From: Planctomycetota bacterium
GTDB taxonomy: Bacteria; Planctomycetota; B15-G4
Assembly: GCA_038212275.1 (NCBI GenBank)
Contig: JBBQUR010000015.1
Location: 32,001-96,000 of the forward strand
Direction of reading: 5' to 3'
DNA length: 64,000 nucleotides
A model generated the notes under the pieces. That model saw only the letters and a program-made list of their open reading frames with translations, was not told the DNA's origin and made no database searches. Positions 1-64,000 of the stretch are shown here, piece by piece. The translations under genes and the position numbers were made by a program. Position 1 is the stretch's first letter. Each line of letters opens with the position of its first letter.

Positions 1-99
1 CGGGATCTCGTAGATCACTTCGCTGCTGCCGGGGCGCGCAGGCACGGCGACAGGGTCGTTGCCGTTGCCGGCGTGCTTCCCGGATCGTCGTCTGGTCAT
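1..99 (-). CDS. Possible 5' end of a gene running off the window (MTRRRSGKHAGNGNDPVAVPARPGSSEVIYEIP...)
   Basis: ATG at 99, open to the window edge, co-directional with glnA; no recognisable motif. Confidence 0.3.
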   Translation of the reverse strand, partial: MTRRRSGKHAGNGNDPVAVPARPGSSEVIYEIP

Positions 100-269
100 G
101 CTGCGTTCCTCTGGCCCGGCCGCACGGGCCGCCGCGGGGTGCGCGCGGGCCGGCCGGGGCGAAGCGGCGGCAGGTGCGCCCGCATGCGGGCCAGCGTCTC
201 GCCGCGCCACCCGCTGATCGCGGATGGCGCGGCGTCGTCATCAAATCCGTCCGGCGCGAGGCTCGCGCC

Positions 270-1697
270 TCACGCGTCGTAGTACATCGCAAACTCGAGC
301 GGATGCGGCCTGGTCTTCATGATCAGGACCTCATTCTCATACTTGTACTTGAGCCAGGTAGCGATGAGTTCCTGGCTGAACACATCCCCGCGCAGCAGGA
401 ACTCATGATCCTTCTCGAGCGCGAGCAGCGCGGCCTCGAGGCTCGTCGGCGCATCCACCACCTGCGCCATCTCTTCCGGCGGCAGGTCGTAGATGTTCTT
501 GTCGAGCGGGTCTCCCGGATCGATGCGCTTCTGGATGCCGTCGAGACACGCCATCGCGATGGCCGAGAACGCGAGGTAGCCGTTGGCCAGCGGATCGGGG
601 CAGCGGAACTCGAAGCGCTTGCTGCGCGGCTCGCTGCTGAACATCGGGATGCGGATGGCCGCGCTGCGGTTGCGGCTGCTGTAGGCCAGCTTGATGGGCG
701 CTTCGAAGTGCGGCACCAGGCGGCGGTAGCTGTTCGTGGTCGGATTCGTGAACGCGATGATCGCGTGCGCGTGGCGCAGCAGGCCGCCGATGGCCCAGCG
801 GCCGGTGTCGGAGAGGCCCGCGTAGCCGCTGCCCGCGAACAGGTTGGTCTTGTTCTTCCAGATCGAGAAGTGCACGTGCATGCCCGAGCCGTTGTCGCCG
901 AAGATCGGCTTCGGCATGAAGGTGGCCGTCTTGCCGGCGCGGTGCGCGCACTGCCGCACGATGTATTTGAACCACTGCAGCTTGTCGCCCATGACGACGA
1001 GCTTGTCGTACTTCATGTCGATCTCGGCCTGGCCGGCGCACGCCACCTCGTGGTGCTGGCGCTCCATCTCGATGCCGACGCTCTCCATCGTGCGCATCAT
1101 CTCGCCGCGCAGGTCCTGCAGCTGGTCCACCGGCGGCAGCGGCAGGTAGCCGCCCTTGACGCGCGGACGGAAGCCGTGCGGCGCCGCGGTGCCGCCCGAG
1201 TTCCACGGACCTTCCTCGGAGTCGATCGCGTAGAAGGCGCCCTGCGGATTGTTGTCCCAGCGCACCGAATCGAAGATGAAGAATTCGGGCTCGGGGCCGA
1301 CGTACATCGTGTCGCCGATGCCGGTGGAGAGCAGATACTGCTCCGCGCGCCGGGCCACGCCGCGCGGATCGCGCGCGTAGTCCTCCTTGGTGATCGGGTC
1401 GACCACGTTGGCGACCATCGTCATCGTCGGTTCCGCGAAGAACGGATCGACGACCGCCGTGTTCGGGTCGGGGACGACGAGCATGTCGCTCTCGTCGATG
1501 GCCTTCCAGCCGCGGATCGAGCTGCCGTCGAAGCCGTGGCCGTCGGTGAAGCTGGCCTCATTCACCATCGTGCTGGGCAGGGTGAAGTGATTCCACTGGC
1601 CCAGCAGGTCGCAGAAGCGGATGTCGACCGCCCGGATGTTGCCCGCCTTGATCATCGCGAGCACGTCCTTGCCGGTCTTGCCTTCGTTCAGTCCCAC
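270..1697 (-). CDS. glnA: Glutamine synthetase type I (GSI-beta, with adenylylation-site Tyr)
   Basis: Motifs FDGSSI, GPEPEFFIFD, HHEVA, ATFMPKP..GDNGSGMHVH, SSRNRSAAIRIP, EFRCPD and KNIYDLPPEE; AAGGAGG Shine-Dalgarno just upstream of the GTG start. Confidence 0.97.
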   Translation of the reverse strand: MGLNEGKTGKDVLAMIKAGNIRAVDIRFCDLLGQWNHFTLPSTMVNEASFTDGHGFDGSSIRGWKAIDESDMLVVPDPNTAVVDPFFAEPTMTMVANVVDPITKEDYARDPRGVARRAEQYLLSTGIGDTMYVGPEPEFFIFDSVRWDNNPQGAFYAIDSEEGPWNSGGTAAPHGFRPRVKGGYLPLPPVDQLQDLRGEMMRTMESVGIEMERQHHEVACAGQAEIDMKYDKLVVMGDKLQWFKYIVRQCAHRAGKTATFMPKPIFGDNGSGMHVHFSIWKNKTNLFAGSGYAGLSDTGRWAIGGLLRHAHAIIAFTNPTTNSYRRLVPHFEAPIKLAYSSRNRSAAIRIPMFSSEPRSKRFEFRCPDPLANGYLAFSAIAMACLDGIQKRIDPGDPLDKNIYDLPPEEMAQVVDAPTSLEAALLALEKDHEFLLRGDVFSQELIATWLKYKYENEVLIMKTRPHPLEFAMYYDA

Positions 1698-1719
1698 TCG
1701 GTGCCTCCTTTCGGTTGTC

Positions 1720-1826
1720 GGTGTGTGTGGTGTCGTTGGATGCTGTGTCGTTGGATGCGGTGTTGCTGCATGTGCTGTCGCGAGAAGTGCTGTCGCGAGC
1801 TGTGCTGTCGGAGTCTGCTGTCGTCG
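1720..1826. repeat. Degenerate ~15-bp tandem repeats in the P-II/glnA spacer (gtgctgtcgcgagNN and tgtcgttggatgc units)
   Basis: Directly visible repeated units. Confidence 0.7.
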
Positions 1827-1857
1827 ATCGGAATCGCTGCGTGGCCGGTCGTTTCGC

Positions 1858-2166
1858 TCAGATCGCTTCGGGGCCGGTCTCCCCGGTGCGGAGGCGGATC
1901 ACGTCGTGAAGCTCCCACGTGAAGATGCGCCCGCGCTCGCCGCCGGCCTGCTCGATGGCGGACACGGCCGCCTCGACGAAGCCGTCGTTCACGCCGATCT
2001 CGATGCGGACCATCGGCTCGGGCGAGAGCTCGGAGAAGGCCACGGCGTGCATGTCCGAGACGCCGTGCACCTCGCTGACCGTCATGCGGAAGATCTCGGC
2101 ATCCGCCAGCAGCGCCGTGACCGCCGCAAGGCGCTCGGGTGCAAGGATGGCCTGGATCATGCGCAT
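1858..2166 (-). CDS. P-II family nitrogen regulator, divergent (short T-loop)
   Basis: MRMIQAILAPERL...MTVSEVHG...VRIEIGV.D...GRIF...VIRLRTGETGPEAI matches the GlnB/GlnK fold; lies directly upstream of glnA. Confidence 0.85.
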   Translation of the reverse strand: MRMIQAILAPERLAAVTALLADAEIFRMTVSEVHGVSDMHAVAFSELSPEPMVRIEIGVNDGFVEAAVSAIEQAGGERGRIFTWELHDVIRLRTGETGPEAI

Positions 2167-2542
2167 GTCGGAACCGCCGCGGGGAGCAAGGACCTGAGGA
2201 GGGCTGCCCGGCGGTCCGCATCCGGGCCTCGCGATCAGAGGTCCGGGGCCGGAATGTAGCGGAGACACGGGGCCGCCCACAATGCCGGCCGCCGCGCATT
2301 CCCGGAGCGCGCGCCGGCGCCCGACGGAATCGCGTGCAGCCGCTGGAGTTGCGCCGGAAGATGGCTACGCTTTGCGGTGCATGGTCCCGTCGCAGGCGGT
2401 GGCGGACATGCACTGCGCGCGTTGCAGCGTGCAGCCGATGGCGGCGGCCGACGAGGCGCCGTGAGGCAGAGTCGAGGTCGAGCTGCGGAGACGGACTCCT
2501 GGCTGCAGGGGTCCGGGCGAAGCCGCTCACAGGGAGGGACTC

Positions 2543-2653
2543 GTGAGATCGGACACCAGAGAGCTGGAGCTGCGCTGGGCCGCAGCAGCGTTCGTGCTGC
2601 TGGGCATCGCCGTCACGCTGACCGTTTTCAACGGACTGGCGCAGACGGGCTGA
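2543..2653 (+). CDS. Putative 36-aa single-TM small protein (MRSDTRELELRWAAAAFVLLGIAVTLTVFNGLAQTG)
   Basis: AGGGAGG Shine-Dalgarno just before a GTG; one hydrophobic helix; fills an intergenic gap; below the ORF-track cutoff. Confidence 0.5.
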   Translation: MRSDTRELELRWAAAAFVLLGIAVTLTVFNGLAQTG

Positions 2654-2672
2654 ATCGGGCGCCGGGGCCCGC

Positions 2673-4724
2673 CTAGCGCGCGGCCTCGGCGTTCATCTCC
2701 TGATTGCGGACGTGGTCGGTGTAGCTGGCCGGGTTGCTCATGCCCGTCGTGTGGCACCAGCCGGCGACGTGCCCCATCGAGTGGGCGCCGGGAAGCTGGC
2801 AGCGGGCGCGCTCCACCGTGCCGTCGTTGGGGCTGCCCAGGACGAGGTTGGTGAAGAAGCTGCACGCCGAGCCGGAGTTCTGCGTGGTCCAGTAGAAGAC
2901 CTCGCCGCGCGCCCAGCTCGGGATGCCCGCCAGCCACATCGGCGCGCCGCTGGTGGTCATGTCGTTGTTCACGCCGCAGGCGAAGAAACCCAGCGACGCC
3001 AGCGGCGTGCCCTGGTAGGGCGAGGCCAGCGACTGGATGCGCCGCGGCCCGATCGCGTAGTCCAGGCCGCTGTTGTAGTAGGTCAGCAGGTGCAGCGCGG
3101 CGAGGCCGCCCTGGCTGTGCCCGACGAAGCCGAAGGAGTCCTTGCCCGCGCCGGCCGCCGCGAGCAGCTGCGCGAAGGCGTCGTTGCTGCGGTTGGCATT
3201 CGGGTCCAGGAACTCCAGCTTCGGCGATGAGAAGTCCGCCGCCGGCCAGATGGAGCCGTTCGAGCAGTAGCCGTGCGAGAGCATCAGCGCGCGCTGCCAC
3301 GTGAAGTCCAGCAGCACGCTGCTGGTGAAGTCGGTGAGCAGCCCCGGCGACGCGCCGATGGTGACGGCCGGCGCACCGGGCAGCGGCGCGCCCAGCAGCA
3401 TCGCCGGCGTGATCGCGCCCGCGGCCTGCAGGCCCGAGGCCGGCAGCGCATTCGCCGGCAGCGCATTTGAAGGCAGGGACAGCGCCGCCAGCTCATCGAA
3501 GGGCACGTGACTGTCCGGGTCCTGCACGCGCACGCGGCGCAGCTCCAGCGGGCCGCGCGTTCCGGCGCGCGCCAGCCAGCGGCCGTCGAGATGCAGGTGA
3601 AGACTGGTGGTGCCCCACGTCTCCTCCGGCAGGCCGATCGTGGAGAGCCACGCGACAGGCACTGCCGTGCCCTGCGCGTCCGGGCCCCACACTTCGGCGG
3701 AGAGATGCAGGCGTCGCAGCGCCGTCAGCGGCTGCAGCGCGATCTCGATGTCGAGGCGCTGGTCGTCCAGCGGCGCCGCGTTGGCCCAACCACCGAGACG
3801 CACCGCCGGCTCCTCGATCACGAAGGCGTGCTGGACGCTGCGCACGAAGGCCGCCCCGCCCGTTGCTCCGCCTGCCGCGCGGCCCACCGCCCCGCCTGCC
3901 GCGCCGCCTGCTGCTCCGCTCGGTGCGCGGCCGCTCATGACCACGGCCACGCGCGTCGCGCCCGGCGGCAGCGGGCCGATCCACGCGCCAGCCACGCCGT
4001 CGCCGGGCGCGCCATCATCGTGCAGGCCGTCGTCCAGCAGCGGTTGCGTCCAGCGGCCGGCGGCGGACTCGATGCGCGCCTCGCCGAAGCCGTCGGCCCG
4101 CGCGCCCGCCGCGCCCTCCAGCGACGCGACGACGGAGAAGGCGCGGTCCGAGAGCAGCGCGGTCGTGCCGAGGTGACTGCGCAGCACGACGTCGGCGCCG
4201 CCCGCCGTGCGCACGGCGAGCCACGCCGACGACGGAGCATCGCCTGCGGCTGCGCCTGAAGCCGCGGGCGTGCGCACGCGCACGCGCCAGCTCCCCGCGT
4301 CGGCCGCGCCGAGCGCCAGCCCCACCGCGTGGCGCGGGTCGTCGGCGGCCAGTGTCTCGACGACGCGACGCGACCCTGCGTCGGCCGCCCAGCTCGCGGC
4401 GTCGCGCAGCTCGCCGCCCGGTGCGGCCAGCTCCCAGGTCCAGCTCTCCGCGCTCACGCCGAGCAGGCCCAGCGACAGCGGGCCGGCGCGCTCGACGGGC
4501 AGGTCCAGCGCCGCCACCCACTCGCCGCCCGCGCGCTGCCACGACAGCTCGAGCACCGCGCCGGTCGACGCGACCTCCAGCGCCGCAGGCTCGGGCAGCA
4601 CGACGAGCCCCGAGAGGATGTCGCTTGGCGGCGCCGCGAGATGCCGCGCCACCTGCGCGCGCGGGGCCGCAGTCAGCAGCACGAAACATCCAAGGGCGGC
4701 TGCGAGCAAGGTGTGGCGACGCAT
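2673..4724 (-). CDS. Secreted DUF4785/conditioned-medium-factor-like protein with choice-of-anchor-X-like motif and C-terminal alpha/beta hydrolase
   Basis: Signal peptide MRRHTLLAAALGCFVLL; LLDDGLHDDGAPGDGV; LMLSHGYCS; nucleophile elbow GHSQGG; SPYQGTPLA; NDG..CHT. Confidence 0.7.
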   Translation of the reverse strand: MRRHTLLAAALGCFVLLTAAPRAQVARHLAAPPSDILSGLVVLPEPAALEVASTGAVLELSWQRAGGEWVAALDLPVERAGPLSLGLLGVSAESWTWELAAPGGELRDAASWAADAGSRRVVETLAADDPRHAVGLALGAADAGSWRVRVRTPAASGAAAGDAPSSAWLAVRTAGGADVVLRSHLGTTALLSDRAFSVVASLEGAAGARADGFGEARIESAAGRWTQPLLDDGLHDDGAPGDGVAGAWIGPLPPGATRVAVVMSGRAPSGAAGGAAGGAVGRAAGGATGGAAFVRSVQHAFVIEEPAVRLGGWANAAPLDDQRLDIEIALQPLTALRRLHLSAEVWGPDAQGTAVPVAWLSTIGLPEETWGTTSLHLHLDGRWLARAGTRGPLELRRVRVQDPDSHVPFDELAALSLPSNALPANALPASGLQAAGAITPAMLLGAPLPGAPAVTIGASPGLLTDFTSSVLLDFTWQRALMLSHGYCSNGSIWPAADFSSPKLEFLDPNANRSNDAFAQLLAAAGAGKDSFGFVGHSQGGLAALHLLTYYNSGLDYAIGPRRIQSLASPYQGTPLASLGFFACGVNNDMTTSGAPMWLAGIPSWARGEVFYWTTQNSGSACSFFTNLVLGSPNDGTVERARCQLPGAHSMGHVAGWCHTTGMSNPASYTDHVRNQEMNAEAAR

Positions 4725-4787
4725 GGCAGTCTCCCGAAGCGAGCGGGCTGCCATCCTAATGCGCCTGCGCCGACCGCGCCCGCGCCT

Positions 4788-4843
4788 CTACCCGCGCCCT
4801 CACCCGCGCCCTCACCCGAGCCCGCACCCGAGCCCGCACCCGC
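4788..4843. repeat. 12-bp tandem repeat (acccgcgccctc / acccgagcccgc) in a divergent intergenic region
   Basis: Four to five degenerate units visible. Confidence 0.7.
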
Positions 4844-4975
4844 GGTCGGCGACAGCGCTCCAGCCCGCACAGCGCCCGCGTCTCTGCCCGCGCCCGGCCG
4901 CAAGCTCCGGCGCCCCGTCGGCCGATAGGGGCTGGCCGGACGCCTGCGTCGCCGCTGCGGAAACACGAGCCCACG

Positions 4976-5455
4976 ATGTCCACCTCGAACCGATGCATGC
5001 TCCTGCTCGGCGCCCTCGCGCTGGTCCTCTCGGTGGCCGGCGTGCTCGTGCCCCGCGCCGCGCCCGAGGCCGCGCCGCAGCCGTCCGCGGCACGCAGCGT
5101 CGGGACGCCCTTCGAGCTGCTGCTCTTCGGCACCTCGAATGACAGCGAACGCCTCAAGGGCGGCACGCCACCGCTGCTCGTGCATCGCGTGCCGGCCGGC
5201 GTCGAGCTCCGGCTCACGGACGTGGACGCCACGTCGGGCGGCCTCGTGCTGTGGCGGCGCTCGCAGCAGCGCCTCGTGCAGGTGGGCTTCGTCGTGGACC
5301 GCGCCGCGGTGGGCCTCGGGCAGAGTTCGCGCAGCTACGCGACGGGCATCCGCTTCGAGCCCGGCGACGAACTGCTGATCCAGGCGGCCGGCGGCGACGT
5401 GGAGTGGGCCGCGCTGCGCGGCGTCGTCGTGCCGGTGGCGCCCGCAGGCGAGTAG
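4976..5455 (+). CDS. Hypothetical exported protein
   Basis: Hydrophobic N-terminus, GC3-rich codon usage, fills the gap between genes. Confidence 0.65.
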   Translation: MSTSNRCMLLLGALALVLSVAGVLVPRAAPEAAPQPSAARSVGTPFELLLFGTSNDSERLKGGTPPLLVHRVPAGVELRLTDVDATSGGLVLWRRSQQRLVQVGFVVDRAAVGLGQSSRSYATGIRFEPGDELLIQAAGGDVEWAALRGVVVPVAPAGE

Positions 5456-5470
5456 CCGGCGCGCCGCGCG

Positions 5471-7435
5471 CTACGACGGGAAGACGAAGAACTCGAGCAG
5501 CTGCCAGCGCATGTCGTCGCCGGCCATCGCCATGAGCTGCACGAAGCGCGCCTGCACGGGCCCCAGCGCGACGTTCCACGCGTCTGTCTCCGGCGCCAGC
5601 ACGGTGAAGGGGCTCCAGCGCACGCCGTCCATCGAGGTGCGCACGCCGATGCGTTTCGGGTGGCCGAGCCACGGGAAGAACAGGAAGCCGAGGCGTCCGA
5701 TGCTGCGCGCGCCGCCGAGATCCACCGTGAGCATCGGCGGGTCCACCGCATCGAGCGGCCGCTCGAAGGCATTCCAGCCGGTGCGCGGATCGAGGTCGAT
5801 CGCCTTGCCCGCCATCGCCGGCGAGCTGTTGGAGTCCGCGGCCCATTCGCGCGCGGGGTAGCCGGTGTCGTCCAGCAGCGCGATGCGCTGGCCGTCCACG
5901 TCGCGCTCCTCGAAGACGACGCCTGCGCCGGCAAGCTGATCGAACACCGGGCCGATCGAGTGGGCGTCTTCACCGTCACGGAAGACGGCCCACGCGTGAC
6001 GTGAAGCGGCGCGGTAGCGCGCCAGCTGCGACGGGTCGCGCGGCGGCGCGGGCACGATGCGGTCGCCCGAGAGGAAGTTGATCGAGTAGCCCATCCAGTG
6101 CGGGCCGGCGAGGCCCTCAATGCCGTGCTCGTCGAGCAGCGCCATGCAGCGCTCGGGCGTGCCGCCGTGCAGATAGGCCGCAAAGGTTTCGCCCGTGTAC
6201 GCGCCGTCTCCCGTGCCGACGTGCTGCCACAGCGAGTGCAGGTTGGCGACGAGCAGCGCCGCGAACACGCAGGCCGTGAGCGCGCGCACCGCAGCCGTGC
6301 GGCGCTCCCAGCCCCACGCGACGCCCGCGCCGAAAGCGAGCGCCATCGCGGGGTAGAGCACGATCGCGAAGCGCGGCTCGGGATCCGAGCCGAAGCGCGA
6401 GAAGGCCATCGCGCCGGCGTAGTAGATCGGCACGGTGAGCAGCAGCAGTTCGCTGCCCGAACTCGCGCCCGAACTCGCGCCCGGTGCGCGGCGCCTCCCG
6501 AGGCGCAGCAGCTCCGCGAGTCCGCCGCGCTCGCGCCACAGCAGGCACGCGACCGACACCGCGAACAGCGCGGCAATCGCCCAGACCCAGGCCGGCGAGT
6601 CGCTGCCGTCGGACCACGGCGCCTGCATGCCGAGGAGCTGCGGCGGATGGCGCAGGAAGCTGTTGGAGAGCTGGAAGCCCGGGCCGCCGGGCGGGCGGTG
6701 CAGCATGAAGCGGAAGGTCTCGCCGCCGCTGAGCACGTTGCTCACGAGCAGCGGCGCCGCACCGACGAGAAAGCCGCAGCCCGCGACGACGAGCATCCCC
6801 ACGCGGTTCACGAGCTGCCGCCGCGCGATCAGGGAGATGAGCGCCGCGCCGAGGAAGGGAAAGGCCAGCAGATTGAGCCACGTGGCGAGGCCCATGAGAA
6901 CGCCGAGCCACGCCGCGCGGCTGCGGGTCGCGCCGCGCGTGCCGATCGTGTGCGCCAGCAGCAGGATCGCCAGCCCGAGCGCAAGCAGCGACGTGTAGCC
7001 GCCGCGCAGCTTCAGCGACCACTCGCTGAGCATCATCGGCGGCAGCGCGAGGTAGAGCCCCGCCGCGAAGCCGCCCGCCGCGCCGAGCACGCGGCGCGCG
7101 AGCAGATAGCCGAGCGCCACCGTGGCGAGAGCGAAGGCCAGGGCCGTGAGCTTCAGCGCCACCGCGCTCGCGCCGAACAGCGCGACAGGCAGCGCCGCGA
7201 CCCAGGCTTCCAGCGAGCCCATGTAGGGCTGGCCGTAGTAGAAGACGGGGAAGTCGGTCAGCCGCGCGATGTGCAGCGCCATGAGGCCGATCGTGCCCTC
7301 GTCGCCGTCGATGGCGAAGTCGGTGCGCAGGAGGATCGCGAGGCGCCACGCGAAGGCGAGCAGCAGCAGCAGCAGTGCCGAGGCCATCGTGCGTGTGCGG
7401 GAGGTCGTCATGTCGCGCTCGCCGGCGTGCCTCAA
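5471..7435 (-). CDS. ArnT/PMT-like (GT-C) membrane glycosyltransferase with C-terminal discoidin (F5/8 type C) domain
   Basis: DGDEG..GLMA..I and FYYGQPYMGSLE motifs; many TM helices; C-terminal KAIDLDPRTGW...LTVDLG...TSMDGVRW; TTG start overlaps the upstream stop (alternative ATG at 7411). Confidence 0.8.
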   Translation of the reverse strand: MRHAGERDMTTSRTRTMASALLLLLLAFAWRLAILLRTDFAIDGDEGTIGLMALHIARLTDFPVFYYGQPYMGSLEAWVAALPVALFGASAVALKLTALAFALATVALGYLLARRVLGAAGGFAAGLYLALPPMMLSEWSLKLRGGYTSLLALGLAILLLAHTIGTRGATRSRAAWLGVLMGLATWLNLLAFPFLGAALISLIARRQLVNRVGMLVVAGCGFLVGAAPLLVSNVLSGGETFRFMLHRPPGGPGFQLSNSFLRHPPQLLGMQAPWSDGSDSPAWVWAIAALFAVSVACLLWRERGGLAELLRLGRRRAPGASSGASSGSELLLLTVPIYYAGAMAFSRFGSDPEPRFAIVLYPAMALAFGAGVAWGWERRTAAVRALTACVFAALLVANLHSLWQHVGTGDGAYTGETFAAYLHGGTPERCMALLDEHGIEGLAGPHWMGYSINFLSGDRIVPAPPRDPSQLARYRAASRHAWAVFRDGEDAHSIGPVFDQLAGAGVVFEERDVDGQRIALLDDTGYPAREWAADSNSSPAMAGKAIDLDPRTGWNAFERPLDAVDPPMLTVDLGGARSIGRLGFLFFPWLGHPKRIGVRTSMDGVRWSPFTVLAPETDAWNVALGPVQARFVQLMAMAGDDMRWQLLEFFVFPS

Positions 7436-9312
7436 CGGTCCGCGGCGGGCTGAGCTTGCGGTGGAGCCTCTTGCGGTACCTCTGGCGGAGCGGCGGACGG
7501 AGCGGCGGGCCGGGCCGCGGGCGGCGGCAGCACGTAGCGATCGCCCGCGGCCGCGCCGTCGCCCGCAGCGCGCGCGCTGTCGTGCTGGAGGTAGCCCAGC
7601 GCGCCGAGCTGGCTGCTCAAGGCATCGTCCTTGATCGCGCCGGGCGCTGCGACGCGCCGCGCGACGGCCTCACTGTACGCACGCCGGAAGTCCTGCAGCG
7701 CGGCCGCCGCGTGCGCGTCGGAGAAATCCGGCGACGACGCGGCGTCCCGTTCGAGCCGCTCGCTGCCCAGGTCCTGCCACACGACGCGTTCCTCCGCGCG
7801 CTGCTGCTGGCCGGTGCGCTCCAGCTGCGCCTGCTGCTCGGGCGAGAGTCCGCTGCCGGAATCCAGCCAGTGCCGCTCGCGGAGGAGCTTGAGCGTGCCC
7901 GAGTAGAAGGCGTCGTCGACGTAGGCCGTCAACAGCTTGCGCTTGTCGTCGGGCTGCGCCGGGTCGAGGGCCACGGCGCCCTCCTGGAAGGCGACGAGGC
8001 GCGCCATCACCGCTCGCGGCGCAGCGTCGGCGCGCCCCTGCAGCAGCGACGCGAAGCTCGCGCCGAGCGTGGGCCGCGGCGGCGCGATGTCGAGCAGTTC
8101 GAGCAGCGTCGGGAGCACGTCCGTGTTGGAGACGAGGCCCGGCACGGAGCGGCCTTCGGGCAGTACGCCCGGCCACGCGACGATCAGCGGCACGCGCAGC
8201 ACCTCCTCGCACAGGTTGCGCTTGTGGCCGAGGCCGCCGTGCTCGAAGAACTCGTCGCCGTGGTCCGCCGTGACGATCACCAGCGTGTTCGCCGCCGCGT
8301 CCCCCAGCCCGTCGAGCAGCCGGCCGATCTGCTCGTCGGTCCACGCGATGTCGCCGTCGTAGAGCGCGAGCAGGTGGTCCAGGTCGCGCTGGCTGCAGGT
8401 CTGCGTGCGCCCCATCGGCCGCGCGGGATCGGGGACGCTGATCGCCCGGTTGCGCGGGACATTCGTGCCGTCCAGCGTGCCGCGATAGTCCGGATCGAAG
8501 CGCGTGTCGAAGGGCGCGGGCGGCACGTAGTCGTAGTGCGGGTCGAAGTAGTGCGCGAACACGAACCACGGCTGCCCCGGGCCGGCGTCCGCGCGGATCT
8601 CCTCGAGCGCCGCATCGGTGACGGCCGCAGAGCTGACGTCGCGATGCGAGAGCTCATCGATGCGACGGCCCGCCGCGCCGATGGCGGCGGCGATGCCCTC
8701 GGCGTCTGCCGGCTCTTGCGCCTGCGCCGGGGTCTGCGCTTGGGTCTGCGCCTGCACGTCTGCCTGCACGCCTGCCTGCGTCTGCGCCTTCGTCTGTGCC
8801 TCCACGAGCGCCGCGCGTTCGTTCGCGACGGCCGCGAGCTCCGGGCCGTAGCAGGTCCGGTAGACATCGAAGCCGCGGTCGAAGCCGAAGCTCGCGTCGA
8901 GGTATGGCCCCGACACGAAGCCCGCCGTGCGATAGCCCTGCTGCTTCAGCACGCCCGCAAGCGTCGGCGGTTCCGGGCCGAGACGGCTCTCGTCGATCTC
9001 GACGCCGTGCACGAGCAGCGGCTCGCCGGTCAGCAGCGAGATGTGCGACGGCAGCGTCCATGAGGTCGGCGCCAGCGCTTCCTCGAGCTTGCAGCCGCGC
9101 GCTGCCAGCGCATCGAGGTGCGGGCTTGGCGAAAGCTCCGGCGCGAACTTCGGGCGACCGCCGTAGCAGCCAAGCCTGTCGCGGCGCGTGCTGTCGAGGG
9201 AGATCAGCAGGATGTTCGGCCGGCGCGGCGCCTGGTCGGCCTCGTCCGAGACGCGCGAACAGGCCGCAGCCAGCAGGCAGCACGAGAGGGCGAGGGCGAG
9301 GGAAGCACGCAC
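7432..9312 (-). CDS. Sulfatase/alkaline-phosphatase-superfamily lipoprotein (Thr at the nucleophile position)
   Basis: Lipobox-like LAAAC; NILLISLDSTRRD, SWTLPSH.SLLTG, HYFDPHYDY, TADHGDEF.EHG motifs. Confidence 0.85.
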   Translation of the reverse strand: MRASLALALSCCLLAAACSRVSDEADQAPRRPNILLISLDSTRRDRLGCYGGRPKFAPELSPSPHLDALAARGCKLEEALAPTSWTLPSHISLLTGEPLLVHGVEIDESRLGPEPPTLAGVLKQQGYRTAGFVSGPYLDASFGFDRGFDVYRTCYGPELAAVANERAALVEAQTKAQTQAGVQADVQAQTQAQTPAQAQEPADAEGIAAAIGAAGRRIDELSHRDVSSAAVTDAALEEIRADAGPGQPWFVFAHYFDPHYDYVPPAPFDTRFDPDYRGTLDGTNVPRNRAISVPDPARPMGRTQTCSQRDLDHLLALYDGDIAWTDEQIGRLLDGLGDAAANTLVIVTADHGDEFFEHGGLGHKRNLCEEVLRVPLIVAWPGVLPEGRSVPGLVSNTDVLPTLLELLDIAPPRPTLGASFASLLQGRADAAPRAVMARLVAFQEGAVALDPAQPDDKRKLLTAYVDDAFYSGTLKLLRERHWLDSGSGLSPEQQAQLERTGQQQRAEERVVWQDLGSERLERDAASSPDFSDAHAAAALQDFRRAYSEAVARRVAAPGAIKDDALSSQLGALGYLQHDSARAAGDGAAAGDRYVLPPPAARPAAPSAAPPEVPQEAPPQAQPAADR

Positions 9313-9418
9313 CCCGGAATCCTAACCGCGGCGGATGCGCAGCCGAGGCGGGGGCCTTGAAGGCCTGCCCTTCGCACGTGGGCGCGGTCACTGGGAAGAT
9401 CGCGCCGCAGCCTTCAGC

Positions 9419-11086
9419 TCACGGCAGGCCCGCGGCAGGGTAGGTCTCCTTGAGCGCCAGATAGATGGAGTCGGCCATCGCGTTGCTGACCGTCGTCTGT
9501 TGCGAGCCGATGTCCGCCAGCTCTGCATTCAAGGGCATCGGGAGAGCCACCGAAACAGCCTGGCCGTCCTGCGTGTGCGAAAGGTTGAGGGTGAACGCTG
9601 AAACCCAGCTGCCGCCATTGATCCGGATTTCCTTCGTGTTCGCGGGCCCGTTGTACCGGGCCATGATGACCATCCACGCATCCAGCGAGACGGGCGTCGT
9701 CACGGGGGCGAGGTCCGAGTCGGCCGTCGTCCCGTTGATGTAGGAAGGCAATCGGAACTTGGCGACGCCGCCTGAGTCGCCGCTCAACTCGATCTGAGGT
9801 GCACCAAGGCCGCCGAAAGCCCCGACGAGCGGCCAGTCACCCGCCTCGATGGAGGGCGGGGTCCTGACAAGAACCCAGAGAAACCCCTCGGAAGCCCCAT
9901 AGATGTTCGCAACGTTGTTACCCGCTGGGATGGTGTTGTCGAGCCGGTCGACATTCAGTCCCGTATCCCCGGCAGTCCTCTTGAGAGTCGACAGGCCACC
10001 GAGCAATCCCGTGTGCATCGGCTGCACACCGCCTACCGTCGGGTTGAAATCCCAGGAGAGATACCCGGCCTCCCGGTGCACGGAGTTTCCCGCGCTGGCC
10101 GTTCCAAACCAGATGAATGAGACGCGGACAGGGAAAGCCGGGAAGCCGATGGTGGGCAGGACGTAGACGGTCTCGTCGTGAGGAACGATGCTCGCCCCTG
10201 CCGCGAATCGCATCGTGAGGTCAAGCGCCGAAAGGTCGGCCGGGGCGACGTAGGTAAAGGCACTCACGAGTGGCGCACTCGGCCCCGTCCCGTTCGTCGT
10301 CGTCACGTCGACCGCACCCGCCGCGTGAGCACCGGTGATCCCGGTGATCGTGGTGGCACCCGTGATGAGAAGGGAAGTCAGGTTGACGCCGCCAACGGCC
10401 GCGGAAGTCAATCCGACGGTGCTGCCAACGAACACCGTGACCGAGGACCCTCCATCGACCGACCCGATGCTCGGAACGATCGCCAAGGGTGCGCCCGTGG
10501 AAGTCGGCGCCAGGATGTCCGCCAGCTGGATCGGGTCACTTGTCCCGCCGAGCTTCAGCTTGGCCTTGGTGGGCGCGTCGAGGACGCCCTCGCCGTCGGT
10601 CGTTCCGGTGAGCTTGAAGGCCGCCTTGAATTTCGCGGTGGCAGTGCCTGTCTTCTTGTTCGGCACGAGGCTCATCGTGATCTTGGCAGTCGCCACGACG
10701 AGCGTGGTCTCGATGTCCAGGCCGGCACCGACCGCGGCTTCCTCGAGCTTGCTCTCGATCCAGTCCTGGACTTGGATCGTGCCCTCGGGGCTCAGCTCTG
10801 CTGCAAGCTTCAGACTGAACACGTTCTTGCGGGTGTAGGTGCCCGAAGCGACGACCGTTCCGTCGAACTGCGCCTCCCACGTGGCGTTCGGCAACAGCGT
10901 CACCGTCGCTTCGTAGAGTGCCTCGTCCTTGACCTTGCCGATGCCCTTGGCCGTGCCCGAGGCCGTGGCCTTGAGGCTCATCACGTGGCAGGTCGTGTCA
11001 TCGAGGTCATAGGCCGGCTTGGAGGGTGCCCAGGCAATGGCGCAGAGAGTCGCGAGAAAGACGGCGCTGTACACGCGGGTGCTCAT
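9419..11086 (-). CDS. Secreted multidomain protein (beta-rich N-domain, IPT/TIG-like domain, LamG-like C-domain)
   Basis: Signal peptide; IPT-like PSIGSVDGG...GAVDVTTTNG..AFTY; C-terminal DAWMVIMARYNG..EIRING resembles LamG/concanavalin folds. Confidence 0.7.
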   Translation of the reverse strand: MSTRVYSAVFLATLCAIAWAPSKPAYDLDDTTCHVMSLKATASGTAKGIGKVKDEALYEATVTLLPNATWEAQFDGTVVASGTYTRKNVFSLKLAAELSPEGTIQVQDWIESKLEEAAVGAGLDIETTLVVATAKITMSLVPNKKTGTATAKFKAAFKLTGTTDGEGVLDAPTKAKLKLGGTSDPIQLADILAPTSTGAPLAIVPSIGSVDGGSSVTVFVGSTVGLTSAAVGGVNLTSLLITGATTITGITGAHAAGAVDVTTTNGTGPSAPLVSAFTYVAPADLSALDLTMRFAAGASIVPHDETVYVLPTIGFPAFPVRVSFIWFGTASAGNSVHREAGYLSWDFNPTVGGVQPMHTGLLGGLSTLKRTAGDTGLNVDRLDNTIPAGNNVANIYGASEGFLWVLVRTPPSIEAGDWPLVGAFGGLGAPQIELSGDSGGVAKFRLPSYINGTTADSDLAPVTTPVSLDAWMVIMARYNGPANTKEIRINGGSWVSAFTLNLSHTQDGQAVSVALPMPLNAELADIGSQQTTVSNAMADSIYLALKETYPAAGLP

Positions 11087-11428
11087 GGCAGGTGCTCCAG
11101 TGCCGGGCGGTTGCCCGACGCGGTATCCACCTGATCGTAGTCGTCAGCGCGCGCGGTGGCTTGTCATTTGAGGGCCGATCTGCGGAAGCGCGTCTTCGCG
11201 GCGGACGTGCCCGGCTGCCGGTGCTCGGCCCCGTGTCCACGGAAACGGGGCAAGGTCAGGGGCGCGCGGGGCGCGCACCCGCCCCCCGGCGTGTCACACC
11301 GGCGCGTGGCTCCCGATTCCATCGTGCCGGGCGAGCGGGCGACATTGCGCCTGTTCCCTCGCTGCGGTCGGCGGCGCCACGTGGCGCCGCGACGCAACTG
11401 CTTGCCACACGTCTCGGAGTCGCTCGCC

Positions 11429-12391
11429 ATGCTTCACGCCCTTCGCCACGCCTTGCCGGCCGCCGCCTGCGCGCTGCTGCTCACCTCCGGCGCAACCGCC
11501 GGCAACCTCGTCGTCAACGGCAGCTTCGAGACCGGGCCGGTGGTCAACCAGTTCATCGACCTGCCCGCCGGTTCGACGGCGATCGCCGGCTGGACCGTGG
11601 GCGGCTTCCACATCGACTACGCCGCTTCGACAACGTGGAACGCGTCGGACGGCTCGCACAGCGTCGACCTCGATGGCAGCGTCGCGACCCAACCCCGCAA
11701 CGGCTCGATCTTCCAGTCCTTCGCGACGACGCCCGGCCAGCAGTACAAGGTCACGTTCGACCTGAGCGGCAACACCTCGGGCGCCCCGACCGTGAAGCAG
11801 CTCGAAGTGAGTGCGGGCAACGCCGTGCAGGTCTACTCCTGCGACATCGGCACGATCGTGGCCTACGTGCCGCCGCTGGTGATCGTCTACAAGCCGCAGA
11901 CCTTCCTGTTCACCGCGACCTCCACCATGTCGACGCTCACGTTCAAGAGCCTCACGCAGCTCGGCCCGGCGCTGCCCGGATATGGCGCGGTCATCGACAA
12001 CGTGTGCGTCGAGCCAGCCTCTCCCTGGACCGACCTCGGCTTCGCGCTCGCCGGCGTCGCCGGCCTGCCGCAGCTCGTTGGCACGGGTCCGCTGACTGCG
12101 GGCTCGTCCGGCTCGATCGTGCTGAGCCACGCCGCGCCATCAGCGCCCTCGCTGCTCTTCATCGCGCTCGCCGCGCACCCGACGCCATTCAAGTGCGGCA
12201 CGCTGCTGCCGGTGCCGTGGGTCTCCACCTTCGCGCTCGGCACGAGCCCGGCCGGCGGCATCCCGCTCGGATGGGCCGCGTGGCCCGCGGGCCTCTCGGG
12301 CCTCTCGCTCCACTTCCAGTACGCCGTGAAGGACAACGCCGGCATCTGCGGCGTCTCACTCAGCAACGCGGTGCGCGGCAACGTGCCGTGA
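11429..12391 (+). CDS. Secreted choice-of-anchor C (DUF642-like) protein with shared C-terminal domain
   Basis: Signal peptide; GNLVVNGSFE, IAGWTV, ASDGSHSVDLDG, YKVTFDLSGN, IDNV motifs. Confidence 0.85.
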   Translation: MLHALRHALPAAACALLLTSGATAGNLVVNGSFETGPVVNQFIDLPAGSTAIAGWTVGGFHIDYAASTTWNASDGSHSVDLDGSVATQPRNGSIFQSFATTPGQQYKVTFDLSGNTSGAPTVKQLEVSAGNAVQVYSCDIGTIVAYVPPLVIVYKPQTFLFTATSTMSTLTFKSLTQLGPALPGYGAVIDNVCVEPASPWTDLGFALAGVAGLPQLVGTGPLTAGSSGSIVLSHAAPSAPSLLFIALAAHPTPFKCGTLLPVPWVSTFALGTSPAGGIPLGWAAWPAGLSGLSLHFQYAVKDNAGICGVSLSNAVRGNVP

Positions 12392-12462
12392 GGCCGGCCG
12401 CGCCGCTGCTACGTCGCCCCACTCTGCCTCCCGTCCATCACTCGATCAGGGATCTGAGAACC

Positions 12463-13428
12463 ATGACCCGACTCATCTCCCGCGCGCTGACCTCCGCCGC
12501 CTGCGCGCTGCTTCTCGCCTCCGCCGCGTCCGCCGGCAATCTCCTCGTGAACGGCAGCTTCGAGAGCGGGCCGCCCGTGCCCGGCCTCTACGTGAATCTG
12601 CTGGAAGGCTCCACCGCCATCCCCGGCTGGACCGTGGGCGAGCACCAGATCGACTACGTCGGGCCGTCGGCGTGGAACGCCTCGCAGGGACAGTTCAATC
12701 TCGACCTCGACGGCAGCGTGGGCCAGCCGCGCAACGGGTCCATCTACCAGACCTTCGCGACGACGATCGGGCAGCAGTACGTCGTGAGCTTCGACCTGAG
12801 CGGCAACATCTGGGGCCTGCCGCTGGTGAAGCAGGTGGAGGTCAGCGCCGGCAATGCCGTGGAGGTGCACTCGTTCGACATCGGCGCGGTGGTGCCGTTC
12901 GTCACGCCGGGGACGCTGTCCTACACGCACGAGACCCTCGTGTTCGTCGCGGTGTCGACGAGCACGACGCTCACCTTCAAGAGCCTCACGCAGCTCAGCT
13001 CCACCGCGCCCGACCACGGCCCGGTGCTCGACAACGTCGTCGTCGAGGCCGGCACCGCCACGTGGACCGACATCGGATTCGCGCTCGCCGGCGTCGCGGG
13101 CAAGCCGCAGCTCGACGGTACGGGCTCGCTCGTCGCAGGTTCACCCGGTGCGCTCGTGCTGAGCCACGCGGCGCCATCAGCGCCCGCACTGCTCTTCATC
13201 GCGCTCGCCGCGCACCCGACGCCATTCAAGTGCGGCACGCTGCTGCCGGTGCCGTGGGTCGTCTCCTTCGCGCTCACCACGAGCCCGGCCGGCAGCCTCA
13301 CGCTTCCATGGGCCGCGTGGCCCGCAGGCCTCTCGGGCCTCGGCATCTACTACCAGGTCGCCGTGAAGGACAACGCCGGCATCTGCGGCGCATCACTCAG
13401 CAATGCGGTGCGCGGCAAGGTGCCATGA
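12463..13428 (+). CDS. Secreted choice-of-anchor C (DUF642-like) protein, tandem paralog, with shared C-terminal domain
   Basis: GNLLVNGSFE, IPGWTV, YVVSFDLSGN, GPVLDNV; 3' third nearly identical to the upstream gene. Confidence 0.85.
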   Translation: MTRLISRALTSAACALLLASAASAGNLLVNGSFESGPPVPGLYVNLLEGSTAIPGWTVGEHQIDYVGPSAWNASQGQFNLDLDGSVGQPRNGSIYQTFATTIGQQYVVSFDLSGNIWGLPLVKQVEVSAGNAVEVHSFDIGAVVPFVTPGTLSYTHETLVFVAVSTSTTLTFKSLTQLSSTAPDHGPVLDNVVVEAGTATWTDIGFALAGVAGKPQLDGTGSLVAGSPGALVLSHAAPSAPALLFIALAAHPTPFKCGTLLPVPWVVSFALTTSPAGSLTLPWAAWPAGLSGLGIYYQVAVKDNAGICGASLSNAVRGKVP

Positions 13429-13701
13429 GCCCCGCAAAGTGCTCCGCCCGCTGTGAGTGACGACCGCCCGCGAGAGGGGCGCAGGTCAAACAAGCGCCCC
13501 CCACCGTTCCGCAGCGCCCGCAGGGTGCCCTCCCTTCGGCCGTGAATGCCGGCCCGCCCGCGAAACGGCGCCACCTGGCAGCGGCAGGGCCGCAGCCGGA
13601 CCGCGCGCGGGCCGATCCGTCGATCCGGGCCCCTTCGGAGGGCGCTCCGGGCCGAGGGCGAGGTCAACTCGGGCGCTGGCCTCTGCTAGCCTGCGGCCGT
13701 G

Positions 13702-16599
13702 ATGCGCAAAGGGGCCATGATCGTTGCGGTGCTGCTGGTGATGGTGGCTGCCGCGCTCGTGTTTCTAGGCCGGCCGCAGGATGCGGCGAATGACGACGTG
13801 GCCGTGCTGGCGCCGGTTTGCAGCTCGGTTGTCGAAGCCGCGACCCACGCACCCGATCTCAAGAGCGATGACACGTCGCGGTCGGCGCAGCCGCTGCACG
13901 CGCCGTTCGTCGTCGCGTCGCGCGCGGTCGATGCGCTGAACGCGGTGACAAACGCAGGCTCCGCGCGCGCGACCGCCGACGGCGCCGCACCCGCCTCCGC
14001 GTGGCGCGGTGTCGTCGTCGATGCGGATGGCGCGCCGCTGGCCGGCGCGCGCGTCGGGCGACTGCCGGCGCAAATCACTTTCAACTTCATCGCCGGACCG
14101 AGCGCGACGAACCCGACGCTGTTTGCCGACGCGACGTGGACCGACACCGGCGCCGACGGCTCGTTCGAGCTGCCATGGGCGCGGCCCGACAAGGACAACA
14201 TGCGCTGGGATGTCGTGGTGATCGGCGCCGGCCACGTGCCGCGACTGGTCCAGTGCGAGGACGCGCTGCTCGAGGGCGGCGACCTCGGCACGCTGGCACT
14301 GAGGCGCGGCGCCACTCTCACGGCGCGCCTGCTCGAAGCCGATGACACGCCTGTCGTCGGCGCGACGGTGACCGCCTCGCTGGGTCCATTCGGCGTGCGA
14401 CCCTTCACCGGCGCCCCCCCGCCGCCGCTCGGCCTGAACGAAGCGCTGCTCCAGGTGCGCACGGGAGACGACGGGCGCTTCACGCTCGCCGGGCTGCCGG
14501 GCGCGGACGTGTCGCTGCACATCAAAGCGGTGGGGCACGAGGACCTCGAGCTGCCCGTGCAAACGCTGGCGGCCGAAGGGGCGCTCGATCTGGGCGACCT
14601 GCGCATGTCGCGCGGCGGCCGCGTCTCGGGGCGCGTGCTCGATGTGCTCGGCGCACCCATCGCCGGAGCCGAAGTGCGCGCCAGCATCTCGGGACTCGAG
14701 ACACTGAAACTGTTCGAGCACGGCGTCCACTACGAGCTGGCGTCGGCGCGGTCCGGGATCACCACCGGGATTGACCGGTACAGCCTGCACGAGGCAGCGG
14801 CCTGCGTGACGGCAACCGATGCGGACGGCCGCTTTACGATCGACGGCCTCGTCAAGCCGATGTGCGCGGTGATCGCCGTGGCGCCGGGATACGAGCCGGT
14901 AGCTGCGGGCGAGTTTCCCATCGGCACGAGCGGCATCGAGCTGCGCCTGCAGCGCCTCGGCATGCTGCACGTGCGCATCGTGGACGATGCGGACGGCTCG
15001 CCGCTGGAGGACGCGACGCTGTCTCTCGTGCGCCGCCTCGGCTCCGATGCCAACTCGGAGGACGATCTTGGTGAAGCGATCGTCGTCGAGCGCTCCGGTC
15101 CGGGAGAGTTCATCGCGCACGGCATCTGCGACACGTCCTTCCTCGCGCTCGTGCGGTCGCCGGCGCTCGGCCTCGCCTTCGTGCCGCTGGACGGCCTCCC
15201 GTTCGGCCAGCTCCCTGCCGAGGCCTCGGTCGTGGTGCGCGTGCCGCGTGCGGCCTCGATCGAGGGTCGCGTCGTCACGTCGGCGGGCGAGTCCGTGCCG
15301 AAGGCGCGCGTGACACTCGCGCCCGGTTCGTATGCACAGTGCTTCGGCAAAGTACGCGAGGTCATCCTGCCGGTGGACAGGGAGGGGCGCTTCGCCTCCG
15401 GGCCGCTCCCGGCGGGACGCTGGGTCTTGACCGCCTCCGCGAAAGGACTTCACGTCGAAGCGCTCGACCTCACCCTGGTGCCGGGGCAGTCGGAGAGCGA
15501 TGTGTCGCTGCGCCTCTGCCGCGAGGTCTCGCTGTCCGTGCTGCAGCTCGACGCGGCCGGGCAGCCGGTGGTCGGCGCGCAGTTGAACGTCGTGAATGCT
15601 GCACGCCCCGCGGGTGGTGCCGATGTCCTGGGCTGGCGGAGCACAGACGCCACGGGCCGCGCAGAGTTCAGCGTGCCGGCCGGCGCGCTGCGCCTCGAGC
15701 AACGCAAGCCGCCGCTCGTCGTGGAGCTCGGCGTCCTGGCGGAGGGCGAGCAGCGCGTGTTGACGCTTCAGCAGCCGCGCGCGGCGGTGCTGCAGGGCAC
15801 GGTGCGCGCCGCTGCGTCGCCGGTTGCGGGCGCGGTGGTCTCCTTCACGCACGCCATGGGCCTGGTGCACACGACGACCGACGGCGCCGGGCGTTACCGC
15901 CTCGAGATTCCCGGCGACATGAGCGGCCGGGTGCGCGCGGTGTCGCCGCGCGGCGGCTTCGCGGTGCGGCAACTCGACACGCCGGCCGGCGCGACGCTCG
16001 ACGTGGACCTGGATTTCGGCGACCTCGTCCTGCACGGCACGGTGATCGACGTCGTCACCGGCGAGGGCGTCGCCGGGCTGTCCTTCCTGGTGTCGGGCCC
16101 CTCCGACTCGCCCTTCGTGCCCTCGGTCAAGAGCGACGCCACCGGCCGCTTCACGCTGGAGCATTTCGATGCAGGCACGTGGACCATCGGCGTGCGCGGC
16201 GACGACATCACGACGACCGAGCCCGTGGCTGTCACGTTGCCCGCCGCGCAGGACCTCGTCGTGCGCGTCGTGCGCACCGGCTCGGTGAGCGGCGTCGTGC
16301 GCCAGGCGCAGGGCTTCCCGGCAGCGAGCTTCCACTCGGTCTACCTGCTGGGTGCGGACAGCGCCGAGAACGCGGACCTGAACTGGGCGGCGCCGGGCAG
16401 TGCCGCTGCGCCGGACGGCGCTTTCCGTTTCACGGGCGTCGCGCCCGGCGACTACGTGCTGTGTGTCACGCGCCCGATGCATCGGGGAGGTCCGGGCAGG
16501 GACGTGATCGAGGCGCTGGCCTGGACGCGCGCCACCGTGCACGTGTCGTCGGGCGCCGACACCCAACAGGATCTGGTGCTGCCCGCCGGCATGCCGTGA
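13702..16599 (+). CDS. Membrane-anchored protein with multiple carboxypeptidase-regulatory-like (prealbumin-fold) domains
   Basis: N-terminal TM; repeated G.V.D..G.P..GA.V...T.ADGRF units. Confidence 0.85.
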   Translation: MRKGAMIVAVLLVMVAAALVFLGRPQDAANDDVAVLAPVCSSVVEAATHAPDLKSDDTSRSAQPLHAPFVVASRAVDALNAVTNAGSARATADGAAPASAWRGVVVDADGAPLAGARVGRLPAQITFNFIAGPSATNPTLFADATWTDTGADGSFELPWARPDKDNMRWDVVVIGAGHVPRLVQCEDALLEGGDLGTLALRRGATLTARLLEADDTPVVGATVTASLGPFGVRPFTGAPPPPLGLNEALLQVRTGDDGRFTLAGLPGADVSLHIKAVGHEDLELPVQTLAAEGALDLGDLRMSRGGRVSGRVLDVLGAPIAGAEVRASISGLETLKLFEHGVHYELASARSGITTGIDRYSLHEAAACVTATDADGRFTIDGLVKPMCAVIAVAPGYEPVAAGEFPIGTSGIELRLQRLGMLHVRIVDDADGSPLEDATLSLVRRLGSDANSEDDLGEAIVVERSGPGEFIAHGICDTSFLALVRSPALGLAFVPLDGLPFGQLPAEASVVVRVPRAASIEGRVVTSAGESVPKARVTLAPGSYAQCFGKVREVILPVDREGRFASGPLPAGRWVLTASAKGLHVEALDLTLVPGQSESDVSLRLCREVSLSVLQLDAAGQPVVGAQLNVVNAARPAGGADVLGWRSTDATGRAEFSVPAGALRLEQRKPPLVVELGVLAEGEQRVLTLQQPRAAVLQGTVRAAASPVAGAVVSFTHAMGLVHTTTDGAGRYRLEIPGDMSGRVRAVSPRGGFAVRQLDTPAGATLDVDLDFGDLVLHGTVIDVVTGEGVAGLSFLVSGPSDSPFVPSVKSDATGRFTLEHFDAGTWTIGVRGDDITTTEPVAVTLPAAQDLVVRVVRTGSVSGVVRQAQGFPAASFHSVYLLGADSAENADLNWAAPGSAAAPDGAFRFTGVAPGDYVLCVTRPMHRGGPGRDVIEALAWTRATVHVSSGADTQQDLVLPAGMP

Positions 16600-16678
16600 C
16601 GCTGCGCGGTTTGCGCCGGTATGCCTGAGGCTGCGCGGTGTGCGTCGGCATGCCTGAGGCTGCGCGCGGTGCGCCGGC
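16591..16678. repeat. Three degenerate 29-30-bp tandem repeats (atgcctgaggctgcgcggtgtgcgtcggc) between convergent genes
   Basis: Units at 16591, 16621 and 16650. Confidence 0.75.
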
Positions 16679-16700
16679 TCAGCGCGCGCTCAAGGCCACT

Positions 16701-18026
16701 TCAGCGAGCCGCCAGCCACGCGCGCCACGCGGCGGCGAATGTCCTGTTGGAGTTCGGCGGCGCACTGTCGGGCCCGTCGGCGAAGTCCGGGCCGCCGCCG
16801 TACAGCCAGCGCAAGGCCTTGTCGAAGCCGGCAAGCTGCGCCTGCCTGGCGGGCGCCTGCTCATCCGCGGCGAACACATCGAGACACCGACCCACGAAGG
16901 GTTTCGCGCCGGCGGCGAGTCCCTGCATCAGCATCAGGGCGTCACTCGCATTCAGTCGCCGGCACTCATCAAAGGTGGGAGCAAGGTCGCGGCCCAGCTC
17001 CTCGAAGGCCTCGGCATCGAAGGCCGCCGTCCGCGTGCAGTCTTCCTCGTGATGCTCTCGCTCGCGATGCGCGGGAATGTGGACGGCGATCCAGCGCATC
17101 GAGGCAGCGTCATCGTCGCGGTAGACGGCGACGACCGCGAAGCCGGTGCACGGGTCGCCCCCGTTGAAGTTGACGGTCAGCAGGCGCGCGCGCTCCGCGC
17201 CGTCGAGGGCGCCGCGGCGCGCCAGTTCCGAGCGCGCGACCTCGGGCCCCACCGACTTCGGGAAGCGAGTCGTCAGCGCCGCCAGCAGCAGCGTGCCTTC
17301 CTCGACGTGCCCGGTGCGCAGCAGCAGCAGACCGTAGCGCGCGAAGAGCAGGTCCTCGCCGGCGATGCCGCCGCGCTCCGGCTCCGAGATCACCGAGGCG
17401 TCCAGGGCGGCCTCGTGCAGGAGCGCCAGCGCGCCGCCGAAATCTCCGCGCCGCTCCGCGAGCTCGGACTTGCGCTGGAAGACCACCACGGTGTTCTCCG
17501 CCGTGCACCAGATGCACGCATCGGCGCCCCAGGTGTCCACGTCGTCGAGAATGCGCTGCGCCTCGTCGAAGCGCCCGAGGAGGTCGAGCAGCACGTAGCG
17601 ATCCATCTGCGACGACACGCTCTGGGTGGCGCCGGTCTCCGGCAGGCCTTGGTCGCCGACACTTTCGAGCAGTTCCTGTGCGGCTGCCTGCAGCGCCGGC
17701 CACTGCGGCGCGGCGCGCGGATCACCGCCGAAGCGCTGCGGATACAGAGCGAGCCGCGCCGCGAGCACCGAGCCGGGATCAGGCGCACAGAATTTGCGGC
17801 TCGCGCCGAAGCACTCGCGCATCTGCACGAGCAGACCCTGGAGTTCGAGGAACTCCTGTTCGACGGCGCCGTCCGGGTTTGTCGCCGCAACGTGCGGGTC
17901 GCCTGCGGCCGAGGCGTCCTGCCCCTGAATCGCCTCGGTGGCTCCGCGCGGTGGGTCCTGTGCCAACGCAGCGCGCGAGCCGCAGACGAGCATCACCACC
18001 GCGAGGGCCCCGAGCGCCGGCTTCAT
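16701..18026 (-). CDS. Secreted helical-repeat (TPR-like) protein of unknown family with GADxCxxCTA motif
   Basis: Signal peptide MKPALGALAVVMLV; ATGA overlap with the upstream paralog; GADACIWCTAEN. Confidence 0.75.
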   Translation of the reverse strand: MKPALGALAVVMLVCGSRAALAQDPPRGATEAIQGQDASAAGDPHVAATNPDGAVEQEFLELQGLLVQMRECFGASRKFCAPDPGSVLAARLALYPQRFGGDPRAAPQWPALQAAAQELLESVGDQGLPETGATQSVSSQMDRYVLLDLLGRFDEAQRILDDVDTWGADACIWCTAENTVVVFQRKSELAERRGDFGGALALLHEAALDASVISEPERGGIAGEDLLFARYGLLLLRTGHVEEGTLLLAALTTRFPKSVGPEVARSELARRGALDGAERARLLTVNFNGGDPCTGFAVVAVYRDDDAASMRWIAVHIPAHREREHHEEDCTRTAAFDAEAFEELGRDLAPTFDECRRLNASDALMLMQGLAAGAKPFVGRCLDVFAADEQAPARQAQLAGFDKALRWLYGGGPDFADGPDSAPPNSNRTFAAAWRAWLAAR

Positions 18027-19273
18027 CGCGCCGCCAGCCATGCGCGCCACTCACCGGCGAACTGCGCACCGTCACCTTCGTTCAGCGAGCGAGACAGGCT
18101 CGGCCCGCCGCCATGCACCCAGCGCAGCACTGCGTCGATCGGACCGGTGGTCGCGAGGGAGGTCTCTCCGCCACTCACCTGCGCGAGGAGCGGCTCGACG
18201 TACGGCGCCGCACCACCGCGCAGGCCCTGCGCGAGCCGCAACGCGGGGCCGACCATCCACGGTCGCTGCTCGTTGCCGAGCAGATTCGTTTCGAGTGCCG
18301 GCCGGAGCTGCTCGAATCCTTCCGGGTCGAAGGTCGCGGTGTGCGAACCCCACTCGTCTCCGGTGTTGGGCAGGCGCGCTGCGAGGATCTGCAGCCAGCC
18401 GGGGCGGGCCGCGTCGGTCAGCACGAGGGCGGCGGTCATCCGGCAGTAACCGCCCCACTCGAGGATCACGACGTCGAGTGCGGGCTGCGCCTCGTCGACC
18501 GCCACGCCGCGCCGCGCGAGTTCGGCCTGCGCGAGCTCGGCACCGATGCTGCCTGGGTAGACGCGTACCACGAAACGGAGCACGCCCTCGCCCTCGGTGC
18601 CGTGGCCGGTGCTGCACAGCAGCAGGCCGTAGCGGGCGTGCATCAGGTGCGCGCTCGGATGCTGGCCGCCGCCGATCACGGCATCCGGCAACTCGAAGCA
18701 GGCCTCCTGCTGCCAGCGCAGCGCGCCCGCGAGGTCTCCGGCGCGCTCGCAGGCCTCCGAGCGGCGCTGATACACGACGAAGCCGTTGTCGGCGGTGCAG
18801 GTGTGGCAGCCGTCCGCGCCGAAGACGCGCACGTTCTCGAGGATCGCCTGCGCCTCATCCGCGCGACCGACAAGGTCGAGCAGTACGGAGCGGTCCATCT
18901 GGCGCGCCACGTCGTAGTCGCTGAGCGGCGCACGCGTGGCCGGGTTGTCGAGGCGGTCGAGGAGTGCCTGCGCCGCGGCGGCCAGCGCCGGCCACTGCGG
19001 CTCGAGCCGCGGATCGGTGCCGAAGCGCCACCGGAACACGGCGAGCCGCACGGCAATATCGGAGCACGGATTGGGCGCGCACCATTTGCGCGAACGCCCG
19101 AAGGACTCGGGGACCTGGGCGAGCAATGCCTGGAGTGCGCGCAACTCACGCGCGATGGCGGCATCGGCAACGGGCGCCGCCGGCGGCGCTGCGTCCTGTG
19201 CGGCGTGCGCGCTGATCGACAGCGCGGCCGCCGCCAGCACGACTCCACGAAGCCCGGTCATCAGAGTCATCAT
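18023..19273 (-). CDS. Secreted helical-repeat protein, paralog of 16701-18026
   Basis: Signal peptide ending in AHA; GADGCHTCTADN; same C-terminus WRAWLAAR. Confidence 0.75.
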   Translation of the reverse strand: MMTLMTGLRGVVLAAAALSISAHAAQDAAPPAAPVADAAIARELRALQALLAQVPESFGRSRKWCAPNPCSDIAVRLAVFRWRFGTDPRLEPQWPALAAAAQALLDRLDNPATRAPLSDYDVARQMDRSVLLDLVGRADEAQAILENVRVFGADGCHTCTADNGFVVYQRRSEACERAGDLAGALRWQQEACFELPDAVIGGGQHPSAHLMHARYGLLLCSTGHGTEGEGVLRFVVRVYPGSIGAELAQAELARRGVAVDEAQPALDVVILEWGGYCRMTAALVLTDAARPGWLQILAARLPNTGDEWGSHTATFDPEGFEQLRPALETNLLGNEQRPWMVGPALRLAQGLRGGAAPYVEPLLAQVSGGETSLATTGPIDAVLRWVHGGGPSLSRSLNEGDGAQFAGEWRAWLAAR

Positions 19274-19369
19274 TGCGGGTGCCCTTGCTGCGCCGCTGCG
19301 CGTGTTCCCGGAGTGCCCGGGCCAGGAAGTGCCCGCGGCCGGGCGGGAGGTTACCGGAGGCTCCCGTGT

Positions 19370-19470
19370 TCGCGCTGTCCAGCCACTCGTGCCACGCCTG
19401 CGCGAAGGCGTCGAACGCATCGAGGACTCGATCGCATGCGGGCCGCCCGCGCCGTAGGATCCGCAGGCCC
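19370..19470 (-). pseudogene. Relic C-terminus of a third CxxC/TPR-like paralog
   Basis: Reads LRI-/YGAGGP...FAQAWHEWL across frameshifts, matching LRWLYGGGP...FAAAWRAWL in the intact paralogs. Confidence 0.5.
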
Positions 19471-19530
19471 GGTGAAGTAGTGTTCCGCGATCGGCCGATC
19501 GCGCGGTCTGTGCGGCTCGGGGAAATCACC

Positions 19531-20220
19531 ATGCGTCACCGCTTCCTGCCGCCGCTGGGTCCGGCGCTCATGCTGGCCGCGCTGCTGCTCCCCGGTTGCA
19601 TCGGTCTGCGGACTTACGGCGAGGACCGCGTGCGCGACCTCTCCGACGTGATCGACGTGCGCTACGGCACGGGCTTTGGGCTCGGTGCCAGCGTGCAACT
19701 TGGCCCCGCGTTCTCGACCGGCCTCGGCTGCTCGCCGGAGTGGTACACGCGGGAGTGGTTCGGCCGGAAGTCGGTGGAGGTGGACGACGGCCTCTTCGCC
19801 GGCGGGCTCCTCGTCAGCTACGACGGCGACTATGTCCGGCGCAGAGGCGAGAGCGCCTGGGTGCGCAGGGGGGACTCGACGACCGGCTCCTTCAGCGTGC
19901 TCATCTTCACGATAAATACCGGCCGCGGCGGCCCCTTCGCCGGCGACGCCGCCTGGTTCGAAGAGCCCGCAGGCAGTCCGCCCCTCTTCACCGCCATGCG
20001 CATGGGCGGCACCGTCTACCTGCCCGGCGTGAACGGCGGCCTGTACTGGAACATCGGCGAGACACTCGACTTCTTCTGCGGCCTCGTCACCTACGATCCG
20101 ATGCACGACGACGGCTACCCCAAGTTCTTCACGCCCGGCGCACCTGCGCCCGTATTGGCGCCCGCATCGATCCCGGACTCGGCGTCGTTGTCGGACTCGG
20201 CCCCGCCGTCGTCGCCGTGA
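19531..20220 (+). CDS. Hypothetical lipoprotein
   Basis: Lipobox LPGC, then YGEDRVRDLSD; strong GC3 bias. Confidence 0.8.
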   Translation: MRHRFLPPLGPALMLAALLLPGCIGLRTYGEDRVRDLSDVIDVRYGTGFGLGASVQLGPAFSTGLGCSPEWYTREWFGRKSVEVDDGLFAGGLLVSYDGDYVRRRGESAWVRRGDSTTGSFSVLIFTINTGRGGPFAGDAAWFEEPAGSPPLFTAMRMGGTVYLPGVNGGLYWNIGETLDFFCGLVTYDPMHDDGYPKFFTPGAPAPVLAPASIPDSASLSDSAPPSSP

Positions 20221-20342
20221 GCGGCTGCGGCTGAGACGCGACCGCGTGCGTCGCGGCCAGTGGTTGCAACGGCCGTGCAGCGAATGCCTGAAAGGTTCAT
20301 CCCTTCGTCGGCGATCGCGCACGAGTGCTCTGAAGCCAGGCG

Positions 20343-20860
20343 ATGCGGTGCGCGCTCTCGCCTCTCGCGCGGACGCAGGAAGATCCGAAGGCCGCCGCAG
20401 ATCAGGTCGTGCACTGGATCGTCGAGCGCCAGAATGCGGACGGGAGTTACGCGCCGAGCTCGCCGACATGTGCCGCGTGCTCGACCTGCTCGGCCGCTGT
20501 CCGCGCCGCTACACGGAGCTCGACGGTCCGTTCTTCCGCCGCGCGGCGAAGCGCGTTGCCGAGGCGGCCGCTCGCACGGACGGCAAGCCCTCCACCGACG
20601 CGACGTCTGCCGCCATGTCCGGCGCGCCTCCCGACGCGCTCGGTCTCGCCGCGATGCTTTCGCCCGCTTTCCAGCAGCCGCGCGATGCCGCGCGCGCGCG
20701 CCTGCGCGCGCAGTCGCCCGACGGCGATTACGACCGATGGTTCGCGCTGCGCTCGTTCCCCGACGACACCGCCCCGCTGCCGACGGGCTCGGCCGCAACG
20801 GCTGCCGCACCGGCCATCGACTCGGCGCGCGCCGTCGTGATGCCGGTGCGGGCCGGGTAG
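20343..20860 (+). pseudogene. Possible frameshifted gene with a prenyltransferase/QW-like repeat
   Basis: WIVERQNADGSY in one frame; protein-like sequence continues in another frame (VLDLLGRCPRRYTELDGPF) after ~20455. Confidence 0.35.
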
Positions 20861-20871
20861 CATTGCAGCAG

Positions 20872-20906
20872 ATTCAGCATTCAGCGTTCAGCGTTCAGCA
20901 TTCAGC
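20872..20906. repeat. Heptamer tandem repeat (Rttcagc) x5
   Basis: attcagc attcagc gttcagc gttcagc attcagc. Confidence 0.85.
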
Positions 20907-20950
20907 GATCGGCCTTCGCCGGCCACTGGCGTCACACGCATCGGGACCTC

Positions 20951-22003
20951 ATGCCGAAACCCGCAACGACCCGCCGCCGCCGGCTCCACGTCCACGTTCC
21001 CGCTGGGCAGGGAAGCGTGGTGCTGCGCACCGATGCCGATTGGGAGCGCGACCTGCAGCCCGTCTCCGTTTCCGCGGACGGCAACACCTCGACCTTCCAG
21101 CTCGAGAGCCCGCGGCCGTTCGTGTACCTCAAGCCCTGCCTGAGGACCGCGACCGGCGCGTTGCGCTGGGCGGTCGGGCCCAACCTGCTCGCGCTCATGA
21201 CCTTCACCGCGGAAGCCCACGTCCACCCGTATTTCGACGGCAGCGAGAAGGGGTCGTTCTCGGAGCTGGTCGAGCTCGACAGCAGGATCCTCGGCCGCAA
21301 GCATCGGCTGCGCGTCTACCTGCCGCCGGGCTACCGCGAGAACCCGCTGCGAAAATACCCGGTGTTCTACATGCACGACGGCAAGAACCTGTTCTTCCCG
21401 GCTGAGGCCTTCATGGGCCGTGACTGGCAGGTCGACGACAGCCTGCAGATGCTCGACTCGATGAGCGCGATCGATCGCGTGCTGATCGTGGGTGTCCACT
21501 CCGGCGACCGCAACAGCGAGTACACGAAACCCGGATACGAAGCCTACGCCCGCTCGATCGTCGAGGAAGTGCGGCCCGTCGTTGCCGCGAAGCTGCGCGT
21601 GCACGACAGCCCCCGCGAGACCGGCGTGATCGGCTCGTCGCTCGGCGGTGTCGCCGCTTTCTACATGGCGTGGCAATACCCGCAGGTCTTCGGCTTTGCG
21701 GCCTGCATGTCGAGCACCTTCTCGTACCAGGACGACCTGATCGAGCGCGTGCTCTCCGAGCCCAGGTCCACGTCGAAGTTCTATCTCGACAGCGGCTGGC
21801 CGAACGACAACTACGAGGTCACGCTCGCGATGGCGATGGCGCTTTCCGAGCGTGGCTACAAGGTGCGCGAGGACTTCCTGCACCTTGCGTTCCCCGGCGA
21901 GCAGCATGACGAACGCGCCTGGAGCCGCCGGCTGCACCTGCCGTTCCAGCTCGCGATGGGCCGCCCCGTCGTCGGGCAGCGGCGCAGCAAGCGGAAAGCC
22001 TGA
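20951..22003 (+). CDS. Alpha/beta-hydrolase-fold putative esterase
   Basis: VYLPPGY..N..KYPVFYMHDG.NLF; GSSLGG elbow; FYLDSG; HDERAW. Confidence 0.9.
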   Translation: MPKPATTRRRRLHVHVPAGQGSVVLRTDADWERDLQPVSVSADGNTSTFQLESPRPFVYLKPCLRTATGALRWAVGPNLLALMTFTAEAHVHPYFDGSEKGSFSELVELDSRILGRKHRLRVYLPPGYRENPLRKYPVFYMHDGKNLFFPAEAFMGRDWQVDDSLQMLDSMSAIDRVLIVGVHSGDRNSEYTKPGYEAYARSIVEEVRPVVAAKLRVHDSPRETGVIGSSLGGVAAFYMAWQYPQVFGFAACMSSTFSYQDDLIERVLSEPRSTSKFYLDSGWPNDNYEVTLAMAMALSERGYKVREDFLHLAFPGEQHDERAWSRRLHLPFQLAMGRPVVGQRRSKRKA

Positions 22004-22123
22004 CGATGCCGCGGACTGACGTGACCCCCGCAAAGTGGTCCACGCGCTGTGAGAGACGACCGCCCCCGACAGGGCAAGGCGTCCCTCGTGAAGAAGCGCA
22101 CGCAGCCCGCGCGCCACCAGGCG

Positions 22124-23830
22124 CTACGGCTTCAGCGCGATCACCAGCGCATTGCTCAGGCCGATCGGCTCGCTGCCCGCATAGCCGGTGATGACGAACT
22201 GCGCGTAGAAGTTCGCCGGGCCGCCGCCGCCCGGGAAGCTCGGAATCAACAAGTTGCCTGTGGGCAACGGGGGGAAGGTGAGCAGCACCGAGCCCGCGAG
22301 CTTGGGCACGAGCGTGCCGCCCTTGAACGACGTGAGGCCAAGGCCCGCCGAGAGAAGCAGGAAAGGGTGGCCGCCGAATGGCACGCCGGTCAGCTCGAAG
22401 TCGGCCTTGCTGCCACTCTGGAGCTGGCCGCCGTAGACCGAGAAGGTCGCGAGGTGCGGGCCCTGGAAGCCGAGGTTGGCTTGATAGGTGAGCTGGCCGA
22501 TGCACTCCGCGCCGCCGGCGTTGCTCGCGATCGCATCGCCGTCGGGGAGGCCAACGAGCAGGTCGGGCCAGCCGTCGTCGTTCACGTCGAGGCCGCCGTC
22601 GAAGCTTGCGTGCTGGCTCACGCCGGAGCCGGTGAAGAAGTCGTGCTGCTTCACGAGGCTGCCGTCACCGCCGTCGAAGACGCGCACGAAGCCGCCGCCC
22701 GAGGGCACGCCCGCTTCCGTGCCGCCGATCGCCACGTCCGGAAGGCCGTCCTTGTCGATGTCGCCGGCCTTGCAGAGCCACGTGCCGAAGCGCTCGCCCG
22801 CGTTGACCCCGGGGTAGACGCGCACGAGGGTTCCCGCGGCGCCTTCGTAGAGGTATGCGGCGCCGACGCCGGAGCCGGATGCGCCGTCGCCCGGCGCGCC
22901 CACCAGGAGTTCGCGCACGCCGTCGCCGTCGGTGTCGCCCACGGCACAGAGGGCCGTGCCCAGGCTCTGGAAGTCCTGGCCGAACTCCTTGTAGAGCACG
23001 GCGTGCGTGCTGCCGTTGTAGACGGTCACGCTGCCCGCAGCCTCGTTGAAGATGAGGAACGGAAAGAGCTGCAGGAAGTCTTCCGCCGGCGCGCCGATCG
23101 CGTACTCGCTGCGGCCGTCGCCGGTGAGGTCTCCGAGCAGCGCCACCGACCAGCCGAAGAGGTCGCCGTCCTTCAGGCCCTCGTGGTGCATGAGGAGCGT
23201 GCCGGTTGCACCGTTGTAGAGGTTCGCGTAGCCCTCGTTGTTGGTCGTGCCGGTCTTGTCCCAGTGCGGCGCGCCGATGAGGATGTCCGGGATGCCGTCG
23301 CCGGTCACGTCGGCGTTGCTCGCGATCGAGTCGCCGAAGCGCGCGCTCGTCGAGCTGCCCTGAAACGTGCGCAGCACGGCGCCGGTCGAGCCGTTGTAGA
23401 GCGTGACGCGGCCGGCGTCCGTCAGGATCTGGAAGCCGGAGGGCACGTCGGCGCGCGGCGCGCTCACGAGCAGGTCGGGCACCGAATCCCCATTGATCAG
23501 CCCGGCCACGGCCACGACCTGTCCGTAGGTGCTGCCCGCGCTGTCCCCGTGAAACTGCTTGAGCAGGATGTGCGGCGCGCTGCCATTGATGAGGTACGCC
23601 GAGCCGTTGGAGGCATCCTGCGGCGCGCCGATGAACATCTCGGCGTGGCCGTCGCCGTTCACGTCGGGCACCAGCGCGACCGACTCGCCCCAGTGGTCGC
23701 CCGCGCTGACGAAGCCGCCGCCGAGGCCGTACCAGGTCTGGTCCTGCGCGGTGGCCGCGGGTGCTGCCGCCAGCAGGAGTTCGATCGCCGTGCAGCAAAG
23801 CAGAAACGCATGGGAGGCAGAGTTCTTCAT
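22124..23830 (-). CDS. Secreted FG-GAP/integrin-alpha repeat protein with shared C-terminal domain
   Basis: Signal peptide; about seven D.[NT]GDG..D...GAP repeats; C-terminal FKGGTLVP...YAQF...LSNAL..P. Confidence 0.9.
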   Translation of the reverse strand: MKNSASHAFLLCCTAIELLLAAAPAATAQDQTWYGLGGGFVSAGDHWGESVALVPDVNGDGHAEMFIGAPQDASNGSAYLINGSAPHILLKQFHGDSAGSTYGQVVAVAGLINGDSVPDLLVSAPRADVPSGFQILTDAGRVTLYNGSTGAVLRTFQGSSTSARFGDSIASNADVTGDGIPDILIGAPHWDKTGTTNNEGYANLYNGATGTLLMHHEGLKDGDLFGWSVALLGDLTGDGRSEYAIGAPAEDFLQLFPFLIFNEAAGSVTVYNGSTHAVLYKEFGQDFQSLGTALCAVGDTDGDGVRELLVGAPGDGASGSGVGAAYLYEGAAGTLVRVYPGVNAGERFGTWLCKAGDIDKDGLPDVAIGGTEAGVPSGGGFVRVFDGGDGSLVKQHDFFTGSGVSQHASFDGGLDVNDDGWPDLLVGLPDGDAIASNAGGAECIGQLTYQANLGFQGPHLATFSVYGGQLQSGSKADFELTGVPFGGHPFLLLSAGLGLTSFKGGTLVPKLAGSVLLTFPPLPTGNLLIPSFPGGGGPANFYAQFVITGYAGSEPIGLSNALVIALKP

Positions 23831-23989
23831 GGCTGGCGTCGACCAAGGGGAAGGAAGGGAAACCGGAAGCATCCGGCCTTCGACCCAGAGCCGGAATCCG
23901 CGCGGGCCGTTACACCGCTCCCCGCATCGGAGCGTCGGACCGGCGCCCGCACGGCACGGCCCCAGCAGCCGCCGCGTCCCGCCGCGCCT

Positions 23990-24044
23990 CGCACCGGCCC
24001 CGCACCAGCGCCGCACCAGCGCCGCACCGGCCCCGCACCGCAGC
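23990..24044. repeat. 11-bp tandem repeat (cgcaccRgcNc) x5 in a divergent promoter region
   Basis: Directly visible units. Confidence 0.7.
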
Positions 24045-24120
24045 AGCCTCCGACCGACGGGTCGCGTTCCCGGATAGAGTGCGTCGCGAAGCATCGTTCG
24101 GGCCATGGATCCAGCCAGTG

Positions 24121-25302
24121 ATGATCAAGCGCGTCCTTCCGACGTCCCTTCTGCCGCTCCTGCTCTGCGGCCTCGCGGCTCAGGTCCCTGCGCAGATCGC
24201 GGCGTGGCCCGCCGGCCCCGGCGTCGAGATCGGCCACGAGGGTCTGCCCGGCGGCCTGCCAGCGGCCTTCGAGAGCAGCGGCATCGCGTGGCATCCGGGG
24301 CGCAACAGCCTGCTGGTCGCGAGCGACTCGGGCCTGATCGCCGAGCTGCCGGCGGGCGGCGGCGCGCCGACGGTCTGGTCGCTGCCGGGCGACCTCGAAG
24401 GCCTCACGATCAAGGACCCGGCGAGCAACCTCGTCTACGTCGGCGTCGAGAGCCCCGACAGCATCGTGGAGTTCAACCTGGCGACGGGCTCGACCACGGG
24501 CAACTCGTGGAACCTCACCACGTGGATGACCGGCCCCAGCAACGAGGGCCTCGAGGCGCTCGCGTACGTGAACGGCGAGTTCTGGGCCGGGCTGCAACTC
24601 AACGGCAACATCTTCCGCTTCAAGCTGATGCCCGGCGGCGTGGTGCAGTTCCTCGGGAGCATGCCCAGTCACCTGGGGCGCGCGGATCTCGCGGGCCTCG
24701 AATGGGATCCGTGCACCGGCGTGGTCTACGCGCTGCACGACACGGCCAACGTCCTCGTGGAGTACGACAGCAACGGCACGTTCCTGCGCGAGTACGCCGC
24801 GACCGGCACCGACCAGGAGGGCGTCGCATTGCAGCACGGCTCGCCGACCGCCGCCGCGACGATCTGGTTCGCGCAGGACACGGGCGAGGTCACCCGCTAC
24901 GAGGGCTACCCCGTCACGCCGTGCCCGCCCGGGACGTGGACCGACCTCGGCGGTGGCACGACGGGCAGCGCCGGCGCGCCGCACCTTGCAGGCAGCGGGC
25001 CGCTGCAGGGCGGCTGGAGCTTCGCGCTCGACCTCGCGTCGGCGCCGCCCGGCGCGCCGATGCTCGCGGCGCTGTCGTTCGCGTCCAATCCCATCGCGGC
25101 GTTCGGCGGCACCTTCCACGCGCTGCCCATCGCGAGCCAGTTCATCCTCGCAGCCGACGGCGGCGGCGGATTTCATATCGCATCGACCTGGCCGGCCGGC
25201 GTGCCGTCCGGCACGACTTTCTGGTTCCAATTCATCGTGAAGGACACGGCGCACACGCCGCAGCTCACGCTGAGCAACGGCCTGCGCGCGACGGCGCCGT
25301 GA
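24121..25302 (+). CDS. Secreted SdiA-regulated/YjiK-like beta-propeller with shared C-terminal domain
   Basis: Signal peptide; blades FESSGIAW, GDLEGLT, NEGLEALAY, DLAGLEWD, DQEGVA; C-domain starts WTDLGG. Confidence 0.8.
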   Translation: MIKRVLPTSLLPLLLCGLAAQVPAQIAAWPAGPGVEIGHEGLPGGLPAAFESSGIAWHPGRNSLLVASDSGLIAELPAGGGAPTVWSLPGDLEGLTIKDPASNLVYVGVESPDSIVEFNLATGSTTGNSWNLTTWMTGPSNEGLEALAYVNGEFWAGLQLNGNIFRFKLMPGGVVQFLGSMPSHLGRADLAGLEWDPCTGVVYALHDTANVLVEYDSNGTFLREYAATGTDQEGVALQHGSPTAAATIWFAQDTGEVTRYEGYPVTPCPPGTWTDLGGGTTGSAGAPHLAGSGPLQGGWSFALDLASAPPGAPMLAALSFASNPIAAFGGTFHALPIASQFILAADGGGGFHIASTWPAGVPSGTTFWFQFIVKDTAHTPQLTLSNGLRATAP

Positions 25303-25562
25303 GCGGCCGGCGCGGCGCGTGAGCCAGGCTCGCGCGAACGCCCAATCGCTCTTCACCGTGCGGTGGTCGTTCAGGACTCGCGCGTGGTGGAGACGGGCTC
25401 GGCGAGTATCGGCGGAGCCACTATTCATGAATGTCGGCAACGGGAGCCGGGCGCGGGCGCAGTGGCTTGTGCGTCCTCCCCGTCCCGACCGCGGAAGCCG
25501 GCCTGACTTCGCTGAGATCCCCGCCCGCGGCACGATCGCTGCCCGCAACTCCGCCCGGCAAG

Positions 25563-26500
25563 TGTCCAAACCGGGCACATGGGTGACAGAAACGTCCGGG
25601 CACATGGGTGACACATCAGGCTGTTCGGCAGGAGGGCCTGCCGATGCCGTAGTTGGAGTCACGTGTGGACGATCGATTGAAGTTCATGAAGGAGTACGGT
25701 TCTGGGCGCTGGCCGGTGGCCGAGCTCGCGCGCCGACACGGGATCAGCCGCAAGACGGCGCATGAGTTCATCGCTCGCTTCAAGGAGCGTGGCGCCGAGT
25801 GTCTGTGCGATCTGTCGCGAGCGCGGCATGCACAGGATCACCAGGTCACGCGACACGTCGAGCAACGGATCGTCGCGGCCGCACGCCAGTGGGGCTGTTG
25901 GGGGCAGCGCAAACTAGGCGCAATTCTCAAGCGCCGCGCGCCCGATATCGATTGGCCCGCGAAGAGCACGGTGGGAGACACCTTGAAGCGCCATGGGCTC
26001 GTGACGCCTCGGCATCTGCACCGGCCGACTGCGGCCTCATCCCGCACCCGGCTCGCGCCGGCCAGCGAGCCCAATGACCTGTGGTCGACCGACTTCTAAG
26101 GCTGGTGCCTGAGCGGCGCGCGCGAGCGCCTGGAGCCGTTCACGCTGGGCGACACCTGCAGTCGCTACGCCCTGGCGTGCACGCTCGTCAGCTCGATTCA
26201 CACGGAAACGGTGTGGCCGATCTTTGCGCATTGCTTCCGCGAGTACGGTCTGCCGCGGCGCATTCGCAGCGACAATGGGCCGCCTTTCGGCAGTGGCGGG
26301 CTTGCCGGCCTCTCGGGCCCGAGCGTGCGCTGGCTGCGCCTGGAATCCGCCCGGAGCGCATTCAGCCCGGCAAGCCGCAGCAAAACGGAGCGATCGAGCG
26401 CTTCAATCACGTGCGTCCACACGAGGCGCTCGGTGATCGCACGCCGGCGGAGGTGTACACGCCGTCACCGCGGCGCTTTCCCAGGAAGCTGCCGGAGTTT
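25563..26500 (+). mobile_element. Degenerate IS481-family insertion sequence (left end plus transposase pseudogene)
   Basis: Starts with TGT; 18-bp direct repeats ccgggcacatgggtgaca at 25571 and 25596; transposase from ATG 25644 (MP*LES.. with TAG at 25650), HTH GISRKTA, PNDLWSTDF* (TAA 26097), IRSDNGPPF, frameshift to PERIQPGKPQQNG..ER, RPHEALG.RTPA; no right end seen. Confidence 0.85.
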
Positions 26501-26509
26501 CATGACGGC

Positions 26510-27215
26510 CCGCAACGGCGCGGAGACGGCGACGTGGCCCGACGGCGGCACGACGCCCTTCAAGGGCGAGAAGGGCACGACCTGGGAAGGCGGCTTCCGC
26601 GTGCCGATGCTCGTGCGCTGGCCGGGCGTCATCAAGCCGGGCACGATCATCAACGACATCTTCTCGCAGGAGGACTGGCTGCCCACGCTGCTCGCGGCGG
26701 CGGGCGAGCCCGACATCGTGGAGAAGTGCAAGCAGGGCTACGCGGCCAACGGCAGGGACTTCAAGGTCCACCTCGACGGCTACAACTTCCTGCCTTACTT
26801 CAAGGGCGAGGTCGCCAAGGGCCCGCGCGAGGAGATCTTCTACTTCGGGCAGGGCGGCGATCTGAACGCCGTGCGCTGGAACGACTGGAAGGTGTCCTTC
26901 GCCGTCGAGAACGGCAACATCGCCACCGCGACGCGCGACGTGCCGGGCTGGCCGGAGATCGTCAATCTCCGCGCCGACCCGTATGAGAAGGCGCCGCACG
27001 AGTCGGGCATGTACATCCGCTGGTACGCCGACAACATCTGGCTCTTCGTGCCGGTACAGACCAAGCTCAAGGCTTTCCTGCTCACGCTGCCGGAGTTTCC
27101 CTTCCAGCAGGGCAGCAGCCTGAACGCGGCGGGCATCAACTACAACTCGCTGAAGGCGATGCAGGCCATGAAGCGCCTGAACGAATTGGAGACGCTGCCC
27201 GCTCCAGGCAACTGA
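26510..27215 (+). pseudogene. C-terminal fragment of an arylsulfatase (N-terminal active-site half missing)
   Basis: NGAE..TWPDGGTTPFKGEKGTTWEGGFRVP, HLDGYN, NLRADPYE; joined directly to the IS fragment. Confidence 0.8.
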
Positions 27216-27475
27216 GCGGAACTCGCCACTGTCGGCGCCGAAACTCTCACGCCGCCCGGGAGCGCGCCGATCGCGATTTCTCCGACCTGCAAGCACATCG
27301 ACCTGAAGGAGCAGGATGGCGGCATCGAGGTGCTCCTCGGAACTGTCGCCGTGACCAGCAGCACGGTGCAGAACAGGAGCCTCCCGCCCGCCGTGCAGCC
27401 CGCCCGACTCCCCACGGCACGACACGCACCGCCGTCACGCGACTCCTCAGACCTTCCCCCGATGTGAACCCTCCC

Positions 27476-27658
27476 ATGGCGTTCCGCCGGTTGCCGAAGG
27501 TTCTTTCGTCCTTGTCCGTGGCCCTCGCCTGCGCGGCGCCGCTCGTCGCGCAGGGCACGCCCACGCTCGACTGGGTCGCTGCAGGCCACGGAGCATTGGG
27601 AATGCAAGCGCCCCCACCCTGCCGCAGCGCCCGCAGCGTGTCCCGCCTTCTGCCGTGA
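27476..27658 (+). pseudogene. Signal-peptide-bearing N-terminal stub of a truncated secreted protein
   Basis: MAFRRLPKVLSSLSVALACAAPLVAQGTPTLDWVAAGH, then loses protein-like character. Confidence 0.35.
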
Positions 27659-27666
27659 AGGCCGCT

Positions 27667-30387
27667 TCAGGAGCGCCGCAGCAGGAAGAGCAGAGGCGAT
27701 CCGTCGCCGTCCTTTGCTTCGGCGTCGAGCGTGATGCTCTGCGTGGAGCTCTCGTAGCCGGGAGCTTCCACCGTGACGGTGAGCGGCTCGCCGGCCGGCA
27801 CCTCGAGGCTGGCGATGATGGACCGCGTGGCTTGCGGGACGAGGCGTTGCGTCATGGCGAGGGCCATGGCCGAGGGGTTGCCGTCCAGGCGAGCCTCCGC
27901 GCGAAGGCCGCGCGCGGCATCGAGGACGGTCGCGTGTGCATCGCAGTCCAGTGGCCAGACCAGCCCCTGCGCCATGAGTGACTCCAGAAGCGGACCCCAC
28001 TCCTCCATGCTGCTGCCGGCGGGCGGCGTGCTGACGGAGGGGGCTGCGCCCAGCACCAGCGCCATCACGCGCAGCGTGCCGCGATCCGCGAGCACCAGCT
28101 CGACGGTGCCGCGCGGCTCGGTGCGCAGATCCAGCGGGAAGGATTGCGGCTCGCTGAGAAAGTCGCGGCGCACCTCCACGGTGAGTTGCTCTGCGGGCAG
28201 GCCCACGGCCAGCGCTTCTCCGCGCTCGTCGGTGCCGAGCTGCGTGGTGTGCGCGTTCTGTCCCCAGGCGACCTTGAGCGGTGGGCCTCCCGCATTCCGG
28301 AAGGACAGGTGTGCGCTGAGCGGCTCGCGCCGCGCGTTGACGACGCGGAGCCGGACCTGGCGCGCGGCGCTGAAGCGGATGTCGAGGACGTGCTCGCCGG
28401 CTTCAAAGGCCTGCAGCGGTGCGGACCACGGCGCGTAGCCGGCGGCGTCGGCATTCACCTGCATCGCGCCGGGCTGCAGGCCGGTGATGCGCCACGCGCC
28501 GTCCGCACTCTCGAAGTCGTGGCTCTCGCCGATCATGCCCCCGCCGCCCACCGGGATCATCGTCGTCACGTCGAAGGCCGTGACCGGGCGGCCGGTGAGT
28601 GCGTCCGTCGCGCGTCCCAGCAGTGTGACGCCGCTGGTCGCATCCGGGTCCAGCACGAGCAGCAGGTCCTGCGTGCCCGACGGCGCGGTGAGCATGGCGA
28701 TCAGGCCGCTCTCGCGCGGGTGCGTCGCCGTGACCTTGAAGTTGCCCGCGTAGAGCTGGTCGAAGCGGAAGCGGCCGTCCTCGCCGGTGCTGGCGCTGTT
28801 CAGCGATTCGACTCGTGATTCCCAGGTGGGCACCGGAAAGCGGGCGCCGGGGCCGAGGTCCACGAGGCGGTCGCCTTCGATCTCCACCAGAGCGCCGCGC
28901 ACCGGCGCGCCACTCAGGTCCACGACCTGGCCGGCGAGGGTGCGCTCGGGATCCAGCGCCAGTTCCAGAGGCATGTTGGCGGTCTCGGCGATGACGACGG
29001 GCTGGCGCACGAACACGGCATGACCCTCTGCGGTGACCACCACTTCCGCGTTGCCATCCGCGTGCAGGCCCGTGAACGTGAAGCGTCCCTGATCGTCGGC
29101 GAAATCCGTGCTGGTCAATGTCGAGCGGGTGTTCGGGTCGGACGTGACCAGCGTGACCGTGGCTTCGGCGATGGGCGCACCGTCGGCCGCGGCGCGGACG
29201 TGACCGCTCAGCGTGGCGCCCGAGTCGAGTCGGACGACGAGGTCGGGATCGCCGGGCGCGTGCCGGCCGCGCCAGGCGAGGAAGCCGGGCGCCGACACGC
29301 TGACCTCGTAGACCTCGTCGCAGCAGTGGTCGCGCCGGAAGCTGCCGTCGGCGCCGGTGCGCGCCGGGCCTCCGAACTCCGCGAGCCGGCGGTAGACATC
29401 GGGTGCCGCGGTGACCTGCGACGGCGCCGCCTCGCCGGGGAGGCTGAACCCGATGGCTGCCCTTGGCACCGGCGCACCGCCGGGATCAAGGACCACGCCG
29501 CGGATCTCGCGCGCGGGCGAGAGCACCACGGTCAGCGGCGGCTCGACGGGTGCGCCGCCCGCGAGCGCGCCGATGCGCGCGCCCTCGGGAAGCGTGCCGA
29601 CGAGCTGCTCGCGCAGCGCGTAGCCCGGCGCCGACGCCGTGATCACGAAGGGCGGCCCGATGCGCGCGAGCACGAACTCGCCGGCGGCATTGGCGGTGGT
29701 GGTGCGGTCCGGCTCGTAGCTTTTCTCGAAGTTCAGCGTGGCGGCGTCGGTGGTGGCGCCCACCAGCGCGCCGGCGATCGGCTGTCCGTGCGTGTCCACG
29801 ACGCGGCCCGAGAGCGCGCCGCCGCTGCCCACGGCGAGGTCGAGCGTCGTCTCGGTGCCGGGTTGCAGTGGCAGTTCGACCTCGCTCCTGCCGCGCACCG
29901 TGTCGGGGCCGACGCCGGCGCGCAACTGATCCAGCGTGCAGGCCCCGGTGAACACGAGGCGGTAGCGGCCGTCGGCGCCGGTGAGCGCCTGGCTCGCGGC
30001 TTCATCGAGAGGCGCCTTGATGCGCGCGCCGCCGCTGGAGACCAGCGCTACCACGGAGACGTCCGATGCCGGCGAGCCGTCGGTCAGGCGCGTGATGCGA
30101 CCGGTGAGCACGGCGGAGGGCGCGAGAGTTTCCGACGAACCGAGGGTCGCGACGGCGGCCTGCCATGCCTCGCCGCTCAACGAACTGGCGGCATCCTCCG
30201 GCAAGCGTGCACGCGGCGCGGCGTCGAAGCGCGGTGCGCTGTCGGCACTGCTGCTCGGCGCCGCGATCGCAGCGGCGTTGCGGAGCCCGTCCTCGCGCGG
30301 GTCCTCGCGCTGCACCAGCCAGATGCCGACCCCCAGCACGACGAGTGCCGCTGCAAAGATCCAGACCGGCCGTGAACGCTGCGCCAT
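27667..30387 (-). CDS. Membrane-anchored multi carboxypeptidase-regulatory-like domain protein
   Basis: N-terminal TM; repeated GRVVD..G.PI.GA.V...T.ADG.F units. Confidence 0.85.
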   Translation of the reverse strand: MAQRSRPVWIFAAALVVLGVGIWLVQREDPREDGLRNAAAIAAPSSSADSAPRFDAAPRARLPEDAASSLSGEAWQAAVATLGSSETLAPSAVLTGRITRLTDGSPASDVSVVALVSSGGARIKAPLDEAASQALTGADGRYRLVFTGACTLDQLRAGVGPDTVRGRSEVELPLQPGTETTLDLAVGSGGALSGRVVDTHGQPIAGALVGATTDAATLNFEKSYEPDRTTTANAAGEFVLARIGPPFVITASAPGYALREQLVGTLPEGARIGALAGGAPVEPPLTVVLSPAREIRGVVLDPGGAPVPRAAIGFSLPGEAAPSQVTAAPDVYRRLAEFGGPARTGADGSFRRDHCCDEVYEVSVSAPGFLAWRGRHAPGDPDLVVRLDSGATLSGHVRAAADGAPIAEATVTLVTSDPNTRSTLTSTDFADDQGRFTFTGLHADGNAEVVVTAEGHAVFVRQPVVIAETANMPLELALDPERTLAGQVVDLSGAPVRGALVEIEGDRLVDLGPGARFPVPTWESRVESLNSASTGEDGRFRFDQLYAGNFKVTATHPRESGLIAMLTAPSGTQDLLLVLDPDATSGVTLLGRATDALTGRPVTAFDVTTMIPVGGGGMIGESHDFESADGAWRITGLQPGAMQVNADAAGYAPWSAPLQAFEAGEHVLDIRFSAARQVRLRVVNARREPLSAHLSFRNAGGPPLKVAWGQNAHTTQLGTDERGEALAVGLPAEQLTVEVRRDFLSEPQSFPLDLRTEPRGTVELVLADRGTLRVMALVLGAAPSVSTPPAGSSMEEWGPLLESLMAQGLVWPLDCDAHATVLDAARGLRAEARLDGNPSAMALAMTQRLVPQATRSIIASLEVPAGEPLTVTVEAPGYESSTQSITLDAEAKDGDGSPLLFLLRRS

Positions 30388-30459
30388 GACCCGAACTCCC
30401 GCGCGAGAGACGGACGGAATCATGCCGCACGGGCCGCGCCCGTGTCAGGCCCGCCCCGC

Positions 30460-33453
30460 TCACGGCCCGGGCGCGACGTACAGCGTCACGTCGCGCGTTT
30501 CACCGGGCGCGAGTGACACCACCTGCGCCGCGAGGCCCAGGCCATCGAGGGCCGCCGCGGTGTTGCAGCTTTGCCTGTCACCGGTGGAGAACACGGCCAC
30601 TCGGTACTGGCCCGGCGGCAGATTGCCAGATGACAGCCATCCCGCGAACCGAGGAAAGTGCCGTACCACTCGTACGTCGTCGCCGGGAGGCGGGTTGAGG
30701 CCCCAGGCGACCGTGGAGGCTTCGGCAGTTTGCCCGTTGGGGCCAAGCACGGTGATGCGCATGCAGGCTGCAGGCGGCAACGCGATGCGCAGCCCGCTCA
30801 CGACCTGACCCGCGGCAACCGTCACGGGTACGGGCTCCAGCGGGAAGTGCCCGGGCGCGCTCACCAACCAGCGGAAGGTGCCCGCGCCCACGCGTGGCAC
30901 CACGAAGAGACCCTGAGCGTCGGTCCTCACCGCATCGGCACCCGAGAGACTCACCTGCGCGCCCGGCAGGGGCTCTCCGGAGAGCGCATCGAGCACCAGG
31001 CCCTCCACGCGCCCGCTGCCGAGCTGCAGCACCAGCAGGATGTCCGCATCGGGCACGAGATCGACTCGCCCGACCTCGCTCGCTGCGCCGCCGTCCAGCA
31101 GCGCCCGCACCACGATCAGGCCCATTTCGTCGAGCGTGAGCCGCGCCTCGCCCTGCGCGTCGGTGACCGGCAGCCTGCCGGCCTGCTTGACGGACGGGAG
31201 GACACCGGTCCGCTGGCTATTGTCATCGAGGTGCGCCCAGTGAATGCGCGCACCCGCCACGGGCTGGGCTCCGTCCAGCACGCGCACGCGGAGCCGCGGT
31301 GGTGGCGGCACCACGAGCCGCACGCTGCTGACCTCTCCCGCCACGACATCCACCGGACAGCGCGTACCCCTGGGTCCGCGCAGAACCCAGCCACCGGGCA
31401 TGAGCCCGGTCGCGCGGAAGCAGCAGCCGGCATCCAGATTCACGTCGACTCCGGGCAGTCTCCGGGAACTCTTGAGGGGGTCGTCGAACGCCCGCTCCAC
31501 CAGCCTGACGGTCCAGTCGTGGAGCAGTGGCGAACAACTGCCGTCGACATCGACGATGCAGCCTTCGACAGCGCCGGTGCGCTGCACCGTGAGCACCACG
31601 TCGGCGCGGGATTCACCTGCCGCGAGAGTCAGCTCGGTTTCCTCGGCCTCGGCCAGCTCGTCGCCACTCGGTGTGATGCCCCACTCCCCTGCGCCAAGGC
31701 CGCGGGCGGCGAACGCACCCGCCGCGTCCGTGACAGCTTCGTGCACGATGGCGTGGTCGGGGTGCATGCCCTCCAACTGGAAGCGCAGTCTCACTTGCGG
31801 CATGCCTGCACCTCGCTCGTCCACGACGCGGCCCTGCACGCGCGCCTCGGGCGCCAGCACGACGTGCACGTGCGGGGGCAACACCGCCGACGACGATGTG
31901 TCACGCGCGGAACATCCCTGGAGCTCGACAGCCTGCTGCTCGGACACGAGCAGTTCCAGATTGATGCATCGCGTCGCGAAGCCCGGCGCCTCCACGCACA
32001 GCGAAACGCCGCGATCGACGCGCCGGTCCACTGCAAAGGCGCCGGGAGCGGTGGGCCTCACGCCGCAGGGGTGGTCGCCGAACTCATCCTCCGACTCGCC
32101 CGTGGCCTGCACCCGCGCCGCAGCGACGGGTTGTCCATCGGGCGTCTCGACGAACACGACGATCCCGGGCGACTGCCCCGGCGTTTCCAGCGGCACGAGC
32201 TGCAGCACGACGGGCACGCCGCCCGGCCAGACACCGGCGACCGGATCCGCTCGACCGCTGGAGGCGAGCGCGGCCACCACATGCGCCGTGTTGTCGAGGC
32301 CGCGAATCGTGTAGCGGCCGTTCCCCGAGGGCGAGCCCCGGCGCGGGTGGTAGTCGTTGTCCTCGACCGGCAGTCGCAGCAGGTCGGCCGTGGACGGCCG
32401 AAGAGAACTCGAGCGCAGCGGCGCTGCGACCACCGTGGCGTCGTCCACCGGCTGCTGCCGGCTGTCCAGGACGATGACGTGGACGACCAGGCCTTCCTCC
32501 GCGATCAGGTCGGGCATCTCAACGCTGGCGCCGGGTGTCAAGACGTCGATGCATTCCTCGGCGTGCTGCCAGTCGTCCGAGGTGATGGCGGCGCACACCT
32601 CGCCGGGCCACACGCTGCGGAAGCCGTAGCTCCCATCGTCCTCGGTGACGGCGTCCCGCAGCGCCAAGGGGAGCCCCCACCATTCGTCGAAGCCGAGCCG
32701 CGCCGCCACCGCGTCGTCCACGTCCACATCCAGTCGCACGTGGATGCCACCGACCGGCCGACCAGCGCCGTCCACGACGCGCCCGCGCACGAACGCGCCT
32801 GCGAGCACGATCAGCGTTCCGACATCACACTCGGCGATGTCACTCTCGGGGCATTCGTGCCACAGCGCGGTGCAGCGCGGGTCGTCCACCACGATGGCGC
32901 GCGTGGAGGCGTCAAGCTGGCGCCACCGCGTGCCGGCGCCCAGCAGGCCGCGGCGCGTCTGCAGGTCGAAGCTGCCATCGGGAGCAGTGCGCGTGGAGGG
33001 CCCGGCGCCCGGCGTGCGCCCCGTGGCCTCTTCGACCACCGCGCGCGTGGCCGGGTCGGGAACGAACACGATGTCCGCGTCCACGAGCGGCGCACCGAAC
33101 TCATTCACGACGCGGCCGTGCACCCGGAAGCCGGTGGTCCACTCCGCCGGCACGCCGGCGAAGTACGGATCGTCGAGGCCGGTGCGGTCCAGCGGAGAGT
33201 CGGCAGCGGCCTCGAGCTTGATGCTGTCGCCCAGTTGCAGCGGCTGCCGCGCAGCGGCGTCCGCGCTGTCGCCAAGCGGTCCGCCCCTGCTGGAGTCGCC
33301 GCGATGCGCGGAGAGGACCGAGCGCGCCCGCGAGTCCGGCTCATCCGCCAACCTCACGAACCACGCAAAGGCCAGCACGAGTCCGGCGCCTGCGCCCACC
33401 ATGAGCGCCAGCGCAAGACGCCGTCGTGCTCGCAATGTCTTCGCTGGCTTCAT
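30460..33453 (-). CDS. Membrane-anchored multi carboxypeptidase-regulatory-like domain protein
   Basis: N-terminal TM after MKPAKTLRARRR; repeated GRVVD..G.P..TD..G.F units. Confidence 0.85.
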   Translation of the reverse strand: MKPAKTLRARRRLALALMVGAGAGLVLAFAWFVRLADEPDSRARSVLSAHRGDSSRGGPLGDSADAAARQPLQLGDSIKLEAAADSPLDRTGLDDPYFAGVPAEWTTGFRVHGRVVNEFGAPLVDADIVFVPDPATRAVVEEATGRTPGAGPSTRTAPDGSFDLQTRRGLLGAGTRWRQLDASTRAIVVDDPRCTALWHECPESDIAECDVGTLIVLAGAFVRGRVVDGAGRPVGGIHVRLDVDVDDAVAARLGFDEWWGLPLALRDAVTEDDGSYGFRSVWPGEVCAAITSDDWQHAEECIDVLTPGASVEMPDLIAEEGLVVHVIVLDSRQQPVDDATVVAAPLRSSSLRPSTADLLRLPVEDNDYHPRRGSPSGNGRYTIRGLDNTAHVVAALASSGRADPVAGVWPGGVPVVLQLVPLETPGQSPGIVVFVETPDGQPVAAARVQATGESEDEFGDHPCGVRPTAPGAFAVDRRVDRGVSLCVEAPGFATRCINLELLVSEQQAVELQGCSARDTSSSAVLPPHVHVVLAPEARVQGRVVDERGAGMPQVRLRFQLEGMHPDHAIVHEAVTDAAGAFAARGLGAGEWGITPSGDELAEAEETELTLAAGESRADVVLTVQRTGAVEGCIVDVDGSCSPLLHDWTVRLVERAFDDPLKSSRRLPGVDVNLDAGCCFRATGLMPGGWVLRGPRGTRCPVDVVAGEVSSVRLVVPPPPRLRVRVLDGAQPVAGARIHWAHLDDNSQRTGVLPSVKQAGRLPVTDAQGEARLTLDEMGLIVVRALLDGGAASEVGRVDLVPDADILLVLQLGSGRVEGLVLDALSGEPLPGAQVSLSGADAVRTDAQGLFVVPRVGAGTFRWLVSAPGHFPLEPVPVTVAAGQVVSGLRIALPPAACMRITVLGPNGQTAEASTVAWGLNPPPGDDVRVVRHFPRFAGWLSSGNLPPGQYRVAVFSTGDRQSCNTAAALDGLGLAAQVVSLAPGETRDVTLYVAPGP

Positions 33454-33744
33454 GCGTACACGTCGACCCCTCGGTGCCTGTCCGCCTCCGGCGCCAGCAC
33501 GTCTACACCGGAAGTCGCCCGGAGTAATGCTTTCGCGAGCGCGGGGCGCGTCGGCGGGCCCGCTGTCCGGCCCGAGCACGGTGACCACCATCCGGGCGGC
33601 GGGGTCCAGCGCAACACGCAGTCCGCTCCACAGCCCTCGCAGTGCAGCACGTCCGGCGCAGTTTTGTCATGCGGGCAAAGCTAGCAGGCCAGGCACCGGA
33701 CACTTGAGGGGCAAGCGCCTCATCCCGCGTAGAATCCGCCGCCT

Positions 33745-34462
33745 ATGTCCGGCGGCCAGTTCAGCGTCACGCCCCACCAGTCCGCCTACTTTGCGCACGC
33801 CCTGACGCTCGCGTCGCCGGCCGGCACCGTAGAGGGGCTCTCGCGCTCGATCGCCAGCGCCCGCGTGGACCTGAACCCGCACCAGGTGGACGCCGCGCTC
33901 TTCGCGCTGCGCTCGCCGCTCAGCCGCGGCGTGCTGCTCGCGGACGAGGTGGGCCTGGGCAAGACCATCGAGGCCGGCATCGTGATCTCGCAGCGCTGGG
34001 CCGAGCGGCGCCGGCGCGTGCTGCTCGTCGTGCCGGCCACGCTGCGCAAGCAGTGGGAGCAGGAGCTGGCCGAGAAGTTCCTGCTGCCGGCGTTCGTGCT
34101 GGACTCGCGGAGCTTCCGGGCAGCCGTGGAGGCGGGTGTCGCCAATCCGTTCGAGGCCGGCGGAGCCGAGAGAGCCAGCGCGGCCGGCCCCGGCACGCCG
34201 GACCGCATCGTGATCTGCTCCTACCAGTTCGCGGCGGCGCGGCAGGCGGAAGTGGCGCTGGTGCCGTGGGACCTCGTGGTCATCGACGAGGCCCACCGCC
34301 TGCGCAACGTCTACAAGACTTCGAGCAAGATCGCCCGCGCGCTGGTGGACGCGATCGGCAGCCGCAACAAGCTGCTGCTCACGGCGACGCCGCTGCAGAA
34401 CTCGCTCATGGAGCTGTACGGCCTCGTCAGTGTCATCGACCCGCAGGTGTTCGGCGACGCGC
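33745..34462 (+). pseudogene. N-terminal fragment of a SNF2/RapA-DrmD-like helicase
   Basis: VDLNPHQ, LLADEVGLGKT, VVIDEAH, LTATPLQN; the helicase C-terminal domain is absent. Confidence 0.85.
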
Positions 34463-34464
34463 GG

Positions 34465-35030
34465 GCGCGTGCTCCACAGGGCGTTCATCGCGCCGCGGAT
34501 GCGCTCGTTCTCCTCGCGCAGCCGATCCTGCAACGCGTCCTTGCCGTGGTTGCGGCCGGCGAAGGCGATCAGCGAGAAGTCCCACGGCATGTCGAGCCGC
34601 GGATCGAGGAAGCGGTAGTCGGCCTCGAGCGCCGGGCCTGTCAGGCGTCCTTCCGCGCGCATCCGCTCCTCCATCGGCGTGCCGACGCAGGGCAGCGTGC
34701 GGCAGAAGCCCGCCACGGTGTCTCCGTCGGCGCAGAAGTCGCGCAGGAAACGGAGGTGGTTGCGCACGGTCGAGAGCGTGCTCCACGGCTCGAGCAGCAT
34801 GAAGCCGACGTCGAAGCCGAGGTCGAGGCGCTGCAGCACCGCGCCGGCGCGATGATGGACCTCCGGCTTGATGCGCCTGTTCAGCGTCTTCAGCGCCTCG
34901 GGATCGCCCGCCTCCACTCCGAGGCAGACGTGCGACAGCCCGGCCTCCATGAGCGGCGCGAGCACGTCCTCGCGCACCTCGTCGGAGCGGCACGAGAGCT
35001 TGAAGCGCACACGCCACAGCCGGAGTTCGG
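34465..35030 (-). pseudogene. Internal fragment of a (B12-binding-type) radical SAM protein
   Basis: FKLSCRSDEV, EAGLSHVCLGVEAG, GFMLLEPWST, LP..GTP; the CxxxCxxC motif is not in the fragment. Confidence 0.7.
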
Positions 35031-35039
35031 CGTGGCGCG

Positions 35040-35367
35040 GAAGGACCACGACCGGACGCGCCTCGTGAACAACGCCAGCGGCTGGACCGACATGCAAGTG
35101 GGCGACGTCTCCGACGTGCACGACTGCCCCGGCCCGAGGCTGCTCGCGACGGAAGATGGCCGCGCGCTCGTGCTGGGCGAGTTCGGCGGACTGGGGCTGC
35201 CGATCGCCGGTCACACCTGGGTGCCGCAGAACAGCCAGGGCTGCCGCAGCTTCGAGTCGAAGGACGCGCTGGGCGACACCTGCCGCGACGTCGTCGCGAA
35301 GCTGCCGGACGATGCTTCCGCACTCAACGCCGCCGTGATCCGGCTCTCGATGGACGAGGGACGCTGA
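35040..35367 (+). pseudogene. Fragment of a glycoside hydrolase family 2 catalytic domain
   Basis: D.TRLVNNASGWTD..VGDV.DVH..PGP...VLGEFGGLGLP..GHTW is typical of GH2 TIM barrels. Confidence 0.7.
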
Positions 35368-35382
35368 GCGCGCGCGGCGGCG

Positions 35383-36096
35383 TCAGGGCGCTGCCGGATC
35401 GAGGCGCGTCTCCTCCAGCGTGTCTACGGCCAGCCGATAACCGGCCCAGCCGTTCTCCAGCGTCGCGTGCTCCGGCACGATGCGGCCCGGCTGCCCGCGC
35501 ACGCAGCGCACGGTGATCGTCCCCGCCGGATGGCCGTCGAGGCGCGTGAAGCGCCGCTCCACCAGCGCGCCATCCTGCCACACCTCGACGAGGTGCTCGT
35601 CGCCGCGGTCGCCCTCGTGCGTTCCATCCGCCAGCGACCCGCCTGCGGGCGCCAACCACGGAAAGAAGACGCGCTGTACGTCCAGCAGAATGAAGCGCGG
35701 CGGGAAGGGCATGTCCTGCTCGGTGCGGTTCTCGAAGGCGATGCGGTCGCCGTCGAGCGTCACGACGAAGCCCGCCGAGCCGAGCGGCGAGAGGCCGAGC
35801 AGCGTCAGCTTGTCGCCCTGCTTCTGGAAGGCGCCGTCGAAGCCGCGCGACGAGCCGTCGCCCCACGTGGCGGTGACGCGCTGGCGCAGCAGCACGTCCG
35901 CCGGAAAGGTCGAGGGCGGGCGCAACTCGCCCGGATAGTCGGCCTCCGTGAGTTCTGCCGGCACGCGCGGCCGCGACTGCGACGTTTCGGCGGCGCACGC
36001 GCTCAGCAGCAGCGTCACGCACGTCGCGAGGAGGCAGCGCACGGCGAACGCTGTGAACGCGCGGTGCAACACGGGCGCGGTTCGAGCGGACGTCAT
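35383..36096 (-). CDS. DUF3261-like lipoprotein of aryl polyene clusters
   Basis: Lipobox LSAC; LTLLGLSPLG, PFPPRFILLDVQ; lies directly after the MMPL gene. Confidence 0.8.
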   Translation of the reverse strand: MTSARTAPVLHRAFTAFAVRCLLATCVTLLLSACAAETSQSRPRVPAELTEADYPGELRPPSTFPADVLLRQRVTATWGDGSSRGFDGAFQKQGDKLTLLGLSPLGSAGFVVTLDGDRIAFENRTEQDMPFPPRFILLDVQRVFFPWLAPAGGSLADGTHEGDRGDEHLVEVWQDGALVERRFTRLDGHPAGTITVRCVRGQPGRIVPEHATLENGWAGYRLAVDTLEETRLDPAAP

Positions 36097-38519
36097 GCGT
36101 CATCCTTTCCGCGCCCGCCGATGAGCAGATGCAGCGTGGGAGCGAGGAGCAGGCACAGCGACACGCCGATCGCGGTCGTCGCGCCGATGCTGAACAGGGC
36201 GGGATTGTCCGAAAAGGCCAGCAGCCCGAAACCGAGAATCGTCGTGGCGCCGGCGAAGAACACGCCGAGGTGCGTCGCCTCCAGTTCGGCCGGGCGCGCG
36301 CCGGCCTCCGCGAGGAACACGCCGTAGTCGTCGCCCATGCTCACGATCATGAGCAGCGCGACGAGCGTGAGCACGTTGAGCTCGATGCCGAGCAGCCCGA
36401 ACGCGCCCACCGTTCCGAAGGCCGCGAGCAGACCGGGCAGGCACGCGGACACCGTCGGCCGCACGGCCCGATGGCGCAGCGCCACCAGCGCGATGACCGC
36501 CAGCACGCCGACAAGCAGCAGCTCGAGCATGCGCGACCGATACGCGCCGTAGGCCCGCGCGAAGGTCGCGCCCATGTTCACGAGCCGCGCGCCGGGCACC
36601 ACCGCGAGGCGCCGCTCGAGCGCCGGTGCGTCGTGCAGGTCCTGCAGGAAGCTCAGCACGCCCGTGCCGCCGTCGAGCGTGACGAAGAACGGACGCACGA
36701 GCGCGGCCAGCGGCGAGGCCTGGAGGTCGGCGGCGTTCAGCGGCTCGGGCGCGGAGCCGGCCAGCGCGTCGCGGAAGGGCTCGAAGGCTTCGGGGACGAA
36801 GCCCTCGGCGACGAGCGCGTCGCGCACACGCGGCCACAGCGTCGCGTCGGAGCGCACGGCGGCATCCACCGCGCGCTGGCGCGCCGCGCTCGGCAGCAGC
36901 TCCGCGATCTGCCGCGAGCCGCCCAGCTCGCCGGCGCGCTGGGCTTCCGCCAGCACGTCGGCAATGCGCTCATTGACTGCCAGCGCGGCTTCGGCGTCCG
37001 CGCCGACGGCGACGACCATGCGGCGCTGCTCGAAGCGCGCCACCTGCTCGCGGATGGCTGCGTCCTCGGCAACGAGCGCCGGGTCGAGGCGGTTCAGGTC
37101 CGCGAAGTCGTCGTACCAGCGCACGCGCGGCACGCCGGCCACGCCGATGGCCAGCACGAGCAGCGGCAGCGCGCACGCGAGCCGGCGCCGGCGATGAAGC
37201 GCCGCAGCGCCGCGACCGATGGCGGCCGCGACACGTCGGCTGGCCACGGTCGCCGGCGCGACCGCAGGGAGCAGCTCGGGCAGCAGCAGCGTCGTGCCGG
37301 CCAGCGCCGCCGCGATGCCGAAAGCGCCGAAGACGGCCAGCTCGCGCAACGCCGGAAACGACGAGGCCACGAGCGCGACAAAACCCACCACCGTCGTCGC
37401 CGCGCCGAGCGCGAGGCCCGGCCAGATGCCTCGAAGCGTGGCGCGCGCGCCACGCGGATCCGGCGCGAGGGTGTGGTGACAGTAGAAGTGGATCGTGTAG
37501 TCCACGCTCACGCCGATGAGGCCCGAGCCGAACGCGAGCGTCAGCGCGTGCACCGAGCCGAACAGCGCCAGGCACGCGGCCGTGGCGACGACGAAGCCCG
37601 CACCCAGCACGAGCAGCGTCACCACGCCGAGCCGCAGCGAGCGGAACAACCACAGGAAAAGCGCCACCACCGCGATGACCGACCAGGTCGACACGCGCTG
37701 GATGTCGGCGCGGATGGATTGCTCCGAGCGCACGGCGAAGCGGTTGGCGCCGGTCTGCGAGAGCTGCAGCGCGCCGCCGTGCGCCGCGTTCACGCGCTCG
37801 AAGGCCGCTCGCACGCCGTCGAGGAACGGCGCCTGACGCGCGTTGTCGAACGAGTCGGCGCGCGTCGCGAGGAACAGCACCGCATGGCGGCCATCGGCGG
37901 TGATGAAGCGGCCGGCGGCGAGCTGCAGGCCCTCGCCGCGCAGGGCCGCGAGGCGTTCGAACAGTCCCGGGATGACGAGCAGCGGATCGCCGGGCGCGAC
38001 CCGCGTGAGCAGGCTCGACAGCGGCAGCGCGAGCCGGCGCTTGAGCCGCTGCGCCGCGTCGCGCAGCGCGTCGGGCGTGGTCGCCGCGGCCACGCCCGAC
38101 GCGTCGTGCGCCAGGAAGGCGAGCCGGCGCGGCTCGTACAGCGACCACAACGCCTCCTCGATCCCCTGCGGCGGCCCGGCGTCGAGTGACGCCAGCTCCG
38201 CTTCGACCGCCGGCGTCGCGTGCAGCGCCGCCTCCAGCTCGCGGCTCGCGGCGACGGCGCCCGCCGTGTCGGGCGCGCCGACGAGCAGGATCATCGTGCG
38301 GCTCAGTTCGCTCGACACGAGCTGGCGCGAGAGCAGGAGGTCCGGGTCGGCCTCTCCTGCGGGCAGGAACTGCGCAATGTCCGTCGTGACGTGCAGCCGC
38401 GCGACGACGAAGGCCGCGAGCGCGAGGATCACGACCGCGCTCAGGCCCAGCGTGAGCGTGCGACGCGCGCGACCGTCGCGCTCGTCGCGCCCGCCAGTGC
38501 GCGGCGCGTCGGCGGTCAA
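36093..38519 (-). CDS. MMPL/RND-family exporter of aryl polyene clusters
   Basis: Two 1+5 TM halves; LAFGSGLIGVSVDY and GDDYGVF motifs. Confidence 0.9.
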   Translation of the reverse strand: MTADAPRTGGRDERDGRARRTLTLGLSAVVILALAAFVVARLHVTTDIAQFLPAGEADPDLLLSRQLVSSELSRTMILLVGAPDTAGAVAASRELEAALHATPAVEAELASLDAGPPQGIEEALWSLYEPRRLAFLAHDASGVAAATTPDALRDAAQRLKRRLALPLSSLLTRVAPGDPLLVIPGLFERLAALRGEGLQLAAGRFITADGRHAVLFLATRADSFDNARQAPFLDGVRAAFERVNAAHGGALQLSQTGANRFAVRSEQSIRADIQRVSTWSVIAVVALFLWLFRSLRLGVVTLLVLGAGFVVATAACLALFGSVHALTLAFGSGLIGVSVDYTIHFYCHHTLAPDPRGARATLRGIWPGLALGAATTVVGFVALVASSFPALRELAVFGAFGIAAALAGTTLLLPELLPAVAPATVASRRVAAAIGRGAAALHRRRRLACALPLLVLAIGVAGVPRVRWYDDFADLNRLDPALVAEDAAIREQVARFEQRRMVVAVGADAEAALAVNERIADVLAEAQRAGELGGSRQIAELLPSAARQRAVDAAVRSDATLWPRVRDALVAEGFVPEAFEPFRDALAGSAPEPLNAADLQASPLAALVRPFFVTLDGGTGVLSFLQDLHDAPALERRLAVVPGARLVNMGATFARAYGAYRSRMLELLLVGVLAVIALVALRHRAVRPTVSACLPGLLAAFGTVGAFGLLGIELNVLTLVALLMIVSMGDDYGVFLAEAGARPAELEATHLGVFFAGATTILGFGLLAFSDNPALFSIGATTAIGVSLCLLLAPTLHLLIGGRGKDDA

Positions 38520-39292
38520 GGCGCCTTCCAGCCGAACAGGCGCAGCTTTTCCTCGTCGCTGAACGTGCGCGCCACATCAGCCTGCAGGATGTGCGTCACC
38601 GTGCGGTCGCCGTTGGGCTCGCGCACCTCGATGCGCGTGACGGGCACGCCCTCGCCGTGCAGGCTCAGTTGCGCCATGAGCTTGTCCAGGGGCGCGCCGC
38701 GCGGGACGAGCGTGAGCGTCCAGCCCGTGGCGTCATCGGGCGACGTCTCGAACGAGACCTCGAACGACGCCTTGAGCGCAGCTTCGTCGCCCAGAAACAC
38801 CTGCACGAGCGACGTGATGAACAGGCGCACGTTGTCGCTCTGCCGCAGGTCGATGCGCTCGACGCCGTCGCGGCCCGAGAGCTGCAGCTCCGTGGGCGAG
38901 ATGCGCAGCGTGGATTCCTCCGGCGCCTCGACGAGGCGCGCCAGATATCCGGGCCGCATGAAGTACAGCCGCCCGCGGCTCTTCAGCGGCGCGGCCAGCA
39001 GAGCGAGGTGCTTCTCCTCTTCATATGCCGCCTCCAGCCCGCCCATCGTCGCGAAGCGCGCGAGCAGCTCGGAGGCATCGCGGGGGCGCCCCGCCGGTGC
39101 ACCGACGGCCGGTGCGGCCTGTGCGGCCTGTGCGGCCTGTGCGGCCGGTGCGGCCTGTGCGGCCTGTCCCGCCGGTGCGGCCTGTCCTGCCGGCCCGTCC
39201 TGCACGTGCGGCGCCGCCGGTGCGGCGAACAGCGCGCACAGCGCGAGGACTGTCGCGACCTCAGCGGGCGGGAAGGCGTTCCAGGATCGCAT
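38516..39292 (-). CDS. LolA-like lipid carrier protein
   Basis: Y.EEKHLALLAAPLKSRG.L...PG; WTLTLVP; IEVREPNGDRT; signal peptide plus Ala/Gln repeats. Confidence 0.85.
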   Translation of the reverse strand: MRSWNAFPPAEVATVLALCALFAAPAAPHVQDGPAGQAAPAGQAAQAAPAAQAAQAAQAAPAVGAPAGRPRDASELLARFATMGGLEAAYEEEKHLALLAAPLKSRGRLYFMRPGYLARLVEAPEESTLRISPTELQLSGRDGVERIDLRQSDNVRLFITSLVQVFLGDEAALKASFEVSFETSPDDATGWTLTLVPRGAPLDKLMAQLSLHGEGVPVTRIEVREPNGDRTVTHILQADVARTFSDEEKLRLFGWKAP

Positions 39293-39683
39293 CGGGAGTT
39301 CTCGGGAGGAGTCGGCCGTCGGCATCGGTCGTCGCGAGCTCGGTGACGGCGCGCGCGCACCACGTGCCGCCGCCGGACAGGCGCACATCGTAGGCCACGC
39401 GCAGCAGCGGCGACACCGCACTGAACCACGCGGTGACCGCCGCGATGTCGCCGTACCGCAGTGGCGCCATGTAGCGGCAGCTCGCCTCGGTCACGACCAT
39501 GCGGAATCCCAGCGCGGCGATATCCGGCACGTCGAGCCGGAAGCCGGCCAGCAGCGCGCAGCGCGCCACCTCCAGCAGCTCGAAGGTGCGGCCGTGCCAC
39601 ACCACGCCGAGCGGATCGCACTGGTGGAAGGCGACGCGGATCTCGGTCGTGACCGCATGCGCGGGTCGCTGGATGCCGCTCAC
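39261..39683 (-). CDS. Acyl-CoA/ACP thioesterase (4HBT-like hotdog fold)
   Basis: VAFHQCDPLGVVWHG, CRYMAPLRYGD; GTGA overlap with the upstream stop. Confidence 0.85.
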   Translation of the reverse strand: MSGIQRPAHAVTTEIRVAFHQCDPLGVVWHGRTFELLEVARCALLAGFRLDVPDIAALGFRMVVTEASCRYMAPLRYGDIAAVTAWFSAVSPLLRVAYDVRLSGGGTWCARAVTELATTDADGRLLPRTPDAILERLPAR

Positions 39684-40573
39684 GGAGAACTCCAGAAGTC
39701 GTGGAAGTTGAACCAATTGTCGGGCGCGAGGCGGGCGCAGGCCTCCAGGCGCTCCGCGTAGCGTCGCACCTGCTGCTCGAGCGCGGCAGCCCGGTTTCCG
39801 CGCGGCAGCTCGATCCGCTCCGCGAACGGCTCGCAGTGCAGCTCGTAGCGGTCGGGCGCCTGATACAGGCCGAACACCAGATAGACCGGGCAGCGCAGCA
39901 GCGACGCGAGCAGGAAGGGGCCGGCCGGAAACGATGCGGGCTGTCCGAAGAACGGCACGCGGACCGTGCGGTCGTTCAGACCCGTGCGGTCGCCGAGGAG
40001 AGCGACGAACTCGCCCGCCTCCAGCCGCCCACGCACGGACGCCATGACGCTCACCGGGTCGTCGCCCAGATGGATCACGCGCGCCGCGAGGTCCGGGTTC
40101 ATGCGCTCGAGGAAGGCGTTGATCATGCGCGCGTTCGCGAAGTGGCCCAGCACATTGATCGGCACGCCCTTGGCCGCACCGCTCGCGCGCATCGCCTCGA
40201 AGCTGCCGAGGTGCGCACCGAGGAGGATGGCGCCCCGGCCCGTCGCCCGCTGCCGGACCAGATGCTCGTTGCCGGTGCTGGAGACCGTGAGCCCCGCGGT
40301 GCGCCCCTGCAGGAAGAAGCAGCGGTCGAGCGTGACCTGCGCGAAGCAGCGGATGTGGCCGTACGTCGCGCGGAAGCCTGCCGGCCGGCCGTGCACGCGC
40401 GTCAGCCAGTCGCGCGACGCGGCCACGGAGCTGCGATCGAAGAGCCGGTACCACAGCGCGAGCACCGCGATGAAGGGTTTCATCGGTCGGCGCCCGAAGC
40501 GCGTGGCCAGCAGGATTGCGAAGCGCATGCCCGCCAGCGAGCCGCGCTCGCGCCGGTTGAGCCACGTCGTCAC
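39680..40573 (-). CDS. LpxL-like acyltransferase of aryl polyene clusters
   Basis: W..RRERGS, GAHLGSFE, LLGDR, PDNWFNFHDFW. Confidence 0.88.
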   Translation of the reverse strand: MTTWLNRRERGSLAGMRFAILLATRFGRRPMKPFIAVLALWYRLFDRSSVAASRDWLTRVHGRPAGFRATYGHIRCFAQVTLDRCFFLQGRTAGLTVSSTGNEHLVRQRATGRGAILLGAHLGSFEAMRASGAAKGVPINVLGHFANARMINAFLERMNPDLAARVIHLGDDPVSVMASVRGRLEAGEFVALLGDRTGLNDRTVRVPFFGQPASFPAGPFLLASLLRCPVYLVFGLYQAPDRYELHCEPFAERIELPRGNRAAALEQQVRRYAERLEACARLAPDNWFNFHDFWSSP

Positions 40574-41316
40574 GGCCGGATCCCGCGCGCCGTGTGCACC
40601 AGCCAGCGCCACGCGCCGGACGTGCACAGCCGCGCGTGCATCGGGAAGAAACTCAGGTTGTCGCGCACCGGGCGGAAATGCGAGACGCCGCCCTCCGCCG
40701 CGCCCGGATACCGCACCGCCACCGGCAGATTGATCACGGGCGTGCCGGCGCGCACCAGACGCACCACGACTTCGATGTCGAAGTCCATGCGGTCGCCGCG
40801 CACCCCCGCCGCGAGCGCGGCCGCCACGGGATACAGCCGGAAGCCCACCATCGCATCGGCGACGAGATCGCGGCGGCCCAGTTCCAGCGCCACCCAGAAG
40901 GCCATGAAGCGCCGCGCGGAGACGCGCATCGGCGGCGCGCTCGCGTCGTACACCGGAGCACTGAGCACCAGCGCTTCCGGCTGGCGCGCGCCGGCCTCCA
41001 GGAAGGCCGGGATGCGCGCGGTGTCGTGCTGGCCGTCGGCGTCCACCTGCATGGCGTGCGTGAAGCCGCGCGCGGCGGCCTCGCGCAGTCCGTCCTTCAC
41101 GGCAGCGCCCTTGCCGCCGTTGCGTTCGCGGCGCAGCACGGTGGCCAGCCCTTCCGCGGCGAGAGCCGCGCAGGCGGTGCGCCCGGCGAGGCCGCTGCCG
41201 TCGTCGACGACGAGCACGTCCGGCAGATGCGCGCGCACGGCCTCCACCACCGCGCGCACCGTCAGCGGGTTGTCGTACGCGGGGATCACGGCGCACGCGC
41301 GGAAGGTGTCACTCAT
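40570..41316 (-). CDS. Glycosyltransferase family 2
   Basis: VIPAYDN, VVDDGS, NGGKG.A, QVDADGQH, GFRLYP, SHFRPVRDN. Confidence 0.92.
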   Translation of the reverse strand: MSDTFRACAVIPAYDNPLTVRAVVEAVRAHLPDVLVVDDGSGLAGRTACAALAAEGLATVLRRERNGGKGAAVKDGLREAAARGFTHAMQVDADGQHDTARIPAFLEAGARQPEALVLSAPVYDASAPPMRVSARRFMAFWVALELGRRDLVADAMVGFRLYPVAAALAAGVRGDRMDFDIEVVVRLVRAGTPVINLPVAVRYPGAAEGGVSHFRPVRDNLSFFPMHARLCTSGAWRWLVHTARGIRP

Positions 41317-41828
41317 GAGCGGTCCGCGCCGGCATTCGCGCCGGAATCGTCCCCCGCCTTGCCGGCCTGGCTCGCGCCAGTGGCGGCGCCGTAGTCGAGG
41401 CGGCCGAGCGAGCATCGGGTGCCGTCGCGCACGATTTCGAAGTCGACGATCTGGCTGCCGGGCCGCCAGCGCAGGCGCACGTCGAGCGTGTCACCCGGTT
41501 CGATGCGCAGCAGGAACTTCAGGCCGGCGAGGCGCGTGGGCGCACCCGAGGCCGCGCGCACGCGGGCCACGCACGGCAACACGAGGTCCTGGAGCTGCAC
41601 GGCCGCGGACAGCACCGGCGTGCCGGGAAAGTGTCCGCGGAAACAGGCCCAGTCGCGCGGGATGCTCGTGCGAAACGCCGCCGTGCGCGCACCGTCGGCA
41701 GCGCAGCTCGCGTGGACGGCGCTGCCTGCGTCACGCACCTCCCACGCCAGCGCAGACTGCGCGTCGCCTGGCTGTGCGATGCCGGGCTGCGAGTTGCCGG
41801 GCTGGGGCTCGTCGGCGCGCGCGTCCAC
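41313..41828 (-). CDS. FabZ-like (ApeI-type) dehydratase
   Basis: FRGHFPGTPVL and LKF...I.PGD motifs. Confidence 0.8.
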   Translation of the reverse strand: MDARADEPQPGNSQPGIAQPGDAQSALAWEVRDAGSAVHASCAADGARTAAFRTSIPRDWACFRGHFPGTPVLSAAVQLQDLVLPCVARVRAASGAPTRLAGLKFLLRIEPGDTLDVRLRWRPGSQIVDFEIVRDGTRCSLGRLDYGAATGASQAGKAGDDSGANAGADRS

Positions 41829-41829
41829 C

Positions 41830-42444
41830 TCAGGGCGTCCGGGCTGCGCGGCGCGACCGGCCGAAGCGTCGCCGGCGGCCGAGCCACTCGGCGGTGAAGA
41901 GCAGGCCCATGAGCACGTAAGCGAGCAGTCCGGTGTAGAGCGTCCACCACGAGAGCGACGCGGCCAGCGCGAGCACGAGCGCGGTGGCGCCGTTGAGCAG
42001 GAAGAAGGCGCACCACACCACGGTCCACGCGCGGCACCAGCGCATCTTGGGCGGCGACAGGCCTGGATCGGCGAGGCGCGCGAAGCGCTCGATCATCGGC
42101 ACGCTGCCGCGCCGCAGCGTGCTGCCGAACGTGGCCAGCAGCAGCACGTTGACCGCGACGGGGACGACGAGCAGCAACCCGCGTGCGTCCAGCACGGCGC
42201 CGAGCACGAGCGCCGCGACCGTGACCAGCGGGATGAGCGCCAGCCCGCGCAGTGCGCCGGCGCCGCCGTGCTGCATGCGCACGGCCGCCACCGGCAGCAG
42301 CACGCACAGCAGACCCAGCGCCACGGTGCGCGAGCTCCAGCGCGTCATGCCGAGATACACGAGCATCGGGTACGCGATCATGAGCACGCCAGCCAGCACG
42401 TTCCACGCCACGGCCGGCCCGCGGCGCGGCGGCGGCGGCGGCAC
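41830..42444 (-). CDS. Aryl polyene cluster membrane protein (COG4648-like)
   Basis: AYP.LVY, F..TL..G.PMIERFA, T.VWC.FF.LNG, WTLYTG...Y.LMG..F..EW. Confidence 0.85.
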   Translation of the reverse strand: MPPPPPRRGPAVAWNVLAGVLMIAYPMLVYLGMTRWSSRTVALGLLCVLLPVAAVRMQHGGAGALRGLALIPLVTVAALVLGAVLDARGLLLVVPVAVNVLLLATFGSTLRRGSVPMIERFARLADPGLSPPKMRWCRAWTVVWCAFFLLNGATALVLALAASLSWWTLYTGLLAYVLMGLLFTAEWLGRRRRFGRSRRAARTP

Positions 42445-42457
42445 GGCCGATCCGGCG

Positions 42458-42745
42458 TCAGGCGCCAGGAGCTTCTGCCTTGGGCTTGGCCTGTTCGACC
42501 TGGATGAACTCGGCCAGCGACTTCACGGAGTGATAGTGCGCGCGGTTGTCCGGGTCGTCCTCGCGGGTGCGCACGCCAAACTCGGCATGGATCGCGAGCG
42601 CCAGCTCGAGGGCGTCGATCGAGTCGAGCCCGAGCCCATCGCCGAACAGCGGCGCGTCGGTCTCGATGGTCTTCGGATCCACGTCCTCGAGCGCCAGCGT
42701 CTCGACAATGAGCATCTTGATCCGGTCCTCGAGCTGCTCGGTCAT
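42458..42745 (-). CDS. Acyl carrier protein
   Basis: APLFGDGLGLDSIDALEL phosphopantetheine site. Confidence 0.93.
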   Translation of the reverse strand: MTEQLEDRIKMLIVETLALEDVDPKTIETDAPLFGDGLGLDSIDALELALAIHAEFGVRTREDDPDNRAHYHSVKSLAEFIQVEQAKPKAEAPGA

Positions 42746-43692
42746 TGCGGGTCCTTGTCGGCCACGGCATGCCGGGGCACTGATTCGGGGCAGTCGGGCG
42801 CACCATCCATCCAGCGCCCGAAGCGGGCTTCCACGCACTTCCGCAGTGCCCTGCTGTCGAAGTTTACGCCCGCCGGTTCATCGGTCGCAAGCAGGTGGAG
42901 GCGGACGCGCGGCGTGGGTTGCGGCGGATCGAAGAGCCTGCGCTCCTTGGTCAGCCAGGGCGGGTCGCAGCGCACGCCGATCGACACGACCGGCACGCGC
43001 GCGCGGCACGCGATCTCGAACGCCGTGCGCCCGAACGGCAGCAGCCCGGACGGCGGCGAGCGCGTGCCCTCGGGAAAGATGATCACCGGCAGACCGTGCC
43101 GCAGCCGCTCCACCGCGGCGTTCACGACGCGGCCGGTGTCGAGCGGATCGGCGCCGCTACCCTCGATATGCCACGCCCCCAGCATGATCGCGCGCAGCAG
43201 GCGGAGCCGGTACAGTTCGGGCTTCACGACCGTGCAGCCGCCGCCGAGCGCCGCCGTGATGCTCGAGATGTCCACGCGCGTCGGGTGGTTGGCCACCACG
43301 ACGCACGGGCCGGCCGGGATCGCCGGCAGCGCCCCCCGGGCGTCAAAGTCCAGAATGCCCAGCACACGCAGCACGTCGTGCATGAAGCGGAATCCGCGCC
43401 CGGTGGCGCGCTGGACGCGCCGCGCGCGGCGCACCGGGTCCCGCGGCCCGAGTGCGGACAGCAGCCAGAAGGAGCCGACGGCCAGCGGCGCGGCAAGCGA
43501 CCAGACCGCGAACGTCAGCGTGATCCGGAGCAGGCGCGCCCGGCGCCGCGCGATGTCGCCGAAACGGGGAGCCGGCTCCGTGTCCGTCGTGCCGGTCGTG
43601 CGCAGGTGAGTGATGACTGGCCTCGTGGAAGTCGCGGCAGAGGGATTCGGCGCACGCCGCAGGATTATAGTGGAGCCGCTTCGGTGGCCCAC
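42742..43692 (-). CDS. Lysophospholipid (PlsC-like) acyltransferase; true start uncertain and probably further downstream
   Basis: VVANHPTRVD and IFPEGTRS motifs. Confidence 0.85.
   Translation of the reverse strand: MGHRSGSTIILRRAPNPSAATSTRPVITHLRTTGTTDTEPAPRFGDIARRRARLLRITLTFAVWSLAAPLAVGSFWLLSALGPRDPVRRARRVQRATGRGFRFMHDVLRVLGILDFDARGALPAIPAGPCVVVANHPTRVDISSITAALGGGCTVVKPELYRLRLLRAIMLGAWHIEGSGADPLDTGRVVNAAVERLRHGLPVIIFPEGTRSPPSGLLPFGRTAFEIACRARVPVVSIGVRCDPPWLTKERRLFDPPQPTPRVRLHLLATDEPAGVNFDSRALRKCVEARFGRWMDGAPDCPESVPRHAVADKDPQ
43661..43672. promoter_or_regulatory. Candidate overlapping bidirectional -10 elements (TATAAT on the minus strand, TATAGT on the plus strand)
   Basis: aggattatagtg is a rare AT-rich patch at the divergence point of the PKS cluster. 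Confidence 0.45.
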
Positions 43693-43718
43693 GGGCCACG
43701 CGCCCCCGGGAGACGGAC

Positions 43719-45497
43719 ATGCACGCGGATCTGCCGGCCCCCTTGCGCGATGCGTCGCACGACGCGGCGAGCGACGTGGTCATCTGCGGCGGCGGCCTCG
43801 CCGGCCTGCTGCTCGGCCGGCACCTGCGGCGCGACTTCCCGCAGCTTTCCGTCACCATCCTGGAGCGCACGCGGCGCCCGCTTCCCGACGCGAGCCACAA
43901 GGTCGGCGAGTCCTCCGTGGAGCTGGGCTCGCAGTACCTCGAGCGTCTCGGGCTGCGCGAGTACCTGCTCGAGCGCCACCTGGTGAAGTTCGGGCTGCGC
44001 TTCTTCCCGGGCGGCGGGCACCTGCCGCTCGCGCAGCGCTGCGAAATCGGCCCGTTCGCCGAGCCCATCGTGCGCTCGTACCAGCTCGACCGCGGGCGGC
44101 TCGAGGACGACCTGCGCGGCTTCGTCGAGGCCGACGGCGTCACGCTGATCGAGGGCGCGCGCGTGCAGGAGATCACGCTGGGCAGCGGCGGCGCGCGGCA
44201 CCTGGTGCGCTTTGAGATCGACGACGCGGCGCGCACGCTCTCCGCGCGCTGGGTCGTGGACGCCGCCGGGCGCAGCGCGCTCCTGCGCCGGCAGCTCAAG
44301 CTCACGCGCAGCTCGCCGCACGCCGCGAGCGCGGCCTGGTTCCGCGTGCGCGGCCGGCTCGACATCAACTCGCTCGTGCCGGCGAGCGAGACCGCGTGGC
44401 ACGCCCGCCCCTTCGCCGCCGACCGCTGGCGCTCGACCAACCACCTCATGGGCCGCGGCTACTGGGCCTGGATCATCCCGCTGTCGACGGGGAACACGAG
44501 CATCGGCATCGTCACGCACGACTCGGTGCACGACTTCCACGAGATCTCGGCGCTCGATCGCGCGCGCGACTTCCTCGCGCGCCACGAGCCGGTGCTCGCC
44601 GACGCACTCGCCGGCGCGGACGTCATGGACTTCCTCTGCCTCAAGGGCTACAGCAACTCGATCTCGCGCTGCTGGTCTCCGGACCGCTGGGCGATCGTCG
44701 GCGAGGCGGGCGCGTTCGTCGACCCGCTCTACAGCCCGGGCACGGACTTCATCGCCTTCGCCAACTGCTTCACCGCCGAGATGATCCGCGTGGACCTCGC
44801 GGGCGGCGACCTGGCCGCCAAGGCGACGCAGCTCAACACGCAGTACCGCGCGAGCGTCGGCGGCACGATCGACCTGTTCCGCCAGGCCGCGCCGGTCTAC
44901 GCCCACGCCCGGGCGATGGCCGCGAAGATCTACTGGGACAACTTCGTGTACTGGGGCTTTTCCTGCCAGTACTTCCAGCAGGACGTCTACCGCCTCGACG
45001 CGGCGGGGCACGCTCCGTTCGCGGAGGTCGGCAGCCGCTTCCTCGAATGGACCAATCGCATCCAGGCGCTGCTGACCGGCTGGGCCGAGCTGCAGCCGCT
45101 CGCGCCCGAGCCGATCTTCCGACCGATGCCCGCCTTCCCGTCGATGCTCGTGGACGCGCACATCGCGGTGGCGCGCCGCATGTCGCACGCCGAGGCGCTG
45201 ACCTACGTCCGCGCGCGCGTCGACGAGGGCGTCGAGATGGCGGGCGAGCTGCTGCTGCGTGTGGTGCAGGAACTCGGCCCCGAGCTGGGCCGCGAATTGA
45301 ACGAGCGCATCCACTTTGACGCATGGCCGCTCGAACTGACGCGCAGGCGGCTCGAGGCCGAGGCGCTCGACAGCCGCACGCGCCGCCGGAGCCTGTCGGC
45401 CGTCGGGCGCGACGTCGCTCGCTGCCTCGGCGTCGTCCACCGCCACGCGGACGCGGAAGCAGCGCGCGACCTTCTCGCCGCGCGGCTGCCGGCTTGA
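43719..45497 (+). CDS. Flavin-dependent halogenase-family protein (long form)
   Basis: GGGLAG, KVGES, HLVKFGLRF (candidate catalytic Lys), YQLDRG, YWAWIIP (WxWxIP), GEAGAFVDPLYSPG. Confidence 0.82.
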   Translation: MHADLPAPLRDASHDAASDVVICGGGLAGLLLGRHLRRDFPQLSVTILERTRRPLPDASHKVGESSVELGSQYLERLGLREYLLERHLVKFGLRFFPGGGHLPLAQRCEIGPFAEPIVRSYQLDRGRLEDDLRGFVEADGVTLIEGARVQEITLGSGGARHLVRFEIDDAARTLSARWVVDAAGRSALLRRQLKLTRSSPHAASAAWFRVRGRLDINSLVPASETAWHARPFAADRWRSTNHLMGRGYWAWIIPLSTGNTSIGIVTHDSVHDFHEISALDRARDFLARHEPVLADALAGADVMDFLCLKGYSNSISRCWSPDRWAIVGEAGAFVDPLYSPGTDFIAFANCFTAEMIRVDLAGGDLAAKATQLNTQYRASVGGTIDLFRQAAPVYAHARAMAAKIYWDNFVYWGFSCQYFQQDVYRLDAAGHAPFAEVGSRFLEWTNRIQALLTGWAELQPLAPEPIFRPMPAFPSMLVDAHIAVARRMSHAEALTYVRARVDEGVEMAGELLLRVVQELGPELGRELNERIHFDAWPLELTRRRLEAEALDSRTRRRSLSAVGRDVARCLGVVHRHADAEAARDLLAARLPA

Positions 45498-46543
45498 GCG
45501 GCGCGCCACTCGACAACGCCGCGGCCGACACTGACTCGGCTGGCCGGCTGCTCGAGATCCTGGCCGGCAAGTGCCGCGCCCAGGCGGTGTCCACGGCGGC
45601 CGCGCTCGGTCTCGCGGACCGCCTCGCTGCCGGCCCGCGCACGGCCACCGCGCTGGCCGCCGAACTGGATTGCGACGCCGTGGCGCTTGGCCGCCTGCTT
45701 GCGGTGCTCGCCGACCTCGGCGTGTGCGAGGAATCGCCGGCCAGCGGCTTCACGCTCACGCCGCTCGGGCAGCAGCTCCGCGGCGACGCGCTCGGGCCGT
45801 TGGCCGCCTTCCTCGGCGCGCCGGAGCAATGGGACCCCTGGTCGCGACTGCGCGACGCGCTGCGCACCGGCGGCGGCATCGCCTTCGAGCGCACCTTCGG
45901 CAAGCCGCTCTACGCCTTCCTCGCAGCCGACGACGACGCCGCACGACGCTACGACGCGGCGATCGACGCCTTCACGCGACACGAGATGGCCGCCCTTCGC
46001 CCTCACATCGACCTCGCCGGCCTCGGCACCCTGGTGGACGTCGGCGGCGGCCGCGGCACGCTGCTCTGCGCGCTGCTCGATCAGTGGCCGGGCCTGCGCG
46101 GCGTGCTCTTCGACCTGCCTCACGTCATCGCGCGCAGCGGCCCGCACTGCGCCTCCCGCCACGGCCCGCGCATCGACGCCGTCGCCGGCAGCTTTCTGGA
46201 GCGCGTGCCGGCCGGCGGCGACGCCTACCTCCTGCAGCGCGTGCTGCACAACTGGGACGACGACGACGCACGCACCATCCTGCAGCACTGCGCCGCGGCG
46301 CTGGCCCCCGGCGGTCGCGTGCTCGTCATCGAGGGCCTGCTCGCACCGGGCGCCGCCGTCTCAGCCACGCGCTGCCTCGATCTCGACATGCTCGTGCTCA
46401 CCAACGGGCGCCAGCGTCGCAAGCCCGAGTTCCGGCGCCTGTTCCGCGAGGCCGGCCTCACGCTCGAGCGCACCGTCCGACTCACCAGCTCGAGCTACCT
46501 GCTGGTCGGCTCGCCGCGCGCCGGTGGATCGCGCGCGGGCTGA
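45494..46543 (+). CDS. SAM-dependent O-methyltransferase (Methyltransf_2, with dimerisation domain)
   Basis: VDVGGGRG, FDLPHV, GSF, VLHNW.D; TTG start overlaps the halogenase stop. Confidence 0.9.
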   Translation: MSGAPLDNAAADTDSAGRLLEILAGKCRAQAVSTAAALGLADRLAAGPRTATALAAELDCDAVALGRLLAVLADLGVCEESPASGFTLTPLGQQLRGDALGPLAAFLGAPEQWDPWSRLRDALRTGGGIAFERTFGKPLYAFLAADDDAARRYDAAIDAFTRHEMAALRPHIDLAGLGTLVDVGGGRGTLLCALLDQWPGLRGVLFDLPHVIARSGPHCASRHGPRIDAVAGSFLERVPAGGDAYLLQRVLHNWDDDDARTILQHCAAALAPGGRVLVIEGLLAPGAAVSATRCLDLDMLVLTNGRQRRKPEFRRLFREAGLTLERTVRLTSSSYLLVGSPRAGGSRAG

Positions 46544-47001
46544 GCGAGCGCCTGCTGATCGAGAACAGGCTGATCGAGAACAGGCCCGCCGTGGAACAGA
46601 GTCATCATGGCGCGTGACACGACGCGCCCCCCGAGCTCGGCCTCGGTCTCGAACAGGCTGATGCTCTTCGTGCCGCGGACGCGCCGCGCGCGCAGCAGCA
46701 GCTCGGCCCCCACCGGCACCACGTCGCAATCGACGCTCATCGAACGGCACGCGATGACCATGCCGGCACGCACGCTCTCGCCCACCGAGCTCGCCTCGCA
46801 GCCCAGGCACGCGGCCACCGCCTGCGCCATGAACTCGAACAGGCACACGCCGGCCACATGCCCGTCGCGCACGAAGGGATGGTCGGCGCGCAGCAGCATG
46901 CGCGCGGTGCAGCGGCCCGGCTCCCAGTCCAGCAGGCTCTCGAGCACGAGCATCGGCGCGGCGTGCGGCAACAGGTCGGCGACGGGCGGCAGGCCGCTCA
47001 C
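46495..47001 (-). CDS. Hotdog-fold 3-hydroxyacyl-ACP dehydratase (ApeP-like)
   Basis: LLPHAAPM, EFMAQAVAA motifs. Confidence 0.82.
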   Translation of the reverse strand: MSGLPPVADLLPHAAPMLVLESLLDWEPGRCTARMLLRADHPFVRDGHVAGVCLFEFMAQAVAACLGCEASSVGESVRAGMVIACRSMSVDCDVVPVGAELLLRARRVRGTKSISLFETEAELGGRVVSRAMMTLFHGGPVLDQPVLDQQALAQPARDPPARGEPTSR

Positions 47002-47876
47002 GATGCCTCCGGTTCCGACAACTCGGCGCACCAGCCGGCGCCGGCGCCACGATCGAGGCGCACGCTCCCGCGCCGCCCGGCGAGCAGCGCGTCGATGAGG
47101 TCGACGAGGCCAGCCTGCGGATGGCGCGCGAGCCGCGGCGTGTCGGCCGCGGGCTGCAGGTCCGGCGCGCCGCCGAGCACGACGCGCAACCCGGCCAGCC
47201 GCGGGCCGGGATGCCACGCGGGCGCGAGCACGACAGCGGCCGCGAGCAGGTCGAAGCGCAGTGCTTCCGGCACGAGATGCTCGGGCGCGACCTCGTCTCC
47301 GCATGCGACGAGCACCGGCTCGCCGCGCGCCGCAACGAGCCCGGCGGCCTCGAGCAGCGCCGCGGCCGGCGTGTCGAAGTCGGCCGCGAGCGACGTGGTG
47401 AAGCCGCGGTTGCCGTTCGAGATGGACAGCAGCCCCGACGCCGCGTTGTGCACGCTCACGGTGAACGCCGCCGGGGACATCGGCGTGTGCAGACGCCACA
47501 TCTGCTCGAGCAGACCGATCATGGTGGCCGCCTCGCCGAGCGACGAGCCGACCACCGTGGGCACGCGCGCCGGGTCGACACCCGCCGCCGCCATCGCCTC
47601 CGCCGCGGCATCGGACAGCGCGCGGCCAAGCAGGCTTGCGCGTCGACGGTTCACGCGATCGAACGCCAGCCCGCGCGGCTTCTCCGCCGCCGGGTCCTGC
47701 ATGCGCGAAGCCCACGCCGCCGCGTTCGGGAACCCCGGCATCCACAGCCCGACGCCCGCGACGACCAGCGCCGCCGACGACACCGCGCCACCCTCATCGT
47801 GCGCGCCGGCCTCGCCTGGCGCGGTACGCGCGAGGCTCGCGTCGTGTGCGCCGCCGTCATCGTGCGCGCCGTTCAT
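46998..47876 (-). CDS. Ketosynthase chain-length factor (ApeC-like)
   Basis: RRRAS, SPAAFTVSVHNA..G; no catalytic Cys/His. Confidence 0.85.
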   Translation of the reverse strand: MNGAHDDGGAHDASLARTAPGEAGAHDEGGAVSSAALVVAGVGLWMPGFPNAAAWASRMQDPAAEKPRGLAFDRVNRRRASLLGRALSDAAAEAMAAAGVDPARVPTVVGSSLGEAATMIGLLEQMWRLHTPMSPAAFTVSVHNAASGLLSISNGNRGFTTSLAADFDTPAAALLEAAGLVAARGEPVLVACGDEVAPEHLVPEALRFDLLAAAVVLAPAWHPGPRLAGLRVVLGGAPDLQPAADTPRLARHPQAGLVDLIDALLAGRRGSVRLDRGAGAGWCAELSEPEAS

Positions 47877-49147
47877 GGCGCCCTCAGCAGCACACTGACG
47901 TTGTTGCCGCCGAACGCGAACGAGTTGCTGAGCGCGCGGCGGAACATGCCGCGCGTCAGCACGGTCGGCACGCGGATGGTCACGGCCGGATCCAGCGGCG
48001 CGGCGTTGAGCGACGGCGGGATCCAGCCCTCCTCGATCGCGTACGCGGCGAAGGCAGCCTCGATCGCGCCGGCTCCGCCGAGCGTGTGCCCGGTGTAGGC
48101 CTTGGTGGACACGACCGGAACCTCCGCGCCGAAGAGCGCGCGGATCGCGCCCGCCTCCGCCACATCGTTGAGCCGCGTGCCGGTGCCGTGCGCGTTGATG
48201 TAGTCCACGTCCCCGGGCCGCAGCCCGGCCTGGGCCAGCGCGGCCGACATCGCGTCACGGGCGCCGCGCCCCTCGGGGTGCGGAGCGCTCACGTGATACG
48301 CGTCGGATGACTCGCCGACACCGGCGAGCAGCACGCGCGCGTCGCCGTCGCGCTCGAGCAGCAGCAGCGCGCCGCCTTCGCCGATGTTGATGCCCGCGCG
48401 CTCCGTGCCGAAGGGCCTGCAGATGCCGCGGTCGAGCGCGCCAAGCGACTGGAAGCCGAGCAGCGTCATCGAGCACAGCGTGTCGATGCCGCCGACGATG
48501 GCCGCGTCGATGGTGCCGGCGGCAATGAGCCGCTGCGCGGAGGCCAGCGGCTTGGCGCTCGACGTGCATGCCGTGGACACCATCCACGTCGGGCCGCGCG
48601 CGCCGGTGAGCGTCGCGACGACGTGCAGCACGGCGCCGAAGGTGTGCTGCCGCCGGAAGTCGAACGCGGCGGGAAGCACGCCCTGCTCGACGTAGGTGCG
48701 GTAGGCCCGCTCGGTGGTTTCCGCGCCGGCCGTGCTCGTGCCCAGCAGCACCGCGATGCGTTCGGGGCGCCAGCGTTCGCGCGCGCGGCGCAGCGGCTGA
48801 TCCAGTTCCGCGAGCAGCCACGCGGCCATGCGCGCGCAGCGCGTGTCCCATCGGGCCAGCGCACCGTCGAGCGCGGGCAGCTCGGTGCGCACGGCGCCCA
48901 CCATCGTCAGCACGGGGAAGGGGCCGTCCCACGGCACGAGGCCCGAGCGGCCCGCGGCCAGCGCGGCCAGGATGTCGGCGCGCGTGCCGCCCAGCGCGTT
49001 GAGGTTGGCGTACGCGGTGATGGGCACCGGCCGGATCGGTGGCCGAGTCGGTGGCCGGGTTGGTGGCCGGGTCGGTGCGCGATGCGGCGCGAAGTGCGGC
49101 ACAGGCTGCAGCGCGTGAGGGGGCGGGCGCGTGTCGTCGGCGGTCAT
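47873..49147 (-). CDS. Beta-ketoacyl-ACP synthase (ApeO-like)
   Basis: STACTSS, NAHGTGT..ND..E, KAYTGHTLG, SNSFAFGG. Confidence 0.93.
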   Translation of the reverse strand: MTADDTRPPPHALQPVPHFAPHRAPTRPPTRPPTRPPIRPVPITAYANLNALGGTRADILAALAAGRSGLVPWDGPFPVLTMVGAVRTELPALDGALARWDTRCARMAAWLLAELDQPLRRARERWRPERIAVLLGTSTAGAETTERAYRTYVEQGVLPAAFDFRRQHTFGAVLHVVATLTGARGPTWMVSTACTSSAKPLASAQRLIAAGTIDAAIVGGIDTLCSMTLLGFQSLGALDRGICRPFGTERAGINIGEGGALLLLERDGDARVLLAGVGESSDAYHVSAPHPEGRGARDAMSAALAQAGLRPGDVDYINAHGTGTRLNDVAEAGAIRALFGAEVPVVSTKAYTGHTLGGAGAIEAAFAAYAIEEGWIPPSLNAAPLDPAVTIRVPTVLTRGMFRRALSNSFAFGGNNVSVLLRAP

Positions 49148-49151
49148 GCCT

Positions 49152-50342
49152 TCAGCCCTGGCCCCGCCGCGCGGCGAGCAGCTGGTCCTGGAAGGGGTTG
49201 TCGTCGCGCCAGACGTCGCCGGCCAGCACGCTCAGCACGCCGGCTCGCATCGGCATGCCGTCCGTGTCGCCCAGGAAGACCGACTCCGCGAAGCGGCTGT
49301 TGTAGAAGCGGCCGATGAGCGCGCCAAAGGTGCGGTAGGCACGGTCCATGCTCCTGCGATGCGCGTCGAGCAGGCCGGGCTCCGTTTCGGTGCCGGCCTG
49401 CAGCGCCGGGCCGATCGCATCGGCCAGCGACTCCGCGCCGCGCAGTGCCAGCGTGACGCCCGACGAGAACACCGGGTCGAGGAAACACGCCGCGTCGCCT
49501 ATGCATGCGAAGCGCGGGCCGCAACTCGCCGTGTTGCGGTAGCTGAAGTTGCTCGCGACATGCGTGGCCAGTCGCTCCGCGCCGGCCGTGCAGCGCGCGG
49601 CGAGCGGGTCCGCGAGCAGCGCGTCGAGCTGCGCGTGCGTCGCGCGCTCCTGGCTCACGAGGCCGACCGAGAGCCGCGCGCCCGGCAGCGGAATGATCCA
49701 GCCCCAGCCATCCGGGCGCAGCAGCACGCGGATCGCGAAGCCTGGGCCCAGCTCATCCAGCGCCTCGCGGCGCAGGCCGGCGAAATGCGTGAACACCGCC
49801 GCCGCACCGAAGGCGCGATACGGCTCGACACTGCGCGACTGCTGTGCGAGCAATCGGTCCTGGCCTGTCGCGTCGATGAGGTAGCGCGCCGCGAGTCGAT
49901 CCGACGCGGTGCGGACGTGCACGGCGTCCGATGCATCGAGTTCCGCCTCCAGCACGGCCTCGCCGTGGCGCACTTCGGCGCCGGCTGCGCGCGCGACGTC
50001 GCGCAGCAGCGTGTCGAAGCGCGCACGGTCCACGTGGAAGCTGTGGTCAGGCAGCCCCGGCAGCGCGCCGTCGAAGCTGAACACGCCGCGCCGCCCGCTG
50101 GCCTCGCACAGAAACTCCGCACCGCGCTTGCGCAGGAAGGCGTCCGCGTGCGGCTCGACGCCGAGGCGCGCGAGCACGGACAGCCCGGCGGGCAGCAGCG
50201 ATTCGCCGATGTGGAAGCGCGGGAAGTGCGACTTCTCGAGCACGACCACCGACAGGCCGCGCCGCGCGAGCAAGGCCGCCGCCGTGGAACCGGCGGGGCC
50301 GGCGCCGACGACCGCCACGTCCCAGCGCGGCTCGCCGCTCAC
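49152..50342 (-). CDS. Flavin-dependent halogenase-family protein (short form)
   Basis: VGAGPAG, PRFHIGESL, FLRKRGA, VDRARFD, GWGWIIP, GDAACFLDPVFSSGV. Confidence 0.85.
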   Translation of the reverse strand: MSGEPRWDVAVVGAGPAGSTAAALLARRGLSVVVLEKSHFPRFHIGESLLPAGLSVLARLGVEPHADAFLRKRGAEFLCEASGRRGVFSFDGALPGLPDHSFHVDRARFDTLLRDVARAAGAEVRHGEAVLEAELDASDAVHVRTASDRLAARYLIDATGQDRLLAQQSRSVEPYRAFGAAAVFTHFAGLRREALDELGPGFAIRVLLRPDGWGWIIPLPGARLSVGLVSQERATHAQLDALLADPLAARCTAGAERLATHVASNFSYRNTASCGPRFACIGDAACFLDPVFSSGVTLALRGAESLADAIGPALQAGTETEPGLLDAHRRSMDRAYRTFGALIGRFYNSRFAESVFLGDTDGMPMRAGVLSVLAGDVWRDDNPFQDQLLAARRGQG

Positions 50343-51058
50343 CCGAGCCCGCCGTCGATGCCGATGACCTGGCCGGTGATGTACGCGGCGTCGTCCGATG
50401 CGAGGAAGGCCACCAGCGCCGCGACCTCGTCGGCCTTGCCGAAGCGCCCGGCCGGGATCATCGCCTTCAGCTCCGGCGGCACGCCGGCGGTCATTCCCGT
50501 GTCGATGAGCCCCGGTGCGACGGCGTTGACGGTGATCTTGCGCTTGGCCAGCTCGAGCGCGAGCGAGCGCGTCGCCCCGATGAGGCCCGCCTTGGCCGCT
50601 GCGTAGTTGACCTGGCCCCGGTTGCCGCGCAGCGCCGCGAGCGACGAGAGATTGATGATGCGCCCCCACTTGCGCTGCACCATCGGCATGACGAGCGGGC
50701 GCGTCACGTGGAAGAAGCCGTCGAGCGAAGTGGCCAGCACGTCGCGCCACGCGTCGACGGACATGGCGGGGAACGCGCCGTCGCGCGTGATGCCGGCGTT
50801 GTTGACCAGCACGCCGATCGGGCGGCCGTCCTCGAGCAGCGTGGCGAGCGCCGCTTCGGTGGCCGCACGGTCCGCGACATCGAAGCGCGCGGCCACCGCC
50901 TCGCCGCCGCGCTCCGTGATGGCCGCGACCACCGCCGCCGCGCCGGCCTCGTCGCTCCGGTAGTTCACGATGACGGCATGCCCGGCGGCCGCGAGCCGCT
51001 GCGCGATGGCGGCGCCGATCCCGCGGCTGGCGCCGGTCACGAGTGCGCGACTGATCAT
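50339..51058 (-). CDS. fabG: 3-oxoacyl-ACP reductase
   Basis: TGASRGIG, NNAG, GNRGQVNYAAAK, VAPGLIDT. Confidence 0.92.
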   Translation of the reverse strand: MISRALVTGASRGIGAAIAQRLAAAGHAVIVNYRSDEAGAAAVVAAITERGGEAVAARFDVADRAATEAALATLLEDGRPIGVLVNNAGITRDGAFPAMSVDAWRDVLATSLDGFFHVTRPLVMPMVQRKWGRIINLSSLAALRGNRGQVNYAAAKAGLIGATRSLALELAKRKITVNAVAPGLIDTGMTAGVPPELKAMIPAGRFGKADEVAALVAFLASDDAAYITGQVIGIDGGLG

Positions 51059-51146
51059 GCGGCGATCGGCTCGAGGGGGACGTGTCCCGTCGTCGCGCCG
51101 GGGTGCGCGGAAGGGCCGGTCATTCTCGGCTCGCCGCGCAGATCGA

Positions 51147-51875
51147 TCAAGGCGACGGAGCGGATGGCGGCGGCGTGGGGCGCGCCGCGAGCCCGGCCAC
51201 CGCAGCCGCAAGCCGCACAAACGGCTGGCGCGCCTCGCGCAACACGTGCCACGGCACGAGCGGCACCGCGGACGCCGAAGCCGGCGCAAGCAGCGCGACC
51301 ACCGCATCGCACGTGGACGAAAGGTCGCCGCGCACGTCGTCGCCGAGCACGTCGAACGCACCCGTGACGACCAGCGCCGCCTCGCCGTCCTCCAACAGGC
51401 GCGCCGCCTCCGCGAGGGCCAGGCCATCGTCCGCGCCGTCGACGTCGTCGACGCAGAGGCAGAGCGTCGGGCCGCGCAGGCCGAAGCGAATGGCCAGCGC
51501 GCCGGGCGCGGCGCTCGGCAACGTGCCGGGAAACAGCGAGGCCGCGCCCACGTCGGCCGGCCGGCACGCGGCGAAGCGGCGATCCGCGTCGAGACAGCCG
51601 AACCCGGTCTGCACGACGAGCGCCACGTCGTCGCGGTCGGCCGACGCGAGGGCGCGGCCGAGGCCTGCCGCTTCCGCCGCGAGAATGAGCGCGCGCGACG
51701 CGCGGTCCAGACGCCGCCAGTCCGGGTCGATCACGCCGAAGAGCTGCCGCAGGCTGCGCGCGGTTCCCGGCGGCGCCACGCCGAGTGCGCTCCAGGCGGC
51801 CTGCACTCCGGCGCTGCCGCGCACGCCCTGCGCATCGACGACACCCACCGCGACGACCACGAGCGCCGTGCTCAC
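51147..51875 (-). CDS. Ketosynthase N-terminal-like / second chain-length-factor-like protein
   Basis: WRRLDR.SR, SLFPGTLPS..G..AI.FGLRGP; short; lacks the KS catalytic His residues. Confidence 0.75.
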   Translation of the reverse strand: MSTALVVVAVGVVDAQGVRGSAGVQAAWSALGVAPPGTARSLRQLFGVIDPDWRRLDRASRALILAAEAAGLGRALASADRDDVALVVQTGFGCLDADRRFAACRPADVGAASLFPGTLPSAAPGALAIRFGLRGPTLCLCVDDVDGADDGLALAEAARLLEDGEAALVVTGAFDVLGDDVRGDLSSTCDAVVALLAPASASAVPLVPWHVLREARQPFVRLAAAVAGLAARPTPPPSAPSP

Positions 51876-52981
51876 GCCTGCAGCACCAGCGCGGCCTGGA
51901 TGCCGCCGAAACCGCTCGACACCTTGAGCGCGCAGCTGCTGCGAGCCAGCGTCCTCGGCTCGCGCACGAGGTCGAGGCCCGCATCGACGTCGGGCTGCTC
52001 CAGGCCGACGTTGCGCGACACGACGCCTCGCCGCAGCGCCTCGCAGGCGAGCAGTGTCTCGAGCACGCCGGCCGCACCGAGCGTGTGGCCGGTCTGCGCC
52101 TTCGTCCCGAACGCGGGCGGCGTACGCCCGCCGAACGCGGCGACGAGACCGCGCGCTTCGCACGCGTCGTTGGCCACCGTGCCGGTGCCGTGGACATGCA
52201 CCAGGTCGATCGCCGACGCGTCGATGCCCGCGTGCTGCAGCGCACGGCGCACGGCAAGTGTCAGGCCGGCGCCTTCACGATCGGGCCCGGTGACATGGCA
52301 TGCATCGTTGGCCCCGCCCCATCCGGCGATGGAAACGCCCCGTGATTCCTTCGCGTGCGCCGAAAGCAGGATCGCGCCGGCGCCATCGCCCAGCGACATG
52401 CCGTGGCGGCGCGCGTCGAACGGCCGGCACGCGCCGCGTTGCAGCGCGCCCAGCGACGCGAAGCCGGCCTGCACGAAGTCGTGCGCCACGTCGACGCCGA
52501 CGACGAGCAGGTGCTCGGCCTCGCCGCGCACGATGCGCCGCGCGGCGAGCGAGAGCGCGGCGACGCCCGACGCGCACGCGCACGACACGGCGGCCGTCAC
52601 GCCGCCGAGTCCCAGCTCCGCGGCGAGACGCCGTGCGAGACGTGCGGGGCTGCCGAGGCCATCGCCCAGACCATCTCCCAGGTCGGCGACGCCCGAGAGG
52701 TCGGCCTTCGCGGAGGCCAGCACCAGGCCGATGTCGCGCGGGTCGACGCCGGGCGCCTCGGCCAGCGCCTCCCGCGCGGCGAGCGCACCGAGCGCGAGCG
52801 CGAACTGCGCGTCGCGTCGCGCCGCCCCGATGACGTCCGGTGGCACGCGGGCGATGCAGGCGCCGTCCGCCAGGTCGCGCAGTGCGGTCTCGCCCGCCGT
52901 CACGCCGGCCTGCAGCACGTGACGTCCCGCTCCGAAGCCGGTGACAGCTCCCCGCCCGGCGATGTGAGCCTGTCGCTTCAG
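51872..52981 (-). CDS. Beta-ketoacyl-ACP synthase (second KS), probably with a CTG start
   Basis: SCACASG, HVHGTGT.ANDACE, KAQTGHTLGA, SGFGG; KS N-terminal homology (HIAGRGAVTGFG) extends upstream of the GTG at 52918 to a CTG at 52981 preceded by GGAG. Confidence 0.88.
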   Translation of the reverse strand: MKRQAHIAGRGAVTGFGAGRHVLQAGVTAGETALRDLADGACIARVPPDVIGAARRDAQFALALGALAAREALAEAPGVDPRDIGLVLASAKADLSGVADLGDGLGDGLGSPARLARRLAAELGLGGVTAAVSCACASGVAALSLAARRIVRGEAEHLLVVGVDVAHDFVQAGFASLGALQRGACRPFDARRHGMSLGDGAGAILLSAHAKESRGVSIAGWGGANDACHVTGPDREGAGLTLAVRRALQHAGIDASAIDLVHVHGTGTVANDACEARGLVAAFGGRTPPAFGTKAQTGHTLGAAGVLETLLACEALRRGVVSRNVGLEQPDVDAGLDLVREPRTLARSSCALKVSSGFGGIQAALVLQA

Positions 52982-53030
52982 CGGCCGACTCCGCGAGCGA
53001 CTGTCCGTGCGCAGCGCGTGGCGGCAGCGC

Positions 53031-53598
53031 TCAGAAGAAGTCCTTCATGAACCCGTCCATCGGCAGCGGCAGCAGCGCCTTGGCGTGATCCGCGCCGGGG
53101 GATGGATGCCGGCTGGTGGCGGCGACGCTGTTGGAGTTGAGCACGTCGTCCGAGGCCGCGTCGAGCATCTCGCTGGCGATCTCGACCGAGTCGGGAATCT
53201 CGACCGAGTCGGGAATCTCGACCGAGTCGGGCATCGCGGGCGAGTCGGGAATCGCGGGCGAGAACATCGGGCGATCCTCCCGGCGGAGGAGCTTCGAGCG
53301 GACCACGTCAGGTGATTTCCGCGACGCGCGCGTTGTGCATGGCCTGGTCGACGGATTCGGGGCCCGCGCCGATCAGGATGCGCTGCAGGTGCGGGCGCAG
53401 CGCGTCGACGATCGCGTCCGTCACCTGGTCGCCCGACTTCGGGAACTCGATGCCGTCGTAGCCGCCCGGCGCGGGAGCCATGACGCAGGCCGAGTGTCCC
53501 GCGAGCCGCAGCCCGGTTGCGCCGTCGCGCATCCACGTGTCGTTCGAGGAACAGCCCGCAGCGCAGGCGAGCAGGCATGCCAGGACAATCCGTTTCAT
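53031..53598 (-). pseudogene. Frameshifted DUF4823-like lipoprotein
   Basis: MKRIVLACLLACAAGC lipobox; one extra base at ~53309 (ACC TGA C GTG); removing it gives TYVV..LL.REDR; ends GADHAKALLP.P; contains 18-bp repeats encoding IPDSVE. Confidence 0.6.
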
Positions 53599-53883
53599 CA
53601 CGCGCACCCCGGGGAGGGCGTAGCTCACAGAAGCGCCCTCCACCCTACCGCAGCGCCCGCACCGTGTCCTCCCTCCGGCGGTGAACGCCGCCCCGCTCGC
53701 GACATGGCGCCACCGCTCCCCGCTCCGCTTCGCGCGCGCCCGGCTCCAGGCGCCGTCATCCCGGCCAGGTTGGCCCGGCTTGTCGCCCGGCGCACAGAAT
53801 CGCTCCGCTCACGTCTCCGGCGATACGCTGAGCAACTCCCCGCTCTCCTCTCTTCACACCCCACCACTCATATCCCTGTGGCG

Positions 53884-53930
53884 GCCGCGCCGGGTGCCGC
53901 GCCGGGTGCCGCGCCGGGTGCCGCGCCGGT
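53884..53930. repeat. 12-bp tandem repeat gccgcgccgggt x4
   Basis: Directly visible units. Confidence 0.85.
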
Positions 53931-54059
53931 GCGTCGGCCGGCAGCCCCAGCGAGGTCAGGATCGCCGTCACCACCGCGGCCTGCGTGAGCGCCGTGAGAG
54001 TCACGCGCCGGCCAGCGCAGCGCTCGCCGTGCAGCACGTCCAGCGCAGCACGTCCAGTG

Positions 54060-54345
54060 CAGCACTCGATAACCCGATCCGACGCGAGCCGAGAATATGC
54101 GTCGCACCGGATGGACTTGCTTGAAGCGCAGGCTGGGATGAAACGGATCCTGCCTGAACAGTCGATCGCGGCCTGAGCCTGACCCCGGACGGCGGGAGGC
54201 AGACTGTCGAGCGCCTTGCGAGAGCAAAGCGTGGTCCGTGATCTCACGGCTTGTCGGGATCGAGCTCTTCGGTCTTGCCGTCGCGGAACTCGGCGAGCGC
54301 CTCATCGGCGAGAAGCTCGAGCGCCGGCGACGTCTCTGCCAGCCT
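54060..54345 (-). pseudogene. Degraded type II toxin-antitoxin pair (antitoxin C-terminus plus RelE/ParE-like toxin)
   Basis: ..LELLADEALAEFRDGKTEELDPDKP* overlaps a GTG at 54247; toxin MRSRTT..KALDSLP then frameshifts to LFRQDPFHPSLRFKQVH..IFSARVG.GYR. Confidence 0.7.
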
Positions 54346-54499
54346 GCGCTGCGCTCGCCGCTCGGATCACCGCGCGGCTGGGGCTCCGGCACTTGTCATG
54401 CCGCCCGCCTCGAGCCGACATGCGTGTGCGAGCCGGACTCCCTTGGTAACGCCCTCGTGGATGTCGAGCGTCTCGATGCGAAGATGGGGGCAACTGCGG

Positions 54500-54702
54500 G
54501 GCATGGTCAGCCGCGGAGAGCTGGTCCGGGCAGCGCAGGCCTGTCGCATCGACGCCGTGATGAGGCCGTACATCGAGGCCGTCATCGCTTGACGAGGCCG
54601 GTGACGAACTTCGCGGCCTCCGTCCGGGCGAGGCTGCTCGAGGCGACCAACAAGCGCAGGGGTGACTTCCAGTTCACGCTCCAGCGCTACGCCGCCGAGC
54701 GT
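54500..54702 (+). pseudogene. AbiE (type IV TA) remnant: end of AbiEi antitoxin plus start of AbiEii nucleotidyltransferase
   Basis: ELVRAAQACRIDAVMRPYIEA* overlaps TTG-TRPVTNFAASVRARLL...FQFTLQRYAAER. Confidence 0.7.
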
Positions 54703-55269
54703 GAAGCCGTCGGCGCGCACGCGCTGAGCGCTGCCGGGGCCGGCGGGCGGAACGCCGTACCACCGCGTCGCGTTCCACACGCCCCAGCCGCCGACACTGA
54801 ACTTCCAGGCCACGTGGCGCTTGTTGGCGAGGTGGCGTCCCGTGTTCCGGAAGAGGAACTGGAACGTGTCCGTGCCATCCATCAATGTCACGAAGTTCGC
54901 GGCGTGGCGATCGAAGGAGGAAGGCACCGTGACGTTGTTCGTGTCGACGCCGAGATCGAGGTCGTCCCCGCTCGGCCAGAGTCTCGCATTGATGCTGAAG
55001 GTGTCCATGTCGCCTCGCGAAGAAGGGCTCGGGCAAGCGGGCCGCATCCTGGTCGCGCTTGCGCGTTCGTGTGGGGATTCCTCGCGACCTCGTGCCGTGC
55101 GATTCGCTCGTCCGTTGGAGAGCGCGTCACCCGCGACACATCCATCGATGGATCACTCGACTTGCGAACTGCGCCTGCGAGTCCACGCACAAGTCAGGAT
55201 GCAGACTCGGCCTTGAGTTCCGGCCGGTGGCGCGCACGTCACATGCGTCGCCCGCCACAGCTCTCGGAC

Positions 55270-55430
55270 CATGGTGTCGTGCCGCTGATCGAGTTGCTGG
55301 CGCCGAAGCCGAACGGACCGGCCGGATCCTGCTGCCAGCACTGCACGCCTCCCGGCCATGAGCTGGGCAGTTCGATGAGGCCGGCGGGCCCGATCGGAAT
55401 GTTCGCGACGACGAACGCGGCCGCCGGCAC
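55270..55430 (-). pseudogene. Orphan, internally deleted remnant of the shared C-terminal domain
   Basis: PIGPAGLIELPSSWPGGV-QCWQQDPAGPFGFGASNSISGTTP, followed by TGG where the stop would be. Confidence 0.55.
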
Positions 55431-55456
55431 CAGCGCGTGTCTTGCGACTTCCCCGA

Positions 55457-55942
55457 TCAGCCATTCATCGGGATGTCGCCGGGCGCGTGCAGGCGGTCGG
55501 CGAGATAGGCGTCAGCGTCGATGCCCGCCGCGCGCGTCGCCCGCACGAATGCGTCGCGCTCATGCACCATGACGTCGATATCCCAGATGCAGAACGACTC
55601 GCGCTCATTCGGGCCACGAAACCGCGCGACGACAGGCGGCGAAACGAACAGGCGGACAGGAAGCTCGTTGCCGTTGTCCCACCATCCAAAGACCAGATAA
55701 TCACCCACCTGCGCCTGGTGCATGATGATGAAGCCCAGCCCGGGGCGCAGCGAATCCGTGGCTGGCTGCGGGAGCGCGCCGCAGACCAGGTCCTCCCATC
55801 CCGCGAAGCGATGCATGTTCAAGGCGCCATCGCCCTGGACGATCGCATAGAGCTTCAACCGGTAACCCGCGAGCTCGACGATCCCGATGCAATTGATCGC
55901 ACGCGGTCGCCAATGATCGCTGCGGAACTCGGCGATGGTCAT
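55457..55942 (-). CDS. Conserved hypothetical protein
   Basis: RLKLYAI, GLGFIIMH, GWWDNGNEL, CIWDIDV..HER.AF pattern recalled from a widespread uncharacterised family. Confidence 0.65.
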   Translation of the reverse strand: MTIAEFRSDHWRPRAINCIGIVELAGYRLKLYAIVQGDGALNMHRFAGWEDLVCGALPQPATDSLRPGLGFIIMHQAQVGDYLVFGWWDNGNELPVRLFVSPPVVARFRGPNERESFCIWDIDVMVHERDAFVRATRAAGIDADAYLADRLHAPGDIPMNG

Positions 55943-56368
55943 GTGCAGGTCCAGTGCCCGGGTGTCTCTCGACGACAGCGGGGAAAATGTAAGACAAGCG
56001 CCCCCCACCCTACCCCGGCGCCCGCGCTGAACGCTTCCCGGACCGCGAGCCTCGCGACGGAATCGGCGCGGGCGTGCATGCTGCCGTCCGCTCGCGGGTC
56101 CACGAAGTCGTATCACGGCCGACTGTCGCCTTCGGCTCCCACGCGCCACGGAGGACCCTACTTGCCGAGCGTGGTCACCATGCCCTGGCCGGAGAGTTCA
56201 GGCACTCTGTCCCACACCCCCGGTGCCGAAAGTTTCGGCCGTGTTTCGCGAAGCCGTATCCCCGCACCGCACGCGCACCGCCCCGGTCGCCGGCGCGACG
56301 AGATCCGCTTCGAGCGATGTGTGCGCTGCGCAGCAGGCGCCACGATCGTGCGGCCGCCGCCGGAGCTC

Positions 56369-57922
<1,554 letters not shown>

Positions 57923-58308
57923 GGCGTTCAAGAAAGAGGATGCAGCCCGGCGAGCGATCAGGCGATGTTTCTCGGGACGCCCATCGGGTGTGCCGCTCCA
58001 TCCCTGACTCGCGATGCCCGCTTCAGCTTGCCGAGCGCACTCCCGCGCGCTGTAACAACGCCGCGCGGGGGGCGCACCGGCGGGCACGGGCGAGGCCCGG
58101 CCTGGCCGAAGCGGCCCGGCCTCGCCCGAGCCGCGCCTGCTCTGCTTGCTTCTCTTCATCACTGTCTCCTTCCCGGGATCCGCCCGGGCTCAGGAGGCGG
58201 TGCTCTGCTCCATGCTCTGCACTTAGAAAAGCGAAGGTGTTTCCTTACGCCCTACAACCTCGATCAGGTGGCTCAGCATGTCCGAAGCATACGGAGGCCC
58301 CGCCCTGC

Positions 58309-59745
58309 TCAGAACCTGAAGTAGATGAAGGGCACGATGCCCGGAGGCCGCAGACCGGTCAGCAGCAGCGCGGCCGCCAGCACCGCGAGCCCCTGCGCGA
58401 GAGCTGGCAGCCGGCACCAGCGGCGCTCGGTGCCATCCACCCACGACTGCGGCATGAAGTGCGTGACGAAGGCGGCGGCAAGCACCACGTCGACCTGCCA
58501 GGGAATCTTCGGTACGACGCCGCGCAGGCTGGCCATGCGTCCCATCAACAGCCACCACGTGGACGTGTCCGGCGCGCGATAGAGCAGGCCGATCAGCGCC
58601 ACCCAGTGCCACGTCAACAGGAAGCCCACCACCATCCACCACCGCCGCTCGCGGAAGCGCGCGAAGCGGAAGACCGTGCGCCACAGCCGCGTGACGATGA
58701 GCCCGACGCCCTGCGCAACGCCGTAGATCACGAAGGTCCACGTCGCACCGTGCCAGAGCCCGACGAGGACGAAGGTCACGAAGGAGTTGAGACACGCGCG
58801 AACCAGCCCGCGCCGGCTGCCTCCCAGCGGAAAGAACACGTAGTCGCGGAACCAGCTCGACATCGAGATGTGCCAGCGGCGCCAGAACTCGTCGAGGCTG
58901 GACGACTTGAACGGCGAGTCGAAGTTGGGCGTCAGCTCGTAGCCGAGCAGGCGCGCGGAGCCGATCGCGATGTCGGTGTAGCCGGCGAGGTCGCCGTAGA
59001 GCTGCATGGCGAAGGCGTAGCCGAGCAGCAGCACCGAGGGCGCGTCCAGTTGCGCGAGCGTGGCGCGATCCGCCATGACGGGGTCCACGAAGTGCGTGGC
59101 CAGCAGGTCGGCGATGAGCAGCTTCTTGGCCAGGCCCTGCAGGATCTGGAAAAGGCCCGAGCCGATGCGCTCGCGCGTGAGCGGCGGCCAGCGGTCCATC
59201 TGCGGCAGGAAGTCCACCGCACGCACGATGGGCCCGGCGATGAGCTGCGGGAAGAAGGCCACGTACAGCGCGAAGTCGATGAAGCTGCGCGTCGGCTCCA
59301 GGTCGCGGCGGTAGATGTCCAGCGTGTAGCTGAGCGTCTGGAAGGTGTAGAAGCTGATGCCGAGCGGCAGCGCCAGATGCAGGAAGGTCGGGTGCGCGTC
59401 CACACCCAGCCGGCCCAGCAGTTCCGCGACGCTGCCCACGAAGAAGTCGTAGTACTTGAAGGTGCCCAGCATCCCGAGGTTGCCGGCCAGACTCGCGGCC
59501 AGCCAGAGCCTCGCCCGTCCGCGGTCGCCGCGCGCGTGCGCCGCGTGAATGCCCCGCCCGACCGTGAAGTCCAGCATTGTGCTGGCGAACAGCAATGCGA
59601 GGAAGCTCGGGTGCGCATGCCCGTAGAACCAGTAGCTGGCGATGAGCAGCATCGCGTGTGCGACCGGGCGCCGTCGCCGGAGCGTCCAGTACAGGACGTA
59701 GACGGTCCACAGAAACAGAAAGTAGGAGATGCTGCTGAAGACCAT
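58309..59745 (-). CDS. MBOAT family O-acyltransferase (AlgI/DltB-like)
   Basis: LPLGISFYTFQ, FFPQLIAGPI, FWRRWHISMS.WFRDY, GLWHGA.W. Confidence 0.95.
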   Translation of the reverse strand: MVFSSISYFLFLWTVYVLYWTLRRRRPVAHAMLLIASYWFYGHAHPSFLALLFASTMLDFTVGRGIHAAHARGDRGRARLWLAASLAGNLGMLGTFKYYDFFVGSVAELLGRLGVDAHPTFLHLALPLGISFYTFQTLSYTLDIYRRDLEPTRSFIDFALYVAFFPQLIAGPIVRAVDFLPQMDRWPPLTRERIGSGLFQILQGLAKKLLIADLLATHFVDPVMADRATLAQLDAPSVLLLGYAFAMQLYGDLAGYTDIAIGSARLLGYELTPNFDSPFKSSSLDEFWRRWHISMSSWFRDYVFFPLGGSRRGLVRACLNSFVTFVLVGLWHGATWTFVIYGVAQGVGLIVTRLWRTVFRFARFRERRWWMVVGFLLTWHWVALIGLLYRAPDTSTWWLLMGRMASLRGVVPKIPWQVDVVLAAAFVTHFMPQSWVDGTERRWCRLPALAQGLAVLAAALLLTGLRPPGIVPFIYFRF

Positions 59746-59914
59746 CGTTCCCCGCGGTGGCGCGACCGGAGTAACCTAACATCAGGCTCGACCCGAGTAC
59801 GCCATCCGCCACGGTGCACGCCGCCTGCGACGCGCGGGCCGGGCGTGCGCCTGCAGCTGGCCGCGGCGCACGGCGGCCGCGCTAGACTCGGGGCCCGCGC
59901 CCTCGGAGTTCGCG

Positions 59915-61510
59915 ATGCAGACCCCACGCCGCCTGCGACGACAGCGTGGGAGCGCATGGCCGTCGCGCCGACGCGCCACGCTGCTCGCCGTGCTGGGCGC
60001 GGCGGTGCTTGCGGCGTGCGGCGGTGAAGCAGCCTCGTCTCCGCCCGCACCGGCGGCCGCGTCGACGCAGGCACCACACGCCGCGACCGCGGCGTACGCG
60101 CCGTCGTCACGGGCGCCGCGCGAGGTGGCCAACGTGCTCCTCGTGAGCATCGACACGCTGCGCGCGGACTCGCTGGAGTGCTACGGCTACGACCGACAGA
60201 CAGCACCGCACCTGGCTGGGCTGGCCGCGCAGGGCGCGCTGTTCGAGCAGGCCATCGCGACGTCCGACTGGACGCTGCCCGCGCACTGCTCGCTGTTCAC
60301 CGGCCTGTACCCGTCCACGCATCGAGTCGAGACGCAGGACGACACGCTGGACGAAGCGCGCGGCACGCTGGGCCAGGACCTGCTGGCCAGGGGCTACCGC
60401 ACCGAGGGCTATGTGACCAACCCCTTCCTCGACGCGCGCTTCGGCTACGCGCGCGGCATGCAGGTCTGGGCGCACCCCACGGTGCGGACAATCGAGCCGG
60501 CCGGCACGCTCGCGGGCGCGCGGGCCGGCTTCCGCACCAGCCACCCGCGCATTCGCGCCAGGGACTACTGGTTCGACCAGACCAGCGCGTGGGTCGCGGA
60601 CCGAGGCATCGACTTCCTGCGGCAGTCCGGCCACGCCGCGCCGTTCTTCCTCTTCCTGCATTTCAACGACGTGCACGCGGACTACATCCCGCCCGCGCCG
60701 TACGACGAGATGTTCGACCCGGGCTGGAACGGCGACCTGGTCACGGAGGACTATCCGCGCAACGCCGCGATTCACGCCGGCATGGATTCACGCGACCTGG
60801 CGCACGTGAAGGCGCTGTACGACGGCGAAATCCGCAGCGTGGACGAGCACCTCGGCCGCGTGCTCGCCGCTCTCGACGCGCTGGACCTCGCACGCGACAC
60901 GCTGGTGATGGTCACCGCGGATCACGGCGAGGGATTCTTCGAACACGGCGAGAAGGAGCACCGCAAGGGACTGTTCCGCGAGCTGGTGCACGTGCCGTGG
61001 GTCGTGCGCTACCCGGGCCGCGTGCGGGCCGGCCAGCGTGTCACGTCGCTCGCCAGCCAGGCCGACGTCGCACCCACGCTGCTCGGACTGCTCGGCGCGG
61101 ACGGCCTGCCTGACGCGGAAGGCGTGGACTGGTCCGCCGTGCTGCGCGACGGCGCGGCGCCACCCGTGCGCGTCGGCGTCCGCAGTCAGTGCCTCATCAG
61201 TCCCGAGGGTGGCCAGCCCGCTGCCGCGTGCTTCTCGCTGCGCACGCCGTCCTTTACCGTGCTCACGCACTGGCGCGACGGCGCGTCGCAGCCCGTGACG
61301 CAGGTCTTCGACTGCCGCGCGGATCCGCAAGAGCTAACGCCGCTGGCCGACACCGACCCGGCCTGCGCGGACGCACGGGCACGGCTGGCGAGCGTGCGCG
61401 ACGAGGCCGCGCAGCGCAGCCGCGCCCTGCCCCATGTCGGGACGCAACCGCCGGCCGATGATGACGCAGCGCTGCTCGAACGCATGCGGGCCATGGGCTA
61501 CATCCGCTAG
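59915..61510 (+). CDS. Sulfatase/alkaline-phosphatase-superfamily lipoprotein (Thr at the nucleophile position)
   Basis: Lipobox LAAC; VSIDTLRAD, DWTLPAH.SLFTG, TADHGE.F.EHG, MRAMGYI. Confidence 0.88.
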   Translation: MQTPRRLRRQRGSAWPSRRRATLLAVLGAAVLAACGGEAASSPPAPAAASTQAPHAATAAYAPSSRAPREVANVLLVSIDTLRADSLECYGYDRQTAPHLAGLAAQGALFEQAIATSDWTLPAHCSLFTGLYPSTHRVETQDDTLDEARGTLGQDLLARGYRTEGYVTNPFLDARFGYARGMQVWAHPTVRTIEPAGTLAGARAGFRTSHPRIRARDYWFDQTSAWVADRGIDFLRQSGHAAPFFLFLHFNDVHADYIPPAPYDEMFDPGWNGDLVTEDYPRNAAIHAGMDSRDLAHVKALYDGEIRSVDEHLGRVLAALDALDLARDTLVMVTADHGEGFFEHGEKEHRKGLFRELVHVPWVVRYPGRVRAGQRVTSLASQADVAPTLLGLLGADGLPDAEGVDWSAVLRDGAAPPVRVGVRSQCLISPEGGQPAAACFSLRTPSFTVLTHWRDGASQPVTQVFDCRADPQELTPLADTDPACADARARLASVRDEAAQRSRALPHVGTQPPADDDAALLERMRAMGYIR

Positions 61511-61535
61511 CTTGCGGCGCGAGGCGCGCGGCGCG

Positions 61536-62696
61536 TCAGCGCGGCGCGACCGGGTCGACGGGCGGCGCGTCGCCGAGCAGTTCCCCGAGCACGCGCGCAA
61601 CGCGACCCATCGCGTTTGCGTCCGCGAGATGGCCCTCGCGATCGAGGACGAAGGTCGCGGGCGCGTCGTCCAGGCCCCACTCGAGCGCGATCGGGCTGTC
61701 GAGACCCGCGCCCGGGCAATCCTGCGGCCAGTCCACGTGCCAGTCCACAAGCCGCTGGCGCAACGCCTGCTGCCCGGCATCGTCCGCGCACGCGTCAAGG
61801 TTCACGCCGACGAAGACTTCGCCGCGCGGCCCCGCCTTGGCGCTCAGCGCCGACAGCTCGGCCAACTCGTCACGACTCGTCGCCATGTCCGAGCGCCAGA
61901 AGTGGACGACCACGATCCGGCCGCGCCACGCCGCCACGTCCACGGGCCGGCCCGTGCGCAGATCGTCGAAGGCCAGTTCGAACGGCGCCCCGCGCTGCTC
62001 GATGCGCCGCACCTTGCCGGGGATGAAGCGGGCGCGCGCGAAGCCCGGGTAGTCATCAAGCACCTCGCGGTACAGCGCGAGCGCGTGCTCGGGTTGATGC
62101 CACGCGCCAGCCGCCAGCAGCATGAGCATGCGCGCCCCCTTCATGTTCGATGGGTCGTGCCGCCGGAAGGTCTCCACCGCCGCCTCGATCGCGGCGCGAT
62201 CTCCGCCGGCCACCGTGGCCTGCACGCGCCAGTACCAGGCCTGCGCCACCAGCTCCGGCGACGGCTGCGTGCGAAGCACCTGCGCCATCTCCTCCTCCGC
62301 ACGCGCGCGGTCCGTCACGAGCAGCAGGTGCCAGCGCTGCGGCATGAGCGTCGCGAGTTGCGGATGCGAGGGCTGCGCGCGGAACAGCTCCAGCGCGAGC
62401 CCGGCGCGACGTTGCTGCAGCGCCTGCCGCGCCGCTTCGCCGGCACCATTTTCGGGCTTCGAAGCCGACGGTGACGACGCCTCCAGCTGCACAAGGTCCG
62501 CGAGGATGGCAGACACGTCGCGGCTGGGAGGCGGCAGGTCACCCGCCGGCGACGCGGCCGGAACGCCGGGCGCGGGACGCGCCGACTGCTCAAGCGGCGC
62601 CGACTGCGCGGCGGCCGACGCGATGAGCAGCGCGACGAGCGTGACAGCCGGCAGCAACACGGTGCATGCCCGCAGCACGCGCGGTGGATGCTTCAT
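61536..62696 (-). CDS. Secreted helical-repeat protein with TlpA/redoxin-like domain lacking CxxC
   Basis: Signal peptide; G.PFEL.F.DL.TG..VD...WRG.IVVVHFWRSDMATSR; FVGVNLD; P.TFVLDREG. Confidence 0.75.
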   Translation of the reverse strand: MKHPPRVLRACTVLLPAVTLVALLIASAAAQSAPLEQSARPAPGVPAASPAGDLPPPSRDVSAILADLVQLEASSPSASKPENGAGEAARQALQQRRAGLALELFRAQPSHPQLATLMPQRWHLLLVTDRARAEEEMAQVLRTQPSPELVAQAWYWRVQATVAGGDRAAIEAAVETFRRHDPSNMKGARMLMLLAAGAWHQPEHALALYREVLDDYPGFARARFIPGKVRRIEQRGAPFELAFDDLRTGRPVDVAAWRGRIVVVHFWRSDMATSRDELAELSALSAKAGPRGEVFVGVNLDACADDAGQQALRQRLVDWHVDWPQDCPGAGLDSPIALEWGLDDAPATFVLDREGHLADANAMGRVARVLGELLGDAPPVDPVAPR

Positions 62697-63742
62697 CGGG
62701 GCGCCTCTTCCCCGCTGGACACTGTTCGCCGCGTCGCCAGCGACTGGTCGCGATCCAGCACGAGCACGACCTTGCCCATCGTGCGACGCGCCTGCAGCGC
62801 CGCATGCGCCTGCGCTGCCTGCTCGAAGGGAAAGCGCGCGCCGATAACGGGGCGCAGCTCGTGCGCCGCGCAGAACGCGACCAGCTCGTCCCACTCGCGG
62901 CGACGCGTGTGTGCGGCGAGCGCGTCCAGGTCCAGGCCGCCCACGCTGATCGAGCGGTGCAGCAGCGTGAGCGGGTGCAGCGGTGCAAGACGCGCCCCGT
63001 GATCCGAGCCGATGGAGCTGAAACCCACGAGAACCATGCGCCCGAGCGGCGCGAGCACATCGAGGCTGCGCTGCGCGACCTCGCCCCCGACGGACTCCAC
63101 GCAGACGTCCGCGCCGCGCCCGCCGGTGAGCCGCCGCACCACGGGACCGAAGTCCTCGCGCGAGGTGTCCACGCAGGCCGTCGCGCCGAGCGCGAGGACG
63201 TGCGCGCACTTGGCCGCGAAGCCGGCGGCGCCGATGACCGGATCGCAGCCGAGCGCGCGCCCGAGCTGCACCGTCGCGCTGCCGACGCCGCCCGCGGCCG
63301 CTTGCACGAGCAGCGCCTCGCCCGGCCGCACGCGCGCCAACTCGTGCAGCGCGTACCACGCCGTGAGGAAGCACGCCGCGAAGGCCGCCGCCTCCGTGAA
63401 GTCCAAGCCGGGCGGTGGCGACAGGAGCTGCTCTTCGCGCGCCGCGATGGTCTCCGCGTAGCAGCCGTCCTCGAAGCGCACGACGATCACCGGGTCGCCG
63501 ACGGCAAAGCGCGTCGCGCGCGCGCCACGCGCCGCGACCACGCCCGAGGCCTCCTTGCCCGGCACCTGCGGCAGCACCTGGTCGCGCCGGTAGTGACCGC
63601 GGCACAGCACGATGTCGGCGAAGTTCACGCCGATCGCGCGCGTCTGCACGAGGTAGCCGTCGGGCGGGCACTCCGGCTCCGGAGCGTCCACGAGAAGCAG
63701 CGTCTCCGGCCCGCCGAACGTGTCCTGCCGATACGTGCGCAT
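62693..63742 (-). CDS. NADPH:quinone oxidoreductase (MDR/zeta-crystallin family)
   Basis: GVNFAD, PG.EASG, AAAGGVG, GKVVL. Confidence 0.92.
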   Translation of the reverse strand: MRTYRQDTFGGPETLLLVDAPEPECPPDGYLVQTRAIGVNFADIVLCRGHYRRDQVLPQVPGKEASGVVAARGARATRFAVGDPVIVVRFEDGCYAETIAAREEQLLSPPPGLDFTEAAAFAACFLTAWYALHELARVRPGEALLVQAAAGGVGSATVQLGRALGCDPVIGAAGFAAKCAHVLALGATACVDTSREDFGPVVRRLTGGRGADVCVESVGGEVAQRSLDVLAPLGRMVLVGFSSIGSDHGARLAPLHPLTLLHRSISVGGLDLDALAAHTRRREWDELVAFCAAHELRPVIGARFPFEQAAQAHAALQARRTMGKVVLVLDRDQSLATRRTVSSGEEAPR

Positions 63743-63765
63743 GGCTCTCCGCCGCGGGCTTCCGC

Positions 63766-64000
63766 TCAGGGACTGCCGGTGCAGCGGAACAGCGCGCTGG
63801 CCGTGGTGAAACCCGCGCCAAAGACGGTGACGAGCACGAGCTCTCCGGCCCGCAGCGGCAACTCCTCGGACTTGCGGATGAGCGTGGCCGGAGCGCCGGC
63901 CGCACCGCGATTGCCGTAGAGCTGCACCGTGTGCCAGTGCCGCTCGCTCGGAATCCCCAGCTCCTCGGCCACCTGCTCCAGCAAGCGGAGGTTGGCCTGA
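63766..64000 (-). CDS. fabH: 3-oxoacyl-ACP synthase III family, C-terminal part (runs off the window)
   Basis: QANLRLL, YGN, FGAGFT motifs. Confidence 0.8.
   Translation of the reverse strand, partial: QANLRLLEQVAEELGIPSERHWHTVQLYGNRGAAGAPATLIRKSEELPLRAGELVLVTVFGAGFTTASALFRCTGSP

Follow-up and report, generated by a model that had tools for sequence, protein, structure and literature searches.

RESULTS

The window analyzed here, a stretch of 64,000 nucleotides from a Planctomycetota genome, holds four genes whose translated products end in the same unnamed domain of about 120 amino acids, a predicted beta-sandwich that we call the CTD. Gene A (11429 to 12391, plus strand) encodes 320 amino acids, the same length as in the database gene call P0177, and combines a signal peptide, a choice-of-anchor C (DUF642) passenger and a CTD at 12026 to 12388; the passenger reaches 132.9 bits with TIGR04362 (cut-off, 120) and matches PF04862 with an E value of 2e-17. 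Gene B (12463 to 13428, plus strand) is its tandem paralogue, again with a signal peptide, a choice-of-anchor C passenger (TIGR04362, 140.2 bits against a cut-off of 120) and a CTD (13063 to 13425), which is 81% identical to that of gene A. Gene C (22124 to 23830, minus strand) encodes a signal peptide, an FG-GAP propeller (E value of 8.7e-38, seven stretches) and a divergent CTD at 22127 to 22486. Gene D (24121 to 25302, plus strand) carries a signal peptide, an SdiA-regulated/YjiK-like passenger (PF06977, 8.4e-6, 25.6 bits against a cut-off of 21) and a CTD at 24937 to 25299, and it is 71% identical over 385 amino acids to the database protein P0205, a PF06977 carrier. All four signal peptides are signal-peptide-like N termini judged by eye.

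The translations and family matches bear out the claim of the first-pass annotation that two choice-of-anchor C proteins, an FG-GAP protein and a YjiK-like protein share a C-terminal domain. The three copies that it measured at 366 nucleotides (12026 to 12391, 13063 to 13428 and 24937 to 25302, stop included) are all on the plus strand and consist of 121 amino acids plus stop each. The FG-GAP copy, which it put at 22124 to 22486, is divergent and 120 amino acids long, as described, but it is encoded on the minus strand, with Tyr instead of the expected Trp as its first residue. This copy is found with an E value of 1.7e-38 by an HMM of the four window copies, a model that includes the gene C copy itself. 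In the four-copy alignment, the other copies are 81, 41 and 27% identical to the first, and 18 columns are invariant. The fifth, degraded copy that had been noticed is real (E value of 3.9e-12; hmmsearch on six-frame translations of 53801 to 56400), but only the C-terminal half is present (HMM positions 59 to 120), inside a 90-amino-acid open frame on the minus strand at 55275 to 55436. The N-terminal half was not found in any frame of 53801 to 56400 by hmmsearch, and the remnant is probably a pseudogene fragment.

The HMM built from the four window copies alone found 114 ORFs in the genome at an E value of 1e-3 or lower, so the resemblance goes far beyond chance. In the whole-genome scan with the CTD HMM, 143 ORFs were found, about one gene per 32 kb, and 126 of them have a CTD that ends within 5 amino acids of the stop. 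In public data, the family comprises 17,866 clusters of proteins, and 145 of the best 150 end within 5 amino acids of the protein end. These two scans, which had been suggested as checks, thus came out as predicted. The CTD is lineage-restricted: it occurs in 59 of 301 sampled Planctomycetota genomes (about a fifth), with at least 149 to 150 copies in each of two relatives. The carriers found bear only MAG titles ("Planctomycetota bacterium" and one "uncultured Phycisphaeraceae bacterium"), and no CTD copy is present in a Verrucomicrobia MAG that had given a short word match. We found nothing on the CTD in those parts of the full-text literature that were accessible.

Of 118 terminal copies, 82 have Pro as their last residue, immediately preceded by a conserved S-N-A-L-x4 motif, and the linkers are short, with P/T/A just ahead of the opening Trp. 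The C-terminal position had been called strict, which describes most copies, but 5 of the 143 are N-terminal or internal. Among these, a canonical CTD on a metallo-beta-lactamase-fold protein follows the signal peptide without a gap (E value of 6e-39), another copy is internal (8e-41), and two divergent copies are found at the N termini of giant Kelch/TIG proteins. Because canonical copies can be N-terminal or internal and divergent ones open the Kelch/TIG proteins, a free C terminus is not a requirement for the CTD. These few cases could also be evolutionary accidents. Another copy, on a Gly-Ala tether of about 45 residues, ends a PMT_2 glycosyltransferase of the inner membrane with about 10 transmembrane segments, a protein that cannot exit this membrane. 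In the window, a neighboring GT-C enzyme has an F5/8 type C lectin domain where the other GT-C bears the CTD.

A Pfam match was obtained for 85 of the 139 CTD ORFs scanned, and the passengers fall into some 30 extracytoplasmic families that are unrelated to one another. FG-GAP types make up the passengers of 34 ORFs, and the others include DUF642, sulfatase, phosphoesterase, matrixin, reprolysin, subtilase, LTD-nuclease, beta-helix, Kelch, PD40, GSDH, CHRD, laminin B, ice-binding-like, di-haem peroxidase and MtrC-like decahaem proteins. There was no classical glycoside hydrolase family among these 139 ORFs; propellers, proteases, phosphatases, sulfatases and cytochromes make up most of the passengers. 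As no common substrate is apparent, a ligand shared by all these proteins is more likely to be the cell itself. A signal-peptide-like start was scored for 104 of 137 CTD ORFs versus 789 of 1,833 control genes by a crude heuristic that discriminates poorly, as 43% of the controls pass. Shewanella MtrC is lipid-anchored; in the MtrC-like cytochrome that bears a CTD, the signal-peptide-like start lacks Cys, and we could see no lipobox there by eye.

The passengers had been described as swappable, and their homologues agree with this. We read 22 homologues of the choice-of-anchor C passenger of the window: 16 have PEP-CTERM-type tails, 2 have T9SS/FlgD_ig-like beta tails and 4 have another tail or none. 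Moreover, one syntenic orthologue, whose gene lies upstream of that for a conserved TonB-dependent receptor and is separated from it by a TPR gene, swaps the CTD for other small tails between lineages. Its 16 readable tails comprise 6 clear CTDs, 3 divergent CTDs, 4 Cys-containing tails (two modules), 1 other tail and 2 acidic tails. Both acidic tails, of about 30 amino acids, come from CTD-less genomes, and one has a sub-threshold Dockerin_1 match (E value of 0.01). One type of alternative tail occurs once per genome and the other five times in genome G210. On homologous or orthologous passengers, tails of the PEP-CTERM, T9SS-like or dockerin-like kind thus stand where the CTD is found here. 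In 20 CTD-less Planctomycetota genomes, the search for choice-of-anchor C gave a single sub-threshold match, which is to a Ser/Thr kinase and covers its sensor domain, and choice-of-anchor C therefore offers no swap test inside the phylum.

An AlphaFold2 model of the gene B CTD has 11 strands (pLDDT, 97.7; pTM, 0.90). The best fold matches are macroglobulin (MG) and Ig-like sandwiches, which share only 12 to 16% sequence identity with the CTD: the MG domain of A2ML1 (Z, 8.8; rmsd, 3.0; 101 aligned), an Ig domain of LILRB4 (Z, 8.4; rmsd, 2.6; 87 aligned) and a C5 chain (Z, 8.1; rmsd, 2.7; 96 aligned). The N-terminal sandwich domains of dextranase and pectate lyase PelI are also fold neighbors (Z, 7.1 to 7.7). 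The CTD is thus predicted to be a self-folding, generic Ig/macroglobulin-like beta-sandwich. Such scores, with Z values under or around 8, are at the level of a common arrangement, so we draw no functional conclusion from the likeness. Among named families, we found no homologue. The four window copies matched no Pfam or NCBIfam family at an E value of 1 or lower, and no match was found among PDB sequences. Pfam searches with 133 copies from the genome hit no consistent family, but only 16 unrelated families once each (best E value, 0.002), with no carbohydrate-binding module (CBM) family and no dockerin type I repeat (PF00404) among them. A homodimer prediction scored 0.02 against a mark of 0.42, which speaks neither for nor against binding. 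Weak Foldseek matches to ester-bond adhesin domains raised the possibility of a Thr-Gln ester or isopeptide cross-link; this was rejected, because the residue behind the opening Trp is variable.

A dedicated machinery did not turn up: our searches yielded no translocon, protease or sortase whose occurrence follows that of the CTD, so the proposed "system" is at present a single domain without known machinery. The CTD is associated with an operon that encodes an Oar-type TonB-dependent receptor, ExbB/ExbD and TPR proteins and in which the second gene upstream of the receptor codes for a CTD protein. This operon occurs in 26 of 59 CTD-positive versus 8 of 242 CTD-negative genomes or, counted by family, in 13 of 19 CTD-positive versus 5 of about 79 CTD-negative families. 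In Myxococcus, an Oar-type receptor exports a protease. The operon is nevertheless neither necessary nor sufficient, as it was not detected in any of 6 genomes of the CTD-rich sister family f2 and is present in 5 CTD-less families, and shared ancestry may explain the association. In the surroundings of the CTD genes, a modest enrichment was limited to Ser/Thr kinases (11 of 33 close to a CTD gene) and ECF sigma factors (7 of 18), counted in a rough call of 2,922 genes that misses 22 of the 143 CTD ORFs; we consider them regulators rather than machinery. Twenty outer-membrane candidates with a C-terminal aromatic residue were scanned in Pfam; among them were BamA, four porin O/P-like proteins, an AsmA-like giant and one TonB-dependent receptor, while several had no family. 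In a panel of 42 genomes, 21 with and 21 without the CTD, two unnamed outer-membrane proteins did not track the domain (L113, in 4 genomes, two of them CTD-less; L117, in 5), and neither did the GT-C part of the GT-C-CTD fusion, which occurs in 2 of the 42 and not even in relatives of the same family.

DISCUSSION

To our knowledge, it is largely unknown how Planctomycetota place proteins on and beyond their unusual envelope. The CTD most likely tells the cell where in this envelope certain proteins are to be kept, by a mechanism that nobody has described. As a tentative explanation, somewhat short of an even chance, we propose that it is a localization tag on Sec-exported proteins that docks non-covalently to the envelope. 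Proteins of this planctomycete lineage would share the Ig/macroglobulin-like sandwich of about 120 residues as a common tag and would first be exported across the inner membrane. The CTD would then bind a lineage-specific envelope component, such as a glycan of the outer membrane or surface or an envelope protein, and docking would retain enzymes, propeller adhesins, proteases, nucleases and a surface cytochrome on the cell. Localization, binding rather than recognition by a translocon, and the nature of the ligand are all inferred.

The first-pass annotation had suggested either a secretion or a cell-surface docking signal. As a secretion signal, the CTD could be recognized, after entry into the periplasm, by a translocon of the outer membrane that is yet to be discovered, like the C-terminal domains of the T9SS, be needed to cross the outer membrane and perhaps be cleaved or used for covalent attachment. 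The predominance of terminal copies, the Pro end after the conserved SNAL, copy numbers in this genome and its two relatives that are comparable to T9SS cargo, the T9SS-like or PEP-CTERM signals on homologous passengers and the co-occurring receptor operon all favor such an export signal. The Pro end indeed looks like a recognized C terminus, the replacement tails are processing or sorting signals that go beyond simple binding modules, and the short linkers are unlike the long flexible ones typical of dockerins or CBMs. The generic fold matches include no known binding-module family that would back docking, and a ligand or partner was not found. Nevertheless, the N-terminal, internal and inner-membrane copies stay full-length and high-scoring, the operon is an inconsistent companion, and the profiles of the two T9SS-like tails compared do not resemble that of the CTD. 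The non-terminal copies and the copy on the inner-membrane glycosyltransferase are better explained by a docking module than by an obligate C-terminal export signal, and we therefore regard the latter as the less likely of the two, although a serious competitor. A bolder proposal, to which we would give only a small chance, is that several Planctomycetota families run their own sorting system, unrelated to the T9SS, in which the CTD directs more than 100 Sec-exported proteins of each cell to its outer surface by way of an undiscovered translocon or attachment machinery; the Oar-type receptor operon would be its first candidate component.

A small beta-sandwich at the end of a chain, with fold neighbors in dextranase and PelI and with a lectin domain in its place on the window GT-C enzyme, may also be an undescribed carbohydrate- or polymer-binding module that aims the passengers at an external substrate and not at the cell. 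This is improbable, since the cytochromes, proteases, nucleases, sulfatases and non-enzymatic propellers share no substrate, classical glycoside hydrolases and CBM matches are missing from the ORFs and copies scanned, and the fold matches are at background. Even less probable is a structural cap without an address function, either a spacer or a protection of exported C termini, for example against periplasmic tail-specific proteases. The very compact and confident model, the conserved terminal Pro, the short linkers and the failure to find a partner would suit a cap, but it hardly explains the spread over some 30 unrelated folds and a fifth of the genomes sampled, nor the replacement by sorting signals on homologues and the N-terminal copies.

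In annotation pipelines, CTD carriers receive just the name of their passenger domain or the label "hypothetical." With a name for the CTD itself, thousands of probable surface proteins would be flagged in planctomycetes from soil, sludge and sediment, among them adhesins, sulfatases, proteases, nucleases and an electron-exporting cytochrome. If the CTD is a docking module, it would provide a ready-made handle for surface display in Planctomycetota, and a dedicated machinery, if there is one, would represent a new pathway of protein sorting or secretion in bacteria. What is new here are the PEP-CTERM and T9SS-like tails on homologous passengers, the tail swaps on an orthologue, and the non-terminal and inner-membrane copies.

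Among known systems, the C-terminal domains of the T9SS of Bacteroidota, of type A (TIGR04183/PF18962, Por_Secre_tail) and type B (TIGR04131), invite comparison. They are also small, all-beta and lineage-restricted, stand at the extreme C terminus of many unrelated signal-peptide proteins, a position that the CTD shares with five non-terminal exceptions, and reach tens to hundreds of copies per genome; a T9SS/FlgD_ig-like tail occupies the same slot on the two homologues mentioned above. In contrast, the planctomycete domain is longer (120 amino acids, 11 strands), and a few of its copies are found at the N terminus, inside the chain or on a protein of the inner membrane. We found no similarity of sequence or profile: hhalign gave probabilities of 0.2% and 1.1% with two T9SS-like tails, and T9SS family HMMs matched neither the 133 copies in Pfam nor the four window copies in NCBIfam. 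Among the matches listed by Foldseek and two VIA-align searches there were only generic Ig/MG sandwiches and no T9SS CTD chain. SprA (TIGR04189) and C25 (PF01364) had no match in this genome, which is 91% complete, and 14 control genomes were equally silent.

Homologous passengers of the choice-of-anchor C family carry PEP-CTERM tails where the CTD would be, but these tails consist of a short motif, a transmembrane helix and a basic tail, whereas the CTD is predicted to be a soluble folded domain. Its chain end is folded beta structure without a hydrophobic helix or an Arg/Lys tail, and inspection of the CTD proteins revealed no LPXTG-type tail as in sortase substrates, in agreement with the first-pass annotation. 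Exosortase (PF09721) gave no match in this 91% complete genome, while a control genome was positive. Across the sample it is neither linked nor anti-linked to the CTD (25 of 59 CTD-positive versus 108 of 242 CTD-negative genomes), and we rejected it as a complementary system.

The CTD differs from dockerins in having short linkers and neither Ca-binding repeats nor homology, and no cohesin-like receptor or ligand is known for it. It resembles dockerin-cohesin, SLH, GW and choline-binding modules in being mostly C-terminal yet tolerated elsewhere, and the CTD-less syntenic orthologues with an acidic tail, one of them with the sub-threshold Dockerin_1 match, add to this likeness. Dockerin-type modules, like the CTD, have been added to many unrelated secreted proteins, and they keep these proteins associated with the cell, as we propose for the CTD.

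The C-terminal domain in the window

Four genes of the window end in the same domain of about 120 residues, here called the CTD. Genes A (11429-12391, + strand) and B (12463-13428, + strand) encode choice-of-anchor C proteins (TIGR04362, 132.9 and 140.2 bits against a curated cut-off of 120), gene C (22124-23830, - strand) encodes an FG-GAP propeller, and gene D (24121-25302, + strand) encodes a protein of the SdiA-regulated/YjiK type (PF06977, 8.4e-6, 25.6 bits against a cut-off of 21) that shares 71% identity with a database protein assigned to PF06977. By eye, each of the four has a signal-peptide-like start. The copies at 12026-12391, 13063-13428 and 24937-25302 each comprise 121 codons and a stop on the + strand, exactly where the first-pass annotation had placed them. 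The position it gave for the copy of gene C, 22124-22486, is also right, but there the domain emerges only when the minus strand is read; this copy comprises 120 codons, the first of them for Tyr. The other window copies are 81, 41 and 27% identical to the first, and 18 columns are invariant in the alignment of four. What had been reported as a fifth, degraded copy is present as a remnant that covers only HMM positions 59-120, on the minus strand at 55275-55436 (E 3.9e-12); its N-terminal half is absent from all frames nearby.

The window holds several other genes of interest. Directly upstream of gene A and divergent from it, 9419-11086 (-) encodes a 555-residue protein with a signal-peptide-like start and no match to Pfam at E <= 1. 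Three frames of 925 to 1,068 codons (13690-16596, +; 27670-30444, -; 30463-33666, -) consist of repeated CarboxypepD_reg or transthyretin-like domains and carry neither the CTD nor a barrel domain. The single frame at 26100-27212 (+) joins a fragment of an rve integrase core to C-terminal sulfatase pieces and may be a sulfatase gene broken by a mobile element. The cluster at 35386-53808 encodes a LolA-like protein, an MMPL transporter, a DUF3261 protein, an acyltransferase, a GT2 protein, two ketoacyl synthases, a Trp-halogenase-like flavoprotein and an O-methyltransferase, and may be akin to an aryl-polyene-type lipid pathway.

Copy number, position and passengers in the genome

The genome of the window (4.65 Mb in 40 contigs, 91% complete, ~70% G+C; the window is G000:C15:32001-96000) contains far more copies. 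An HMM built from the four copies found 114 stop-to-stop ORFs, and three more iterations raised this to 143 at E <= 1e-3. Placement had been described as strictly C-terminal. This holds for 126 of the 143, in which the domain ends five residues or fewer from the stop; the distance is 6-15 residues in 8, 16-50 in 4 and more than 50 in 5, and these last five are not C-terminal copies. Of the 118 full-length terminal copies, 82 end in Pro, preceded by a conserved S-N-A-L-x4 stretch, and the linker before the domain is short, with P, T or A immediately ahead of the opening Trp. In an alignment of 133 near-full-length copies, Gln 98 is the sole invariant residue, and six positions (G5, G10, G57, G77, P87 and D103) are conserved in at least 90%.

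The claim that the domain sits on signal-peptide proteins with exchangeable passengers was supported. A Pfam search (E <= 1e-5) covered the 139 ORFs of 100 aa or more among the 143, and 85 gave a match, 34 of them to FG-GAP types. The other passengers include members of unrelated families: DUF642, phytase-like, Kelch, PD40, WD40, NHL, SGL, GSDH, beta-helix, BNR/sortilin-like, laminin B, CHRD, ice-binding-like and TSP_C. Enzymes are also present (sulfatase, phosphoesterase, matrixin with TIG, reprolysin, subtilase, lamin-tail with endonuclease/exonuclease/phosphatase, alpha/beta hydrolase), as are a di-haem cytochrome c peroxidase, an MtrC-like decahaem cytochrome, a metallo-beta-lactamase and a PMT_2 protein. 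Of 137 carriers, 104 satisfied a crude and weak signal-peptide rule, compared with 789 of the 1,833 other genes, an enrichment.

Two of the five copies placed elsewhere in their proteins are canonical. One (E 6e-39) stands immediately behind the signal peptide of a metallo-beta-lactamase-fold protein. The other (E 8e-41) is internal, between a TSP_C-like domain and a C-terminal region of ~170 residues to which no Pfam family was assigned and whose start resembles choice-of-anchor C by eye. At G000:C4:144061-155152 (locus L019), adjacent frames of 1,301 and 1,771 residues each have a divergent copy opening YGxGCSG after the signal peptide; both encode large secreted proteins with Kelch, TIG and GSDH-like domains, the longer one also with malectin. 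The fifth is a weak match (E 3e-4) near the N-terminus of a 372-residue ORF.

The 143 carriers include one polytopic membrane protein, which matches the PMT_2 glycosyltransferases; its hydrophobic segments, about ten in number, are followed by a soluble region, a Gly-Ala run of ~45 residues and the CTD. The window encodes a PMT_2-type GT-C glycosyltransferase of the same layout at 5474-7669 (-), with an F5/8 type C (discoidin) domain at its end where the enzyme on contig C20 has the CTD.

Distribution and fold

A profile search of 1.84 billion proteins returned 17,866 cluster representatives at E <= 1e-3, 7,624 at E <= 1e-10 and 916 at E <= 1e-30. In 145 of the best 150 clusters the match ends within five residues of the protein end, and the carriers are named either 'hypothetical protein' or after the passenger. 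Of 301 evenly sampled Planctomycetota genomes, 59 contain a match, and the distribution tracks families. All searched genomes are positive in the families of the window's own order (f1, 7/7; f2, 6/6; f3, 2/2) and in f7 (7/7), f14 (5/5) and f21 (2/2); none is positive in the large families f6 (0/15), f15 (0/15), f24 (0/10) and f27 (0/10). With no more than 150 candidates scored per genome, five other genomes have 118, 85, 53, 35 and 19 copies, and three more have 73, at least 149 and at least 150. A Verrucomicrobia MAG that shares a short word with the domain has zero copies.

Comparison of the four window copies with Pfam and NCBIfam, which the first-pass annotation had proposed, gave zero matches at E <= 1. 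When 133 copies were searched singly against Pfam, only 16 unrelated families appeared, with one match apiece (best E 0.002), and the best hit of a profile search of PDB sequences had E 0.31. The AlphaFold2 model made from the 133-row alignment predicts an all-beta domain of 11 strands (pLDDT 97.7, pTM 0.90). Foldseek found zero PDB chains at E <= 1e-3, with query-normalised TM-scores of at most 0.48. VIA-align, run against 48,161 chains and then against the top 1,000 of Foldseek, placed macroglobulin and Ig-like domains first: A2ML1 (Z 8.8, rmsd 3.0, 101 aligned), LILRB4 (Z 8.4, rmsd 2.6, 87 aligned) and a C5 chain from a membrane attack complex entry (6h04; Z 8.1, rmsd 2.7, 96 aligned). By the program's own rating, this Z level denotes a common arrangement. 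The ESM Atlas gave nothing but unnamed Planctomycetota clusters. The CTD is without a solved relative, and the listings and abstract openings returned by a full-text literature search include no paper on it.

Search for a partner machinery

A conserved seven-gene operon outside the window (G000:C20:38500-53700, locus L125; orthologous loci L126-L142) begins with gene G, which encodes a secreted CTD protein of 625 residues (~640 aa) without a Pfam match. The six genes after it, all on its strand, encode a TPR protein, a TonB-dependent receptor (N-terminal CarboxypepD_reg domain, plug), a long and then a second ExbB-like protein, an ORF of ~140 residues and another TPR protein. The order is kept, with most or all genes, in 14 of 18 loci from 12 families. 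The receptor was the only gene among those tested that co-occurs with the CTD. At E <= 1e-50 it is found in 34 of the 301 genomes, 26 of 59 carriers against 8 of 242 non-carriers, and in 13 of 19 carrier families against 5 of ~79 others, counts made across non-independent families and without a species tree, and we regard the receptor as a lead rather than a partner. The receptor also occurs in five families without the CTD, and it is found in 0 of 6 genomes of family f2 despite 119 to 328 first-look CTD candidates in each.

SprA and the C25 peptidase gave zero matches in the window's genome and also in the control genomes. The T9SS is not known outside the Bacteroidota and their relatives. 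Exosortase was not found in the window's genome, while a control genome did match. In the 301-genome sample, 25 of 59 carriers and 108 of 242 non-carriers have an exosortase, which is therefore not linked to the CTD and does not complement it either. In a comparison of 21 genomes with the domain and 21 without it, two unnamed outer-membrane candidates do not track the domain, and nor does the GT-C part of the GT-C-CTD fusion; as it is absent even in same-family relatives, the fusion is sporadic. Around the CTD genes of the window's genome, only two kinds of gene are modestly over-represented, those for Ser/Thr kinases and for ECF sigma factors: 11 of 33 and 7 of 18, respectively, lie within two genes of a CTD gene (background 13.6%). 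This hints at ECF/kinase control of many of these surface proteins.

The 18 loci around receptor orthologues contain 17 gene G orthologues, 16 with a readable C-terminus. A clear CTD ends six of them (families f1, f3, f21 and f35), and a divergent one ends three (f7, f45 and f48; E 1e-6 to 1e-7 in a search of 11 tails). One Cys-containing module ends two (f76 and f44), and a second one of ~115 aa ends two more (f85 and f14). The latter may be a second, smaller shared module; in G210, a genome from one of these two families, it is found at C39:45007-45345 and in four other ORFs (428-1,052 aa). One orthologue has a further type of tail (f70). The remaining two, both from genomes without the CTD, have an acidic tail that ends ~30 residues past the passenger (f64 and f98), and one of these matches Dockerin_1 below threshold (E 0.01, 16.4 bits against a cut-off of 22.9). 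One and the same operon protein therefore bears different small tails from lineage to lineage.

Role of the domain

It is well supported that the CTD is one autonomous domain and a tag common to extracytoplasmic proteins, and we consider it probable that the tag concerns localisation in some way. As to mechanism, we tentatively prefer docking, by which the CTD would act as an attachment module. We lean this way because canonical copies also occur at the N-terminus and internally, because an inner-membrane enzyme carries one copy on a tether, because one of the two acidic replacement tails resembles a dockerin, if below threshold, and because the passengers have no common substrate. The conserved terminal Pro and the short linkers argue against docking, as does the role of PEP-CTERM and T9SS tails as processing signals. 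A translocation signal is a less likely explanation, and the N-terminal, internal and inner-membrane-tethered copies weigh against it.

A substrate-binding module fits poorly with the spectrum of passengers and with the restriction to certain lineages, and we think it improbable. The same two observations make a mere structural cap a poor fit, and this seems to us more improbable still. Docking remains the reading that we favour, with the reserve already expressed.

Shared C-terminal tags for sorting or anchoring are a known kind of thing; the CTD family is absent from Pfam and NCBIfam as searched. Used alone as a query, the passenger part of gene A, residues 22-200, gave 38 proteins, six of which match the Pfam PEP-CTERM family. 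Among 22 of the remoter proteins that we inspected, 16 have a C-terminus of the PEP-CTERM type, in which a VPEP-like motif precedes a hydrophobic helix and an Arg/Lys tail; two have a T9SS/FlgD_ig-like beta tail, and four have another tail or none. That the CTD occupies the slot which sorting and anchoring tails occupy elsewhere is well supported. PEP-CTERM, a processing signal, stands in this slot on homologous passengers, and the T9SS-like beta tails stand there without any profile relation to the CTD (hhalign, 0.2% and 1.1% for the two tails).
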